From an uncultured Chloroflexia bacterium (lineage in GTDB: Bacteria; Chloroflexota; Limnocylindria; Limnocylindrales; CSP1-4): a DNA stretch of 64,000 bases. Location of the stretch: NCBI GenBank assembly GCA_963828165.1, contig CAWHDR010000001.1:1696001-1760000 (forward strand). Direction: 5' to 3'. The notes under the pieces are model-generated. The model was not told where the DNA came from. It saw only the letters and a program-made list of their open reading frames with translations, and did not search any database. Of the stretch, positions 1 to 64,000 are shown piece after piece. Both the position numbers and the translations under genes were made by a program. How positions within the stretch are numbered: the stretch's first letter is position 1; every line of letters begins with the position of its first letter.

Positions 1-112
1 GGCCGAACCCGGCGAGTCCTGAACCCGCAGGACGCCGGCGCATCGGGGGCAGGGAGCGCCTGACGGTCGGAGGCCTGACGGACGTCGCAGCGCTGCTAGC
101 ATCGCGGCCACC

Positions 113-1786
113 ATGGCGGACAAGCCCTACGACTACATCATCGTCGGCGGTGGCTCGGCGGGCTCCGCGCTCGGGAACCGGCTCTCGGCCGACCCCTCGA
201 CGCGGGTTCTCGTCCTCGAAGCCGGTCGCTCCGACTGGCGCATCGACCCGTTCATCCACATGCCGGCCGCCCTCACCTTCCCGATCGGGAGCCGGTTCTA
301 CGACTGGAAGTACGAGTCCGAACCCGAGCCGTACATGCACGGACGGCGGATCCACCACGCGCGCGGCAAGGTCCTCGGTGGAAGCAGCAGCATCAACGGG
401 CAGATCTTCCAGCGCGGCAACCCACTCGATTTCGAGCGATGGGCGGCCGATCCCGGTATGGCGAGCTGGGACTACGCGCATTGCCTGCCGTATTTCAAGC
501 GGATGGAGACGGCGCTGGCGGCCGCGCCCGACGATCCGTGGCGCGGCCACGACGGCCCGCTGGTCCTCGAGCGCGGCCCCGCGACCAACCCGCTATTCAC
601 GGCCTTCTTCGAGGGCGTCCAGCAAGCCGGCTACGCGCTGACCGAAGACGTCAACGGGTATCGCCAGGAAGGCTTCGCGCCATTCGATCGGAACATCCAT
701 CGAGGCCGGCGGCTGTCGGCGGCGCGGGCCTACCTGCACCCGGTCATGGGCACGCGGAAGAATCTCGAGGTCCGCACGCGGACCCTCGTGACGAACGTCG
801 TCTTCGAAGGGTCGCGGGCCATCGGGGTCGAGGTCGCCAAGGGGCGGGGCACGGAGCGGATCCTCGCGGGCGAAGTGATCCTGGCCGGCGGTGCCATCAA
901 CACGCCCCAGCTGCTGCTCCTCTCCGGCGTGGGCCCGGTCGCCGACCTGGCGGCCCACGGCATCGACCTCGTGGCCGATCGACCCGGGGTCGGGCAGCAC
1001 CTGCAGGACCACCTCGAGGTCTACATCCAGTTCAAGAGCCTGCAGCCGGTATCCATGCAACCGTCGGCGACGCAACGCTGGCGCCGGCCGTTCATCGGCG
1101 CGCAGTGGCTCTTCCTGCGCAGCGGGCCGGGCGCGACGAACCACTTCGAGGGCGGGGGCTTCGTCCGCTCGAACGAGGACGTGGCGTACCCGAACCTCAT
1201 GTTCCACTTCCTGCCGCTCGCCATTCGCTACGACGGGTCGGTCGGGGCGCCGGGCCACGGCTACCAGGTCCACGTCGGACCGATGTACTCGGATGCGCGT
1301 GGATCGATCGAGCTCAAGAGCACCGACCCGCGCGACCATCCGGCGCTGCGCTTCAACTACCTCTCGACCGACCAGGATCGGCGCGAGTGGGTGGAGGCTA
1401 TCCGTGTCGCTCGCCAGCTCCTCAACCAGCCGGCGATGGCTCCCTACAACGGTGGCGAGACCTCACCCGGACCAACGGTGGAGACTGACGATGAGATCCT
1501 CGAATGGGTTCGGCGCGATGCCGAGACGGCACTTCATCCCTCGTGCACGGCGCGCATGGGTGTCGACGACCTGTCCGTCACGGATCCGCTGACGATGCGG
1601 GTCCACGGCACCGATGGCCTGCGGGTCGTCGACGCCTCGGCGATGCCGTACGTCACGAACGGCAACATCTACGCTCCCGTGATGATGCTGGCCGAGAAGG
1701 CAGCGGACCTCATCGCCGGAAACACGCCGCTCCCTGCCGAGCCGCTGCCGTTCTACCGGCACGGGGTGTCGCCGCCACCGGTCTGA
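113..1786 (+). CDS. betA: choline dehydrogenase (GMC oxidoreductase)
   Basis: GGGSAG FAD motif, [36 protein letters not shown]; 557 aa. Confidence 0.9.
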
Positions 1787-1959
1787 TCGGGCGGGCTTGT
1801 CCGGCGAGCCCCGACATCGTCATGTGTCGCATGCCGACTCGCCAAGTGTCCTCCTGACGACGGGGGCGGTTGTCCGCTGGCAGCGCGCCCGCCTGCCCCG
1901 AACATCGGGTCATCGCCTCCCACGCCCCTGACGACACGACCCGAAAGGAAACCCACGGC

Positions 1960-3366
1960 ATGGCTCTTGCCCGCATCCCCGCCCACGATCCATCGACCCC
2001 GCTCGACGTCGCCGGCTTTGCCGCCGGCCTGGTCGGGACCGTCATCCGCCCCGAGGACCAGGCCTTCGAGACGGCGCGCCTTGTCCACAACCGGTCGATC
2101 GATCGTCGTCCATCGCTGATCGTCAAGGCGGCCAGCGCGGCCGATGTCGCGCGGACGGTCGTCTTCGCTCGAGACGCGGGCCTCGAGCTCGCGATCCGAG
2201 GCGGCTCGCACAGCCTGGCTGGCTTCGGCACGAGCGAGGGCGGGATCGTCCTCGACCTCAGCGGCATGAAAGGCCTGCACATCGACCCCGAGCGGCGTCT
2301 CGCGTGGGCCCAGGCCGGCCTCACCGCGGGCGAGTACACCGCGGCGGCGGCTGCCCACGGGCTGGCAACGCCATTCGGTGACACCGGCAGCGTCGGCCTG
2401 TCCGGCCTGACGCTCGGCGGCGGCATCGGATGGCTGGTCCGCAAGTACGGCCTGGCGATCGACGCGCTCGTCTCCGTCGAGATGGTCACGGCCGAAGGCC
2501 GCGTCATCACCGCGAGCGAGGACGAGAACCCCGACCTGTTCTGGGCGGTTCGCGGCGGCGGCGGCAACTTCGGCGTCGTGACGCGCTTCCAGTTCCGCCT
2601 CTATCCGGTCGGCATGATCTTCGGCGGCGCGCTGTTCATGCCGCCGACCCGCGAGGTCCTGCGCAGCCTCGGACCGATCGCGGCCAGCGCGCCGGATGCC
2701 CTCACGACGATCTCGATCCTGATGGCCGCTCCGCCCGCGCCGTTCATCCCGGCCGAGCTCCACGGCAAGCCGACCCTCGCGATCATGTTCGTCTTCGACG
2801 GCGACGCCGAGGCTGGGCAGGCGGCGATCGAGCCGTTCCGCCAGGTCGCCACGCCCTTGGCCGAGCTGGTCATGCCGATGCCGTATCCGGGCATCTACGA
2901 GATGCTCAAGGACGCCGAAAACCCGGCTCCTGCGGCTCACCGCTCGCTGTTCCTCGACACGCTGGACGACGCGGCGATCGACACGATCCTCGCGCACAGC
3001 GCGTCCGCGGCGTCGCCGGCCACGATGACCCAGATCCGGATCCTCGGTGGCGCGATGGCCGCCGTGCCGGCAGGTGCCACGGCGTTCGCCCATCGAGACG
3101 CCAAGGTCATGGTCATCATCATCACGCCGTACGAGGACGTCGCCGAGGGGCCGATCCACCAGGCGTACGTCCAGGCCTACTACGAGACACTCCGCCCCCG
3201 CGCGACGGGCGTCTACGCGAACTTCCTCGAGGACGAAGGCGAGTCCCGGGTCCACGAGGCGTATCCCGAGCTGACCTACCACCGCCTGGCCCAGGTCAAG
3301 CGCGACTATGACCCGACGAACCTCTTCCACCTGAACCAGAACATCCGCCCCGCCCCCGAGGCCTGA
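1960..3366 (+). CDS. FAD-binding oxidoreductase (berberine-bridge/VAO family)
   Basis: RGGSHS covalent-FAD motif, GLTLGGGIG, C-terminal KRDYDPTNLFHLNQNI; start moved to ATG 1960 after AAAGGA. Confidence 0.88.
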   Translation: MALARIPAHDPSTPLDVAGFAAGLVGTVIRPEDQAFETARLVHNRSIDRRPSLIVKAASAADVARTVVFARDAGLELAIRGGSHSLAGFGTSEGGIVLDLSGMKGLHIDPERRLAWAQAGLTAGEYTAAAAAHGLATPFGDTGSVGLSGLTLGGGIGWLVRKYGLAIDALVSVEMVTAEGRVITASEDENPDLFWAVRGGGGNFGVVTRFQFRLYPVGMIFGGALFMPPTREVLRSLGPIAASAPDALTTISILMAAPPAPFIPAELHGKPTLAIMFVFDGDAEAGQAAIEPFRQVATPLAELVMPMPYPGIYEMLKDAENPAPAAHRSLFLDTLDDAAIDTILAHSASAASPATMTQIRILGGAMAAVPAGATAFAHRDAKVMVIIITPYEDVAEGPIHQAYVQAYYETLRPRATGVYANFLEDEGESRVHEAYPELTYHRLAQVKRDYDPTNLFHLNQNIRPAPEA

Positions 3367-3394
3367 CGGCTTCGCCTCCATCTCAGCCAATACC

Positions 3395-3428
3395 GGCGCC
3401 GGCGCTCTCCATCGGAGGCGCCGGCGCC
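3395..3428. terminator. GC-rich hairpin between convergent genes
   Basis: GGCGCCGGCGC-t-CTCC-atc-GGAG-GCGCCGGCGCC inverted repeat; no U-tract. Confidence 0.5.
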
Positions 3429-3467
3429 TCCGCGTCCGCCCCGACACGCGCCAGCGACGGGACCCGC

Positions 3468-5285
3468 TCAGGGGTCCTGCGACAGGACGACGACACCGTA
3501 CGGCCCGACCGAGACGAGCGCGCTCTGGTCGAAGCCGTCCGATGGGTCGTCGTCCGTCTCGGTGTCGAACGCCTCGTGACCGCCGAAGTCCGCGGCGTAG
3601 TCGGGCGAATCCGAGTTCAGGCGGACCCGCCAGCGACCCGCGGCCGGCAAGCCCAGACGCACGTCGTCGACCACCCGGTCCGCGAAGTTGGCGACGACGA
3701 CCACGTCGTCGCCGGGCCCACCGTCGTGCCAGCGGTGGTAGGCGAGGAGCTTCGCCTTCTCGTCCGCCCGCAGGATCGCGATGTGCTCGCCGCGCAGCCC
3801 GCGCGTGGTGCCGCCACCGCCTCGCCGCAGCGCGATGAGGTCGTGGTGGAGTCGAAGGATCCCCACGTTGCTGCTGGCCTTCGTCCAATCGAGCGCCACG
3901 GTGTCGTCGAACCAGCGATCTTCGAGCAACTCCTGGCCTTGGAACAGCATCGGGATGCCGGGTGACGTCAGGACGAGCGCCGAGCCGAGCGTGGCCCGCT
4001 TCTCCGACCACCAGCTTCCGGCGTCGCCCGGCTTGATCGCCTCGGGCAGGCGTACCCGGTCGTTCGCGACGTCGTCGTGCGACTCCGTGTAGATCACCCG
4101 GGTCAGCGGCGCGCCGCGGCCCTCACCGGTGATGGCGGTGACCACATCCGCCATGGAGCGTTCGCGGTCGTCGCCGGTCTCGAGAGACGGCCGCACCCCA
4201 CGGATGAAGCGGATGTCCCACTGGGCCCCGAACCCGGCGCCGCCCTTGGCCGTGGGCGTCACGAGCTTCGTGTCGTCCTGGATGTCCTCGGCGATCGTGA
4301 GCTTCCACGGCTGGCGTGCCCGGATCTCGTCGTTGATCCAGCCCATGAACGACCAGCCATCGGGCAGCTCCGAGGCCGGGTCGCCGGGGACGCCGTCGAC
4401 CGTCCGGATGAACAACGTGGCGTCGAAGCGCAGGCCGTCGCACTGGAACTCCTCGAGCCAGGTCAACGCACTGTCACGCAGGAACGTGCGGACCTCGCCA
4501 CGGCCGTAGTCGGGTCGCGTCGATCCCCACGGGGTGATCGCCCGTTCGTCGTTGTAGAAGTAGATCCCGCCGCCGCCGTTCGCGCTCCAGCCGTCGAACC
4601 GCCACACGTCGAGATCGGTCGGCCCAAGGTGGTTGTAGACGACGTCGAGGATGACCGCGATGCCGTGCTCGTGGGCTGCCTTGATGAAGCGCTTGAACGC
4701 GTCGGGCCCGCCGTACCCGGATTCGATGGCGAACAGGTGGGCCGGGTTGTAGCCCCACGAGACGTCGCCGGCGAACTCGAAGGGCGGCATGATCTGGACC
4801 GCGCTCACGCCCAGGTCGCGCAGGTACGGCAGGCGCCTCGCCGCCCGGTCGAAGTCGCCGTGTCGATCCGGCCCGGCGTTGAACGTCCCGACATGCAGCT
4901 CGTAGATGACGAGATCGTCACGCGCCGGCATCTCGAACCAGTGGTCGTCCCAGTCGAACGCAGACGGGTCGTACACCACGGCGTTGCCGACCGAGCTCGT
5001 GACCTGCCGGGCATACGGATCGATCCGCCAGACCTCGTCGCCGTCCGCGGTCCTGATGCGGAAACGGTATTCGTCGCCCGGTCTGACGCCCTCGACGTCC
5101 GCCGACCACGTGCCGCTGGCCCCGTCCCCGTCCCGTGCCAGCGCCGTGGCCTCCGGCGCCCAGGCGTCATAGCTGCCGGTCACGAAGACCGCCTCGGCGT
5201 GCGGCGCCCAGACCCGGAACGTCGTCCCGCCACCGAACGGCAGCGCGCCCATCCCGGGGCGCGGCGATGGGGCGACCGCCCTCAC
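3468..5285 (-). CDS. GH13 alpha-amylase family protein (CBM48 + catalytic domain; branching enzyme/TreZ-like)
   Basis: FRVWAPHA, IYELHVGTF, SWGYNP, DVVYNH, DGLRFDAT, ESHDD; GTG 5285 overlaps the upstream stop (alternative ATG 5252). Confidence 0.88.
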   Translation of the reverse strand: MRAVAPSPRPGMGALPFGGGTTFRVWAPHAEAVFVTGSYDAWAPEATALARDGDGASGTWSADVEGVRPGDEYRFRIRTADGDEVWRIDPYARQVTSSVGNAVVYDPSAFDWDDHWFEMPARDDLVIYELHVGTFNAGPDRHGDFDRAARRLPYLRDLGVSAVQIMPPFEFAGDVSWGYNPAHLFAIESGYGGPDAFKRFIKAAHEHGIAVILDVVYNHLGPTDLDVWRFDGWSANGGGGIYFYNDERAITPWGSTRPDYGRGEVRTFLRDSALTWLEEFQCDGLRFDATLFIRTVDGVPGDPASELPDGWSFMGWINDEIRARQPWKLTIAEDIQDDTKLVTPTAKGGAGFGAQWDIRFIRGVRPSLETGDDRERSMADVVTAITGEGRGAPLTRVIYTESHDDVANDRVRLPEAIKPGDAGSWWSEKRATLGSALVLTSPGIPMLFQGQELLEDRWFDDTVALDWTKASSNVGILRLHHDLIALRRGGGGTTRGLRGEHIAILRADEKAKLLAYHRWHDGGPGDDVVVVANFADRVVDDVRLGLPAAGRWRVRLNSDSPDYAADFGGHEAFDTETDDDPSDGFDQSALVSVGPYGVVVLSQDP

Positions 5286-5626
5286 TTGGCGGGCAGGGTC
5301 TTGCCGAACTCGATCGCGCGCGCCAGCCACCCGTCGAGCGCCGCATCGTCCGCGACGACGTCTGGCGGGAGGGTCGCGTAGCCCTTCATCGTCCGTCCTG
5401 GCATCGGGCTGAAGGGTGTCGCGCCCGGGACGGTCAGGAGCTCGGCGAGGTCGCTCTCGGGGAGCCGGATCATCCATGTATCGGCGAACAACCCGGTGAC
5501 GAGGTTGCCGCCCACGAACAGCGCCGGATAGCCGAACATCTTCCGACGCTGGGCTTCGGGAACGCGCTCGGCCACGGAATCGAACCGCGCGATGAGCTCG
5601 GGTGGTGATTTCTCGAACGACGGCAT
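5282..5626 (-). CDS. TfoX/Sxy N-terminal domain protein
   Basis: RKMFGYPALFVGGN...PMPGRTMKGY; GAGGAG RBS. Confidence 0.85.
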   Translation of the reverse strand: MPSFEKSPPELIARFDSVAERVPEAQRRKMFGYPALFVGGNLVTGLFADTWMIRLPESDLAELLTVPGATPFSPMPGRTMKGYATLPPDVVADDAALDGWLARAIEFGKTLPAK

Positions 5627-5690
5627 GGCGCTCCTCGCGGAACCGCTGCGGCGTCAGTGCCGCACCCCTAGCGTAGGCGGTCGAAGTGCC

Positions 5691-6443
5691 CTAGCGTGCG
5701 GCGGACCAGACCCTGAGATCGGTCTTGTACGGCAGCACCAGGACGTACTTGCCGCCGAGCGTGGTCGGCTGGCCGCCGAGCTGGTTGCGCGACCGGCGCG
5801 GCACGAACTGACGCCCGAGTTCGCTCACCGCGAGCGCCTCGCCTGGTCGCGGGCTCCGCCCCCAGACCGCGTTCCCATGCGGGTACAGCGGGTCGTGGAC
5901 GATGGCCCGCGTGACCCGGAAGTCGTTGGTCGTGCCCGGGTCGCCGGTGGCCTCGAAGCCGCTCATCACCCAGGCGTGCCGGCCGCGCCAGACCAGCAGC
6001 CCGACCGGCCTGCCGGTGGCCTCGATCGCCTCGGCCGCGGTGCGCATCGCCTGCGCGAGCGTCCTCGTGCCGACGAGCCGGTATGGGCCGGCACCCAGGA
6101 TATTCAGGCCCGCTGCCCATCCGCGGACGCTGGCGCCCTGGCGCTGTCGACCGTCGGGTCGGGATCCGCTCCAGGCTCGAGCGAGCTTCTGGAGCTGGAG
6201 CTGCCGCGCGGCCGACCGATCGCGCCCGGGCTCGATCATGTTCAGCATCATCTGCATGCTCGCGCCGACGCACTGGACGAAGTTGGTCTGCGCGACGAAA
6301 TCGGCCCCCTCCGACACGTCGAGCGTGAAGCGGGTCGCGCCCTGCGCCGAAACAGGCCCGAGCGCGACGAGCAGGGCGCCGGCGAGGGCCAACGCGGCGA
6401 CGTGGCGACGCGGGCGTCGGGAGGTCGTGTGGAACGTCGTCAT
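5691..6443 (-). CDS. secreted protein, possible papain-fold (C39-like) peptidase
   Basis: Signal peptide; NFVQCVGAS (Cys) and GRHAWVMSGF (His), VHDP; TATCGT -10 box 7 nt before ATG. Confidence 0.65.
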   Translation of the reverse strand: MTTFHTTSRRPRRHVAALALAGALLVALGPVSAQGATRFTLDVSEGADFVAQTNFVQCVGASMQMMLNMIEPGRDRSAARQLQLQKLARAWSGSRPDGRQRQGASVRGWAAGLNILGAGPYRLVGTRTLAQAMRTAAEAIEATGRPVGLLVWRGRHAWVMSGFEATGDPGTTNDFRVTRAIVHDPLYPHGNAVWGRSPRPGEALAVSELGRQFVPRRSRNQLGGQPTTLGGKYVLVLPYKTDLRVWSAAR

Positions 6444-6521
6444 CACGTCAACGATACGTCGAGATGGCAAGAGAGGTTCTGGTTCCCTGGTGCTCGGTGC
6501 GCGGGACGGTCGTCGGATGGC

Positions 6522-7442
6522 TCAGATGCCCTCGATCCGGCGCGGTGCGAGCCGGGGTCCGTAGCGCGGCGGGGCCCATCCGCTGAGCTCGAGCAACCGG
6601 ATGACGAGCGCGCGCCGTCCGCGATATGGCTCGAGCAGCTCCAGCATCCGGGCGTCGTTCGCGCGCGGCTCGCCGGCGAGCACCCAGGCCACCAGGCTCG
6701 GGATATGGAAGTCGCCGACGCTCACCGCATCGTCGTCCCCGAGCGCCCGTACGGCCACCTCGGCGGCTGTCCACGGGCCGATGCCCGGTACGGCCACCAG
6801 CCGGGCGTACGCCTCGGGCAGCGGCAGATCGACGATCGCCTCGAACCACGCCGCCCGCGCCGCGACGGCTCGGATCAGCTCGGCGCGCCGCCGTTCGAGC
6901 CCGAGCGGGTGGTAGGCGTAGTAGGGGAGCGCGGCCAGCGTCGCGGGTGCGGGCAGCAGCCGCAGGCCCAGATCCGGGCCCGGTGGCCGCGGCGCTGGCT
7001 CGCCGTGCTGGCGGACCAGCGCGTGCCAGACTCGATGGGCCTCTGAGCCCGTCACCTTCTGTTCGACGATTGCGGCGACGAGCGCCTCGAAGACCGCCTC
7101 GGTGCGCAGCGTGCGGACGCCCGGGAGGCGTCGCGCCAGTCCGGAGATGCGGGCGTGATCGGCGTCCGTCAATGCCCCGGTCGCCGGTCTCCGCGGCTCC
7201 AGCCCGACCAGCCGGCCCGCTCGCTCCAGGACGATCTCTGCACCGGGGCCCCATGCCTCCGTGGTGAGGGCATCGGCGGCCACGGACAGGTGCAGCGTCG
7301 CCGGCCCCGCGGCGGTCCGCGTGGTCCACCACGCCTCCCGCGAGGCGACCCTGATCGTCCGGTCGCCATGTCCGCGAACGAGCGGCGACATCGTGCGAGC
7401 GAGGTCCAGGGGACCGTCGAGCGGAAGCACGCGCCGGGTCAT
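6522..7442 (-). CDS. DNA-3-methyladenine glycosylase II family (AlkA/HhH-GPD)
   Basis: FEALVAAIVEQKV, HhH VPGIGPWTA, GDFH; start approximate. Confidence 0.85.
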   Translation of the reverse strand: MTRRVLPLDGPLDLARTMSPLVRGHGDRTIRVASREAWWTTRTAAGPATLHLSVAADALTTEAWGPGAEIVLERAGRLVGLEPRRPATGALTDADHARISGLARRLPGVRTLRTEAVFEALVAAIVEQKVTGSEAHRVWHALVRQHGEPAPRPPGPDLGLRLLPAPATLAALPYYAYHPLGLERRRAELIRAVAARAAWFEAIVDLPLPEAYARLVAVPGIGPWTAAEVAVRALGDDDAVSVGDFHIPSLVAWVLAGEPRANDARMLELLEPYRGRRALVIRLLELSGWAPPRYGPRLAPRRIEGI

Positions 7443-7528
7443 CCGGCGAGTCTGGCATGGTTTCGAAATGGTCCGCTGCGGGGGCGCAATCCCTGGTTCG
7501 GGCGGAACGATGGTACGGTTCACGAGAC

Positions 7529-8128
7529 GTGCGACGCCCCAAGGTCGTCGCGATCGCTGCGCTCATCGCCGCGTTCGCCACGGTCGCCGTCCCCGGATCG
7601 GCGGGTTCACGGGCCCCCAGCCCGTATACGACCCCCTCTGCGGATCTCTTCGCTTCAGTGGAGATCGCGGCTGTCCGCGGGCCGGTGATGACGCCCTCGC
7701 CCCTTGATCCAGGGGCCCGTTCCGATGGGAACCTGGACCACGGCTCGACATTGTTCGAGCCAGCTCTCAGCGATGAGCCGCCAGAGGCTCGGCCGCCGGC
7801 TGCCCAGCCCAAGGCGCAGGCCGGGACCATCAAGAAGAACACGTGGCGGCTCGATTCCAACGTGTCCTGGTATGGCCCGGGCTTCTACGGCAAGCGAACG
7901 GCCTGCGGTCAGGCCATGACCGAATCGCTCGTCGGCGTGGCGCACCGGACCCTTCCATGTGGCACGAGGATCAGCTTCAAGAACCCGTCGAACGGCCGCA
8001 TCGTCACCGCCCCGGTCGTGGATCGTGGGCCGTATGTGTCGGGTCGCCAATGGGACCTGACGGGTGGGCTGTGCCTGAAGCTCGGGCATTGCTACACGGG
8101 TTCGATCGCCTGGAAGTACGCGCGCTAA
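7529..8128 (+). CDS. RlpA-like double-psi beta-barrel protein (septal lytic transglycosylase family)
   Basis: SWYGPGFYGKRTACG, VAHRTLPCGT, VVDRGPY; N-terminal signal/TM segment. Confidence 0.85.
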   Translation: MRRPKVVAIAALIAAFATVAVPGSAGSRAPSPYTTPSADLFASVEIAAVRGPVMTPSPLDPGARSDGNLDHGSTLFEPALSDEPPEARPPAAQPKAQAGTIKKNTWRLDSNVSWYGPGFYGKRTACGQAMTESLVGVAHRTLPCGTRISFKNPSNGRIVTAPVVDRGPYVSGRQWDLTGGLCLKLGHCYTGSIAWKYAR

Positions 8129-8580
8129 GTCGTTTCACGTCCCAGCTCGTTCGGTTCCCAGCCGTCGGGCGCCAGCTCGAAGCCCGCGAAGTCGAAGGCC
8201 GGGCTGACGATGCACCCGACGAGCGTCCACGCCCCGAGCGGACGCGCGGCCTGCCAGGCGCCCGCCGGCACGACCACCTGGGGAACGCCCGCATCGTCCG
8301 TCGTCCCGTCGCCCAGGCGGTGGGTCATGACGGGCGTTCCCTCACCTGCCCAGATCCGCAGCTCGAGCGGGTCACCCGCCGAGAACTGCCAGATCTCCGC
8401 CGCGTCGACACGGTGCCAATGCGATCGTTCGCCAGCGGCGAGCAGGTACAGGATCGCGCTGGCGCTCGGGCGCCCGCCGTCTTCGAAGGGGGCCCGCCAG
8501 GTCTCCGCGTACCAGCCGCCCTCGGGGTGCTGGGACAGGCCGAGATGCTCGATGACGGCCGTAGCCGTGGTGCTTGCCAA
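8125..8580 (-). CDS. cupin domain protein (DUF985/Cupin_5)
   Basis: HPEGGWYAETWR, SHWHRVDAAEIW, LVGCIVSPAFDFAGFEL. Confidence 0.9.
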   Translation of the reverse strand: MASTTATAVIEHLGLSQHPEGGWYAETWRAPFEDGGRPSASAILYLLAAGERSHWHRVDAAEIWQFSAGDPLELRIWAGEGTPVMTHRLGDGTTDDAGVPQVVVPAGAWQAARPLGAWTLVGCIVSPAFDFAGFELAPDGWEPNELGRETT

Positions 8581-8615
8581 TGGCGGACTCCGCGTGCTCG
8601 GTTCGGGAACCTAGG

Positions 8616-9530
8616 CTAGCGGCTGCCGGCTCGCGCAGTCTCGATGAGGCGACGAGTCGCGGCGATCACCATGTCGGGCCGGTCGATCTGGATCAGGTGA
8701 CCCGCGCCCCACGCCAGCTCGAAGCGGACCCGGCCCGGCGAAAGGGACTCGTAAGCCGCGACGATGGCCTCGGCAAACGCCTCGTTGGTGGCCGCGTCCA
8801 CGCGTGGCTCACCGCGAGGGGCCCGGAGGACTTCGATCGGGAGGCCGGCGACCGACGCCGCGCGCAGCTCCTGTTCCGATGCCGCCCAGTCCAGGTCCTC
8901 GACGTGCGCCACGATGGCGCGCAGTCCGTCCATGTTCGCCTGGTACTCCGGGAGCAATGCCGGGCCTAGCATCGGATGGATCCAGTCTGAATGAAGGTCC
9001 GGATCGAACGTGTCCACGAGCACGAGCCCGACCACCTCGTCGCCGTACCGACCACCGAACACCCGGACGTAGTCACCGCCGTGCGAGTGGCCGACCAGCA
9101 CGAACGGCGGCACCTCACCGGCGGTCGCGAGGGTGCGTCGGAGGTCGTCCACGGTGTCGACGAGGGTATGCCGCCCGCGCGGATCGCTCGAGCCGCGGCC
9201 CGGCCGGTCGTAGGCGCAGGTCCGGGTGGTATTCGCCAGCTCGCCGAACACGGTGCTCCAGGAACCCGCGCCACTGCCCATCCCGGCTTCGAGGACGACC
9301 GTCGGCGAGCCTGCACCTCGGCAGTCGAGGTACAGCGACCGGCCGCCGATATCGACGCGCTCGCCGAGCGGCACGTACGGGGCGGGCAGGCCGTGCAGGG
9401 CAAGCCAGGTGGCCGGCCCGCCGCTCCGCACGACGTCGACGGCGAGCGCGAGGGCCAGACCAGCGAGGACCGCCAACCCTCCGCGGACGATCCGCGCGCG
9501 CGTACTGGTCGGCTGGCGGTCTCGGCGCAT
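8616..9530 (-). CDS. membrane-anchored alpha/beta hydrolase
   Basis: LYLDCRGAGSPTVV, YDRPGRG, GHSHGG nucleophile elbow, GAGHLIQ; N-terminal TM. Confidence 0.85.
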   Translation of the reverse strand: MRRDRQPTSTRARIVRGGLAVLAGLALALAVDVVRSGGPATWLALHGLPAPYVPLGERVDIGGRSLYLDCRGAGSPTVVLEAGMGSGAGSWSTVFGELANTTRTCAYDRPGRGSSDPRGRHTLVDTVDDLRRTLATAGEVPPFVLVGHSHGGDYVRVFGGRYGDEVVGLVLVDTFDPDLHSDWIHPMLGPALLPEYQANMDGLRAIVAHVEDLDWAASEQELRAASVAGLPIEVLRAPRGEPRVDAATNEAFAEAIVAAYESLSPGRVRFELAWGAGHLIQIDRPDMVIAATRRLIETARAGSR

Positions 9531-9548
9531 GCGCTTTACCGTAGCGGC
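9531..9548. promoter_or_regulatory. bidirectional leaderless promoter (overlapping -10 boxes)
   Basis: TACCGT (+, 9537-9542) 6 nt before ATG 9549; TACGGT (-, 9543-9538) 7 nt before ATG 9530. Confidence 0.65.
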
Positions 9549-9818
9549 ATGTGCCGAAGCATCAAGACCCTCCGTCGCCCGGGCGAAACGGCGACGACGG
9601 GCGAACTGGAGGCCGCCGCCCGCCAGTACGTCCGCAAGCTCAGCGGCTATCGCGAGCCGAGTGCTCGCAACCAGGAGGCGTTCGAGGCCGCGGTCGCTGA
9701 GATCGCGCACGCGTCTCGCCACCTGGTCGAGTCGATCGGCGTCCCCGTCGAAGAGGGCCCGAACCGCTGGACCCCAGGCAGCGGACAGGCCCGCATGCGA
9801 CCGCGCGTCCTGGCGTGA
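9549..9818 (+). CDS. DUF2277 family protein
   Basis: MCRSIKTLR...AAARQYVRKLSG signature; stop overlaps the next GTG. Confidence 0.88.
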   Translation: MCRSIKTLRRPGETATTGELEAAARQYVRKLSGYREPSARNQEAFEAAVAEIAHASRHLVESIGVPVEEGPNRWTPGSGQARMRPRVLA

Positions 9819-11074
9819 CCAGCCGGGCTGAGGCGACCAGCCCGGTCACCTCCGCACCATGGTGGGTGCGCCCCGGCCTCGACATCGACGAAGACGGGCG
9901 GTTGCGGATCGCCGGTGCGGATCCGGAGACGCTGGCCCGAGAGCACGGGACGCCGTTGTTCGTCTACGACCGGGCGCGCTTCGCCGAGCACGCTCGACAC
10001 ATCCAGGCGGCGTTCGCCGCCACCGGCCTCCCGTTCCGGCTGCGCTTCGCGCTGAAGGCCAACCCGCTGCCCGAAGTCCTCGCGGTGTTTCGGGGGCTCG
10101 GGCCGCCCGGCGCGCCGGAGAGCGTCGGCATCGATGCCTGCTCGCCCGGCGAGGTCCTGCGCGCGCTCGAATGCGGGTGGTCGCCGGACGAGATCAGCTA
10201 CACGGGCACGAATGTCTCGGAGCGCGACCTGGACGTGCTCCTCGCCCATGGCATCCATTGCAACCTGGACGCGCTCAGCCAGATCGACCGATACGGCCGA
10301 CGCGCGCCCGGGTCGCGGATCGGGATCCGCATCGACCCCGGAGCCGGCGTCGGCTACAACGAGCACCTCGAGTACAGCGGTGCGCGGCCGATGAAGTTCG
10401 GCGTCGGGCTCGAGCGGCTGGACGAGGCCATCGAGATCGCCGCTCGCCACGACCTCGCCGTCGATACCGTCCACTTCCATGCCGGCTCCGGTTGGCTGCG
10501 GGACGGGCTGCCGGGGTTCGAGCGGGCGCTCCCGGCCGCGGTCCAGGCCGTCGAGCGGCTGCGCGCGGCGGGACACGAAGTCGTCGAGGTGAACGTGGGC
10601 GGTGGGCTCGGGATGCCGGCCCGCGCGGACGAGCATCCCATCGATCTGGACGCATACGCGGCGGTCGTGGCCCGCCACCTCGGTCCGCTTGGGGTGATCG
10701 TCAGCGCCGAGCCCGGCGATCACCTGTCAAAGGACGCGGCGATCCTGCTTGGTGAAGTGGTCACGGTCGAGACGCGCCGCGGGGTCACGTTCGTCGGGCT
10801 CGATATCGGCTGGAACGTGAACTGCGCCTACTTCATCTATGGCTTCGCCCAGGAGCTCGTGCTGTGCCGCGATGCGGCAGCCTCCCGGACGAAGACCGTG
10901 ACGGTGGCCGGCCACATCAACGAGGCGAGCGACGTCTTCGCCGCCGACTATCCGATGCCGCCGGTCCGCGAGGGCGACATGGTCGCGTTGCTCAATGCCG
11001 GCGGCTACCTCCAGGCGATGAGCTCGACCCACTGCCTGCGACCGATGGGCGAGGCCGTCTTCCTGGACCGCTAA
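9815..11074 (+). CDS. group IV PLP-dependent decarboxylase (diaminopimelate decarboxylase-like)
   Basis: TPLFVYD, FALKAN (PLP Lys), KFG, HFHAGSG, NVGGG, EPG, AGGY. Confidence 0.8.
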   Translation: MTSRAEATSPVTSAPWWVRPGLDIDEDGRLRIAGADPETLAREHGTPLFVYDRARFAEHARHIQAAFAATGLPFRLRFALKANPLPEVLAVFRGLGPPGAPESVGIDACSPGEVLRALECGWSPDEISYTGTNVSERDLDVLLAHGIHCNLDALSQIDRYGRRAPGSRIGIRIDPGAGVGYNEHLEYSGARPMKFGVGLERLDEAIEIAARHDLAVDTVHFHAGSGWLRDGLPGFERALPAAVQAVERLRAAGHEVVEVNVGGGLGMPARADEHPIDLDAYAAVVARHLGPLGVIVSAEPGDHLSKDAAILLGEVVTVETRRGVTFVGLDIGWNVNCAYFIYGFAQELVLCRDAAASRTKTVTVAGHINEASDVFAADYPMPPVREGDMVALLNAGGYLQAMSSTHCLRPMGEAVFLDR

Positions 11075-11529
11075 TCGGCGTCGAGCGCGCCCCAGCTGGT
11101 GCCGCGCTCGACCTCGATCGCGATCATCGGGCTCGACTCCAATTTGTGTGTCGCGTACTGCGGGTACTTGTCCCGCAGGCGTCGGACGACATCCGTCGGC
11201 ACGTCAGCCGGCTCCAGGGGGGTCGCCCGGCCGTTGAGCCGGAGCCAACCGAGGCGGGACCAGTCCTCGTCCCAGCGCTCGACGAGGACGCTGACCTCCG
11301 GACGCTCTCGGATGTCGCGGACGCGGGCGAGATCCCGCTTGTCGTCGACGGCTTTCGGCTTGTCGTCGAGTGGCGTCAGCAAGCGGAGGTGGGCCGGATC
11401 GGCGGCCTCCACGATGAAGCAGATCGGGACTGGCCTAGGTCGGCCGTCCGGGTCGATCGTCGCGAGGATCGCCCAGCGCGCGGCGACCAGGAACGCGAGC
11501 TCTCGGGTGTCCAGGGGGGCATTGGGCAT
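11071..11529 (-). CDS. PPOX-class (pyridoxamine 5'-phosphate oxidase-like) putative F420-dependent protein
   Basis: LATIDPDGRP, DDKPK, LARVRDI, WDEDWSRLGW, KYPQY. Confidence 0.85.
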   Translation of the reverse strand: MPNAPLDTRELAFLVAARWAILATIDPDGRPRPVPICFIVEAADPAHLRLLTPLDDKPKAVDDKRDLARVRDIRERPEVSVLVERWDEDWSRLGWLRLNGRATPLEPADVPTDVVRRLRDKYPQYATHKLESSPMIAIEVERGTSWGALDAD

Positions 11530-11580
11530 CGGCGCCTCCAATGATGCGCCACCGACCGCGCCCGGTCCTACACTCCGAGC

Positions 11581-12447
11581 GTGCACGACACCAGCGTCCC
11601 GCCGACCCGCCACGTCACGACCCGCTCCGTCGTGACCGTGCGTGGCGAGACACTCGAAGTCCGCCCCGACCGCATCGTGGGCGAAGCGCCGCTGGAGATC
11701 CGCGCGGCCGGCCCCGACGAGGATCCGGTCGCGGTCGCCGTGACGATGCGGACGCCCGGCCACGAGCCAGACCTCGCCGTCGGATTCCTGCGCACGGAGG
11801 GCCTGATCGACGGCCCCAAGGACGTCGCCTCGACCGAGGGCGGGGACCCCGCGACGCTCAACCAGCCGGACGACACGATCGTCGTGCGTCTCACGCGCCC
11901 GTTCGACGCATCCGCGGTCGCGGAACGCCATTTCGTGGCGACCGCATCATGCGGGATCTGCGGCAAGGCCTCGATCGACGAGATCGCCACTCGCTGCGAG
12001 GCCCTCCCGGATGGGCCGGTCGTGGCTCGTTCGGTGATCCTGGCGCTTCCAGACCTGCTGCGCGCCGCACAGCGCGCCTTCGATCAGACCGGTGGGCTCC
12101 ATGCCGCAGCGCTGTTCAGCCCGCGCGGCGAGCTCATCGAGATCCGCGAGGACGTCGGGCGGCACAACGCCCTCGACAAGGTCGTCGGGTCGCAGCTGCT
12201 CGCGGGCGCGCTGCCCCTTCACGAGCGGATCCTCATGGTCAGTGGGCGGGTCAGCTTCGAGATCGTGCAGAAGGCCGCGGTCGCCGGCGTGCCGATCGTC
12301 TGTGCGGTGTCGGCGCCGTCGGACCTCGCCATCGAGACCGCGGAGCGGCTCGGTGTGACCCTCGTCGGGTTCCTGCGCGGTGACGGCTTCAACGTCTACA
12401 GCCACGATCGCCGCATCGACCTGCACGACCTGACGGGCTGGGGCTGA
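11581..12447 (+). CDS. fdhD: formate dehydrogenase accessory sulfurtransferase
   Basis: MRTPG, SCGICGK, TGGLHAA, EDVGRHNALDK, SAPS. Confidence 0.95.
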   Translation: MHDTSVPPTRHVTTRSVVTVRGETLEVRPDRIVGEAPLEIRAAGPDEDPVAVAVTMRTPGHEPDLAVGFLRTEGLIDGPKDVASTEGGDPATLNQPDDTIVVRLTRPFDASAVAERHFVATASCGICGKASIDEIATRCEALPDGPVVARSVILALPDLLRAAQRAFDQTGGLHAAALFSPRGELIEIREDVGRHNALDKVVGSQLLAGALPLHERILMVSGRVSFEIVQKAAVAGVPIVCAVSAPSDLAIETAERLGVTLVGFLRGDGFNVYSHDRRIDLHDLTGWG

Positions 12448-12468
12448 GGCGGGCCCGACCCGCCGCGA

Positions 12469-13572
12469 TCAGGCCTGTGGCTTCGGCGGGCGCTCGTTGA
12501 CGAATTCGAACCCGAAGCGACCCTTCACGCACAGGTGGCCCTCGGTCACGGACGAGTCCAGCGGGGACGTGACCTTGAGGATCGTGTCGTCCTGGACGTG
12601 CAGGTCGAGCACGCAGCCCACCCCGCAGTACGGGCAGATGGTGGACGTGACGGTCTGCGCCGACTCGTCCCAGGTCCCCGCGGCGCGCATGTCGTACTCG
12701 GGCTTGGCCATCAATGCGCCCGTCGGGCAGACGCCGATGCAGTTGCCGCAATACACGCACGCCGACTCCGGCAGCGGGACGGCCTGCTCCGTCGAGATCC
12801 GGGCGTCGAACCCGCGCCCGGCGACGGCGATCGCGAACGTGTTCTGGGCGTCCTCGCCGCACGCCTCGACGCACTTGTAGCAGAGGATGCACTTCGAGTA
12901 GTCGCGAACGTACAGGTCGTTGTCGATCTTCGTGGGCTGGGCGACCGTCGCCGCGGCAGCATCGCCTTCGGCGGCGTGGTGATGCCCCGGGGTGCGGTCG
13001 TCGCGCTCCCCGGCAGTGGCGGGGGCGCCCGGAGGTCCGTATCGGGCCGGATCCGCCCCATAGCGATCCATGTAGCTGTGGATGGTCCCGTCCGGCACGG
13101 TCGGGCCGGCCAGCGACACGTCGACGGACGAGCCCAGGAACTCGAGCACGACCTTGCGCGACAGGCGGACCCGCTCCGAATCGGTCTGCACGTCCATCCC
13201 CGGCTCGACCTTGCGAGAGCAGGCCGGCACCAGCACCCGCGAACCCGTGACCTCGACGACGCACACGCGACAGACGTTGACTGGCGTCAGGTTCTCCGCG
13301 TAGCACAGCGTCGGCGTGTCGATGCCCTGCTGACGACAGGCACCCAGGATCGTCGTGCCCTCCGGCACAGCCACCGCAACGCCATCGACCGTCAGCTCGA
13401 CGTCCGGCGGCGCGTCGACGGGCGGAGCGGTCGGTGGACGGGATGGCCGAGCCGGGGGCCTGAGGATGATCTCGGTGAGCGGCTGGGCCGCGGGCGCCTG
13501 CCCGCCGTGTGGCGTGTGCGGATCCGGTGCCGGGTCGCGGCTCATCGACAGGCCGCGCGTATCGTCGCTCAC
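12469..13572 (-). CDS. FDH Fe-S subunit (2Fe-2S + 2x4Fe-4S + Molybdop_Fe4S4; N-terminal part of FDH alpha)
   Basis: PTLC..CRVC..PAC; CILCYKCVEAC; CVYCGNCIGVCP; C-terminal CPYCGVGC...HLCVKGRFG; GTGA overlap start (alternative ATG 13545). Confidence 0.9.
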   Translation of the reverse strand: MSDDTRGLSMSRDPAPDPHTPHGGQAPAAQPLTEIILRPPARPSRPPTAPPVDAPPDVELTVDGVAVAVPEGTTILGACRQQGIDTPTLCYAENLTPVNVCRVCVVEVTGSRVLVPACSRKVEPGMDVQTDSERVRLSRKVVLEFLGSSVDVSLAGPTVPDGTIHSYMDRYGADPARYGPPGAPATAGERDDRTPGHHHAAEGDAAAATVAQPTKIDNDLYVRDYSKCILCYKCVEACGEDAQNTFAIAVAGRGFDARISTEQAVPLPESACVYCGNCIGVCPTGALMAKPEYDMRAAGTWDESAQTVTSTICPYCGVGCVLDLHVQDDTILKVTSPLDSSVTEGHLCVKGRFGFEFVNERPPKPQA

Positions 13573-15416
13573 AGCGCCACCAGATCCCGTTGCCGCAGCG
13601 CGGACTCGATCGCCGACGAGGCCGTCTGCCCCAGCCCGCAGATCGAGGCATCGCGCATGGCCTGCCCGATGTCCCGCAGCAGGACGAGCTCCTCGTCTCG
13701 CGAACGCACGCTGGAGCCCGCTGCGAGCCGCGCCAGCAGCTCCTCCTGGCGGACGCTCCCCACGCGACAGGGCACGCACTGGCCACACGACTCGTCGCGG
13801 AAGAACTGGGCGATGCGCCGGAGCGTGTCGACGAGGTCGACGGTCTCGTCGAAGACCATGATCACGCCCGAGCCGAGGGTCGCTGCTGCAGCGCGCGTCG
13901 CCTCGAACGTGAGCGGCATGTCCAGCGCATCGGTCCCGACGAACACGCCCGCCGCACCGCCGAGCAGGATCGCCCGGATGTCGCGACCGCCGCTGACACC
14001 GCCGGCAAGCTCGATGAGGTCGCGCAGCGTGGCCCCGAATTCGACCTCGTAGACGCCGGGCCGCTCGATGTGCCCGGACAGGCAGAAGAGCTTCGGCCCG
14101 GTCGAGCTCTCGGTGCCGATGCGCGCGTAGGCCTCCCCGCCCATCTCGAGGACGAGCGCGATGTTGGCCAGCGTCTCGACGTTGTTGACGACCGTCGGCT
14201 TGCCGAACAAACCGACCTCGACCGGGAACGGCGGCTTGTTGCGCGGCTCGCCGCGCTTGCCCTCGATCGACTCGAAGAGCGCCGTTTCCTCGCCACAGAT
14301 GTACGCGCCGGCGCCACGCCGGACCTCGACGTCGAACGTGAAACCCGAACCGAGGATGTCCGGCCCGAGCAGCCCGGCATCGCGCGCGGCTCCGATCGCA
14401 TGGCGAACTCGGGCCTCCGCCTCCGGGTACTCACCACGGATGTAGAGGTAGCCGAGGCGTGACCCGGTCGCGAACGCCGCGATCGTCATCGACTCCACGA
14501 TGGCGAACGGGTCGCCTTCCAGGAGCACACGATCCTTGAACGTGCCGGGCTCCGACTCATCCGCGTTGCAGACCAGGTAGTGGGGCTGGGCGGGCTGGCT
14601 CGCCACCGCGGCCCACTTCCGACCGGTCGGGAACGCCGCACCGCCGCGGCCCATCAGCTTCGAGGCGGTGACCTCGGCGACCACGGCTTCGGGGCCGATC
14701 TCGAGGGCCTTCGCGAGCGCGCTGTACCCGCCGCTGGCCCGGTAGTCGTCCAGGGAGCCAGGATCGACGACGCCGATCCGTCGCAGGAGACGAACGCCGG
14801 AGTCGCCGGCTTGCCGGGCGGCGAGCGGGGGGCGCGTCACGGTCGTCCCGTCCAGCCGCTTGAGGATCCCGGCGGCGTCGACCGGGGCTGCGGACGTGAC
14901 GGTCGCCGGGTCGCCCGCGCTGGTGATCATGGCCGCCGGCGCGAGGTCGCACAGGCCCAGGCACGGCGAGCGCAACCAACCGACCCGCCCGTCGCGAGCC
15001 GCCTCGCCCGCCGGCCCCACGGCTCGCGCCAGGTCGTCGCAGATCCGCTCCGCCCCCGCGATCCGGCAGGCGATGTCGTCGCAGACATGGGCCACCACGG
15101 GCGGCCGCGGTTTCGTCGAGTACAGCGCATAGAACGTGGCGACGCCGTAGGCCTCCGCGGGCGGCACTGCCAACCGTCGCGAGATGTAGTTCAGGGCGGG
15201 CTGGCTGATCCAGCCGACCCGATCCTGGACCGCATGAAGGGCCGGCAGCAGCTGCGAGCGCCTGGCACGGATCGCGTGGCCGCCACGGGCCGCATGCCCC
15301 TCGGTGCCCGGGCGTCGCGCCCCGCCCACCCAGCCCGACTCCGGCGGCCCAAGGACGCTGTCGACCGCCGCGCGCTCGGCGGGAGATGCGAGCGGCCCGA
15401 TGACGTGCAGGTCCAT
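13569..15416 (-). CDS. NuoE-NuoF-like fused diaphorase subunit of NAD-dependent FDH
   Basis: VATFY, CDDIAC, CLGLC; GRGGAAFPTGRKW, NADESEPGTFKDR, GAGAYICGEETAL, CGQCVPC. Confidence 0.92.
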   Translation of the reverse strand: MDLHVIGPLASPAERAAVDSVLGPPESGWVGGARRPGTEGHAARGGHAIRARRSQLLPALHAVQDRVGWISQPALNYISRRLAVPPAEAYGVATFYALYSTKPRPPVVAHVCDDIACRIAGAERICDDLARAVGPAGEAARDGRVGWLRSPCLGLCDLAPAAMITSAGDPATVTSAAPVDAAGILKRLDGTTVTRPPLAARQAGDSGVRLLRRIGVVDPGSLDDYRASGGYSALAKALEIGPEAVVAEVTASKLMGRGGAAFPTGRKWAAVASQPAQPHYLVCNADESEPGTFKDRVLLEGDPFAIVESMTIAAFATGSRLGYLYIRGEYPEAEARVRHAIGAARDAGLLGPDILGSGFTFDVEVRRGAGAYICGEETALFESIEGKRGEPRNKPPFPVEVGLFGKPTVVNNVETLANIALVLEMGGEAYARIGTESSTGPKLFCLSGHIERPGVYEVEFGATLRDLIELAGGVSGGRDIRAILLGGAAGVFVGTDALDMPLTFEATRAAAATLGSGVIMVFDETVDLVDTLRRIAQFFRDESCGQCVPCRVGSVRQEELLARLAAGSSVRSRDEELVLLRDIGQAMRDASICGLGQTASSAIESALRQRDLVAL

Positions 15417-15482
15417 CGCGGTCGAGTGTAGCCACGTCAAGCCCCGATGGCTGCGTGGGTTGCCGCCATCCGAGGACCTGCC

Positions 15483-16349
15483 TCAGCTGGGTGTCGCGTC
15501 AACCTCCACTGGTGCGACGTAGAGCACGCGCACGTCAAGCGGCTCATTGCGTCCCCTGAGGTTGAGCGTCCTGGTTTCCGAGGTCTCGGCGAGGCCTGCC
15601 CGTAACGCCGCGTCCTCGCTTACCAGGATCTCACCGGTCGCGGCCGCGGAAGCGAGCCGAGCCGTCACGTTCACGGTGTCCCCGATGGCGGTGAAGTCCG
15701 TCACGGCGTCGCCGATCGCGCCGACATAGGCCGTCCCGGTATGAACCCCGACACCGACCGGGATCCACGGCCCATCCGTCTGCAGGTGTCCGGTCGCCCG
15801 GAGGACGTCACGTGCCGCCTCGATCCCGCGGCTTGCGTGATCGGCACTGGCGAGGGCCGGGATGAACAGCGCCACGACTTCGTCACCGACGAACTTGTCG
15901 ATGACAGCGTCGTGCGCCAGGAGCACCTTCGTCATCTCGTGGTAGAAGCGATCGAGCAAGCCTCTGAACGCGCGCGTCCCCATCGACTCGGCAAAAGCCG
16001 TGGAGCCTCGGACGTCGGCGAACAGGAGTGTCAGCTCGATCTCGGCCCCGCCGTGGGCGCGCTCGAGCTGTTTGAAGCAGAACCCACAGATGCTCGGGTT
16101 CTTCTGCCACGGTCCCCGATCGAACATGCGGAATACCGGCGCGCCGAACCCGTGGAAAGGTGCCGAGCACAACTTGCAGCGCGGCGAACTCGGGATCAGG
16201 CGGAAGAACCGACGTCCCGCGGCGAAGTCGCCGGATTCGCCCTTCAAGATCGCACCCCACTGCGGATCGGAGATGAGCGAGTTTTCAGGCGGTTCGGCGT
16301 CGTCGGGGGCCGCGAGACGGTTCGTGGACTCTGGTGGCGTTTCGCGCAT
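15483..16349 (-). CDS. class III adenylate cyclase with N-terminal CxxC...CxxC domain
   Basis: FADVRGST, DKFVGDE, DFTAIGDTVNVTARL; CKLC and CGFC. Confidence 0.88.
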   Translation of the reverse strand: MRETPPESTNRLAAPDDAEPPENSLISDPQWGAILKGESGDFAAGRRFFRLIPSSPRCKLCSAPFHGFGAPVFRMFDRGPWQKNPSICGFCFKQLERAHGGAEIELTLLFADVRGSTAFAESMGTRAFRGLLDRFYHEMTKVLLAHDAVIDKFVGDEVVALFIPALASADHASRGIEAARDVLRATGHLQTDGPWIPVGVGVHTGTAYVGAIGDAVTDFTAIGDTVNVTARLASAAATGEILVSEDAALRAGLAETSETRTLNLRGRNEPLDVRVLYVAPVEVDATPS

Positions 16350-16418
16350 CTCACTCCCGGCGGCCTCCGCGATCGAAACCGTCCGCGGAGGTCGACCCTG
16401 AATCTACGCCCGCGCTCC

Positions 16419-18332
16419 TCAGGCCGGGACGGCTGCCTCGAGCTTCTCGATGCGGATGGCGGTGGCCTTGAACTCGGCGGTGCCGGACTTCGGGTCCGTG
16501 GCGTCGATGGTCAGGAGGTTCGTGGCCACGTCGTCCTGGAAGTGCAGGGTCATGAACGTGAGTCCGGGCCGGAGCGATTCGTCGACGCGGACCGGCACCT
16601 CCACCTGGCCGCGGCGGGACACGACGCGCACCCGTTCGCCGTCGGCCAGGCCGTGCGCGGCGAGGTCCTCCGGCGAGATATCGAGCGACTCGCCGCGCCG
16701 AAGGGGCGATGTGTAGCCCCCGCTCTGGACCCCGGTGTTGTAGGAGTCCAGCCGACGCCCCGTCGTGAGCCGGATCGGGTACTCCGTCGTGAGCTTGTCG
16801 ACGGGCGGGTCGTGGTCCACCGGCACGAACGGCACGCGGTTGCCGGGGACGGGGTCCTCCCATAGCCGCGAGTGCAGGAACAGCTCGCCCGGGTGGTCCT
16901 CGTCGTAGCACGGCCACTGGAGCCCGCCGAGCTCCTCGAGCCGGCGGTAGCTCATGCCGGCGTGGACCGGCGACAGCCGCCGGACCTCCTCCCAGACGTC
17001 CTCGGCCCTGGGCTCGCCCCACGCGCCGCCCATGCGGTTGGCGAGCTCGAAGATGATGTCCAGGTCGTCGCGCGCACCTGGAGGTGGCGCCACGGCGGCA
17101 CGTACCCGCTGGACGCGCCGCTCGGAATTGGTGACGGTGCCCTCACTCTCGGCCCAGGCCGCGGTGGCGGGGAGAACGACGTCGGCCAACGCGGCCGTCT
17201 TCGTGAGAAACAGATCCTGGACCACGAGCGTGTCCAGGCCCTCGAGCAGGCCGATCGCCCGCTTCTGATCCGCCTCCGACTGGACGGGGTTCTCGCCGAT
17301 GCAGTAGACCGCCGTGAGATCGCCCCGTTCCATCGCATCGAACATCCCGGACAGGTGCCAGCCGCGCTGCGGCGGCACCGTGACGCCCCAGGCTTGATCG
17401 AACTTCGCCCGGAGTTCGTCGTTCTCGACGTGCTGGAACCCCGGCAACCGGTCGGGCAGGGCACCCATGTCACCGCCGCCCTGGACGTTGTTCTGGCCAC
17501 GGAGCGGGTTCACGCCGCTGCCATAGCGCCCGACGTGCCCGGTCAGCAGGACGAGTGAGATGAGCGCGAGCACGTTGTCGACCGCGTTGTGGTGCTCGGT
17601 GATGCCGAGGGTCCAGCAGATCATCGCCCTGGGCGCCTGCGCGAAGGCGTGGGCCAGCTCCCGGATGGCCTCGGCCGGGACACCCGTCTCCTCCTCGGCG
17701 TATTCGAGCGTGTAGCTCTCGACCTTGGCCTTGTACGCCTCGAAATCGACCGTGGCGCGCTCGATGAACTTGCGGTCCTCGAGGCCGGCGGCGATGATCT
17801 CGCGCGCCATCGCGTTGGCAAGCGCGATGTCCGATCCGACGTCGAGCCCGAGCCAGCCGTCGGCCCATTCCGCCGACGAGGTCCGGCGCGGATCGATGGC
17901 GTACAGACGGGCGCCCTTGTGGACCGCCTTGAGGACGTGATGGAAGAAGATCGGATGTGTCTCGCGGGCGTTACTGCCCCAGAGGACGATCAGATCGGCG
18001 TCCTCGGCCTCACGATATGAATTTGTGCCGCCACCGGCACCGAACACGGTCGCCAGACCGGCGACGCTCGGAGCGTGTCAGGTCCGGTTGCAGCTGTCGA
18101 TGTTGTTGCTGCCCAGGACCGCCCGGCTGAACTTCTGGGCTGCGAAGTTGACCTCATTGGTCGCCTTGCTGCAGCTGAAGGTGCCGAAGGTCGTCGAGCC
18201 GTGAGCCGCCTTCGCGGCCGCGAACCCTTGGACCACGCGATCGAGCGCTTCGTCCCAGGTCGCGGGACGGAGCTCGCCCCCCTTCGTGTCGCGCACGAGG
18301 GGCTGGGTCAGTCGCACGTAGGGCTTCGCCAC
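16419..18332 (-). CDS. selenocysteine-containing formate dehydrogenase catalytic (Mo/W-bis-PGD) subunit
   Basis: ORFs 18078-18332 and 16419-18047 share a frame and join across one TGA: NNIDSCNRT-U-HAPSVAGL; PLRGQNNVQG; SECIS follows; GGAGG RBS. Confidence 0.95.
18049..18080 (-). promoter_or_regulatory. bacterial SECIS element
   Basis: UGA CACGCUCCGAGC GUCGCC-GGUCU-GGCGAC; 6-bp stem with G-containing loop starting 12 nt after UGA, resembling the fdhF SECIS. Confidence 0.88.
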
Positions 18333-18397
18333 GGGCGATGGCCTCCTGCGGGGGTTGACCTCCGGAGTGTACCGCGGGGTGGCCTGCGGGCGATCCG

Positions 18398-18583
18398 TCA
18401 GGGAGCCGAAGGCTGGGCGGTGATCCCCGGCACGGGGTCCACCGGGTCAAGGCCTCGCCCGAAGTCGGTCTTCAAGGCGGCGCTGTAGGCCAGCCAGACG
18501 AAGATGACGCCGGCGACGCTCAACACGAGCATCAGGATGGCGCCACGGTACGAGGACGGGGTGTAGGGATCGGGGGAGCTCAT
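18398..18583 (-). CDS. small single-TM hypothetical protein
   Basis: 61 aa with hydrophobic AILMLVLSVAGVIFVWLAY; same strand as selD and FDH. Confidence 0.6.
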   Translation of the reverse strand: MSSPDPYTPSSYRGAILMLVLSVAGVIFVWLAYSAALKTDFGRGLDPVDPVPGITAQPSAP

Positions 18584-18647
18584 CGGCGAGGTATGCGCCG
18601 ACAGGGTGGCAGTGTCAAGGCGGACGGCGATCGATCGGACGGGAGCA

Positions 18648-19707
18648 CTAGCGAAGTCGAAGCCCGGTGCCCTCGGTGACGTTGCCCACGATCCACGCCT
18701 GGACCCCGGCGTCCCGGAGGGCGTCCACGATGGACCCCACCTGGTCCGGGGATACAGCGGCCAGCAACCCTCCGCTGGTCTGGGGGTCGTGGGCGAGCGT
18801 GACGAGAGCGGGGTCGACGCCGTCGGCGACCTCGAGCGCGTCCGCCACGAAGCGTCGGTTGTGGGCAGCGCCGCCGGTCTCCACGCCGGCCGCGGCCAGT
18901 CCCACCGCCCCCGGCAGGGCAGGCAGGGCCGACGCCTCGAAGACGAAGCGCGTGCCGGACGCCCGAGCCATCTCGAGGCCGTGGCCCAGCAGCCCGAAGC
19001 CGGTCACGTCCGTGGCGGCGACGATGCCGTGGTCGACAAGGGCTACGGACGCCGCCCGGTTGAGGGTCCGCATCTGCTCGATGGCCGTCGCCAGGTCCAC
19101 CTCGCTCGTCCGGCCGCCCCGCGCTCCCGAAACCAGGACGCCGGTCCCCAGGCGCTTGGTCAGGATCAGGATGTCGCCTGGCTTCGCTCCACCCTTGCGC
19201 AGCAGCTTGTCGGGGTGGGCCGCCCCGATCACCGCGAGCCCGTACTTGGGCTCCGGATCCCGGATCGTGTGGCCGCCGGCGAGCGTGCCGCCGGCTTCAC
19301 GCACCTTCGATGACGCGCCCTCGAAGATGGCGGCCAGCACATCCCGTTGGCAGCTCCTCGGGAAACGCGGCGATCGACAGCGCGAACAGCACGCGCCCGC
19401 CCATCGCGAACACGTCGCTCAGCGCGTTGGCCGCCGCGATCTCGCCGAACGTCCGCGGGTCGTCCACGAGCGGCGGGAAGAAGTCCAGCGTGCCGATGAT
19501 CGCGAGGTCGTCGCTGACGCGATACGCGGCAGCGTCATCGGGGGGGTCCAGGCCCGCGATGAGGTTCCCCGGCGCATCGAGCGCCGCCTCGGCACCGAGG
19601 CCGCTGAGCGCATCCGCCAGCAGGTCCGCCCCGAGCTTGGCGGCGCAGCCACCGCAATCGGTCAACGTGGTGAGGCGCAGCGGCGGCGGGGCGTCGAGCG
19701 TGGTCAC
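18648..19707 (-). CDS. selD: selenide, water dikinase (Cys-type) with a +1 frameshift near 19341-19350
   Basis: LRLT..CGGCAAKLG, DDAA, DFFPP, ANALSDVFAMGG, GGHT, TDVTGFGLLGH, DPQTSGGLL; span 1060 nt = 3n+1. Confidence 0.9.
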
Positions 19708-19772
19708 TCGCCGATGATAGGTCCGAACCCGCAGGGAGGGCCGATCCTCCCCCGCGCGCTACCATCGAGCGT

Positions 19773-19869
19773 GGGAGCGGAGGGGTCCCGGTGGGTCCCC
19801 CGGTCTTCAAAACCGGTGGCGCCGCGCTCGGCGTGGCGCGGTGGGTTCGACTCCCACGCGCTCCCGCCA
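19773..19869 (+). tRNA. selC: tRNA-Sec (anticodon UCA)
   Basis: GGGAGCG/CGCTCCC acceptor stem, 6-bp D stem, CCGGT-CTTCAAA-ACCGG anticodon arm, 9-bp variable arm, GTGGG-TTCGACT-CCCAC, G discriminator + CCA; TACCAT -10 upstream. Confidence 0.96.
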
Positions 19870-19889
19870 CGCGCCGCCATGGAGACCGG

Positions 19890-21275
19890 ATGTCAACGAA
19901 ACAGGCCGCCCGGCCGCGTCCCCCCAGCGTCGAGCGCGTTCTGGCGCGCGTCCGTGACCGCCTGGGCGGTCCGCGCGAGGCCGCGCCGGTGCTGGCGGCG
20001 ACACGGGGGGTCATCGATGACGAGCGCGAGCGTCTCGGGGCCGATGGCTCGGCGCCACGCGACGTCGACGAACTGGCGGCGATGGTCGTGGACCGCCTGG
20101 ACGCCTTTGCGGGGCGGGTCGTCACCGCCCCGACGGCCGTCATCAATGCCACCGGCGTCATCGTCCACACCAATCTCGGACGGGCACCCTGGCCGGCGGT
20201 CGTGGTCGAGGCGGCCGCCGAGCTCGCGACGGGCTACCTGCTCCTCGAGCTGGACCGTGAGACTGGACGTCGCGGCGCACGCGCGCGCATCGCGGAGGAG
20301 CACCTCGTCGCCTTGACCGGAGCGGAGGACGCACTCGTCACGAACAACAATGCCGCGGCGCTGGCGCTCGCCGTCGGACTCGCCGGCAGGAACGGCGTGG
20401 TCGTGTCGCGTGGGGAGCTCGTCGAGATCGGTGGCGGCGTGCGGATCCCGGACATCGTTCGGCGGGCCGGCGCCAAGCTCATCGAGGTCGGGACCACGAA
20501 CCGGACGCGGGCCGACGACTTCGAAGCGCCGCTGACGGAAGGTCGGGCACGCGCCGTCCTGCGCGTCCATCCATCGAACTTCACGATGTCCGGGTTCATC
20601 GAAACGCCAGACCCGGCGGCCGTCGCCGAGCTCGCCCATCGCCACGGCGCGATCGTCATCGACGACCTCGGGTCGGGCGCGCTCATCGACACGGCCCCCT
20701 ACGGGCTGACCCATGAACCCCTGCCGTCCGAGCGCCTGGCGGCCGGCGCCGACATCGTGACGTTCAGCGGCGACAAGCTCGTCGGCGGGCCGCAGGCCGG
20801 CCTGGTGATCGGACGCGCGGACCTCATCGCGAAGATGCGACGCGATCCACTGGCCCGCGCGATGCGCCCCGACAAGCTCACGATGGCAGGCGTGGCGTTG
20901 ACGCTGGGCCTCTACCGCGCTGGACGGGCCACGAGCGACATCCCGGTCTGGCGGATGATCTCGACGCCGCTTCCGACGCTCCGTGGGCGGGCGGAGGCGC
21001 TGCGGTCGCGTCTCGGGGACGGCGTCGACGTCGTCGACCTGCGCTCCACGGTCGGCGGCGGCTCGTTGCCCGGCGAGACCCTCCCGTCCGTCGGCCTGGC
21101 GGTCCGCGCCCGGCCGGCGACGCGGGCGCTCACGGCGCTGCGACGGAGCGATCCACCGGTCATCGGCCGCATCGAGGACGATCGGGTCGTGCTGGACCTG
21201 CGCACCGTGGAGCCCGATCGGGACGAGGACCTGGCCGCCGCCATCGAGCACGCGCTCGCTGCCGTCGGACGATGA
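19890..21275 (+). CDS. selA: L-seryl-tRNA(Sec) selenium transferase
   Basis: VINATGVIVHTNLGRAP, NNNAAA, SRGELVEIGG, EVGTTNRT, FSGDKLVGGPQAG. Confidence 0.96.
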   Translation: MSTKQAARPRPPSVERVLARVRDRLGGPREAAPVLAATRGVIDDERERLGADGSAPRDVDELAAMVVDRLDAFAGRVVTAPTAVINATGVIVHTNLGRAPWPAVVVEAAAELATGYLLLELDRETGRRGARARIAEEHLVALTGAEDALVTNNNAAALALAVGLAGRNGVVVSRGELVEIGGGVRIPDIVRRAGAKLIEVGTTNRTRADDFEAPLTEGRARAVLRVHPSNFTMSGFIETPDPAAVAELAHRHGAIVIDDLGSGALIDTAPYGLTHEPLPSERLAAGADIVTFSGDKLVGGPQAGLVIGRADLIAKMRRDPLARAMRPDKLTMAGVALTLGLYRAGRATSDIPVWRMISTPLPTLRGRAEALRSRLGDGVDVVDLRSTVGGGSLPGETLPSVGLAVRARPATRALTALRRSDPPVIGRIEDDRVVLDLRTVEPDRDEDLAAAIEHALAAVGR

Positions 21276-23059
21276 CCCTCGTCGTCGGCACGGCCGGGCA
21301 TATCGATCACGGCAAGACGACGCTGCTGCGCGCGCTGACCGGCATCGACGCGGACCGGCTGCCCGAGGAGCGCCGGCGCGGGATGACCATCGATGTCGGC
21401 TACGCCCATCTCGACCTCCATGACGGGGCGTCGATCGACTTCGTCGACGTGCCTGGGCACGACAAGCTCGTCGGCAACATGCTCGTCGGCGCGGGTGAGG
21501 TCGATGTCGCGATGCTGATCGTGGCCGCCGATGATGGCCCGCGGGCGCAGACGTTCGAACACCTGGCATTGCTCGACGCGCTCGGCGTCGCGCCCGGCCT
21601 CGCCGTCATCACCAAGATCGATGCCGTCGAGCCGGAGCGGGTGGCAGCGGTCGCAGCGGCCGTGGCCGGCCTCCTCGCGCCGACGTCCCTTGCCGGCTCG
21701 CCGGTCCTGGCCGCGTCCGGCGTCACCGGGGAGGGCCTCGACGCGGTCCGTTCCGCGCTCGACGGACTGCGCGCGACTCACCGGCCCATCGCTCGTCCGC
21801 CGACGCTTGCGATCGATCGCGCGTTCTCGGTCAAGGGTCGCGGTGCCGTCGTGACCGGCACGCTCCGGGGCGGGCCGCTCGCGCCGGGCGACACGCTCCG
21901 TCTGGTGCCCGGCGAGCGCGAGGTGCGGGTCCGCGAGATCCAGGTCCACGGGACCGCCGTCGACGGCGTGGCTGGCGGCGGGCGCACCGCCCTGAACCTC
22001 GCCGGGATCGGGGTCGACGAGCTGCATCGTGGGATGGTGCTGACCGCTGACCCCCTGGTCGGGGCGACGGACCGGGCGCTCGTCACGTTCGGTGGGGCCG
22101 TCCGGGACCGGGCGCGCGCAAGGCTCCACGCCGGCACGGCCGCCGTGGATGCGACCGTCGGTCGCGCCGGGCGCGACGCCCTGGACTTCCCGGACGGGAC
22201 ATCCGGCGGGACGCTTCGCCTGGCCACGCCTGTTGCCCTTTCGGCCGGGGATCGTTTCGTGCTCCGGCGGGGTCCCGCGATGGTACCCATCGGCGGGGTC
22301 GTCCTCGACGTCGCGCCGCCGCGGGGGATCTCGCGACGGCGCCAGACGGTGGCACGCGTCGCGACGCTCAGGGCCAGAGTCCCGGACGCAACCGCGCGAC
22401 TCGAGCTCCACGGCGCCGTGTCCGAGGGCGGGCGGACGATCCTCGCTCCCGACGTGCGCGCCCTTGCCGTGGCCAGTGCCGTCGTCGCGGCCAAGGACGA
22501 GGCGAGTCTCGGGTCCGTTCGCACCGCCGTGGCCGAGACCCTGCGCCGCTCCGTCACGATCACGCGGGAACGAGCGGCCGAGGCGGCGACCCCGATCGTC
22601 GAGGATCTCGTGGCTGACGGACGCCTCGTTCGCGACGGCGACGTCATCCGGCGGCCCGGCGCGGTGGGACGGATCGCGGACCCGGGCCTTGTCGCGGCCA
22701 TGGACGCACTCGAGACGCTACTGGCGGTGCCCTCCCCGCCGCCACTCCGCGACGCGGCGCGGATCGCCGGCTGCCCGGCCGAGGGCGTCCGAGCTCTGGA
22801 GCGCGCGGCCCGGATCGTCGTCCTGGAGCCCGACCTCGCCTACGCGATGTCGACCTACCGCGACCTCGCTGCACGCGCGATCGCGATGGCCGCACGTGAA
22901 CCCCTGACGCCGGCCGCGTACCGCGACGCGACCGGGACGAGCCGCAAGTACGTGATGGCCATCCTCGAGGACCTCGATCGGCGAGCCATCCTGCGGCGGA
23001 CGCCGGATGGCCACGTGCCCGGCGCGAAGGCTCCCCGCCCGATACCGGCGGTCCCGTGA
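21272..23059 (+). CDS. selB: selenocysteine-specific elongation factor
   Basis: GTAGHIDHGKT, EERRRGMTID, DVPGH, TKID; C-terminal winged helix TSRKYVMAILEDLD. Confidence 0.95.
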   Translation: MTLVVGTAGHIDHGKTTLLRALTGIDADRLPEERRRGMTIDVGYAHLDLHDGASIDFVDVPGHDKLVGNMLVGAGEVDVAMLIVAADDGPRAQTFEHLALLDALGVAPGLAVITKIDAVEPERVAAVAAAVAGLLAPTSLAGSPVLAASGVTGEGLDAVRSALDGLRATHRPIARPPTLAIDRAFSVKGRGAVVTGTLRGGPLAPGDTLRLVPGEREVRVREIQVHGTAVDGVAGGGRTALNLAGIGVDELHRGMVLTADPLVGATDRALVTFGGAVRDRARARLHAGTAAVDATVGRAGRDALDFPDGTSGGTLRLATPVALSAGDRFVLRRGPAMVPIGGVVLDVAPPRGISRRRQTVARVATLRARVPDATARLELHGAVSEGGRTILAPDVRALAVASAVVAAKDEASLGSVRTAVAETLRRSVTITRERAAEAATPIVEDLVADGRLVRDGDVIRRPGAVGRIADPGLVAAMDALETLLAVPSPPPLRDAARIAGCPAEGVRALERAARIVVLEPDLAYAMSTYRDLAARAIAMAAREPLTPAAYRDATGTSRKYVMAILEDLDRRAILRRTPDGHVPGAKAPRPIPAVP

Positions 23060-24321
23060 CCGAGCGGATCGGGGGGATCGTGCTCGCCGGTGGCCGATCG
23101 GCGCGGTTCGGGCGCGACAAGCTTTCCGAGCCCCTGGACGGCCGTCCGCTGCTCCGCCATGCCATCGAAGCCGTCAGCGCCGTGGCGACCGACATCGTCG
23201 TCGTGGTCGCGCCCGGCGCGAACCTCCCCGTGCCATCGGGCGTCCGGGTCGCCCACGATCCCGTGGCGTTCCAGGGCCCGCTCGCCGGCCTAGCGGCAGG
23301 GCTCGCCGCCCTGGATCCGGCGGTCGATCGGGTGATCGTCGTCGCGGGCGACATGCCGAGCCTCGTCCCAGCCGTCCTGCGGCGGCTGCTCGACGTCGTG
23401 GCGACCGGGCGCGCGGCTGCCCTCCTTGATGTCGACGGCGATACCCCTCCGCTCCCGATGGCGCTCGGCCGCCGCCGCGCAGAGCCAGCGACACGCCGAC
23501 TCATCGAGGCGGGGGAGACGCGGTTGCGAGCCCTTCCATCGGCGCTCGATGCTGACGTCGTCCCGACGACCGTGTGGCGGTACGACGACCCCGTCGGCGC
23601 GACCTTCCGCGACGTGGACACGCCGGCGGATCTGCCGCTCGACACCCCATGGACGGCGATCGTGCGGCGATTCGCGGACCGCATCGTCGACCTGTCACCT
23701 GGGCATCGGATCATCGTGGCCATCGATGGCGTCGATGGCGCTGGCAAGACGACGCTCGCCAATGCGCTGGCCGTGCCCGTCGCTGGACGTCGGCCGGTCG
23801 TCCGGGCATCGATCGACGATTTCCACCGGCCTGCCGCCGAACGGTGGGCACGTGGCCGAGAGTCAGCCGAGGGGTTCTTTCGCGACAGCTTCGACTACGA
23901 CGGGCTGGCCAGGGTCCTGCTCGACCCGTTCCGCGCAGGGGGCGAGATCCTGGTCGCGATCCACGACGTCGTGGCCGACACCACGCGCAACGTCTCGGGG
24001 GGCGTCCCAGCTCCCGACGCCGTGCTCATCCTGGACGGGATCTTCCTGCATCGGGCGGAGCTCGTCGATCGATGGGACCTATCCATCTACCTCGACGTGG
24101 ACTTCCCGGTTTCGATCCCGCGCGGCGCCCAGCGAGGCTTCGGTGACCCGGATCCAGCGGCGCCCTCGAACCACCGGTATGTCGAGGGGCAGCGCATCTA
24201 TCTCGCGGAAGCCGATCCCGCCTCTCGCGCCACGATCCTGGTCGATAGCACGGACATCGACCAGCCACGGATCATCAAGTACGGTGGTCGAGAACACGAC
24301 CCGCGCAAGGGGATGCCATGA
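23056..24321 (+). CDS. mobA: MobA-like molybdenum cofactor guanylyltransferase fused to a uridine-kinase-like P-loop domain
   Basis: VLAGGRSARFGRDK, GPLAG, DVDTPADL, then AIDGVDGAGKTT, SIDDFH, DSFDY, LDGIFLHR. Confidence 0.78.
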   Translation: MTERIGGIVLAGGRSARFGRDKLSEPLDGRPLLRHAIEAVSAVATDIVVVVAPGANLPVPSGVRVAHDPVAFQGPLAGLAAGLAALDPAVDRVIVVAGDMPSLVPAVLRRLLDVVATGRAAALLDVDGDTPPLPMALGRRRAEPATRRLIEAGETRLRALPSALDADVVPTTVWRYDDPVGATFRDVDTPADLPLDTPWTAIVRRFADRIVDLSPGHRIIVAIDGVDGAGKTTLANALAVPVAGRRPVVRASIDDFHRPAAERWARGRESAEGFFRDSFDYDGLARVLLDPFRAGGEILVAIHDVVADTTRNVSGGVPAPDAVLILDGIFLHRAELVDRWDLSIYLDVDFPVSIPRGAQRGFGDPDPAAPSNHRYVEGQRIYLAEADPASRATILVDSTDIDQPRIIKYGGREHDPRKGMP

Positions 24322-24605
24322 CGACGACTCCTGACGACGATCTCCGAGCCCGAGCCGAGGCTCGCGTCAAGGCTCGAGAGGACTTCAGGGTCCATCTCCT
24401 GATCTACCTGCTCGTGAACGGCATGCTGTGGTTCATCTGGTTCACGACGGATCGTTCCGGGGGCGTGCCGTGGCCCGCCTTCGCGTCGATCGGTTGGGGG
24501 ATCGGGCTCGTTGCGCACTGGTGGACGGTCTACGGCGTGAGCGACGCCCGCCGCGAAGCCGAGATCCAGAAGGAGATGCGCCGCCTGCGCGGCGATCCCG
24601 ACTGA
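24318..24605 (+). CDS. 2TM domain protein
   Basis: FRVHLLIYLLVN...WP...GWGIGLVAH...IQKEM. Confidence 0.85.
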   Translation: MTTTPDDDLRARAEARVKAREDFRVHLLIYLLVNGMLWFIWFTTDRSGGVPWPAFASIGWGIGLVAHWWTVYGVSDARREAEIQKEMRRLRGDPD

Positions 24606-24622
24606 TCCTCCCGACGGCAGAC

Positions 24623-24663
24623 ACACGACGACCCCTGGCGGAGGAACCAGGGGCCGTTCGTGT
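24623..24663. terminator. hairpin between convergent genes
   Basis: ACACGACG-a-CCCCTGG ... CCAGGGG-c-CGTTCGTGT. Confidence 0.55.
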
Positions 24664-24701
24664 ATGGGAGGGAGGTCGGACGGAACCGAGGGGAGGATGC
24701 C

Positions 24702-24911
24702 TCAGCTCCGGTACGGGTAGTCCTCGAGTGTCGGGAGGATCGACCGGCTGTAGTCGGCGGGGCCATCGATGGCCGCCTTGACCGAGGATGCAGCGGAGGC
24801 GATCCGCTCGAACAGTCCACGCTTCTCGACGTCGTGCACGCGGCGAGCCGCGGCCTCGTCGAGCAAGAGCTGGATGTGGTCCGTGGCCATGAGGATCGAG
24901 TAGGAATTCAT
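24702..24911 (-). CDS. small hypothetical protein (69 aa)
   Basis: Strong AGAAAGGAG RBS, ATG start, downstream hairpin. Confidence 0.7.
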   Translation of the reverse strand: MNSYSILMATDHIQLLLDEAAARRVHDVEKRGLFERIASAASSVKAAIDGPADYSRSILPTLEDYPYRS

Positions 24912-25174
24912 TGCTTGATCGCTCCTTTCTGCGTCCGGTCTGTCCGGTGCGCAAATGGAGCATCGCTTCGGCCGGCGTCAGCCACCACCGACGTCCGATG
25001 CCTTCTCGACATCGTCATCCGTCCACCCTGCTGCCTTGCGCGCCGCATGGGCGGTGCCGGCGAAGGCGCCGGGGAGCACGAGAGCGAGCGTGCCCGCAGG
25101 CACGTGAGCGATCGCGCGGACCCAGCAACGCGCGCCGCGCCGTTCAGGTGGTGCGCCGAAGTGGCCGTTGCGGG

Positions 25175-26833
25175 CTAGCCGTCGAGGGCCGCATCCTCGT
25201 ACACAGGTGCGCCGTCCACGAACGTGGCGAGCACGCGCGCCTCGCCGATGGCGCCAGCGCCACGATCGAAGAGATCGCGATCCAGGATCGCCAGGTCGGC
25301 CGCCTTCCCGACCTCGAGCGTGCCGGTCTCGGCATCGAGATGGTTGACGTAAGCCGAGCCCACCGTGAAGGCCGCCAGTGCGTCGATGAGCTCAAGGCGT
25401 TGCTCGGGGAGAAAGGCGTCGCGTCCGACGAACTGTTCGCGATGCTGCCGCTCGACGGCGACCTCCATCTCGATGAGGGGGTTCGCCGTGGAGACGCTCC
25501 AGTCGGATCCCATCGCCAGGACGGCACCGGCCGCTCGAAGCCCACGGAACGGGTATTGCGTCCGCCAGCGCTCACCGATGAACGGGATCGTGAGCACGTC
25601 CATCTGGTCGTCGTGAGCTGCCCACAACGGCTGGGCGTTGGCGACGACGGCGAGTTCCCGGAAGCGAGCCAGGTCGTCCGGGTGGATGACCTGGATATGG
25701 GCGATGTGTGGTCGCGTGTCGGATTCGCCGTTCGCCGTGCGCGCTGCGGCGACCGCATCGAGCGACTCCCGCACGGCGCGATCGCCGATCGCATGGAAGT
25801 GGGGCTGGAACCCCAGCGCGTCGAGCTGGGGGACCCAGCTCTGCAGGCCGACCGGATCGATCTGGCTGAGACCGCGGTTGTCGGTCACGCCGCCGTGACC
25901 GTCGCCGTAGGGCTCGATCATGGCACCCGTGAAGTTCTCGAGGACCCCGTCCATCATCAGCTTCACGCTGGTCGCCTGGTAGCGCCCGATCGAAGTGGCG
26001 CGACGACGTTCGACGAACTCCTCGATCTGCTCGGCACCTCGATGGCGCTCCCACCACATGGCCCCCACGACGCGACCCGTGAGCTCGCCTCGCGATGCGA
26101 GCGCGACGTAGGCGCGCTCTTCCGACTCGGGGCGGATGATCGCGTCCTGCCAGGCCGTGATCCCGAGGGAGTGCAGGTAGGCCTGCCCACGGCGCAGCGC
26201 TTCCTCGAGCTCGGCGGTCGTGTCGTCCGGGATGTGCCGATCGACCAGGTCCATGGCGCCTTCCTGGAGCGTGCCGCTTGGCGACCCGCCCGCCCCGCGC
26301 TCGATCCGGCCGTCGCTCGGATCGGCGGTCGCGGCCGTCACCCCCGCGAGCTCGAGGGCCCGGGTGTTCACCCAGGCGCTGTGGCCGTCGCGGCTGGTCA
26401 GGAACGCCGGACGGTCGGGCAGGATGCGGTCGAGATCCTCGCGCTTCGGTGTCCCGCCTTCGAACGCGGCCATGTACCAGCCGCTCCCACGGATCCAGTC
26501 CTCGTCCGGATGCGATCGCGCGTACGAATCGATGACCTCGAGGTAGTCCTCGGCCACGAGCGAGTCGTGGAGGTTGCATCGGAGCAGGCCCATGCCGCCA
26601 TGGACCGGATGGACATGGGCATCCTGGAACCCCGGGGTCACCGTGCGCCCGCGGAGCCCGATGACACGCGTCGATCCGCCGACGAACGACGCGATCTCGC
26701 GATCCGTGCCCACCGCCACGATCCGGCCGTCCCGGACGGCCAGGGCGCCGGCCCAACTGCGCGCGGCGTCCATCGTCGCGATCCGCCCGCCGGTGAGGAC
26801 GAGGTCGGCGAGTGGCTGGGGCGTCGCGGACAC
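25175..26833 (-). CDS. amidohydrolase (YtcJ-like, Amidohydro_3)
   Basis: PGFQDAHVH, DGHSAWVN, KLMMDG, HAIGD, GSDW, GKAADL. Confidence 0.92.
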   Translation of the reverse strand: MSATPQPLADLVLTGGRIATMDAARSWAGALAVRDGRIVAVGTDREIASFVGGSTRVIGLRGRTVTPGFQDAHVHPVHGGMGLLRCNLHDSLVAEDYLEVIDSYARSHPDEDWIRGSGWYMAAFEGGTPKREDLDRILPDRPAFLTSRDGHSAWVNTRALELAGVTAATADPSDGRIERGAGGSPSGTLQEGAMDLVDRHIPDDTTAELEEALRRGQAYLHSLGITAWQDAIIRPESEERAYVALASRGELTGRVVGAMWWERHRGAEQIEEFVERRRATSIGRYQATSVKLMMDGVLENFTGAMIEPYGDGHGGVTDNRGLSQIDPVGLQSWVPQLDALGFQPHFHAIGDRAVRESLDAVAAARTANGESDTRPHIAHIQVIHPDDLARFRELAVVANAQPLWAAHDDQMDVLTIPFIGERWRTQYPFRGLRAAGAVLAMGSDWSVSTANPLIEMEVAVERQHREQFVGRDAFLPEQRLELIDALAAFTVGSAYVNHLDAETGTLEVGKAADLAILDRDLFDRGAGAIGEARVLATFVDGAPVYEDAALDG

Positions 26834-26995
26834 GGCGGCCTCCGGATCGGGGTTCGGACCGGCGGAGTGTGCCAGCGCCGTCGTGTACCTGCGCGGTCAT
26901 CCCGTCCGGCGCGACATGGTCCCGATCGCGTCATGAAGCCATGCCGCGATACCAGTCCGCGCGGTGCCGACGTCCGGGCCTACACTGCCGCCCGA

Positions 26996-27544
26996 ATGAC
27001 CTCCGTCCACCTGCTCCACACCGGCTATATCGGCCCCCACACGGCCTCGACGGTGGTGCTGGTCCGTGACGGCGACGCGCTGATCGTCGCGGACCCAGGC
27101 ATGGTCGCGCAGCGCTCCCTGATCCTCGACCCGCTGGCAGCGCTGGGCGTCGAACCAGCGGACGTGACGCACGTCTCGCTCTCGCACCACCACCCGGACC
27201 ACACGATGAACGTTGCGCTGTTTCCCAACGCCGAAGTGGTCGACTTCTGGGCTCGCTACCGCGACGACCTGTGGCTCGATCACGACGGCGACGGCTACCA
27301 CCTCGCACCGAATACCCAGCTCTGGCTGACGCCGGGCCACTCCGAGGAGGACATCACACTCCTCGTCGAGGCCGATGACGCCGTCTACGCGATGACGCAC
27401 CTGTGGTGGGGCGCCGACCGGACGCCCGAGATCGACCCATTCGCCTCCGATCAGGCGGCGCTCGAGCGCGGACGCGAGCGGGTTCTTGCGGCTGCCGACG
27501 TCGTCATCCCGGGTCATGGGGGCCCGTTCCGCGTCCGCGACTGA
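26996..27544 (+). CDS. MBL-fold metallo-hydrolase
   Basis: SHHHPDH, TPGHS, IPGHG; TACACT upstream. Confidence 0.9.
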   Translation: MTSVHLLHTGYIGPHTASTVVLVRDGDALIVADPGMVAQRSLILDPLAALGVEPADVTHVSLSHHHPDHTMNVALFPNAEVVDFWARYRDDLWLDHDGDGYHLAPNTQLWLTPGHSEEDITLLVEADDAVYAMTHLWWGADRTPEIDPFASDQAALERGRERVLAAADVVIPGHGGPFRVRD

Positions 27545-27622
27545 CGGAACCGGGCCCGACGAGCCCGCGTCGAAGGACACCAGCCAGCCGTTCATGTCCG
27601 CTTCGTTGGAGACCACGCCCCA

Positions 27623-28120
27623 ATGACTGTCCGATTCTCCGGCCGACCCTTGGTCGCCGTCGTCCTGGCCGCCCTGCTGCCGCCGATCCTCGTCGGATGC
27701 GGCGGTGCCGTCACCTCACCACCCCCGAGTCTTTCCGCCAGCCCGACGGCGCCTTCGGCACCAGCGCCCAGCACCGGAGGCGGGGCCCTCATCGACACGG
27801 ACGCTCTGATGGCTGCAGCCGCCGACAGGGATGGCCAAGTGGTGCGCGTAGCGGGGTTCTTCCTCGCGACCGGCGATACCGCCCAACTGTGCTCGATCGT
27901 GATGGAATCCTATCCGCCACAATGCGGGGGCGCCACGATCCGTCTCACCGGCCAGGTGCCGGCCGACGTGCTGGATGGCCTCGACCGGACCACCGAGCCC
28001 GGGCTGACCCAGGCTACCTGGGGTTGGGTCAACGTCACCGGCACGTTCCGTGCTTCCGGATCGGACGGGCGCCCCGTCCTCGAGATCGCGCAGGTCGAGC
28101 TCGACGACAGCGGGGCATGA
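27623..28120 (+). CDS. putative lipoprotein
   Basis: Hydrophobic signal + LVGC lipobox; LC...ESYPPQCGG. Confidence 0.7.
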   Translation: MTVRFSGRPLVAVVLAALLPPILVGCGGAVTSPPPSLSASPTAPSAPAPSTGGGALIDTDALMAAAADRDGQVVRVAGFFLATGDTAQLCSIVMESYPPQCGGATIRLTGQVPADVLDGLDRTTEPGLTQATWGWVNVTGTFRASGSDGRPVLEIAQVELDDSGA

Positions 28121-28135
28121 GTCCCGGAGCCCTGC

Positions 28136-28903
28136 CTACGAATGCGGCCGACGGGCCACGATGTTGAGGCGGACGTAGTCGATCACGGGCTCCCCGACGC
28201 CCTCGGCCACGGCGCGGACGAAGGCGTCGTGCGAGCTGGGCGGCAGCCGCTCGAGATGGGCGCCCAGGACGACGGTCCGCAGGTACGTCTCGAACGGCTC
28301 ACCGGGCTCGAAGCGTGTGGGCTCGTCGGTCAGCCAGCACTCGACCGCGTGAAAGCCTGCCGCATCCAGTCGCGCCATCGTCGCCGCGGGCGTCTCGAAA
28401 TGGACGGCGCCCAGCCAGCCGTCGCCGATCCTGGCCAGCACCCGCTGGATCGATGCGATGTTGCCGAAGCCGCCGCACTGGGCGACGAGCCGAGCGCCGG
28501 GAGCCATCACCGCGGCGAGATTCGCGAACAGCGCATCGTGATCGGGCACCCAGTGGAAGGTCGCGGTCGATAGGACCGCGTCGACCAGACCCTCGATCGG
28601 GAGCGGCGCGCCGAGGTCTGCGACGACGTACTCGATCCGATCGCCGAAGCGACCAAGGCGGCCACGCGCCGCCTCGACCATCGACGCGGAGCCATCCAGC
28701 GCGACGACCCGACCACGCGGTAGCCGGTCGGCCAGCTGTTCGGTGACGCGTCCGCTCCCACAACCGGCGTCGAGGACACGTTCGTCGCCACGAAGCGGGA
28801 GGCGGTCCAGGACGGTGGCGCCCCAGCGGGTCATGGGATCGGCGACCCGGTCGTAGGTCCGGGCGTCCCAGTCGCGCGACACGGATCGTCCGCCGGCCGT
28901 CAT
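28136..28903 (-). CDS. class I SAM methyltransferase (trans-aconitate methyltransferase-like)
   Basis: WDARTYDR, VLDAGCGSG, STATFHWV, DYVRLN; ATGA overlap. Confidence 0.88.
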   Translation of the reverse strand: MTAGGRSVSRDWDARTYDRVADPMTRWGATVLDRLPLRGDERVLDAGCGSGRVTEQLADRLPRGRVVALDGSASMVEAARGRLGRFGDRIEYVVADLGAPLPIEGLVDAVLSTATFHWVPDHDALFANLAAVMAPGARLVAQCGGFGNIASIQRVLARIGDGWLGAVHFETPAATMARLDAAGFHAVECWLTDEPTRFEPGEPFETYLRTVVLGAHLERLPPSSHDAFVRAVAEGVGEPVIDYVRLNIVARRPHS

Positions 28904-30483
28904 GCTGCCGCGGCCGGCGTCGTGGCTGCGTCCGTCGCCCGACCGATCGTTTCGTCCCGCAGCCCGTACGCCGACACGCCGGCGCCGATCACGAGCAGCC
29001 CGGTCCCGACCAGCATCGCCTGGTGGAACGCTTCTACGGAGGCCTCTCGGGAGGCCTGGACCTGTTCCGCTGATGGATCGCCCCTTGGCGGGTTCAGCGG
29101 CGAGAACGAGGAGCGGACCTGGGGAGATCTTCCATCCAGCTCTGGCGCGAGCGTCGACAGGGTGGAGTAGAACGTCGCGCTGATCGCGAGGAAGACGACG
29201 GCGCCGAGCAGCGGCTGACCGACGCGCGCGATGGCGTTGTTGATCGCCGAGGCGAGCCCCGAGTAGCGCTCGGAGACCGAGCCCATCAGCGATGTCGTCA
29301 GGGGAGCGACGATACACGAGATGCCGAGGCCGAACAGGAGGATCGACGGGAGGACGTCGACGAGCAGGTCGACCGGCGGGATCAGGGTCGCCGGGTCTGC
29401 GACCGAGGCCAACCATGGGTCGGAATCCACCGGGATGCGGGCGAACCACAGGAGCGCACCGGCCATGAGCAGGGGTCCGACGACGAGGAATGGCCGTGCG
29501 CCGAACCTTCCGGCCAGCGCTCCGAAGCGGGTCGAGAGGAGCGTCAGGCAGATCCCCACCGGGATGCCCACGGCACCCGCCGCCAGGGCGGTATAGCCCA
29601 GCACGTTCTGAAGCAGGATGCCCTGGTAGCTGAACGTGACGTAGAGGGCGCCGTAGATGAAGAACGTGGCGAGATTGATCGTCGTGAAGGTGCGGGAACG
29701 GAACAGGGACAGCGGCACGAGCGGATCGCGGCGCCTCGCCATCAGGATCGGGAATACGATCAGCGAGACGGCCCCGACCGCGATCGAGATCCACGCCAGG
29801 CTGTCCTGCCAGTCGTGCTCGGCGCCGCGGACGAGGCCGAACGACAGGCCGCCGACCGCGAGCGCGGCCACCGCGGATCCGAGCCAGTCGAACCGTCGGG
29901 CCTTCGTGTCCCGCGATTCCTCGACGTGCCGGAAGACCACCCACAGGGCCACGGCGAGGACCGGGACGTTGATCAGGAACACGATCCGCCACCCGACGGT
30001 GTCGACGAGCAGCCCACCCACCAGCGGCCCCAGCAAGCCCAGCGCCGACGTGGCCGAGGCCCAGATGCCGAATGCCCGGCCACGTTCGACACCGGCGCCG
30101 AAGGTCTGGGTGATGATCGACAGGGCTCCGGGCACGAGGAACGCGCCGGCCGCTCCCTGGAGCAGCCGGAAGAGCACGAGCCACTCGAGCGTCGGCGCGA
30201 AGCCGCATAGCGCCGAGGTCGCCGCGAAACTCGCGAGTCCGAAGGCGTAGACCCGGCGCCGGCCGTAGTGATCGGACAGCGAGCCGGCCAGGATCAGCAG
30301 GGCGGCCAGGACCGCGAGGTACCCGCTCACGATGTAGGTCTGGCCCTCGAGGACGCCGAACACGGTCGAGGGCAGCTCGCGCCCGATGCTCGGCAGCGCG
30401 AGGTTCACGACGGTGCCGTCGAGGAACACCGATCCGGACCCGATGATGGTCGCGAGGAGGGTCCAGCGCTGGCGCGTCGTCAT
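28900..30483 (-). CDS. MFS transporter (DHA2, ~14 TM)
   Basis: FLDGTVVNLALPSI, GSLSDHYGRRR, GWRIVFLINVP. Confidence 0.92.
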   Translation of the reverse strand: MTTRQRWTLLATIIGSGSVFLDGTVVNLALPSIGRELPSTVFGVLEGQTYIVSGYLAVLAALLILAGSLSDHYGRRRVYAFGLASFAATSALCGFAPTLEWLVLFRLLQGAAGAFLVPGALSIITQTFGAGVERGRAFGIWASATSALGLLGPLVGGLLVDTVGWRIVFLINVPVLAVALWVVFRHVEESRDTKARRFDWLGSAVAALAVGGLSFGLVRGAEHDWQDSLAWISIAVGAVSLIVFPILMARRRDPLVPLSLFRSRTFTTINLATFFIYGALYVTFSYQGILLQNVLGYTALAAGAVGIPVGICLTLLSTRFGALAGRFGARPFLVVGPLLMAGALLWFARIPVDSDPWLASVADPATLIPPVDLLVDVLPSILLFGLGISCIVAPLTTSLMGSVSERYSGLASAINNAIARVGQPLLGAVVFLAISATFYSTLSTLAPELDGRSPQVRSSFSPLNPPRGDPSAEQVQASREASVEAFHQAMLVGTGLLVIGAGVSAYGLRDETIGRATDAATTPAAAA

Positions 30484-30514
30484 GTTGGCAGTCTCGCAGA
30501 TAGACTCTCGCGGT

Positions 30515-31222
30515 ATGCCCGGACCCGTGGCGCTGGTAGGCGCCGGTGAGTTCCTTCCGGCCATGGCCGATGTCGACGCGGGTCTCCTGGCGTCGACCGG
30601 CGTGGCCCGCCCGCGCGTCGTCGTGATGCCGACGGCGTCATTTCCCGACGGTGAGGACGTGTTCGAGCGGTGGGCGTCGATGGGGGTGGCGCATTTCGCC
30701 GGGCTCGGGGCCGAGGTCGAACCGGTCCTCGTCCGTCATCGCGCCGACGCGGATGATCCCGCGGCCGCCCAGGCGCTCGGCGAGGCGGACTTGATCTACC
30801 TCTCGGGTGGCAAGCCCGGATACCTGCGTCGCGCGCTGGAAGGAACGGCCGTCGGGGCCGCTCTGCTGGCCGCCCACGAGCGAGGCGCCGTGCTGGCGGG
30901 CTGTTCGGCAGGGGCCATGATCCTCGCCGGCCACGCCTTCGAGTTCAGGGTCCGCGTCATGCCGTGGCCGTTGCGGTGGGCGCAGGGACTCGGTTTCGCG
31001 CCGGGCGTCTCCGTCGTGCCGCATTACGACGCGTGGCCGGAGCCGCTGTCGGCGCTGATCGCCTTCCAGGCACCGCGCGGTTCGGTCGTGCTGGGCATCG
31101 ACGAGGAAACGGCGGTCGTGGGTCGCGACGGGTCGTGGCAGGTCCACGGTGCGGCCCGGGTCACGGTCTGGCGGGGCCGCCACCGAGAGCGATTCCGCGC
31201 CGGCGACACGTTCCGGATCTAG
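30515..31222 (+). CDS. peptidase S51 family (peptidase E/cyanophycinase-like)
   Basis: LVGAGE, PTAS, YLSGG, GCSAGA, PHYD, GIDEET. Confidence 0.85.
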   Translation: MPGPVALVGAGEFLPAMADVDAGLLASTGVARPRVVVMPTASFPDGEDVFERWASMGVAHFAGLGAEVEPVLVRHRADADDPAAAQALGEADLIYLSGGKPGYLRRALEGTAVGAALLAAHERGAVLAGCSAGAMILAGHAFEFRVRVMPWPLRWAQGLGFAPGVSVVPHYDAWPEPLSALIAFQAPRGSVVLGIDEETAVVGRDGSWQVHGAARVTVWRGRHRERFRAGDTFRI

Positions 31223-31266
31223 CGCCGGGATCTCGGCCGCCTCCCGCCGCTGGCGTGGATCCAGGA

Positions 31267-31378
31267 GCGTTCCAACCGACCCGCGGGTCGCGGTTCCGGT
31301 GCCGATCGGGGGCGTCTGGCGTTTCCGGATGACGCCGGAACGAACCCATTTCGAGCGTTCCGCCACCGGTTGGAACGC
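31267..31378. repeat. 112-bp element with 12-bp terminal inverted repeats
   Basis: GCGTTCCAACCG (31267-78) / CGGTTGGAACGC (31367-78); the same 13-mer recurs at 55486. Confidence 0.55.
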
Positions 31379-31425
31379 GGATGGCGCCAAGCGGGCGGTC
31401 GGCCGCCACCGGCCTCGGCCAGGCG

Positions 31426-31764
31426 TCAGTCCGGGCGGACCGTCCTGAAGCAGTCGGAGCAGTAGACCGGGCGATCCATCCGCGGCTTGAATGGGACCTG
31501 CGCCTGGTTGCCGCACGAGGAGCAGACCACCGCGAAGTACTCCCGATCGGGGCGATCCTCGCCGCGCTCGTAGCCGCGCGGACCGCCGATGTCGCGGACG
31601 TCCGAACCACCGTCACGCGCCGCTCGCCGGCTCGCGCGGCAGCTGGTGCAGCGCTTCGGGTCGCTCGAGAACCCCTTCTGGACGTAGTACTCCTGGTCAG
31701 CGGCGGAATGGATGAACTCCACACCACAGTCCACGCAGTTCAGGGTCCGATCGACGTAGGTCAC
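31426..31764 (-). CDS. zinc-ribbon domain protein (CxxC-x17-CxxC)
   Basis: CVDCG..F...PKRCTSCR; CSSCG..VPFKP...PVYCSDC; GGAGGAG RBS. Confidence 0.92.
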   Translation of the reverse strand: MTYVDRTLNCVDCGVEFIHSAADQEYYVQKGFSSDPKRCTSCRASRRAARDGGSDVRDIGGPRGYERGEDRPDREYFAVVCSSCGNQAQVPFKPRMDRPVYCSDCFRTVRPD

Positions 31765-31920
31765 GATGCTCCTCCGGGACGCGTTGGTCGGCTTGGTGCG
31801 CCACGGAGGCGGCCGCATCGGCGGACGGGAATGCGAGGTCTGGCGAGAGAAGCCGGGCCCGCGCTGACCCAGGTGCCGATGTGGGAGTCCCTGTCTGCGG
31901 GGCGCACCGGTTCTAGTGCG
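31765..31920 (-). promoter_or_regulatory. long structured 5'UTR, candidate cis-regulatory RNA
   Basis: TATCCT -10 near 31925-31930; nested helices 31795-802/31901-908 and 31816-22/31875-81, plus a G-U-containing hairpin at 31853-72. Confidence 0.45.
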
Positions 31921-31979
31921 GCGCAGGATACAACGGGTCGAAAATTCGGACATCGCAGGAGCCCGACGGGCTGGCGGTC

Positions 31980-32001
31980 GTGACAAGCGACCTGTCACAA
32001 T
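31980..32001 (+). promoter_or_regulatory. inverted-repeat operator overlapping an extended -10
   Basis: GTGACA-N7-TGTCAC overlapping TGtCACAAT upstream of the sbcD-like gene. Confidence 0.4.
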
Positions 32002-32129
32002 GGCCCGCGAGGATCCGGGGCGGCGAGCGGGGAGTCATGGGGGCGCCTCGCTCGCGCCAGACTCACGACGCTGCGTGGACCGGATCGTGATCGACCAAGA
32101 CGCCGACCACGGAGGCCCTGCCCCAGCGG

Positions 32130-33317
32130 ATGCTACGGATCATCCATACCGCCGATGTCCATCTCGGTGCTCGCCACGACGACCTCGGCGAGCAGGCGAG
32201 CTCGCAACGTGAACGGCAGTTTGCCGCCTTCACCGCAGCCATCGACCTCGCGCTTGAGGAGAAGGTCGATCTCTTCTTGATCGCGGGCGACCTGTTCGAC
32301 AGCAACGTCCAACCGCGACGCTCCGTCGAGCGCGTCGCCGCGCAACTCAAACGACTGGCCGGATCCAAGATCCGCACGATCATCGTCCCGGGCACACACG
32401 ACTGCTACGACCGCTCGTCGATCTACCGCGCCTACGACCTCAAGGCTCTCGCCGGCAGTCTCCCGGATGACGATCTGGTCACGGTCCTCACGCCGGACAA
32501 GCCGAGCGTGCACCTGGCCGCCTGCGACGTAGTGGTCCACGGCCCGGTCTTCGCGACGAAGAAGGCGCCGCACAGCCCGCTGCGCGATCTCGCGGGCCAG
32601 GCCGGCGACCCACCGGCGACGTGGCGCGTCGGCATGGTCCACGGTTCGATCGCGATCCCCGGCAAGACCGAGCGCGACGACGTCGTCATCACGACCGAGG
32701 AGATCGCTGCGACCGGGCTTGACTACCTGGCGCTGGGTCATTGGCACTCATCCCAGCAGTCGAGGGCCGGCGGCGTCACGTACGCGTACGCCGGGGCACC
32801 CGAGCCCGTCGCGCTGACCCAGGACCGCGCCGGAAAGGTGCTCCTCGTCGAGCTCGAGGCGATCGACGGTCGACGCTCGGTCACCGTCCAGGAACGGCGG
32901 GTCGGTGCGACCCGCTTCGAGAAGCTCGAGCTCGACGCTGCCAACATCTCCGCCCAGCCTGCGCTGATCGAGCAGCTCGCCAAGAAGGGCGATCCGAACC
33001 TCGTCCTCGACGCCCGGTTGGTCGGTGTCCGCCCGGACGAGCTCGACCTGCACCTCGACGAGATCGAGGCGGCGCTGGCTGGGTCGTTCCTCAAGGTCCG
33101 CGTCCGCGATGTCAGCCTGCCGGCCTTGACGGAAGGTGCTTTGCCGCCACCGGACACGATCGCCGGGGCGTTCATCCGTGACCTCGAGGCCCGGATCGCC
33201 GAACTGGAGGCCGCCCCGGACGCCGGCAGTCAGGCGGGGGCGGGGGACGCCGCCGAGCTGCGTGACGCCTTGCGGCTGGGTCGGCTGCTGCTGGCCGGTC
33301 ATGAGGTGTCGCTGTGA
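32130..33317 (+). CDS. DNA repair exonuclease, SbcD/Mre11-like (YhaO type)
   Basis: HTADVHLG, AGDLFD, PGTHD, HGS, YLALGHWH. Confidence 0.92.
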   Translation: MLRIIHTADVHLGARHDDLGEQASSQRERQFAAFTAAIDLALEEKVDLFLIAGDLFDSNVQPRRSVERVAAQLKRLAGSKIRTIIVPGTHDCYDRSSIYRAYDLKALAGSLPDDDLVTVLTPDKPSVHLAACDVVVHGPVFATKKAPHSPLRDLAGQAGDPPATWRVGMVHGSIAIPGKTERDDVVITTEEIAATGLDYLALGHWHSSQQSRAGGVTYAYAGAPEPVALTQDRAGKVLLVELEAIDGRRSVTVQERRVGATRFEKLELDAANISAQPALIEQLAKKGDPNLVLDARLVGVRPDELDLHLDEIEAALAGSFLKVRVRDVSLPALTEGALPPPDTIAGAFIRDLEARIAELEAAPDAGSQAGAGDAAELRDALRLGRLLLAGHEVSL

Positions 33318-35531
33318 GGATCCGGCGGCTCCAGATCCGCGACCTGCGCCGCTACCGGGAGCTCGACATCGACCTGGCCCCCGGCGTGACGGTCGTCCGC
33401 GGTCCCAACGAGGCCGGCAAGTCCACGATCCAGCGCGCGATCGAGCTGGCGATCACCCGGCGCGTCACGAGCTCCGCCGCCGACCTCGAATTCGCTGCGC
33501 CCATGGGACGCCGGACCCGATGCAAGGACGTGGATCGGCATCGAATTCGAGCAGGACGAGGAGGATGGCCGCAAGGCCGCGGGCACGCTGGAGAAGACGT
33601 TCGCGGGGCAGCGCGGCACGGTCGATCTTCGCTACGACGGCGGGGCGCCCATCACGGACCCAGCCCTGGCCGACCAGGTCATGGCCGAGCTGACCGGCAT
33701 CCCCACCGAGCCGTTCTTCCGATCGACAGCTTCCGTGCGCCATCATGAGCTGAGTGACCTCGCGCGCGACGAGACCGCGCTGCGCGACCGACTCCAGGCG
33801 AGCATCAGCGGCGCCGACCGCGGCACGGGCCTGGCGAAGAAGAAGCTCGAGCGCGCCCTGCATGGCCTGACGACGAAGGGCGACAAGAACCCGGGCCACC
33901 TCAAGATCGCCGAGGAGGCCGTGGCCTCGTCCGCGATGTCCGTCGAGCAGGGCGAGCTGGCCCTCGCCAAGCTGGAGCAGGATCGCGACTCGCTCTCGGG
34001 CGCCCGCGAGCGACGCGCCGATGCCGAGGGAGGTCTGGCCGAACGCCGGAGCATGCTCGAGAAGGCCCGCCAGGCCGAGCGACTCACCGCGGAACGGGTC
34101 GCCGCCCAGGAGCGGTACGACCGCTTCCGGGAGGCGGTCGAAGTCGCCACCGAGCTCGACTCGCTGGCCCAGACCCACCCATCGCCGAACCCGCTGCCGG
34201 TCATCCGCCAGAGCGTGGAGCGACTGCGGTCGCTCGATGCCAAGATCCGCGAGCTGACGGCCGCGCTCTCCGGCGAGGTCGCCGTCAAGTTCGACGTCGC
34301 GCCGGAGGCGACCTGGCGCCCCTTGTCGCGGTGGGGGATCCTGCTGGTCCTCGTCGGCCTCGTCGTGGCGGGTGGCTCGTTCCTGGCCGCCACACTGGGG
34401 ATCATCGACGTCGGGGAGGCGCCGCTGTACCTGGGGGCGGCGGCAGCCGGGATCGGGCTGATCCTCACCCTGGTCGCATTCTGGCTCCGGCGCGGGTCGC
34501 AGATGCAGGAGCAGCTCCGGGACGTCGAGATCGATCGACGGCTCCGCGGTCGCTCGGAGATGGAAGCGGAGCTCAAGCAGGCCCAGGCCGACACCGCGAA
34601 GCAGCTGGGCGCGTTGGGTCTCGATGACCTTCCTGCCGCAGAGGACATGCTGGCCAAAGAGGAAGCGCACGTTGCTCGGATGGACCAGCTGACGGCGCAG
34701 CTCGACGGGCTCGTCGGCAAGGAACCGCGCGAGACCCTCGGTGCGATGCGCGACGCGGCGGCGCACGAGGTCGACCAGAAGACGAGCGCGCTCGAGCACC
34801 TGGGACCGATCGCCAAGGAGCCGCGCGCGCGCGAGCGGTTGGAGGTGGAGGTCCGCGACCAGGAAGCCGCGCTCGAGCGCGCCCGTGATGACGAGGCGAA
34901 TGCCCGGGCGCGGGTAGAGGCCAATGCCGTCGACGCCGAGGAGGTCGCGGCCGAGTCGGAGCGGCTCGCCGGCTCGCGCGAGCAGCTGGACACGCTGCGA
35001 CGACGGCATCGCGTGCTGGAGCTGACCCTGCGCGCGATCGAGCACGCCGAAGTCGCCACGATGAAGACGGCGACGCGCTACCTCGAGGGTCACATGGTCC
35101 GCGATGTCGCCACGGTGACCGGCGGTCGCTACCGGCGCGTCCGGGTCGATGACAAGACGCTGGACATCGACGTGCACGCGCCCGAGCGCGGCGACTGGGT
35201 GCCGGTCAACAGCCTGAGCCAGGGCACGCTCGATCTCGTGTATCTCGTCGCACGACTCGGGCTCGTCAGGCTCGTGACCGGCGATCGCCGGCCGCCGCTC
35301 GTCTTCGATGACCCGTTCGTCACGCTCGACGACACCCGGGCGGCGCGGGCGCTGGATCTCCTGAAGCGGGTCGCGTCCGACTTCCAGATCATCTACCTGA
35401 CGACGTCGGACCGATACGACAGCGCCGCGGACGCCGTCGTCGAGCTGCCCGGCCCGACCGCGGTCGACGAGGGCGTCGAGGACCCCTCCCTCGCGAAGGA
35501 TGAGACGGTCGTAACGGGGGTCGGCACCTGA
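33314..35531 (+). CDS. SbcC/Rad50-like coiled-coil ABC ATPase (YhaN type) with a +1 frameshift near 33490
   Basis: Walker A GPNEAGKST in ORF 33314; LSQG and VFDDPF in ORF 33681; removing one T from GAA TTC G restores DLESLRPWD; span 2218 = 3n+1. Confidence 0.88.
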
Positions 35532-35560
35532 TCGAAGCCCTGCCCGCGGGGACGGCCACC

Positions 35561-36388
35561 GTGGCGCTCGGGCTGGCCGCTGCGGCCGCCTGGGGCGCCG
35601 GCGACTTCGGTGGCGGGCTGACCAGCCGGCGCGCGCCCGTGTTCGGCGTCGTCCTGCTATCGCAGGCCGTCGGCATGGCCCTTGCGTTCGGCCTCGCCCT
35701 GCTTGGTGGAGAATCCATGCCCGGCGGGACCGACCTGTTGCTGTGCGTCGCGGCCGGCGCGCTCGGAGGCATCGGCATCACCGCCCTGTATCGCGGCCTG
35801 GCGATCGGCCGGATGGGCATCGTCGCGCCGGTCACGGGCGTCCTGGCCGCGGTCATCCCCGTCATCGGCGGCATCGTCCTGGAGGGGGTCCCGGCCGTGA
35901 TGGTCCTCGCCGGCATCGGCCTGGCGATCCTCTCGGTCGTGCTCGTCTCGCGCGTCGCGGACGAGGGCGGTGGGCGGGCCGGGCTGCGCGAGGCCCTCGT
36001 CGCCGGCGTCACGATCGGGAGCTTCGGGATCGTCATCTCGGGGCTCAGTGACGGCCACGTGTTCGGCTCGCTCACGGCCATCCGGCTCGTCCAGGCGTTC
36101 GTCGTGATCGCCATGGTCCTGGCGACGCGCTCCGCGTGGCGTCTGCCCATCGACGCGGTCCCCGCCGTCGTCGTCATCGGCGTGCTCGACATGGCCGGCA
36201 ACAGCTTCTATCTGCTCGCGGTCCAGACCGGAGCCCTGGCCGTCGCGTCCGTGCTGTCCGCGCTGTACCCGGTGACCACGGTCATCCTCGCGGCGGTCGT
36301 CCTGCACGAGCGCGTGACACGCGACCACACCGTGGGGATCGCCCTCGCCGCTGCCGCGATCGTCCTCATCGGCATCGGCTCTGCGTAG
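35561..36388 (+). CDS. EamA/DMT family transporter
   Basis: WGAGDFGGG, ~10 TM, SALYPVTTVILA..LHER; may start at CTG 35528. Confidence 0.88.
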   Translation: MALGLAAAAAWGAGDFGGGLTSRRAPVFGVVLLSQAVGMALAFGLALLGGESMPGGTDLLLCVAAGALGGIGITALYRGLAIGRMGIVAPVTGVLAAVIPVIGGIVLEGVPAVMVLAGIGLAILSVVLVSRVADEGGGRAGLREALVAGVTIGSFGIVISGLSDGHVFGSLTAIRLVQAFVVIAMVLATRSAWRLPIDAVPAVVVIGVLDMAGNSFYLLAVQTGALAVASVLSALYPVTTVILAAVVLHERVTRDHTVGIALAAAAIVLIGIGSA

Positions 36389-36398
36389 ACTGCCCGCG

Positions 36399-36704
36399 AT
36401 GTCCGGTCCCCTCAGCAGCGGTGTCCTGGAGCACGTATGGCTGGTCGAGGCGACGTATGCGCCCGACGCCGCGGAGACGAGGGTCCCGTTCCGTCGCGAG
36501 CACCTCGCCGGCATCCGCGAGCGCCTGGCGTCCGGGATCTACATCGAGGCCGGGGCCTTCGCCGACGTGTCGGCCTCGGTCATCCTGGTGCGGGCGGAGA
36601 GTGCAGAGGCCGCACTGGAGCTGGTCCGCGACGACGTGTACCTCCGCAATGGCGTCTGGGTCGAGGTGCGAGCGCGAGCGTTCGGGCGGGTCACTCGGGC
36701 GTAG
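36399..36704 (+). CDS. YciI family protein
   Basis: RVPFRREHL, AGAF, DDVY..NGVW. Confidence 0.8.
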   Translation: MSGPLSSGVLEHVWLVEATYAPDAAETRVPFRREHLAGIRERLASGIYIEAGAFADVSASVILVRAESAEAALELVRDDVYLRNGVWVEVRARAFGRVTRA

Positions 36705-36914
36705 GGCGAGTGGCCGTGGCGGGTCCTGTCCCCGGACGCCGCCCGGCCTCCGGTCGCTCCGGCGCATGCGCCTAACGCTCCCTCCGCCGGACGTCCCGGT
36801 GCCACCCGCCTCGGAACGGTGTCCGCCGACCGGTGATCCGCCGCTTGCGCCCAACCGCCGACTTCGCGGGTGGTCCGTACCGCGGGCGCGCGCCCGTATC
36901 CATCCTGGGGTTGG

Positions 36915-37481
36915 CTATTCGTGCCTGTTCGAGACCGGGGCCGGCTCGCGGGGGTGGGCCGGCCCTTGGCGTTCGATCCGGAGGCTGGCGGCATCGGTGG
37001 GGGAGCGCAGCAGGACGACGTGGTCGAAGCCCTCCCGGGCCAGCTGGCCACGCTCGAGGGTGCGGCGGATGGCCGCGAGGTGACGGTCGACGACGGCGGG
37101 GTCGACGACACGCGCCGTTCGCGCGGCGTTCTGCGCGTGGATCATGGCGGGTGGCAGGTCCAGCACCAGGGCGACCACCGGAACGCCGGCCGTACGAGCT
37201 CGATCGATCAATGGGCGACGGTGCTCGGCCCTCGTATTCGTTGCATCGACGATGGTCATCTCGCCTCGGCCCATGCGTCGCGTGAGGGTCTTGTGCACGA
37301 TGCCGAAGGCGATCGCCGAGGCGCGCTGATCGGCCTCGTTCCCCGAGACGGCGGCGCGCAGCGCGTCCGACGAGAGGATCTCGTCCGGTGGGAAGAGCCT
37401 CGCAGCGAGCGTGGACTTCCCGGACCCGGCCGCGCCGATGAGGACGACGAGACTCGGGTCCGGCAGGGACAGCGTCGACAC
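36915..37481 (-). CDS. P-loop kinase (AAA_33, polynucleotide-kinase-like domain)
   Basis: LVVLIGAAGSGKST, LSSDALR, IVDATN, EGF. Confidence 0.85.
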   Translation of the reverse strand: MSTLSLPDPSLVVLIGAAGSGKSTLAARLFPPDEILSSDALRAAVSGNEADQRASAIAFGIVHKTLTRRMGRGEMTIVDATNTRAEHRRPLIDRARTAGVPVVALVLDLPPAMIHAQNAARTARVVDPAVVDRHLAAIRRTLERGQLAREGFDHVVLLRSPTDAASLRIERQGPAHPREPAPVSNRHE

Positions 37482-37502
37482 GAGTCGGGCTCGCGACGCG
37501 AC

Positions 37503-38375
37503 CTACGCGACCGCGCTCCGGCGCACCTCGTAGCCCCCGCCTTCGGCGGAGCGGATCTCGTAGCTCGGCTGGTCGTAGACGCTCGGCCCCTGCCGGACGA
37601 GGCCGTCACGCAACCGGAAGCGCGAAGCATGCCAGGGGCACTGGACGCAACCGTCGACGATCGTGCCCTCGTTGAGCGGGCCGCCGGCGTGGGCACAGAC
37701 GGCGTGCAGCGCGTGGACGGTCTCGCCGAAGCGGACGACGACCAGGTCGTTGATGCCGGCCCGCATCTTCGTCGGCGTCGCCTCCGGCAGCGCGGCGAGG
37801 TCCGTCACGTCGCCCGTGTCCAGCTTGATCCATTTCGTGCCGGCGCCACGGAACGCGTGGCGGTTGACCATGTTGCCCAGGACGTACGCGACATCGCCCC
37901 CGACGAACGCTCCGGCGCTGACGATCAGGAACCCGACGATCGACAGCGCGATGGGCACGGTGCGATCAACGGGGGCGCCCGCGCGCAGGATCGCCGAGAT
38001 GACGAGCAACACCAGGGCGACGACCATGAGGGTCGAATGGGTCGTTGCCCGAGTGAGGGCCGTGCCCTCGGTGTCGGCGTAGTCGGCCAGTCCTGCGAGG
38101 GCGGCGAGGAGCATCGTGATGATCGTCGCGAGCAGGACGATGTCGGCTGCCGCGGGCTGACCGATCAGGTCGAGGACCACGGCACCTAGAAGCAGCCCGA
38201 TCGGGAGGTCCGTCGCTGCGGCATGGAGCGGATGGCCGAGCCAGCGACCGTTGAGCAGATCCTTGATGGGTCTGATCGGTCGGAAGATCGCGGAGACCCA
38301 GCGACGGTTGAATTCGCCGAACGGTCGCGCCCAGCCGTCGTTGATCGCCACGAGTCGAGCCAGCAATCGAGCCAC
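37503..38375 (-). CDS. DUF2231 membrane domain + Rieske 2Fe-2S protein
   Basis: WLGHPLH..TDLPIG; CAHAGGPL, CPWHASRF; GGGAGG RBS. Confidence 0.9.
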   Translation of the reverse strand: MARLLARLVAINDGWARPFGEFNRRWVSAIFRPIRPIKDLLNGRWLGHPLHAAATDLPIGLLLGAVVLDLIGQPAAADIVLLATIITMLLAALAGLADYADTEGTALTRATTHSTLMVVALVLLVISAILRAGAPVDRTVPIALSIVGFLIVSAGAFVGGDVAYVLGNMVNRHAFRGAGTKWIKLDTGDVTDLAALPEATPTKMRAGINDLVVVRFGETVHALHAVCAHAGGPLNEGTIVDGCVQCPWHASRFRLRDGLVRQGPSVYDQPSYEIRSAEGGGYEVRRSAVA

Positions 38376-38438
38376 GAGAGCACCTCCCTACTGGAGACTG
38401 TACGCCGTGCGCGAGGGCGTGGATGCTGCGGAGGCCGC

Positions 38439-38547
38439 TTCTCCACAGGCCGTCCACACTGGTGGGAAACTCGGGGATAAGCACGAGGCGGTTTCGCGTG
38501 CTTTCGTGGATAAGGCCGTTGTGGCCCCAAACCATTACATCTACATT
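38439..38547 (+). promoter_or_regulatory. DnaA-box-like cluster plus sigma70-type promoter
   Basis: TTCTCCACA 38439, CCGTCCACA 38450, CGGGGATAA 38472, CGTGGATAA 38505; TTGTGG(38519)-17 nt-TACATT(38542). Confidence 0.5.
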
Positions 38548-38553
38548 TCGTCT

Positions 38554-38740
38554 TGCCCGAAGGGGCAGGTGCGAACCGCCAGAACCGCACCGGGGAGTGA
38601 TCCTCGGAGCGGGATCGGGAGCCAGGTTCACTGGTCGCAAGGCCAGCGGGCGAGGCTCACGGGCGGCACCCGGAGACTCCGGACTTGTTCGGAGCCGAAG
38701 GGAGGCCGATTGGCCGGTTTCCTACCAGTTCCTTCGGGCA
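38554..38740 (+). ncRNA. candidate ~187-nt structured non-coding RNA
   Basis: Terminal pairing TGCCCGAAGG/CCTTCGGGCA, multiple internal helices with G-U pairs, GCAA tetraloop; 5' end at the predicted TSS. Confidence 0.6.
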
Positions 38741-38818
38741 TTTGCACGTCCGCGGCCCGGGCGCCGGCGACCCGCGGCTGGGCAGCACGCCTGATCCTGG
38801 TCGGGGTAGGCTCGCGCG

Positions 38819-40075
38819 GTGATCCCTGATCCGGCACCCATCCCCGCCCGACCACGCCCGACGCAGGACTGGCGGGTCCTCGTCGCCGTCTTCTGGGTCA
38901 CCTCGATGGTCGAGGGTGCCGGCGTCAGCCAGATCTTCGCCCTCGTTCCGTCCTACCTGCGCGAGATGGGCGTCCCGGAAGCCGACCGCCTCACCTTCGT
39001 CGGGCTCTTCAGCTCGCTGATCTTCGTGGTCGGGATGCCGCTCGTGCCGCTGTGGGGTGTGTGGGCCGACAAGTACAGCCGCAAGGCCGTCATCGTGCGG
39101 AGCGCGCTCGTCGAGGCGGTGGTGTTCGCCGGCGTGGCGCTGTCCAGGGAGCCGTGGCAGCTGGCCCTGAGCATGCTCCTCATCGGGTTCCAGCTCGGGA
39201 ACACCGGGGTCATGCTCGCCGGCATCCGCGACGTGACGCCGATCCGCCGGCTTGGCACGACGATCGCGATCTTCGGCGCGTCGGGCCCGATCGGGTTCGC
39301 GGTCGGCCCGGCCCTGGCCGGCGTCCTGATCGACGGCCTCGGATGGTCGTTGCCGGCCGTGTTCTGGTTGTCGGCCGCCATGTCCGTCGGGACGGCGCTC
39401 CTCGTCACGTTCGGCTCCCGTGAGGTCCGGCCGGACGTCATCCCGACCGGTCGCGTCCTGGACCTGGCCTTCGGCGCCGTCCGCGGCGTGCTCGCCGATC
39501 CGATCGTCGTGCGCATCTTCGTGATCTTCGGGGTGTCGTTCCTGGCCACCCAGATGACGAGGCCCTACATCCCGGTCCTCGTCGAGGGCCTCGCCGGCAC
39601 CGGTCCGGGCCTGGCCTCGGCGATCGCGCTGGTCATGGGTACCGCCGCGCTCGTCGGCGGGGTCATCTCGCCCCTCGGTGGGGTGCTTGGCGACCGTGTC
39701 GGGTTCCGTGCGGTGCTCGTCGGCGCCCTCGCGGCCGGCGGTACCGTGCTGATCGCGATGCCCTTCGTCTCGAGCGTCCCGGCCCTGGCCGGGCTGGCGG
39801 TCGTGTCCGGGGCGGCGACCGCCACGGTGAGCGCGATGGTCTTCGGCCTTCTCGCCATCGACGTTCCGCCGGAGCGACGGTCGGCGACCCTCAACCTCGT
39901 CTACCTGCCGCTGTACGCGGCGGGCATCGTGGGTCCGGCCGTGGGCGCGGGCGTCGTCATGGTGACCGGCCTGACCGGGCCGTTCCTCGTCGCCGCAGCG
40001 ATCTTCATCGCGGGCGCCGTCGTCATCGCGGTACGACCATCACGGGACCGCGTGCCGGTGGCCGATCAGGGCTGA
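38819..40075 (+). CDS. MFS transporter (DHA1-like)
   Basis: WGVWADKYSRK, GVLGDRVG, 12 TM; TAGGCT 6 nt before GTG. Confidence 0.9.
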   Translation: MIPDPAPIPARPRPTQDWRVLVAVFWVTSMVEGAGVSQIFALVPSYLREMGVPEADRLTFVGLFSSLIFVVGMPLVPLWGVWADKYSRKAVIVRSALVEAVVFAGVALSREPWQLALSMLLIGFQLGNTGVMLAGIRDVTPIRRLGTTIAIFGASGPIGFAVGPALAGVLIDGLGWSLPAVFWLSAAMSVGTALLVTFGSREVRPDVIPTGRVLDLAFGAVRGVLADPIVVRIFVIFGVSFLATQMTRPYIPVLVEGLAGTGPGLASAIALVMGTAALVGGVISPLGGVLGDRVGFRAVLVGALAAGGTVLIAMPFVSSVPALAGLAVVSGAATATVSAMVFGLLAIDVPPERRSATLNLVYLPLYAAGIVGPAVGAGVVMVTGLTGPFLVAAAIFIAGAVVIAVRPSRDRVPVADQG

Positions 40076-40494
40076 CGGAACTCTCCGTACCCACCGCGCG
40101 CCACCTCCACCGTGGTGCCGTCGCGCAGGAGCAGATCGATCCGCATCGCGCCGCCCGTGGCGGTGCACGGATCGCCCTCACAGCTCACGATCACCCGCTC
40201 CGCGTCGCTGACCTCGATGCCGGCGATCATGCCCTCGACCGACCCGGCGCTCAGACACCGCTCCCGTGCCAGCCCACGACACTCGATCGGAGGCCCCGTG
40301 GCCACCGGGTCGGCCACGATCTCACCGAGCGGGCCGGCCGGCACTGGCGATCGGGGCTCCGGCCGCAACCCGAAGCCGATGCAGCCCGCCACCGCGCCCG
40401 CGGCGACGACCGCGAAGGTCGCCATCGCCAGGGGATGCGGGAAGCGCCGACGGTCGTCCCCCAGACGACGCGCCGGCGCTGTGGATGTGGTCAC
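40066..40494 (-). CDS. hypothetical exported/lipoprotein
   Basis: Hydrophobic stretch + VAGC, four further Cys; CACGAT 6 nt before GTG. Confidence 0.55.
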   Translation of the reverse strand: MTTSTAPARRLGDDRRRFPHPLAMATFAVVAAGAVAGCIGFGLRPEPRSPVPAGPLGEIVADPVATGPPIECRGLARERCLSAGSVEGMIAGIEVSDAERVIVSCEGDPCTATGGAMRIDLLLRDGTTVEVARGGYGEFRQP

Positions 40495-40604
40495 GACCGC
40501 ATCGTGGTCGCGAGCGGGGCCGACCGACAGCCCGACCATCCCCGGTCCGCGTTCCGGGAAATCCCGGACCCGTCCGCCGATGACCCTCTGCTACTGTCGG
40601 AGCC

Positions 40605-42326
40605 ATGGACCAGCGTCTCCGGGATCGGGCCTCGATCGTCATCGCCGGCATCGGCGTGATCCTTTCCCTGGTCGTGATCTTGTTCGCTCGGTTCGACCCA
40701 GGTGTCGTGCTGACCACCTCGGGTCCGCACGTCATCGTGGACGACGTCGCGCCCCGCAGCATCGCGGCCACATACGGCCTGCGCCCGGGCATGGTGGTCC
40801 TGGAGCTCCAGGGCGTGACGCTGGTCCAGATGCCGCAGTACGTGGAACCGCAGGTCGAATCGACGCCAGACCCGGTGACCGGGGAGTTCCCACCCTACGT
40901 GCCCCGCATCGAGCCGAGCGCTCCGGTCGTCGTCGATCTCGATCCGGTCCTCGTCGAGGAGTTGCTCAGCCTGCCGCCCACGCAGCTTATCGCGGTGGAG
41001 TCATGGGTGGTCGAGGAGGCCGGCGTGACCGGCGTCGACGAGTCGGGCATCTTCCCCGACGGATACCAGGTCGTCTACCTGTACGACGACGGCATCGACG
41101 GGATCCGGATGCGGCTGCCGACGCTGATCGCCGGGGCGCTCCTCCTGTTCGTCATCGGCTGGTGGCTGGCCAGCGGCCGGGGAGGTCCCGCCCTGCGGCC
41201 ACTGGCGGCTCCCGTTGCATCGGCGACGAGCATGCCGTTCATCGTGGAGCCCTTGTATGCGTCCTGGTCGCCGCCGATGATCGCCTTGGCCGGCCTCCTC
41301 ACGACCGCCGCGATGCTGCCCCTGGCGCTCGCGTTACTGGAACGCATCGATGACGCCGATATCCGTCGGGGGATCACGTTCGCGGTCGCGGGCGTGACCG
41401 GGACGGCTGCGCTCGTGAGCGTGGTCGCCATGTGGACGGCTCCCTGGCAGGGCGAGGATCTCCTGCGCTGGACCCTGATCGCGGCGATCCCGTTGCTCCC
41501 GGGGCTCGCGGCCGCCGGTCCGATCCAACGCACCGGCGCGACGCCGCTGGCCAGCGGCCGCCTGTTGGAGACCGCGGAATATGCAGCCGTCGGTGCCACG
41601 CCGGCCATCGCGCTCGCATCGGCCGGACCGGGCAACGGCATCCCGCTGCTCCTGTGGTTCCTCCTCGTGCTCTCGGCGGGCCGGTTCACCATCCGGCCTC
41701 TCGCCCGGCTCGCGACGCGCGCCACGCTCCAGCGGGACCTCGTCGTCGCCGCCACCGAAGCGGAGCGAGCCCGGGTCGCTGCGGACATCCATGACGATGC
41801 CCTCCAGGAGCTCACGCTCCTCGTGCATCGACTCGACGCGGCCGGTGACACCGAAGGAGCCGACATCGCGAGGACGGTGTCGGATCGCCTGCGCGCGATC
41901 TGCGGGGACCTGCGACTGCCGATCCTCGACGACCTCGGGGTCGGACCTGCCCTGGACTGGCTCGTCCTTCGCATCGAACGCCTGGCCGGTGGCGAGGTTC
42001 GTCTCGAGCGCTCGGACGGGACCCGGCCGCCCGCCGACGTCGAGCTCGCGTTCTTTCGGGTGGCCCAGGAGGCGCTGGCCAACGCGGTCAAGCACGGCAA
42101 GCCACCGATCCTGGTCCGCTACGCGACGACACCAGGGGGCGCCACCCTGTCGATCGACGACGCCGGTCCCGGTATCGAGCCCGACGCCGGCGAGGGCGCG
42201 GACCGTGCCGGCCACTTCGGTCTGCTGAACATGCAGCAGCGCGCCGAGGCCATCGGCGCGATCCTCGACGTCCGTCGTTGGCCGTCGGGCGGCACGCACG
42301 TGGCCCTGGACTGGCGGTCGCACTGA
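40605..42326 (+). CDS. membrane sensor histidine kinase (HisKA_3 type)
   Basis: DIHDDALQ H-box, FRVAQEALANAVKH, DDAGPG, FGLLNMQQRA; multiple TM. Confidence 0.9.
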   Translation: MDQRLRDRASIVIAGIGVILSLVVILFARFDPGVVLTTSGPHVIVDDVAPRSIAATYGLRPGMVVLELQGVTLVQMPQYVEPQVESTPDPVTGEFPPYVPRIEPSAPVVVDLDPVLVEELLSLPPTQLIAVESWVVEEAGVTGVDESGIFPDGYQVVYLYDDGIDGIRMRLPTLIAGALLLFVIGWWLASGRGGPALRPLAAPVASATSMPFIVEPLYASWSPPMIALAGLLTTAAMLPLALALLERIDDADIRRGITFAVAGVTGTAALVSVVAMWTAPWQGEDLLRWTLIAAIPLLPGLAAAGPIQRTGATPLASGRLLETAEYAAVGATPAIALASAGPGNGIPLLLWFLLVLSAGRFTIRPLARLATRATLQRDLVVAATEAERARVAADIHDDALQELTLLVHRLDAAGDTEGADIARTVSDRLRAICGDLRLPILDDLGVGPALDWLVLRIERLAGGEVRLERSDGTRPPADVELAFFRVAQEALANAVKHGKPPILVRYATTPGGATLSIDDAGPGIEPDAGEGADRAGHFGLLNMQQRAEAIGAILDVRRWPSGGTHVALDWRSH

Positions 42327-42985
42327 TCCGGGTCGGCATCGTCGACGACCACCCGGTCGTCGGCGAAGGGACCGCGGCGATCCTGCGCGCGCAGCCCGAC
42401 ATCGAGGTGATCACCGTCGCCCCGTCGCTCGCGACCGCCGAGGCGGCCGGGCTGTTCGATGCCACCCGGGTCGATGTGGTCCTGCTCGACATCCGCCTGG
42501 GGACGGACACTGGCCTGCGCGCGTTGACCCCCTCGCGACCGGCGGATGGTGGCAAGACCGCCGAAACCGTCCAGCAGTCGACCACCAAGCCGCGACCCGC
42601 GATCATCGTGCTGACGGCCTACGACTATCCGCAGTACGCGGAGGCGGCCCTCCGCCTGGGAGCGGCAGGGTTCGTGCTCAAGACCGCGCCGATCCCCGAG
42701 CTCGTCGACGCGATCCGGCGTGTTGCCGCGGGCGGCCTGGCCTTCTCGGTGCGCCCGGCGTCGGCCGGCCTCGCTCGCCTCTCTCCGCGTGAGCACGATG
42801 TCGTGCGCCTCGTTGCGGACGGGCGCACGAACGACGAGATCGGGTCGGCCCTGCAGATCGGCTCCAAGACCGTCGAGACCCACCTTGCCCGGTTGTTCGA
42901 ACGGCTCGGCGTCGCGTCGCGCACCGAGCTTGCGATGCGCGCCGTGCGCGAGGGCTGGCTCGACGTGCCGCCGGGCGACCGCTAG
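42323..42985 (+). CDS. NarL/LuxR family response regulator
   Basis: IRVGIVDDHP, LLDIRL, FVLK, LSPREHDV...KTVETH; start uncertain (CTG 42323 or TTG 42278). Confidence 0.9.
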   Translation: MIRVGIVDDHPVVGEGTAAILRAQPDIEVITVAPSLATAEAAGLFDATRVDVVLLDIRLGTDTGLRALTPSRPADGGKTAETVQQSTTKPRPAIIVLTAYDYPQYAEAALRLGAAGFVLKTAPIPELVDAIRRVAAGGLAFSVRPASAGLARLSPREHDVVRLVADGRTNDEIGSALQIGSKTVETHLARLFERLGVASRTELAMRAVREGWLDVPPGDR

Positions 42986-43027
42986 CCGGCCACTGGGCGA
43001 TCCGCCGCCTGATGTAGATTTCGCGAG

Positions 43028-43888
43028 ATGAACCGGGACGACGGCGGGCTGCCGCCGCCCGAGGGCCGCGAGCGCGCGGCTGCCGTCGGGCTGGTGCTCG
43101 CCGCCGCGGTGTCGCCGCAGGTCGGTGCGGTGATCGCCGTGTCGCTGTTCGACGAGCTGGGGCCGGCGGGTGCGGCCTTCCTGCGGCTGGCGATCGCGGC
43201 GATCGTGCTGTGGGTGGTCTGGCGCCCCCGGCTGACGGGCGACCTGCGGCTCGCGGCGGCGTTCGGCGTCGCGCTCGGGCTGATGAACTGGTCGTTCTAC
43301 GAGGCGATCGCGCGCATCCCGCTCGGCGCCGCGGTGACGATCGAGTTCGCGGGCCCGCTGCTCGTGGGGGTGATCGGCTCGCGGCGGCCGCTCGACGTCC
43401 TGTGGGTGGCGCTCGCCGCGGTGGGCATCGTGATCCTGGTCGACCCCGGCGGCGGATCGATGGACCCGGCCGGCGTCGGCTTCGCAGTCGCCGCCGGGGC
43501 GTGCTGGATGGCCTACATCTACCTCTGCAAGCGCACCGGAACGGCGTTCCCGGGTGGGTCCGGGCTTGCGCTCGCGATGGTGGTCGGAGCCTTGATCGTG
43601 CTCCCGGCGGGCGTGATCCAGGCGGACGGCGCGCTCGCCCAGCCCAACCTGCTGGGGGCGGCGTTCGTCGTGGCGCTCACCTCGTCGGTGCTGCCGTATT
43701 CGCTCGAACTAGAGGCGCTGCGCCGGCTCCCGGAGTCGGTGTTCGGCGTGCTGATGTCGCTCGACCCGGCGATCGCCGCGCTGGCCGGGTTCCTGGTGCT
43801 CGGCCAGGACCTTGGCGTGCGCGACGTGCTCGCGATCGCGATGGTGGTCGTGGCCAGCGCCGGTGCGGCCAGCCTCAGCCACCGATGA
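43028..43888 (+). CDS. EamA family transporter (RhtA-like)
   Basis: MNWSFYEAIARIPLG.AVTIEF.GPL, PYSLELEALRR, FGVLMSLDP. Confidence 0.9.
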   Translation: MNRDDGGLPPPEGRERAAAVGLVLAAAVSPQVGAVIAVSLFDELGPAGAAFLRLAIAAIVLWVVWRPRLTGDLRLAAAFGVALGLMNWSFYEAIARIPLGAAVTIEFAGPLLVGVIGSRRPLDVLWVALAAVGIVILVDPGGGSMDPAGVGFAVAAGACWMAYIYLCKRTGTAFPGGSGLALAMVVGALIVLPAGVIQADGALAQPNLLGAAFVVALTSSVLPYSLELEALRRLPESVFGVLMSLDPAIAALAGFLVLGQDLGVRDVLAIAMVVVASAGAASLSHR

Positions 43889-43923
43889 CCTCGCCGGCAA
43901 GCCGTCGCGGGCTGCCGGCACCC

Positions 43924-44808
43924 TCACGTAGCTTCGCGAGCGCGGACAGGGGCTGGAGCCGGCGGTGCCGGATCACGCAGCGCGATGACCGCCAGGAGCA
44001 TCGCGAGGCCGCCGTACCACAGCGCCGGAAGGGCCAGCATCCCGGCCACTGGCACCGTCCAGCGGCGGTTCGTACGGGCGCCCCAGACGACGAGCGCCAC
44101 CGCGAACGGCAGCCGGACCAGGAACGGGATCGGGACGGCGGCCCAAGTGCCGTCGCGGCCGGCGATCCGGCTCAACACCTCGCCCCACTGGAACCAGGCA
44201 TCCGGCAGTGTCACGAACGAGACGGCCACGATCAGCGCCGTGGCTCCCAGCGCGATGAACAGCTGCCGCCATTCGCCCCGGACCACGAACCACAGCAGCC
44301 CGATGCCGGGCGTGATCTTCGTGAGCAGCACCAGTGCCCAGGTCGCTGGCCAGCGGAAGCCGAGGACCATCGCCGCCGCGAGGAGCAGGTGGATGTTGCC
44401 GCCGGCGAGCTCCATCAGGCTCAGGACGACGCCGACCGTGAACCACTTCCGCCCGGTGAGCACGAACACGGCCGCCAGCAGGATCCCGGTCCAGATCGCC
44501 ATGTAGACCTGCCACGGCAGGACGCGGATGGGCTGCAGGAGCTGCAGGAAGGCGGGCGAATACACGTACGCGATCGGGTCCGTCCAGTCGGATCGCGCGT
44601 ACGGATCGTCAAGCGACGGGAACCAGTAGCAGTACGCGTCCTGACCGGTGCCCCACAGCCGACCGAACGGCTCCGAGAACACGACGATCGCCAGCCAGAT
44701 CGCGGCCACGAGGGCGAGGCCGACGATCTCGTAGCGGTTGCGCCACGCGCGCTCGGCCAGCGGCGGACGCTCGGTCGCGGCTGGGCGGTCGATCGACAGG
44801 TCGGTCAT
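43924..44808 (-). CDS. glycosyltransferase family 87-like membrane protein
   Basis: DAYCYW, YVYSPAF, GNIHLL, LTKITPGIGLLW. Confidence 0.8.
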   Translation of the reverse strand: MTDLSIDRPAATERPPLAERAWRNRYEIVGLALVAAIWLAIVVFSEPFGRLWGTGQDAYCYWFPSLDDPYARSDWTDPIAYVYSPAFLQLLQPIRVLPWQVYMAIWTGILLAAVFVLTGRKWFTVGVVLSLMELAGGNIHLLLAAAMVLGFRWPATWALVLLTKITPGIGLLWFVVRGEWRQLFIALGATALIVAVSFVTLPDAWFQWGEVLSRIAGRDGTWAAVPIPFLVRLPFAVALVVWGARTNRRWTVPVAGMLALPALWYGGLAMLLAVIALRDPAPPAPAPVRAREAT

Positions 44809-44903
44809 GGGCTCCCATCGTGTCGCCAGGCTGGGGCGGGCGACCGGACTGTACGCCATGAGCGCACACGCGTCGCCGATGGCGTGTGCCGTACGATGGG
44901 AAC

Positions 44904-45905
44904 GTGCCGAACCTCGCGCTCCCACGCCCGCTGCCCCGACCGCGCCGCCGTCCGAGCGGCCCGGAGGATCCCGTCATGCCCAATCCCGTCTCCGATCCGG
45001 AGATCATCGAGGAAGCGGGCCTGCGCTGGATCCACATCGAGTCGCCGCGGACCGCCGACCGCGACTGGCTCGAGGACAACTTCGACTTCCACCCCCTCGA
45101 CATCGAGGACGTGTACTCGCGCAACCAGCGGCCCAAGCTCGACCAGTACGCGGACTACGTCTTCATCGTTCTCCACTTCCCGCTGTTCGACAAGGACAGC
45201 GGCCGGATCCTGACCGCGGAGCTCGACCTGTTCCTTGGGCCGGATTATCTGATCACGCTGCCGAACATCCCGCTCCCGCCGTTGTCGGCGATGTTCGAGC
45301 GCTACCGCGAGAAGGCCGACCTGCGCGAGGAGGTCTTCTCGAAGGGCTCGGGCTACCTGCTCTACAAGATCGTGGATACCGGCGTCGACGCGTCGTTCCC
45401 GATGCTGCGCAAGACGGGGCTCAAGCTCGAGCGCCTCGAGGACGACATCTTCGAGGGGCGCTCGTCCGAGATCGTGCGCGACCTGTCCGAGGCGAAGCAG
45501 GAGATCATCAACTTCCGCAAGATCGTGCGCCCGCAGCGCGCCGTCCTCCGCGATCTCGAGCGGACGAAGCAGCGCTACCTCCAGGACGAGCTCGAGATCT
45601 ACTTCGATGACATCTCGGACGCCGCCGAGCGGATCTGGGACACGCTCGAGAACTACAAGGAGGTCATCGAGGGCCTCGAGTCGACGAACGAGTCCGTACT
45701 GTCCCACCGGCTGAACGACTCGTTCCGGGTGCTCACCGCGGCCAGCGTCATCCTTCTGCCGCTGACCCTCATCGCGAGCATCTTCGGGATGAACGTGCAG
45801 TTCCCCGGGGAGGGCCAGGGCGTCACGTTCTTCGTGATCCTCGGACTGATGGCGCTGCTGCTCCTGGGCCTCGTCGTCCTGTTCCGGCGGCGCGGCTGGC
45901 TGTAG
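44904..45905 (+). CDS. corA: CorA family Mg2+/Co2+ transporter
   Basis: FHPLDIED, QRPKLD, IFGMN motif; start GTG 44904 (leaderless) or ATG 44976. Confidence 0.92.
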   Translation: MPNLALPRPLPRPRRRPSGPEDPVMPNPVSDPEIIEEAGLRWIHIESPRTADRDWLEDNFDFHPLDIEDVYSRNQRPKLDQYADYVFIVLHFPLFDKDSGRILTAELDLFLGPDYLITLPNIPLPPLSAMFERYREKADLREEVFSKGSGYLLYKIVDTGVDASFPMLRKTGLKLERLEDDIFEGRSSEIVRDLSEAKQEIINFRKIVRPQRAVLRDLERTKQRYLQDELEIYFDDISDAAERIWDTLENYKEVIEGLESTNESVLSHRLNDSFRVLTAASVILLPLTLIASIFGMNVQFPGEGQGVTFFVILGLMALLLLGLVVLFRRRGWL

Positions 45906-45965
45906 GCTGTGGCCTCGCCCGATCGGGTGGAGCGGGAGTTTCACTGACCTGGTGCGCGGAGCTCG

Positions 45966-46130
45966 ATGACCGCTCCCAAGCACACCGCGAGCGCCCGCGC
46001 GGCGTTCGACTGCCACGCCTGGACCGAGGCGTACGACGCCTTTCGGCTGGTCGATCGCGGGATACCGCCGTGATCCGGCCTGATCGGCTGGCCGGCCCGG
46101 TGGCATGGGGTGGACGCCACCATCCCCGCC
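45966..46130 (+). pseudogene. decayed N-terminal fragment of a TPR/LuxR-type regulator
   Basis: ARAAFDCHAWTEAYDAFRLVDR, stop at 46071, continuing in another frame as DRLAGPVAWGGR; family recognised from memory only. Confidence 0.4.
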
Positions 46131-46159
46131 GAGGAAGAATTCGACGCTGGTCCCGTGAC

Positions 46160-47296
46160 CTAACGCGGGAGGTCGCGTTCCTCGGGCCCGACATAGTTGA
46201 CGTCGGGGCGGATCAGGCGGTTGTTCGCAGCCTGTTCGAGCGCGTGGGCGGTCCAGCCCGCGGTCCGTGCCAGCGAGAAGGTCGCCGGGAAGAGATCCGG
46301 CGTGAGGCCGACACCCATGAGCACGGGTGCGGCGTAGAACTCGACGTTCGTCTTGAGCGGCCGGTCGGGATGCTTCTCGGCCAGGACGCGCAGCGCGACA
46401 TCCTCGACCTCGATCGCGAGCTGGAGCCAGTCGGGCTTGTGGGCCATGCCCTCGGCCACGGTCCGCAACGCCTTTGCTCGCGGGTCGTAGGCGCGATAGA
46501 CGCGGTGCCCGAAGCCCATCAGCCGCTCGCCTTTGGCCAGCGCCTCGCGGACCCACTGCTCGGCGTGACCCGCCGAGCCCACTTCGGCCAGCTGGTCGAC
46601 GACTTCCGATGGCGCACCGCCGTGGAGCGGTCCCTTCATCGTCCCGATCGCGCCGGCCACGGCCGAGGCGACGTCCGACCTCGTCGAGATGATGACCCGC
46701 GCGGTGAACGTCGAGGCGTTGAACCCGTGCTCGGAACCGACGATGAAGTAGGCATCAAGTGCGCGTGAGGTGCCCTCATCCGGACGCGAGCCGGTCAGCT
46801 GGTACAGGAAGCCCGGGACGAGATCGAGGGACGGATCGGGCTCGACCGGCTCCTGACCCGAGCGCAGCCGCGCGAACGCAGCGAGCGCGGACGGCGCAAA
46901 GGCCGTCAGGGCACGTGCCTGTTCGACGGTCGGTGGCCACGGCAGCTCCTGGGTCGCACCCCACGCCGAGACCGCCGTGCGCAGGGCGTCCATCGGCTTG
47001 GTCGTGCTGGGCAGCGCCCGGAGGACGGCCAGGACTTCCGCGGGGACGGGCGCGGTCGGGAGGCGGTGCCCCGCATCCCAGTCGCCGGTCCACAGCAGGT
47101 TCGCGACCGCCGGGTACGTCCCGTGCTCCACGAGATCGCCGATGCGATAGCCACGATAGATGAGTCGACCGCGCTCGCCATCGACGAAGGAGAGGCTGGT
47201 CTCGCCGGCGATGACGCCCTCGAGGCCGGGCGAGTAGGGTCGGGAAGCCTGACTGGCTTCGGCCGATGGGCGGTCGGCGGGCGGTGAGTCGGTCAT
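46160..47296 (-). CDS. citrate synthase / methylcitrate synthase family
   Basis: GLEG, YRGY, EHGFNASTF, GPLHGGA, MGFGHRVY, NVEFY. Confidence 0.93.
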   Translation of the reverse strand: MTDSPPADRPSAEASQASRPYSPGLEGVIAGETSLSFVDGERGRLIYRGYRIGDLVEHGTYPAVANLLWTGDWDAGHRLPTAPVPAEVLAVLRALPSTTKPMDALRTAVSAWGATQELPWPPTVEQARALTAFAPSALAAFARLRSGQEPVEPDPSLDLVPGFLYQLTGSRPDEGTSRALDAYFIVGSEHGFNASTFTARVIISTRSDVASAVAGAIGTMKGPLHGGAPSEVVDQLAEVGSAGHAEQWVREALAKGERLMGFGHRVYRAYDPRAKALRTVAEGMAHKPDWLQLAIEVEDVALRVLAEKHPDRPLKTNVEFYAAPVLMGVGLTPDLFPATFSLARTAGWTAHALEQAANNRLIRPDVNYVGPEERDLPR

Positions 47297-47348
47297 GGCC
47301 TGATGGTAGCCGTGGGCGTTTGACGGCGCAGTGCGCCCGGCCGCCGGC

Positions 47349-47606
47349 TCAGCGGTCGTTGATCGCGTTGAGGACCAGGCGAACGATCAGCGAACCGAGG
47401 ACCGCCACGGCGATCGAGGCGATGACCCCGTTGGTCGGACCGAATCCCATCTGCTGGGCGATCCAGCCGCCGACGATCCCGCCGACGATGCCCACGACGA
47501 TGTTCGGGAGGCAACCGCGCGCCGTGCGGCCGCCGATGAGCGCGCCCGAGATGGCCCCGGCGACGAAGCCGAGAACGATCCAGCCGAAGATCCCGAGTTC
47601 AGGCAT
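47349..47606 (-). CDS. GlsB/YeaQ/YmgE family membrane protein
   Basis: WIVLGFVAG, NIVVGIVGGIVGG, AVLGS. Confidence 0.88.
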   Translation of the reverse strand: MPELGIFGWIVLGFVAGAISGALIGGRTARGCLPNIVVGIVGGIVGGWIAQQMGFGPTNGVIASIAVAVLGSLIVRLVLNAINDR

Positions 47607-47631
47607 GGCCGGAGTATCCCACGCGCGACGG

Positions 47632-48465
47632 CTACGGTGCGGCCAGGAACGCGGTCACGGCCTCCACGACCGCGTCGGGGTGGGTGTGGTGGGCCGCGTG
47701 CTTGGCGCCGGGGATGACGACGATCGTGCCGTCGGAGAGGCGATCGTCGAGCGCCGCCGTCGCGTGGCTGAACTCGCGGCGGCTGTCGCCGCCCAGCACC
47801 TGGAGCACGGGCTGCTCGACCGCGCCCAGCCGGTCGAGCCCGGCCTCGTCACCGGACTCGACGGCCACCTCGCGCGCGATCGTCGCGGCCGCCGCCACGC
47901 GCCGCGGCCAGATCGGGTCGGCCCGGTAGCGGTCCAGGTCCTCGGCGCTCATGCCCACGACACGGGTCATGAAGGTCTCGAGGAGCGTCTCGTCCTGTCC
48001 GGCGGCGGCGAGGGCGGAGAGCTCGCGGGGGAGTGCCGCGTCCCCGTAGCGTTCGCCCGGCGGGGTCGGGGCCCCCTCGTACGAGATCACCCGCCCGATG
48101 TCCGCGGTCAGGAGCGCCGCGCCCAGCGCACAGCGGCCACCGTAGGAGTGGCCGAAGACGTCGACCGCGGCACCGGCCTCGTGCGCGAGAGCCGTGGCGA
48201 CGGCCGCCAGATCCTCGAATTCGCGCTCGATGGCGTAGGGCGAGGTGTCACCCGACGCTCCCCGGCCGCGGCGATCGATCGCGTGGATCGTGAACCGGGT
48301 TGCGAGCAACGGCCCGAGGACCCGGAACGTGGTGTGGTCGGCGGCCGCGCCGTGCACGAGGACCAGCGGCGGCCCCACGCCGGTGGTGAACACCGCGATC
48401 GATGTTCCGTCCGTCGAGGGCACGACGCGGTCGGGCTCGTCGGGCGGGGTTGACGACGCCGTCAC
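47632..48465 (-). CDS. alpha/beta hydrolase
   Basis: LVLVHG, DRRGRGASGD, GHSYGG, PGAKH. Confidence 0.9.
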   Translation of the reverse strand: MTASSTPPDEPDRVVPSTDGTSIAVFTTGVGPPLVLVHGAAADHTTFRVLGPLLATRFTIHAIDRRGRGASGDTSPYAIEREFEDLAAVATALAHEAGAAVDVFGHSYGGRCALGAALLTADIGRVISYEGAPTPPGERYGDAALPRELSALAAAGQDETLLETFMTRVVGMSAEDLDRYRADPIWPRRVAAAATIAREVAVESGDEAGLDRLGAVEQPVLQVLGGDSRREFSHATAALDDRLSDGTIVVIPGAKHAAHHTHPDAVVEAVTAFLAAP

Positions 48466-48953
48466 GACGTCGGCCGCCAGGCGTACCGCACGTCCGGTTG
48501 GCGCTCCTCATTGTGGCTTCCGTCGCCGAAGGCGATCGGCTCGAACCCGGCCCGCTCGTAGAAGCGACGGGCGTTGGCATTGACCGCGAAGCAGTACAGG
48601 TCCACTCCGGCCGGCCGCCGCTCCTTGGCGATGGCCACCAGCCGCTTGCCCAGACCGTGCCCGATCCAGGCCGGGGCCACGTACAGCTGCTCGATCATGG
48701 CGTCTGACAGCGCCATCAGCGCCACGACGGTTCCGTTTGGTGCCACCGCGACCCACGTCTCGTGGTCGGGGACGAGCTCGCCCGCGAGCCAGCGCCGGAC
48801 ATCGTCATCCGGATGCGACGGTTCGAAATCGAACGTCGCGCGCCAGGACGTCAGCCACACGTCGCCGATCCCTCCCGCGTCATGCGGTCCGGCACGCCGG
48901 ATCTCGATCTCGTCGGCGGATGGCGGTCGATCGCCCGTCGCCGGAACGGCCAT
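48462..48953 (-). CDS. GNAT family N-acetyltransferase
   Basis: QLYVAP..GHGLG, NANARRFYERAGF, NEERQPD; TGATG overlap. Confidence 0.88.
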   Translation of the reverse strand: MAVPATGDRPPSADEIEIRRAGPHDAGGIGDVWLTSWRATFDFEPSHPDDDVRRWLAGELVPDHETWVAVAPNGTVVALMALSDAMIEQLYVAPAWIGHGLGKRLVAIAKERRPAGVDLYCFAVNANARRFYERAGFEPIAFGDGSHNEERQPDVRYAWRPTS

Positions 48954-49762
48954 CAGCGCGCTGGCAGGCTGGCCGCTGCCGCCTGGTCCAGGATCCACGT
49001 CGCCCCATCGCGGCGCGTGAGCTGCGCCGGCCAGCGGGTCGGGTCGAGCTCCGGGCCGAAGATGTCGGCGAGGATCGCCGCCTTGCCGGCCCCGTGCATC
49101 ACGACGAGGATCTGCCGCGCGACCGCGAGGATGGCGGGGTTGAGCGTCACCCGCTCGACGTGTGGCTCGATGTGGGTGGGGGCCGGGATCGCCAGCGCCC
49201 AGTCCGTCGATTCGAACGCGGCGGAGCCCGGGAACACGGACAGCACGTGCCCGTCGCCGCCCACGCCGAGCAGCACGAGATCGAGCACGGGCCAGCCGTC
49301 GACGACCTCGAGATCGGCGGCACGGAGCTCTCGCTCGAGTTCTGCCGCACAGCCGGCGGCACCCCAGCCCTCCCCGATCGCTTCGCCCGTCCGGAATGGA
49401 TGGATGTTCGCGAGAGGGAGGGGAACACCCGTCGCGTTGCTCCCGATAGTGCTGCCCGCCTGACGGCCGGGCAGGTCGAGCAGGACGTCGTCGAACGGCT
49501 TGACGTTGGACAAGGCGTGGTCGCGCGGCACGAAGCGATCGTCGCCCCACCACACGTGGACGCTCGGCCACGGGATGTCGTGTGCGTGCTCGGGCGCGGC
49601 GAGGTGCCGGTAGATCCCGACCGGGGTTGAGCCGCCGGTCGTGGCCCAGTCGGCCCGGCCGCGTGCCTCGATGGCGCCCCGCAACGACGCTCCGATCCGG
49701 TCCCCGGCCAGCGCGGATGCGGCCGCCGCATCGGCGACGACGACGATCTCCGGATCGGTCAT
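48953..49762 (-). CDS. pgl: 6-phosphogluconolactonase
   Basis: GGSTP, WGDDRFVP, LGVGGDGH, RVTL, GKA. Confidence 0.92.
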   Translation of the reverse strand: MTDPEIVVVADAAAASALAGDRIGASLRGAIEARGRADWATTGGSTPVGIYRHLAAPEHAHDIPWPSVHVWWGDDRFVPRDHALSNVKPFDDVLLDLPGRQAGSTIGSNATGVPLPLANIHPFRTGEAIGEGWGAAGCAAELERELRAADLEVVDGWPVLDLVLLGVGGDGHVLSVFPGSAAFESTDWALAIPAPTHIEPHVERVTLNPAILAVARQILVVMHGAGKAAILADIFGPELDPTRWPAQLTRRDGATWILDQAAAASLPAR

Positions 49763-51042
49763 GACGCCGGCCGTGCGCCCGCTGGGGGGATGGCTCCGCC
49801 GGCGAGCTGAGCCGCGGCGCGCAGGCTGACGGTCGCGATGTCCTCGCGGCGGCCGGTCTCGATCGCCTCGGCCAGCAGGTCGACCTCCCCGCGACGCGCG
49901 GCGAGGAACCGCCGTTCGAGTGCCTCCACCCCGTCCTGCCAGACGCGCACGTGGACCGCCTCGGCCTCTGCGGTCACGTCGGCGCGCAACTCGGAGCCGC
50001 GTCGCTCGGCCAGGAGCTCGACGCGGAGGGTCGTGCCGGCGGGCATCGTCGAGACGACCGGCCGCAGGACGACCGCGACCTCACCGCGCCCCTGGCTCAG
50101 CGTGGCCGCCATCCCGCGGCTGACCACCGGCCGCCCTCCGGGTGCGGGTTTCGAGCGGGAGGCCGCGGGCCGCTCGGCCACGGCTGCCAACGGTTTCACG
50201 ACCGACATCCCGAGCCGCGAGGCCAGCCACGCGACGTGGTAGATCGGCTTGACGATGTTCGTCGAGCCCGGCGCGCCAGTCTCGTCATGGGTGGCGTAGG
50301 TCACGGCGATGCGCCGTAGCGAGCCGAGGTACGGCAGGAAATCCGGATCGTCGAAGATGGAGGCGATGGCCTCCCGCCAGCGCGACTGGCGGACCAGGGC
50401 GAAGTCGCTGATCGCCAGCCGGGTCACGTCGAGCAGGCCCGCCATCTCGCGCATCCGTTCGAGTCCGTCGCCGTTCCATGTCGAGCCGTCCACCACGAGT
50501 CGGTCCGCGCCGCTGAGCAGATCGAACGCGGCCCGCGAGGTGAACGGCGGCTCGCCCGGCCACCAGACGGTCACCGGCAGGTCGTGGACGATCAGCGGCG
50601 TCACGATCGCCGACAGATGCCGGCCGGCCTCACCGCCGGCCGTCAGGTGGATCGTCTCGGCGCAGGTCTCGGGCGCGTCCTCGCGCGGCAGCACGCAGTG
50701 CGCCTCCACCCGCGCATCCAGCCACGACGGCCCGTCTGGATCCGCGGACTGGACGACGATGGTCCGCGACGGGTGCCGCCCCGTGAGTGCCTGGATCGTG
50801 GCCGCGCCACGCTCCGCGATCTCCGGCCGGCGCGCGATGACCACGAGGTTCATCACGCTCGTCCGGGCGGCGATGTGGCGGGCGGGTTCGCCGTTCACCT
50901 CGGTGGTCAGGTCCTGCTTGGCCCAGATCCGGGCGAGCTCCGTTTCGATCTCGGCGATGCTGTGGGCGCGTGCCGACCAGCGCAGGACCGGCTCGTTGAG
51001 TGCCACGGCCGGTGCGACGGAGGTCGGCAAGGCGGGGCTCAG
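49759..51042 (-). CDS. opcA: glucose-6-phosphate dehydrogenase assembly protein
   Basis: RTSVMNLV, HPSR, DLPVTVWWPG, DRLVVD; lies between zwf and pgl; start uncertain. Confidence 0.85.
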   Translation of the reverse strand: MSPALPTSVAPAVALNEPVLRWSARAHSIAEIETELARIWAKQDLTTEVNGEPARHIAARTSVMNLVVIARRPEIAERGAATIQALTGRHPSRTIVVQSADPDGPSWLDARVEAHCVLPREDAPETCAETIHLTAGGEAGRHLSAIVTPLIVHDLPVTVWWPGEPPFTSRAAFDLLSGADRLVVDGSTWNGDGLERMREMAGLLDVTRLAISDFALVRQSRWREAIASIFDDPDFLPYLGSLRRIAVTYATHDETGAPGSTNIVKPIYHVAWLASRLGMSVVKPLAAVAERPAASRSKPAPGGRPVVSRGMAATLSQGRGEVAVVLRPVVSTMPAGTTLRVELLAERRGSELRADVTAEAEAVHVRVWQDGVEALERRFLAARRGEVDLLAEAIETGRREDIATVSLRAAAQLAGGAIPPAGARPAS

Positions 51043-52736
51043 ATCCGTCGCCAGCGCTTGCCGTCGCGGGCGATCATCTCGTCGGCCTCGGTCGGGCCCC
51101 ACGTCCCGGCATCGTAGTTGGCGAAGTCGGGCGCCGGGCTCGATGCCCACAGGTCGATGATCGGGTCGACGATGCTCCACGCTTCCTCGACCTCGTCCGC
51201 GCGCGTGAACAGCGAGGCGTCCCCCTGGAGGGCGTCGAGGATCAGCGTCTCATAGGCGTCGGGCGAGTCGATGTTGAAGGCGGACCCATAGGTGAAGTCC
51301 ATCGTGACCGGGCGGATCGCCATGCCCAGGCCCGGCACCTTGGCACCGAACCGCAGCATGATCCCCTCGTCCGGCTGGATGCGGATGGCGAGCAGGTTCG
51401 GGTCCGGTTCCGTGGCGGCGTCGCGGAACAGGCGATGCGGCACCTCGCGGAACTGGATGGCGATCTCCGTGGAGCGCTTGGGCAGGCGCTTGCCGGTCCG
51501 CACGTAGAACGGCACGCCCGACCAGCGCCAGTCGTCGATCGTCAGGCGCGCGGCGATGTAGGTCTCGGTCTCGGAGGACGGGTCGACGTCCTGCTCCTCC
51601 CGGTAGCCCGGCACCTGCGTCGCGGCGACCCAGCCCGGGCCGTATTGTCCGCGGACGACGTTGCCGGGCGAGTCCGCGGGACTGGCGATCGCACGGAGCA
51701 CCTTGACCTTCTCGTCGCGCAGCGGGTCCGCCTCGAACGTCGCCGGCGGCTCCATCGCGACGAGGCTGACGAGCTGGAGCAGGTGGTTCTGGAGGACATC
51801 GCGTGACGCGCCGGTCTCTTCGTAGAAGGCGCCACGGTTTTCGATGCCGATCGACTCGGCCACGGTGATCTGCACGTGATCGACATAGCGCCGGTTCCAG
51901 AGTGGCTCGAAGATGCCGTTCCCGAACCGGAAGACCAGCAGGTTGCGGACGGTCTCCTTGCCCAAATAGTGGTCGATGCGGTAGACCTGCGACTCGCGGA
52001 AGACCTTGCCGACCTCGCGGTTCAGCTTCTTGGCGGAGTCGAGGTCGTGGCCGAACGGCTTCTCGATGACGATGCGTCGCCAACCGCCGTCATGGCGCTC
52101 GTGATCGAGGCCCACGCGGCCCAGCTGGGCGACGAGGTCCGCGAACTGCGACGGCTGCGTGGCGAGGTAGAACAGCCGATTGCCGCGCGTGGCGTGCTCG
52201 GTATCGATCTCGTCGAGGCGGCTGGCCAGGCGATCGAAGCCGGCAGGATCGGTGAAATCGCAGCGGTCGTACACGATCCGCTCGCTGAACGACGCCCAGG
52301 CCGCTTCGTCGAGCGGCAGCACGCGGCTGAACTCATCAAGGCCCTTGCGAACTTCGGCCCGATAGTCGTCGTCGTCGTACGGACGGCGGCCGACGGCGAT
52401 CAGGAGGAATTCGTGTGGCAGGAGGTTGGTCCGCCACAGGTGGTACATCGCCGGGATGACCTTGCGGTAGGCGAGGTCGCCGGTCGCCCCGAACAGCACC
52501 AGGACCGATGGATCGGGCACCCGTTCCAGGTGGAGCCCCTGGCGAAGGACGTTCTCGGCAGGCTTGGCGCGCGACGCCCGCTTGCCTTCGCGGACCTCGC
52601 GCAGCTGGCGCATGGTCTTGGGCGCGTCCTTGGGACGGGGCGCCGGTTGGGCGGGGATCGGCTGGTCCGGCGGCGCGTCGACAGGCGCGGGGTCCTTGAC
52701 CGGCACCTCGACCTTGCCCTTCACCCGCGTCGCCAT
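51039..52736 (-). CDS. zwf: glucose-6-phosphate 1-dehydrogenase
   Basis: FGATGDLA, EKPFG, RIDHYLGKE, QNHLLQ, RWSGVPFYVRTGK. Confidence 0.97.
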   Translation of the reverse strand: MATRVKGKVEVPVKDPAPVDAPPDQPIPAQPAPRPKDAPKTMRQLREVREGKRASRAKPAENVLRQGLHLERVPDPSVLVLFGATGDLAYRKVIPAMYHLWRTNLLPHEFLLIAVGRRPYDDDDYRAEVRKGLDEFSRVLPLDEAAWASFSERIVYDRCDFTDPAGFDRLASRLDEIDTEHATRGNRLFYLATQPSQFADLVAQLGRVGLDHERHDGGWRRIVIEKPFGHDLDSAKKLNREVGKVFRESQVYRIDHYLGKETVRNLLVFRFGNGIFEPLWNRRYVDHVQITVAESIGIENRGAFYEETGASRDVLQNHLLQLVSLVAMEPPATFEADPLRDEKVKVLRAIASPADSPGNVVRGQYGPGWVAATQVPGYREEQDVDPSSETETYIAARLTIDDWRWSGVPFYVRTGKRLPKRSTEIAIQFREVPHRLFRDAATEPDPNLLAIRIQPDEGIMLRFGAKVPGLGMAIRPVTMDFTYGSAFNIDSPDAYETLILDALQGDASLFTRADEVEEAWSIVDPIIDLWASSPAPDFANYDAGTWGPTEADEMIARDGKRWRRI

Positions 52737-52740
52737 CGCG

Positions 52741-53649
52741 CTATTCGGTCTTCACGGCATGACCGCCGAACTCGTTGCGCAGGGCGGCCAGCACCTTGCC
52801 CGTGTACGAATCGTCCTGGCGGGACCGGAAGCGGGTCAGCAGCGACAGCGTGATCACGGGCGCCGGCACGTCCTTGTCGATCGCCTCCTGGACCGTCCAG
52901 CGGCCCTCGCCGGAGTCCGCCACCCAGCCCTTGAGATGTTCCAGGTCGCGGCCGTTGGCCTCGAACGCCCGGCCCAGCAGCTCGAGCAACCACGACCGCA
53001 CGACCGAGCCCTGCATCCACAGCGCCGAGATGCCCGCGAGATCGAGGTCGTAGTCGCTCGCGTGCATGATCTCGAAACCCTCGGCATAGGCCTGCATGAG
53101 GCCGTATTCGATGCCGTTGTGGACCATCTTCACGTAGTGGCCGGCGCCCGGACCGCCGACGTGCAGGTAGCCGCCCTTCGGAGCGAGGGTCGTGAAGATG
53201 GGCTCGAGCGCCGTGACCGGCTCCTTGTCTCCCCCGACCATCAGACAGTAGCCGAGCTCCAGCCCCCAGATGCCACCCGACGTCCCCGCGTCGACATAGG
53301 CGATGCCCTTGGCCTTGAGCGCCTCGTGCCGGCGGACGTCGTCATGGAAGTTGGTGTTGCCGCCGTCGATGATCGTGTCACCCGGCTCGAGGTGCTCGAG
53401 CAGCTCCTCGATCTGCGCCTCGGTCGCATCGCCGGCCGGGACCATCACCCAGACCGCGCGCGGCTTCTCGAGCTTGGAGACCAGCTCTTCGATCGAGTAG
53501 GACGGGATGGCGCCCTCGCCGGCGATCTCGGTGGTCTTCTCCGGCGTGCGGTTGTAGACGACGACCTCCTGGCCGTCGCGGATGAGCCGGCGGACCATGT
53601 TGGCCCCCATCCGGCCCAGACCGATGAACCCGATGCGCATGGGGATCAA
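52741..53649 (-). CDS. gnd: 6-phosphogluconate dehydrogenase, decarboxylating (short form)
   Basis: GLGRMG, DGGN, KMVHNGIEYG, DSGEGRW, RNEFGGH. Confidence 0.95.
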   Translation of the reverse strand: MIPMRIGFIGLGRMGANMVRRLIRDGQEVVVYNRTPEKTTEIAGEGAIPSYSIEELVSKLEKPRAVWVMVPAGDATEAQIEELLEHLEPGDTIIDGGNTNFHDDVRRHEALKAKGIAYVDAGTSGGIWGLELGYCLMVGGDKEPVTALEPIFTTLAPKGGYLHVGGPGAGHYVKMVHNGIEYGLMQAYAEGFEIMHASDYDLDLAGISALWMQGSVVRSWLLELLGRAFEANGRDLEHLKGWVADSGEGRWTVQEAIDKDVPAPVITLSLLTRFRSRQDDSYTGKVLAALRNEFGGHAVKTE

Positions 53650-55370
53650 CCCTCCGAGGTCGTGCGAAGCGCGGCTTCGAGCGCGCGCTCCAGGGCGGCG
53701 AGGCCGGCGTCGGGATCGGCGCCGAGGTGGACCCGCAGGATGGACAGCTCGTGGCTCTCGAGTGCCGCGAAGTCGCCGTCGGCCTGGGCGTCGATGAGCT
53801 GGCCGAAGGTGTACGGCCAGCCGGGAATCTCACGGTCGTCGGGGTGATCGGCCGTCAGCTGGAGGAACTTGCCGATCGGGGGGCCGCCCTTATGCAGCTG
53901 GCCGGTCGAGTGGAGGAAGCGGGGGCCATAGCCGGCGGTCGTGGCGACCTGCGTCGCGTCACGCAGCATGGCGCGGATCCGGGTGAACGCCTCGTCGCGC
54001 GGGGGGGTCGGCGCGATGAACGCTTGCAGGGCGATGTAGGCCCTGGTCGGTCGGCCGATGTGCGAGGCGAGCATCGACGTCAGCGTCGGGTCCGTGACCG
54101 CGAGGCCCTTCGCCGCTGGATCCGCGGCACGGCCGCGACCCGCCTTCGCGAGCACGCTCCGCGTGAGCTCCTTGGCTTCCTCCACGTTGGGCTGGTCGAA
54201 CGGGTCGATGCCCAGGACCACACCGGCGATCGCCGTCGCGACCTCCCAGCGGACGAACTCCCCGCCAAGATCGATCGGGTCGGCCAGCTCGATGCGGATG
54301 ACCGGATGGCCCGCGGCCTCAAGCTGTCCGGCCAGGACGTCCCGGCCACCGTCCGTGCCATCCGTGACTGAAAGCCGGACGAACACGCGGTCCGGGCCGT
54401 AGGCGTCCGCGGCCCCGAGCGGCTCCAGGTCGATCGGGACGATCCCGACCCCATGCTTCCCGGTGCTCTCCGCGATCAACTGCTCGGCCCACGCCCCGAA
54501 GGACGAGATCTCGTCGTCGGCGAGGAAGGTGAGCTTGTCGCGGCCGGCCTTCGCCAGAGTGCCCATCGCGATGCCCAGCGACACGCCGGGATTGCGGCCC
54601 GGATCGGGCTCACGGCAGGCGCCCAGCATGGCCAACGCAGACGCCAGCAGGGCGTCGAGGTCGAGGCCGATGAGCGATGCCGGCACCAGCCCGACATACG
54701 TCAGCGCGCTGTAGCGGCCGCCGATGTCCGGTGGATTGAGGAACACCTCCCGGAAGTCGTCGTGGTGGGGGATCGCCTCGAGGCTCTTGCCGGGATCGGT
54801 GATCACGGCCATCAGGCCACCGGGCTTCTCATAGACGTGGTGCTTGACCTTGTCGAGCTCCTTGTCGGCGAGGTCCCAGAAGTACTCGAGGAACGCGTTG
54901 GGCTCGGTCGTGGTGCCGGACTTGCTGGCGATGATGACCAGCGTCTTGAGCGGGTCCAGGTCGTCGAAGACGGCCGCCACTGCCGCGGGGTCCGTTGAAT
55001 CGAGGATGCGCAGGTCCAGGTATCCCTCCTGGGACCCGAACGTCCGGTGCAGCACGTCCGGCGCGAGGCTGCTGCCGCCCATCCCGGCCACGACAGCCGT
55101 CGTGAATCCGGCCTGCACGATGCCGTCGCCGAACCCTTCGAGCCCCGCGACGTTGTCGGCGAAGTCCACCGGTGCCTCCAGCCAGCCGAGCCGCTCCGCG
55201 ATCGACTTCTGGACTGCCGGATCGTCCGACCACAGCGTCACGTCGCGATCGAACAGCCGAGTCGCCCATTCGTCGGCCCGTGCCCCCTCCACGGCCGCGT
55301 CGTAGGCGGCGGTCGCATCACCGAGCGCGAAGCCCGGGGCACGGACGGAGGTCGACGTGGGATCGGTCAT
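53646..55370 (-). CDS. pgi: glucose-6-phosphate isomerase (Tal-Pgi C-terminal type, standalone)
   Basis: RLGWL, GMGGSSL, ASKSGTT, IGGRYS, QLIAESTGK, PFDQPNV, HSTGQLHKGG; GGAGG RBS. Confidence 0.9.
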   Translation of the reverse strand: MTDPTSTSVRAPGFALGDATAAYDAAVEGARADEWATRLFDRDVTLWSDDPAVQKSIAERLGWLEAPVDFADNVAGLEGFGDGIVQAGFTTAVVAGMGGSSLAPDVLHRTFGSQEGYLDLRILDSTDPAAVAAVFDDLDPLKTLVIIASKSGTTTEPNAFLEYFWDLADKELDKVKHHVYEKPGGLMAVITDPGKSLEAIPHHDDFREVFLNPPDIGGRYSALTYVGLVPASLIGLDLDALLASALAMLGACREPDPGRNPGVSLGIAMGTLAKAGRDKLTFLADDEISSFGAWAEQLIAESTGKHGVGIVPIDLEPLGAADAYGPDRVFVRLSVTDGTDGGRDVLAGQLEAAGHPVIRIELADPIDLGGEFVRWEVATAIAGVVLGIDPFDQPNVEEAKELTRSVLAKAGRGRAADPAAKGLAVTDPTLTSMLASHIGRPTRAYIALQAFIAPTPPRDEAFTRIRAMLRDATQVATTAGYGPRFLHSTGQLHKGGPPIGKFLQLTADHPDDREIPGWPYTFGQLIDAQADGDFAALESHELSILRVHLGADPDAGLAALERALEAALRTTSEG

Positions 55371-55483
55371 CGTGGCCTCCGAGCGAGGATGGTCAGCTGG
55401 GGTCGTCCATGGTACGACGGCCCGCGGGTCGCGAGTCACCCGACGTCGGCGCCCCGTCCCTCCCGCCACCGACCTTGGCGCCA

Positions 55484-55597
55484 GCAGCGTTCCAACCGGC
55501 CACCGAACCGCCCAAATCTGGAGATCAGCGGTCAATCTGGAACGCTGCATGCCCCCATTCGGCGCCGAAAGGGCCTTCGGCGGTCCGCTGGAACGCT
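55484..55597. repeat. AGCGTTCCA/TGGAACGCT inverted-repeat cluster
   Basis: GCAGCGTTCCA 55484, TGGAACGCTGC 55538, TGGAACGCT 55589. Confidence 0.5.
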
Positions 55598-55638
55598 CGT
55601 GGTTCCAAGCTGGGACACGGGCGCGAGTGCGAGCCCGC

Positions 55639-56097
55639 CTACTCCCCAGCCGCCTCGATCGCGAAGACCTTGGCGAGCCGCCGCTGGTGGCGCGGCTCAC
55701 CGCTGAAACCGGCGCCGAGGAACGCGATCGCGCACTCGTACGCGGGTTCGGGGCCGATGACGCGGGCGCCCAGCGTCAGCACATTCATGTCGTCGTGCTC
55801 CACGCCCTGGTGCGCGGAATACGTGTCATGGCAGACCGCCGAGCGGATGCCGCGCATCTTGTTCGCGGCCACGCTGGCACCGACGCCCGAGCCACAGATC
55901 AGGATCCCGCGGTCCGCCTCGCCGCGCTGGATCGCCTCACCCAGGCGCTGCGCGAAGTCCGGGTAGTCGTCGTTCGGGTCGGAACCGTCGCCACCCAGAT
56001 CGATGAGGTCGTGACCGAGGCCGGCGTCGCCGAGCCGGCGCAGCAGCGCGTCCTTGAGCTCGGCCCCGGCATGGTCGGCGGAGAGAGCGATGCGCAT
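55639..56097 (-). CDS. rpiB: ribose-5-phosphate isomerase B
   Basis: [30 protein letters not shown]. Confidence 0.96.
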
Positions 56098-56111
56098 GAG
56101 GCAAGGATAGC

Positions 56112-56340
56112 GGCCCGCGGTATCGGAACCTGCGAGACGCCGCGGAAACCGCTTCCGACAGGTGCCGACGTGCACCCCACGACGCTAACGTCGATCGGAG
56201 TCGATTTGGACGACCCAATCGACCTCGGTGATCGCTCGGCCGTGCATCAGGTGCACAAACGCGGAACGAACGGGTGGCGTCGGCCGTTTGTTCGCGGATA
56301 GGGTCACCACGTGCACGTCGGGTCAGTTTCCCGATGGGCC
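56112..56340 (+). ncRNA. candidate ~230-nt multibranched structured RNA/element
   Basis: CCGACGTGCAC/GTGCACGTCGG, GGTGATC/GGTCACC and four internal hairpins; G-U pairs favour the + strand. Confidence 0.5.
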
Positions 56341-56404
56341 CGATCGCGGCCCCCGCTGGCGCCCGCGCGGGCCGGCGCCAGACCGGAGACCGGCCCAAAA
56401 GCGA

Positions 56405-58540
56405 TCAGCTGTGCCCGGGATCCGAGCTTGCGGTGCGGCCGACGCCGGCCTCACCGGCGTCCAGCGTCGGGTGCCCGCCCATGTGCCCGAAGTGACCGCC
56501 CTCGACCGTCGGGATGCGGCCGCGCAGGCCGTCGCGCACGACGCGCCGGCCGATGTCCGTGACACGCTCCGCGGTGAAGCCCAACTTCTCGAAGATCGTA
56601 CCGGCCGGTGCGGAGGCGCCGAAGTGATCGAGGCCGACGATCGCACCCTCGTCACCGACCCAGCGCTCCCAGCCGAGCGACACGCCGACCTCGACGCTGA
56701 CGCGCTTGCGGACGGCCGGCGGCAGGACCAAATCGCGGTACGCCTGGTCCTGGAGGTCGAACGTCTCCCAGCAGGGCATCGACACGACTCGCGCCCGGAT
56801 GCCGTCCGCCTCGAGCGCCTCGGCGGCCGCGAACGCGAGCTGCAGCTCAGAGCCCGTGGCGATGAAGATCAGCTCCGGGTCCCCGTCACCCTTTGCCTCG
56901 CGCAGGACATAGGCGCCGCGTTGCAGGCCCTCGCGAGCGTTCTTGGCCGTGCCCGCGAGTACCGGGAGCTTCTGCCGGGTGAGGGCCAGCGCCACCGGGC
57001 CGTCGCGCCGCTCGACGGCGAGTGCCCAGGCCGCCGCCGTCTCGTTGGCGTCGCCGGGTCGCACGAACCAGAGATTGGGGATCGCCCGCAGGGCGGCGTA
57101 GTGCTCGACCGGCTCGTGGGTCGGCCCGTCCTCACCCAGGCCCACCGAGTCGTGCGTCCAGACGTGGATGACGTGGAGTCCGGCCAGCGCGCCCAGCCGG
57201 ACCGCCCCGCGCATGTAATCGCTGAACGTCAGGAAGGTCGCGTCGTACGGGATGAACCCGCCGTGATAGGCGATGCCGTTGGCGATGCCACCCATGCCGT
57301 GCTCGCGAACGCCGAAGCGCAGGTTCCGACCGGGCTCGTCGGCGCTGAAGTTGGGCTCGCCCTTCACATCCGTAAGGTTGGATTCCGAGAGGTCGGCGGC
57401 GCCGCCGAACAGCTCGGGGACGGAGCCCGCGAGGGCCTGGATCGCCTCCTGTGACGCGTTCCTGGTCGCGACTTCGGTGCCGGTGTCGTACGTCTTGAGG
57501 TCAGTGTCCCAGCCGTCCGAGAGCTCCCCGGCGAGGCGCCGCCGGAAGGTCGCGGCGAGTCGCGGATGGGCCGCCTCGTACGCATCCAGCCGACCCTCCC
57601 ATTCCTTGACCAGGTCCTTGCCCGCGCCCACGGACTTGCGGAATACGCGGAGCGCGTCCTCAGGGATGTAGAAGCTCTTGTCCGGGTCCCAGCCGTAGGC
57701 CTCCTTGGTGAGGCGAACCTCGTCCGGACCGAGCGGCGCGCCATGCGCCTTCTGCGAATCCTGCTTGTTCGGGCTGCCGAAGCCGATATGCGTCCGGACC
57801 GCGATCAGGCTCGGCCGGTCGTCATGACGCGCCACCTCGATGGCGGCTTCGATCGCCCCGAGGTCGTTTCCGTCCGCGATGGCTTGCGTGTGCCAGCCGT
57901 AGGCGTCGAAGCGCTCGGGCACGTCTTCCGACCAGGCCATCGACGTCGGCCCGTCGAGCTGGATGTGGTTGTCGTCGTACAGGACGATGAGCTTGCCCAG
58001 GTGGAGGTGGCCGGCGAGGCTCGAGGCCTCCGATGCGATGCCCTCCTGGAGGTCGCCGTCCGACGCGATGACGTAGGTCCAGTGGTCGACGATCACGTGC
58101 TCGTCGCGGTTGAACTCGGCCGCCAGCCGGCGCTCGGCGATGGCCATGCCGACGGCATTCGAAAGGCCTTGCCCGAGCGGCCCGGTCGTCGCCTCTACCC
58201 CGGGGGTCAGGCCGTGCTCCGGGTGTCCCGGCGTGCGCGATCCCCACTGGCGGAACAGCTTCAGGTCATCGAGCGACAGGTCGTAGCCGGTCAGGTGAAG
58301 CAGGGAATAGAGCAGCATGCTGGCGTGGCCGGCGGAGAGCACGAAGCGGTCGCGGTCCGGCCACTCTGGGTTCGTCGGGGCGTGTCGCAGGAACCGGGTC
58401 CATAGCGCGTAGGCCATCGGCGCCGCACCCATCGGGGCCCCGGGGTGCCCGGAATTCGCCTGCTGGACAGCGTCCATCGAGAGGGTCCGGATCGTGTCGA
58501 TCGCGAGGCGGTCGAGGTCGGGCGTCACGGCAGCGGTCAT
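56405..58540 (-). CDS. tkt: transketolase
   Basis: [43 protein letters not shown]. Confidence 0.97.
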
Positions 58541-58642
58541 CGGGCGGGACTCCGGCTCGGGCGGGCAGGTGGAGCGCCATTGTAGGTCGGCCGGCGACAG
58601 GGGCTGAGCGGACCGACGCGTGCGCGCCTATCCTCGGAACCG

Positions 58643-59626
58643 ATGCCGAAGCTGCGCGCCCCGCGCCCTCGCCGACCCGGCCGTCCGTCCCGTCGCGCCA
58701 CCCCGGGACCGGCGCGCATCGTGGTGCTTGGCGACCTCCTGCTCGATGTCGTCGTCGCCCCGGCGCGGGCGCTCGAGCGCGCGACCGATGTCCCCGGTCG
58801 GGTCTCGCTCGTCCAGGGCGGATCGGCAGCGAACGCAGCACGCTGGCTCGCGCGCCTCGGGGCAAGGACGACGCTCATCGCGGCCGTTGGCCGGGACGCA
58901 GTGGGCCGTTCCCTTGTCGACGCCCTGCGAAGTGACGGCGTCCAGGCGCGGGTCGTCCGCGTGGCCGGGGCGCGGACCGGTCGCATCGGCGTCATCGTCG
59001 CGTCCGACGGCGAGCGGTCATTCGTGGCGGACCGCGGCGCCGCGCTCCAGCTGCGGCCGGAGGACGTGCGAGCCCAATGGTTCACCCGGGCCGACGGGCT
59101 GCACCTGCCGATGTACTCGTTCTTGGGCGAACCGCTGGGCGAGGCAGCCCGTCGGGCCGTGGCGGTGGCCCGCGAGGCGGGCGCGTTCGTCAGCATCGAC
59201 CTGGCATCGATCGGCCCGCTGCTGGAGCTTGGACGTCCCGCGGTGGTGGCGCTCATCAAGGAGGTCGCGCCGGACCTGATCTTCGCGACCGCAGTCGAGG
59301 CGCAGGCCCTCCTGGGCGCCAGCGTAAGCGACAGCCTGCTCGACCACGCGTCGGTCGTCGTCGTGAAGCGCGGCCCGCAAGGAGCCACCGTCCTCGCCCG
59401 AGACGGCGCGGCGAACCTCCGGTTCGAAGTCGCGACCGAACACCGCATCGCCGCCGACACGACGGGCGCCGGCGACGCCTTCGATGCGGGCTTCCTGGTC
59501 GGCTGGTTCGCCGCCCGCGCCGCCGGCCGCTCCCTCCCAGCCGCCCTCCAACGAGCCGCCGTCACAGGCCACCGAGCAGCCGCCCGCCAGTTATCGACGC
59601 CACGCTCCGAATTGCCGCTGGGGTAA
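58643..59626 (+). CDS. PfkB family carbohydrate kinase
   Basis: GGSAAN, VGRD..G, VVKRGPQG, DTTGAGDAF. Confidence 0.9.
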   Translation: MPKLRAPRPRRPGRPSRRATPGPARIVVLGDLLLDVVVAPARALERATDVPGRVSLVQGGSAANAARWLARLGARTTLIAAVGRDAVGRSLVDALRSDGVQARVVRVAGARTGRIGVIVASDGERSFVADRGAALQLRPEDVRAQWFTRADGLHLPMYSFLGEPLGEAARRAVAVAREAGAFVSIDLASIGPLLELGRPAVVALIKEVAPDLIFATAVEAQALLGASVSDSLLDHASVVVVKRGPQGATVLARDGAANLRFEVATEHRIAADTTGAGDAFDAGFLVGWFAARAAGRSLPAALQRAAVTGHRAAARQLSTPRSELPLG

Positions 59627-59699
59627 GAGTCCAATCCGGCCAGAGTCGGCGAGCGGACGCCAGGCGACGGCCCGGGGACAGGACCCGCCGAGGACGACC

Positions 59700-61307
59700 C
59701 TACGACCCCCGCGTGATCCGGACGTCGTCGATCTCGACCTCGACCAGGCTGTTGCTCCCGCCATCGACCGCCGCGAAGTGGATGCGGACCGACTGGCCGG
59801 CCCACGCGTCGACGGAGGCCGCGATGGATCGCCATACGCCATCGACGTCGGCCGGCTTGGCGGTCAGCGTGATGACCGGGTGACGGGTGCCGTCCGAGGT
59901 CTCGATGCTGGCGACCAGTCGATCGGCGGAGGTCGAGTTCGCGCCGTGGGCGAGCACATACCGGAAGAACAGCCGCTGGCCCGGCGCGGTGGACAGCCGG
60001 ATCGCCGGGCTCCGCAGCGAGGTCCGCCCGTCGAGGTCGTTCGCATTCGCCGAGGTTCCGGCGCCGCCACCCGTCACGAACGCGCGTGATCCCGACGGGA
60101 CGTTCGTCAGCTGCTTCGCGCCGCTCGATGACGTCGCCGCCGGGTTCGCACGGGAGAACTTGCCGCTCGTCGCCGTGTCGGTCCCGTCGGGGTCGTAGGT
60201 CCAGCCGCGAAACACCTCGAGGTCGTCGTCGAACGCGCCGCAGCGCGCCAGCCGAACCTGCTCGCCCAGGACGCTGAGCGGGCACGAGGCGCGCTCGGCG
60301 AGGTACAGGACGGCTTCCTTGTTCCGGCCCGTTTCGCTCGAGATCTTCGAGTCGTCCGGGTATTCGGTGACGGACAGCTCGAACGTGTACGAATAGGTCC
60401 GATACATTCCGTACAGGAAGTCGCGCGTCGTGCCGGAGGTGATGTAGAGGCTGCTCGCCTGGATCGGTCGGTAGCCGTTGCTCGCCGCCATCTTCTTGCC
60501 GATGGCGACGAGCGCGTCGTGATCGGCGCGGGTCATGTCACTCGGGATGTCGGTGTACGTGTAGCCGTACGGCCACATGACGAGCCTTCCGGACTCATGG
60601 AACGAGACGGCGACCCTGATCTGCTGGCGCCCGCCGATGACGCGGCTGGCCAGGAAGTCGCGGACGGCGCGGGCCTCCGGCGTCGAAAGGGCCTTCGTCC
60701 CGCGGTACGTGATGGCCTGTGGGTTCGAGCTCGTACGACCGCCACCGCCCCAGCGGTACCCGTAGTTCCGGTTGAGATCCGTCCCGGTATGCGGCGTTCC
60801 CGGCGTGGGCTGGCGGTTCTTGCGCCAGTGGTGGAACTTGCCGCCGGAGATGTCGTGTTCGGCGCCGTCCGGGTTGGCGAGGAAGATGATCCAGATCTCG
60901 CGGGTGTTCACGATGTTCCTGATGCGCGTGGTCGTGCTGTAGCCGTCGGTCAGCCAGCGCATGACCTTGAGGGCCAGCTCGACGCCCATGTGCTCATCGG
61001 CGTGGTGACCGCCCTCGTACAGGACTTCGGGCTCAGCCTCGTCGATGCCGACGTGGTCCGAGATCTTCATCGCCCAGATCTCGCGGCCTTGGTAGCTCTT
61101 GCCGACGCTGAAGCGCTTGGCGATGTCTGGGTGGGCGGTTTCGACCGCCTTTGCGGCGGCCGCGACCTCGGCGTAGGTGTGATAGCCCGAGAAACCAGCC
61201 GGGAATTCATCGGCGCCGAGCGCCGTCGAGGGCAGGATCAAGAGCGCGGCGAGGGCGAACGCCGTCGCGGCGCCGCGCGGGGAGGCCAAACGGGGGAAGG
61301 TCGGCAT
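59700..61307 (-). CDS. secreted M14 zinc carboxypeptidase with a C-terminal beta domain
   Basis: HHADE, NPDG, WRKNR, DLNRN, SFH, FEL; signal peptide. Confidence 0.9.
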   Translation of the reverse strand: MPTFPRLASPRGAATAFALAALLILPSTALGADEFPAGFSGYHTYAEVAAAAKAVETAHPDIAKRFSVGKSYQGREIWAMKISDHVGIDEAEPEVLYEGGHHADEHMGVELALKVMRWLTDGYSTTTRIRNIVNTREIWIIFLANPDGAEHDISGGKFHHWRKNRQPTPGTPHTGTDLNRNYGYRWGGGGRTSSNPQAITYRGTKALSTPEARAVRDFLASRVIGGRQQIRVAVSFHESGRLVMWPYGYTYTDIPSDMTRADHDALVAIGKKMAASNGYRPIQASSLYITSGTTRDFLYGMYRTYSYTFELSVTEYPDDSKISSETGRNKEAVLYLAERASCPLSVLGEQVRLARCGAFDDDLEVFRGWTYDPDGTDTATSGKFSRANPAATSSSGAKQLTNVPSGSRAFVTGGGAGTSANANDLDGRTSLRSPAIRLSTAPGQRLFFRYVLAHGANSTSADRLVASIETSDGTRHPVITLTAKPADVDGVWRSIAASVDAWAGQSVRIHFAAVDGGSNSLVEVEIDDVRITRGS

Positions 61308-61389
61308 GTCGCGCATCGTGCGCCCGCGAGGTGCATCGGCACACCGGCGAGTTGGGGCCAGCGGCACCCGGCGAACGTCCCATGCGCCC

Positions 61390-63501
61390 TCAGCGCAGGT
61401 GGCGGTCGAACCAGTCGAGCATCCTGGTCATCCGGTCGATCCGGCGGTCCGGCCGGCCCGCCGAGGCGTATACGTGCGACTCCTCCGGGTAGAGGACGTA
61501 CTCGACCTCGCGACCCAGCTGGCGCAGCGCGACGAACAGCTGCTCGTTGTCTGCGGCCGGGCAGCGCAGGTCGGACTCGGCCTGGAGGATCAACAGCGGC
61601 GTTCGGATCGACGCCACGTTGCGGAGCGGTGACTGCCGCCAGAGCTTGTCGATGCCCTCGGGGCTCAACGGATCGCCCATGAGCGACGCGCGGGTGTACT
61701 CGGGGCCGCTGTCGGAATTGGCCCAGCTCGCGATCTGGTTCGTGACGCCGTTTTCGGAGACCCCGGCCTTGAACCGGTCCGTCGTGCCGACCAGCCAATT
61801 GACCATGAAGCCGCCGTAGCTCAGGCCAACGATCCCGAGACGCTCCGGATCGGCGAGGCCAAGCTCGACGACGTGATCGACGGCGGCGTGGACGTCGGCG
61901 GCATCCACCCCGCCCCAGTCGCCCATCTGCGGCCGGATCCAGGCCCGGCCGTACGTCGCCGAACCGCGGATGTTCGGGAGGACCACGCGGTAGCCGGCGG
62001 CGACGAGCAGGAACACCTCGATGTGCGGAGCCGGTGCCCAGGCGCCAAGCGGCCCCCCGTGGACGTCCACCACCGTGGGGAGGGTCTCCCCGCCGGCACC
62101 GGGCGGGGAAGCGATCCAGGTCTCGATGGGCCCGGCTGGGCCTGGCACGTCGAGGAGCCGCATCTCCGGCATCGGGTAGCGGTCCTGCCAGGCCGAGCCG
62201 AACGTCGATCGACGACGGGGGTCGGCCGGGTCGGAATCGTTGGTCGTGTACAGGTCCATGGCGCTCGTGCCGTTGGTGGCGAGAAAGGCGATGTGCGGCG
62301 CTTCCGCCGTCCCGGCGGCGACGGCGATCGTGTGCGTCGTCAGGTCGCCCGTCGCCGCCACCGTCCGATCCACGAGACGGCCGGTCTTGGCGTCGACCGT
62401 GTAGACGTGCGGCTGGGCGCGCCCCCGGTCCGAGACGGTCGCGACGAGGCGGCGATCATCGACCCATGCCGGCCCGTGACGGCCGTTGACCATCCAGCCA
62501 TTGAGGTCCGTGTCCGTCCAGTTGCCGATCGGGCGATCGAGCTCCGGGTCGAGGCCGTGCGGCCGGCCCGAGCCGTCGCCTGGGCCCAGGAGGATGTCGG
62601 GCATGAGATCGTCGAGTGGCTCCGGTTCCAGCACGCCGATCGCAGCGATCCAGCGGCCGTCCGGCGACCACGCCGCGTGGTTCGCCCAGCCGCCGGGCGC
62701 GAGGATCTCGCGTGGTTCGGCGGCCGCGTCGGCGGCGCCGCCGCCACGCTTCGGGGTACCGGCGACGTCCACCGCCCAGATCGTGGTCCGGGGATGCAGG
62801 TCGGCCTGGGGGCCGCGGTCGGCGGTGAAGGCGATCGAACGGCCGCCCGGATGCCAGGCGATGTCCGAGACGCCCCAGTCCCCGCTCGTCACCTGGTGCG
62901 GCTTTCCGTCGCCCCGATCGACGATGAAGAGGTGCGTCCATCGATCGCGATGCCCCTCTTCGTCCCAGCGCCAGTCGGTCCGGGTGATGCGCCGGGCGCG
63001 CGGTGAAGGCGTCTCGGCGACCTTCTCGTTCGATCTGCGCCGCCGGCTGACCGGCGTAGTCGGGCCGACGATGAACCGGGGTGGGTCCACCTCCGCGGTG
63101 AACGCCAGGCGACGGCCGTCGGGTGACCATGCCAGCTCGACGACAGCGCCGTGATCCCCAGTCTTGACGAATCGGACGGGGTGACCGGGCCGCGCCAGAT
63201 CGAGCACCGCGATCCTGGCCGGTGTGTCTTCATCGGTCGGATCCGTTCGCACGAAGGCCACCGTCCGACCGTCGGAGCAGAGACGTGGCCAGGTGTCCCG
63301 CACGGCGCCACGAGTGAGTTGCCGGGGCCGCGGGACCTCGCGGCGTTCGAGGTCGATCGTGAAGAGGTGTCCGTGGTAGCGGTCGCCGTTGATCGAGCGA
63401 CGGACCACGACCGCGAGCCGGCCGTCGGTCGAGAGATCGAGCTCCTCGACCACGACGACGCGGCGGATGTCTTCAGGCGTCATCGGTCGGCGCGCCGGCA
63501 T
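61390..63501 (-). CDS. S9 family peptidase (beta-propeller + alpha/beta hydrolase)
   Basis: WSPDG repeats, HGGP, GLSYGG, DLRC, ESH. Confidence 0.93.
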   Translation of the reverse strand: MPARRPMTPEDIRRVVVVEELDLSTDGRLAVVVRRSINGDRYHGHLFTIDLERREVPRPRQLTRGAVRDTWPRLCSDGRTVAFVRTDPTDEDTPARIAVLDLARPGHPVRFVKTGDHGAVVELAWSPDGRRLAFTAEVDPPRFIVGPTTPVSRRRRSNEKVAETPSPRARRITRTDWRWDEEGHRDRWTHLFIVDRGDGKPHQVTSGDWGVSDIAWHPGGRSIAFTADRGPQADLHPRTTIWAVDVAGTPKRGGGAADAAAEPREILAPGGWANHAAWSPDGRWIAAIGVLEPEPLDDLMPDILLGPGDGSGRPHGLDPELDRPIGNWTDTDLNGWMVNGRHGPAWVDDRRLVATVSDRGRAQPHVYTVDAKTGRLVDRTVAATGDLTTHTIAVAAGTAEAPHIAFLATNGTSAMDLYTTNDSDPADPRRRSTFGSAWQDRYPMPEMRLLDVPGPAGPIETWIASPPGAGGETLPTVVDVHGGPLGAWAPAPHIEVFLLVAAGYRVVLPNIRGSATYGRAWIRPQMGDWGGVDAADVHAAVDHVVELGLADPERLGIVGLSYGGFMVNWLVGTTDRFKAGVSENGVTNQIASWANSDSGPEYTRASLMGDPLSPEGIDKLWRQSPLRNVASIRTPLLILQAESDLRCPAADNEQLFVALRQLGREVEYVLYPEESHVYASAGRPDRRIDRMTRMLDWFDRHLR

Positions 63502-63535
63502 GTGGGCAGGGTAGCGGCGACGCTAGGCTTGCGGC

Positions 63536-64000
63536 ATGCCCATCTCGCTTGCGGTTTCGGAGCGGATCGTCGTTGCCACCGGCGTCGCCACGGCCCTCGC
63601 GGAAGGCCGGCCGGTGGTCGCGCTGGAGTCGACGCTCATCAGCCACGGGTTGCCGTACCCGCAGAATCTCGAGGTCGCGCTCGCGTCCGAGGCGGGCGTG
63701 CGCGAGACCGATGGCGCCGAGCCGGCGACCGTCGCGATCCGAGACGGGCGGCTGCTCGTGGGGCTGGATGCGCAGGCGCTCGAGACGCTGGCGACCGCCC
63801 CGGCTGGCTCGGTGCGCAAGGCGGCACGGCCGACCATGGCCGTCGCGCTGAGCCAAGGCGGTTGGGCGGCCACGACGGTGTCGGCCACGATGATCGCGGC
63901 GCACGCCGCGGGAATCCGGGTGTTCGCGACCGGCGGGATCGGCGGCGTGCACCGGGGCGCCCTGGCTGGTCCCGGGGGCCTGCCGGCATCCTTCGACATC
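63536..64000 (+). CDS. psuG: pseudouridine-5'-phosphate glycosidase (partial, runs off the window)
   Basis: Absent from the ORF track; manual translation gives PVVALESTLISHGLPYPQN, PATVA, ATTVSATM, FATGGIGGVHRG. Confidence 0.93.
   Translation, partial: MPISLAVSERIVVATGVATALAEGRPVVALESTLISHGLPYPQNLEVALASEAGVRETDGAEPATVAIRDGRLLVGLDAQALETLATAPAGSVRKAARPTMAVALSQGGWAATTVSATMIAAHAAGIRVFATGGIGGVHRGALAGPGGLPASFDI

Follow-up and report, generated by a model that had tools for sequence, protein, structure and literature searches.

What occupies the 443-bp intergenic region (38376-38818) between a Rieske gene and an MFS transporter gene in a Limnocylindrales genome? In the 64,000-nucleotide stretch of DNA analyzed here (the window), a first-pass annotation had placed at this site an unannotated, stand-alone RNA with its own promoter beside DnaA-like boxes, a description that holds as far as sequence analysis reaches. 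Our analyses point to a stand-alone gene whose product would be a highly structured non-coding RNA of about 187 to 197 nt, one that belongs to no described family and that probably works in trans as a folded, protein-binding molecule. The RNA gene is something that we infer, together with its transcription and both ends of its transcript. Limnocylindria are abundant uncultured Chloroflexota of soil and freshwater, for which, to our knowledge, essentially no RNA biology has been described, and our literature search returned no description of this RNA. The features of the locus are listed in Table 1.

Table 1. Features at the RNA locus and their positions in the window
Feature	Position	Strand	Remarks
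DUF2231 + Rieske [2Fe-2S] gene	37503..38375	-	Divergent neighbor; Pfam PF00355 and PF09990
DnaA-box-like site 1, TTCTCCACA	38439..38447	+	Fixed offset
DnaA-box-like site 2, CCGTCCACA	38450..38458	+	Starts 11 nt past start of site 1
DnaA-box-like site 3, inverted, CGGGGATAA on plus strand	38472..38480	-	Starts 22 nt past site 2
DnaA-box-like site 4, inverted, CGTGGATAA on plus strand	38505..38513	-	Starts 33 nt past site 3
Putative -35 hexamer, TTGTGG	38519..38524	+	Conserved at fixed offset
Putative -10 hexamer, TACATT	38542..38547	+	Conserved at same offset
Structured RNA	38554..38740	+	Conserved unit of about 187 nt; nhmmer, covariance model, fold z -6.73
P1, 5' strand	38554..38566	+	Pairs with 38728-38740
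P1a and P2, 5' strands	38568..38580	+	Pair with 38712-38726
P3 hairpin	38582..38614	+	GUGA (GYGA) tetraloop, 38597-38600
P4 long arm	38615..38663	+	GCAA tetraloop, 38637-38640; two conserved purine-rich 2x2 internal loops
P5 arm	38664..38708	+	CUUG-type loop, 38684-38687; includes hairpin 38677-94
P2, P1a and P1, 3' strands	38712..38740	+	Minimum-free-energy fold, alignments
Short U-containing tail, UUUGCACGUC in window, consensus CUUUCGUGUG	38741..38750	+	Presumed 3' end region
MFS leaderless-type promoter, TAGGCT - 6 nt - GTG start	38807..38821	+	TANNNT conservation
MFS_1 (DHA1-like) transporter gene	38819..40075	+	Neighbor, outside RNA; Pfam PF07690, E 3.6e-33

Distribution of the RNA among related loci

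The MFS protein has homologues that are 76 to 95% identical. With an alignment of 15 MFS homologues, we scanned genomes and retrieved 80 related Limnocylindrales loci. The gene order that is kept runs EamA, AAA_33 kinase (assigned by Pfam), Rieske, RNA, MFS, and the Rieske gene lies upstream of the RNA in 52 of the 57 RNA-bearing loci. When the 187 nt of the window served as the query, nhmmer returned a single match in each of 57 of the 80 loci, with E values of 6.8e-49 to 2.3e-11; every match lay on the MFS strand, 5' of the MFS gene, and extended from query position 1-2 to 185-187. We then built a covariance model from the RNA homologues found at these loci. The model re-found the 58 places (57 loci plus the window), one per locus, at 152 to 183 bits on the plus strand, versus 28 to 52 bits for the same places on the reverse strand. 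A second copy was found neither in the 64-kb window nor elsewhere in about 720 kb of loci, and the model found no RNA in the 23 loci that lacked an nhmmer match, the best candidate (L074) scoring 19 bits with an E value of 0.34. Since one locus, L009, has no upstream sequence, the RNA is absent from the site in 22 of 79 assessable genomes. The homologue search that had been proposed at first pass yielded full-length copies in 57 of 80 loci, with a fold that covaries. The copies are 182 to 188 nt long and differ by 1- and 2-nt indels, which argues that the RNA is not coding. A search for tandem repeats found nothing.

Folded on its own, the plus strand of 38554-38740 reached -110.4 kcal/mol (z -6.73), a value matched by none of 200 dinucleotide shuffles, and this fold persisted when 90 nt of downstream flank was added; the minus strand gave -94.6 (z -4.57). 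The plus strand had been favored at first pass on the grounds of G-U pairs, and both the invariant G-U pairs of P1 and the strand difference in model score agree with that choice. A direct check also found the perfect 10-bp terminal inverted repeat (38554-63/38731-40) that had been described there. Such a repeat could mean that the RNA is a relic of, or was domesticated from, a miniature inverted-repeat mobile element and that its fold is a by-product of the terminal inverted repeats; a TTTCGT hexamer near both ends, the absence of the RNA from otherwise syntenic loci, and the fact that both strands fold better than shuffles are all in line with this origin. We nonetheless hold it to be highly improbable. 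The element occurs once per locus, with no further copy in the window or in the 720 kb of loci, and its syntenic position is fixed. Its internal helices covary, its G-U pairs and model scores are strand specific, and the conserved module runs 115 nt past the left repeat, taking in promoter and boxes. Moreover, blastn in distant mode against plasmid and phage collections gave no match.

Among the 23 RNA-less loci, 12 keep the Rieske gene beside the MFS gene, with an intergenic region of only about 70 to 270 nt that contains neither boxes nor RNA. We placed RNA presence on a tree of the MFS proteins comprising 78 rows; L062, L070, and L072 were excluded from it because their matches were short. 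A well-supported clade of 52 rows consists of 51 RNA-bearing rows and L009, which was not scorable, and a second clade holds four RNA-bearing rows, so that the state must have changed at least three times. Boxes, promoter, and RNA were therefore gained or lost as one unit. As far as sampled, the RNA occurs in only a part of the order Limnocylindrales.

Secondary structure and known RNA families

The consensus structure was obtained by combining per-sequence minimum-free-energy folds with RNAalifold. The fold so supported has a long closing helix (P1, P1a, and P2) of about 24 bp, a four-way junction at whose center only about 3 + 3 bases stay unpaired, and three arms, P3, P4, and P5, capped by GYGA, GCAA, and CUUG loops, respectively. 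In a structure-blind MAFFT alignment of 58 sequences, 92.5% of 3,975 cells formed standard pairs, and 25 of 72 pairs changed on both sides, compared with 13.7 ± 1.9 in shuffles, none of which reached 25 in 500 trials. Controls in which the partners were slid by 1 to 3 columns gave only 2 to 10 such pairs, and the covariation score of the same alignment was 0.146 versus 0.021 to 0.055 in controls. A model-fitted alignment gave a similar picture: 92.9% of its cells formed pairs, and changes on both sides occurred in 25 of 70 pairs.

Most of the covariation falls in P3, P4, P5, and P1a. P3 comprises 12 pairs, 3 of which changed on both sides, and is paired in 95% of cells; P4 comprises 18 pairs, 5 of them changed in this way, and is paired in 93%. 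In P5, the upper helix of 13 pairs is paired in 89% of cells and has 10 pairs changed on both sides, and the lower helix of 5 pairs is paired in 79%. Helix 1 contributes four pairs changed on both sides. Within P1, the 12 inner pairs, two of them G-U, are identical in 57 of 57 distinct sequences; because P1 never varies, no covariation is possible there, and its pairing is predicted from complementarity. The 5' strand of P1a and P2, GAACCGCCAG, is nearly invariant, and its partner strand differs in length among homologues. Conservation of sequence, beyond that of pairing, is seen in P1, in the P2 5' strand, and in the P4 internal loops. A pseudoknot scan over all column pairs, with a filter that was too permissive, returned G-U noise and nothing usable.

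This fold departs in part from the one drawn at first pass. The irregular continuation of the closing stem is borne out, as the minimum-free-energy fold reaches 13 bp and then proceeds irregularly to about 38581/38712, and the GCAA-capped long arm is present (about 38615-38663) and covaries. On the other hand, a junction closed by CCGGG/CCCGG (38590-94/38669-73) with a hairpin at 38599-616 had been proposed, and this pairing fails: only 50.7% of its cells pair across 57 homologues, and 490 of 500 shuffles do equally well. An asymmetric bubble carrying hairpin 38677-94 had also been described. The hairpin stands, with its CUUG-type loop and covarying stem, whereas the bubble gives way to a closed four-way junction, because the conserved alternative pairing is hairpin P3.

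The first-pass annotation could assign no family to the RNA, and the Rfam search that it suggested gave no family match. At gathering scores, Rfam 15 reported only tRNA-Sec in the whole window. Between 38350 and 38900, a search at an E value of ≤10 returned a single family, raiA-hairpin, whose 14.4 bits fall far below its gathering score of 43.7 (E 6.3, a chance level), and seven divergent homologous loci gave no match at an E value of ≤1. ARAGORN found no tRNA or tmRNA gene in 38300-38900. SRP RNA, considered because P4 superficially resembles helix 8, was rejected, as it had no model match in the Rfam searches and as columns 78-79/92-93 beside the GCAA stem vary freely and often pair, whereas the internal loops of helix 8, next to a GNAR tetraloop, are invariant.

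6S RNA (RF00013), which the RNA had been said to recall in size and bubble, deserves closer comparison. Both are about 185 nt long, with ends paired in a long closing helix, their own promoter, and a single copy. Accordingly, the RNA might be a functional analogue of 6S or Ms1, an abundant molecule that binds RNA polymerase, and the strong conservation of its promoter and its presence once per locus would suit that role. The resemblance fails in its central feature: 6S, which binds the sigma-70-type RNA polymerase holoenzyme and templates pRNA, has a large open central bubble that mimics an open promoter, and the RNA described here has a closed four-way junction with two side arms supported by covariation. 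No 6S model match was obtained at the gathering score, at an E value of ≤10, or, in seven homologues, at an E value of ≤1. 6S was rejected, and the likeness was dropped, because both the central bubble and a model match are missing. As to an analogue of either RNA, P3 and P5 would have to open, yet both are backed by covariation, and the RNA is missing from the site in 22 of the 79 assessable genomes, so that, unlike 6S, it is not universal even within its order. Ms1 is about 300 nt long. What defines Ms1 is its place in Actinobacteria beside genes for a HAD-IB hydrolase and an oxidoreductase (PMC9130861). That synteny is absent here, where the flanks are Rieske/DUF2231, AAA_33 kinase, and MFS genes and the phylum is Chloroflexota, and Ms1 itself was rejected. 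Like Ms1 (PMC9130861), the RNA is a structured sRNA that stands alone, comes from a high-G+C bacterium, escapes Rfam-type homology searches, and is found via its conserved gene neighborhood. Taken together, these comparisons leave a polymerase-binding analogue of 6S or Ms1 with a slim chance, and we retain the reading of a folded, protein-binding RNA of a family of its own.

The RNA also resembles the raiA, ROOL, GOLLD, and OLE motifs, which are likewise multihelix, tetraloop rich, strongly covarying, and lineage restricted and lack an obvious expression platform. It matches none of these in Rfam 15, the raiA-hairpin score being at chance level, and it is smaller than ROOL, GOLLD, and OLE. The RNA family is undescribed and its promoter architecture is unusual, although its kind, the orphan structured bacterial RNA, is already known.

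Promoter and DnaA-box-like sites

The 70 nt upstream of the RNA are strikingly conserved, and farther out the sequence is unalignable. Among 56 genomes, the -10 hexamer reads TACATT in 42, TAGATT in 5, and TACTGT in 4 (51 of 56 in total); the -35 hexamer reads TTGTGG in 46 and TTGTNN in all 56; and the spacer measures 17 nt in 16 genomes and 18 nt in 39 (55 of 56). The RNA begins 7 to 8 nt past the -10 hexamer, in agreement with the earlier claim that its 5' end coincides with a predicted transcription start. A consensus promoter scanner was silent on TTGTGG/TACATT because just 7 of 12 positions match. The putative RNA promoter is supported by conservation, not by consensus strength. Transcription would thus run rightward from a housekeeping-type promoter (TTGTGG, 17-18 nt, TACATT), starting at about 38554/38555.

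The DnaA box consensus is TTATCCACA, or TTGTCCACA in high-G+C bacteria. We counted mismatches in 56 genomes against the consensus TT[A/G]TCCACA for each of four sites upstream of the promoter. Site 1 has one mismatch in 42 genomes and two in 14. Site 2 reads NN[A/G]TCCACA in 56 of 56, with one mismatch in 15 and two in 41. Site 3 is CGGGGATAA in 55 of 56 and has two mismatches in all 56, and site 4, which ends 5 nt before the -35 hexamer, has one mismatch in 55 of 56. The only common variation of site 4 is a T/C exchange, CGTGGATAA in 39 genomes and CGTGGACAA in 16, and this putative box thereby reproduces both known flavors. The four sites lie between two divergent promoters in the order forward-forward-inverted-inverted. 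Their starts are spaced by 11, 22, and 33 nt, which places them on the same face of the helix. Like the promoter hexamers, they are conserved in the 56 genomes in the midst of sequence that is unalignable. The three RNA-bearing loci without the Rieske gene (L031, L044, and L063) keep the sites, which therefore go with the RNA. In the window alone, the box motif was not enriched (6 matches versus 5.1 expected).

DnaA binding to these sites is predicted from their resemblance to the consensus, and their position next to the -35 hexamer suggests that synthesis of the RNA may depend on DnaA occupancy and hence on replication status. In Escherichia coli, the dnaA and mioC promoters are DnaA regulated, with boxes immediately upstream or overlapping. 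The arrangement described here is alike in having box-like sites immediately upstream of a promoter; it differs in that four phased sites lie between divergent promoters, the product is a structured RNA, and binding is predicted. We know of no example of a DnaA-box-controlled structured sRNA, and no structured RNA under DnaA boxes was found in our literature search.

The boxes also raise the question of whether the DNA, rather than the RNA, is the primary element. In that case the locus would be a DnaA-binding chromosomal site, akin to an origin, datA, or DARS, and the transcript would be an accessory, acting, for example, through transcriptional activation or an R-loop. The four conserved box-like sites clustered within 38439-38513 with their regular spacing, the joint gain or loss of boxes and RNA, and a cumulative GC skew that drifts weakly from negative to positive over the window would be compatible with this reading. 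There is also a precedent for a non-coding RNA located at an origin: CcnA of Caulobacter, which is reported to lie at a true origin and to regulate the ctrA and gcrA mRNAs by base pairing (PMC8959179). Like CcnA, the RNA is encoded next to putative replication-control DNA sites; unlike CcnA, it is nearly devoid of single-stranded sequence and its locus lacks origin hallmarks. Neither dnaA nor dnaN, near which origins usually lie, occurs within the 64 kb, and gene orientation does not switch at the RNA. In the basal unwinding system, the boxes are adjoined by DnaA-trio repeats (3'-GAT-5') and a region of unwinding (PMC8287927); inspection of the alignments by eye showed no conserved AT-rich stretch by the boxes, save the -10 region, and no array of GAT-type trinucleotides. 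In addition, a relocated origin in just part of an order is unlikely, and a DNA site would leave the selection on 70 RNA base pairs unexplained. We therefore regard a primary DnaA-binding site as quite improbable and a replication origin at the RNA locus as unlikely, the skew drift of the window leaving a small doubt. An RNA gene, with the putative boxes as part of its control region, is the reading that we carry forward.

3' end, the MFS gene, and likely mode of action

About 10 nt past P1 are conserved in the 57 loci, after which the sequence is unalignable. No canonical terminator was found at the 3' end of the RNA with a consensus scanner; however, over 20 kb the scanner found 2 terminators versus 3.1 expected by chance, so that its calls carry no information in this genome. 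Nor was a conserved hairpin found in the 55 nt downstream of the tail (mean z -0.22; 1 of 58 below -2). We presume that the transcript would end just past the 3' strand of P1, in the short U-containing tail. As the tail is no canonical terminator, some read-through toward the MFS gene, 78 nt downstream, may occur.

The main rival explanation is that the RNA is a cis element of the MFS gene, either a riboswitch with P1 as a terminator stem or a strongly transcribed unit upstream that would modulate the MFS promoter through read-through or occlusion. Riboswitch control of MFS exporters is common. Furthermore, in 57 of 57 loci the RNA precedes the MFS gene and shares its strand (median distance, 78 nt), a short U-containing tail follows P1, and the multihelix junction with its tetraloops resembles large aptamers. 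Several observations weaken this reading. Because all loci were retrieved through MFS homology, the linkage in 57 of 57 is partly by design; apart from this bias, its constancy could be functional. The MFS gene has a conserved leaderless-type promoter, as had been claimed at first pass for the gene next to the RNA: TANNNT stands 6 to 8 nt before an in-frame ATG or GTG in 55 of 57 RNA-bearing loci and in 15 of 23 RNA-less loci. The gene has no Shine-Dalgarno sequence, so there is none to sequester, and on a read-through transcript its internal start codon would be used poorly. Between the RNA and the MFS start lie 31 to 670 nt, and most of the long gaps contain no plausible open reading frame. 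There is no conserved expression platform, terminator-like site, or downstream hairpin; no Rfam aptamer matches; and P1 is invariant, whereas the P1 helices of typical aptamers covary. Finally, RNA-less relatives retain the same MFS gene and promoter. On balance, a cis-acting role is unlikely. The promoter of the MFS gene, the variable spacing, and the persistence of the Rieske-MFS pair in RNA-less relatives argue instead for a stand-alone RNA over an MFS leader.

How might such an RNA act? It would fold into the closing helix P1-P1a-P2, the four-way junction, and the arms P3, P4, and P5, each with a stable tetraloop. Almost no single-stranded sequence is left, and the arms end in tetraloops; for this reason, a folded, protein-recognized RNA is favored over a base-pairing regulator, as it also is by the parts that do not vary in sequence (P1, the P2 5' strand, and the P4 internal loops). 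In the mechanism that we propose, the RNA would act in trans as a folded molecule bound by a protein partner, a ligand being less likely. Protein binding is the most likely mode, reached by exclusion, and the partner itself is one that we infer.

The phased putative DnaA boxes beside the -35 hexamer would, on this proposal, place synthesis of the RNA under the control of replication status. A bolder version, which we put forward tentatively and think doubtful, is a new class of ribonucleoprotein or regulatory RNA gated by DnaA. Here, the four phased boxes would switch a strong promoter, the level of the RNA would report on, or feed back to, replication initiation, and the invariant P1 would dock a partner. 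If the boxes truly bind DnaA, a structured RNA would be wired to the replication initiator.

The locus is under strong selection, to judge by its 70 conserved base pairs, by a closing helix that does not vary, and by a promoter preserved at the level of single bases over dozens of species. Lying outside every Rfam family, the RNA is a concrete candidate for a new class of functional RNA. The covariance model built here can be used to chart the family.

Sequences flanking the RNA

Four conserved, helically phased DnaA-box-like 9-mers lie between the promoter of the RNA and that of the divergent Rieske gene (see the table). All four were found in 56/56 genomes examined, and related loci without the RNA also lack the 9-mers. 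Directly 3' of P1, the outer closing helix of the RNA, the window and one related locus (L002) read UUUGCACGUC, compared to a consensus of CUUUCGUGUG in the other 56 copies. The final P1 base in these two is A, versus G in the other 56, resulting in a terminal U-A pair instead of U-G.

Features of the window
Feature	Position	Strand	Details
DnaA-box-like 9-mers (four)	38439-38513		two forward, two inverted
Segment 3' of P1	38741-38750		
MFS start region	38807-38821		TANNNT hexamer, then start codon; also in homologous loci
MFS (DHA1-like) transporter	38819-40075	+	
Selenocysteine/formate dehydrogenase cluster	11545-21275		
tRNA-Sec	19773-19865		71.6 bits
SelA ORF	19674-21275		
Pentose-phosphate cluster	49759-58627	-	

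The MFS transporter gene and its spacer

A TANNNT hexamer was located 6-8 nt 5' of the MFS start codon, without a Shine-Dalgarno sequence, in 55/57 RNA-bearing and 15/23 RNA-less loci. This arrangement suggests that leaderless mRNAs occur in this lineage. Unlike the MFS gene, the divergent Rieske gene has a GGAGG-type ribosome-binding site.

About a dozen genomes (L003, L010, L013, L015, L022, L024, L026, L036, L037, L050, L070, and L076 are listed) have a long RNA-MFS spacer of 250-670 nt, and no plausible ORF was found in these spacers; the sole ORF candidate in RNA-MFS spacers, of 91 codons, occurs in L011. Long spacers may contain further non-coding elements.

For a permease of the efflux type, the transporter itself (the copy in the window and P0002-P0120) shows unusually high conservation, with 76-95% identity across the best 120 matches and approximately 170 invariant columns in an alignment of 15 diverse homologues. 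Six loci (L001, L026, L029, L058, L060, and L063) are labelled Anaerolineaceae, Thermomicrobiales, or Patescibacteria; all were placed within Limnocylindrales clades in the MFS tree, with identical synteny. Imprecise labelling, or mis-binning of the contigs, is the probable cause.

Other gene clusters in the window

Besides tRNA-Sec and SelA, the selenocysteine/formate dehydrogenase cluster includes genes for an AIR-synthase-related (SelD-like) protein, a molybdopterin oxidoreductase, a NuoF-like subunit, and FdhD. Because the listed SelA start overlaps tRNA-Sec, the true start is probably later. The pentose-phosphate cluster encodes OpcA, glucose-6-phosphate dehydrogenase, 6-phosphogluconate dehydrogenase, a PGI-domain protein, RpiB, and transketolase.
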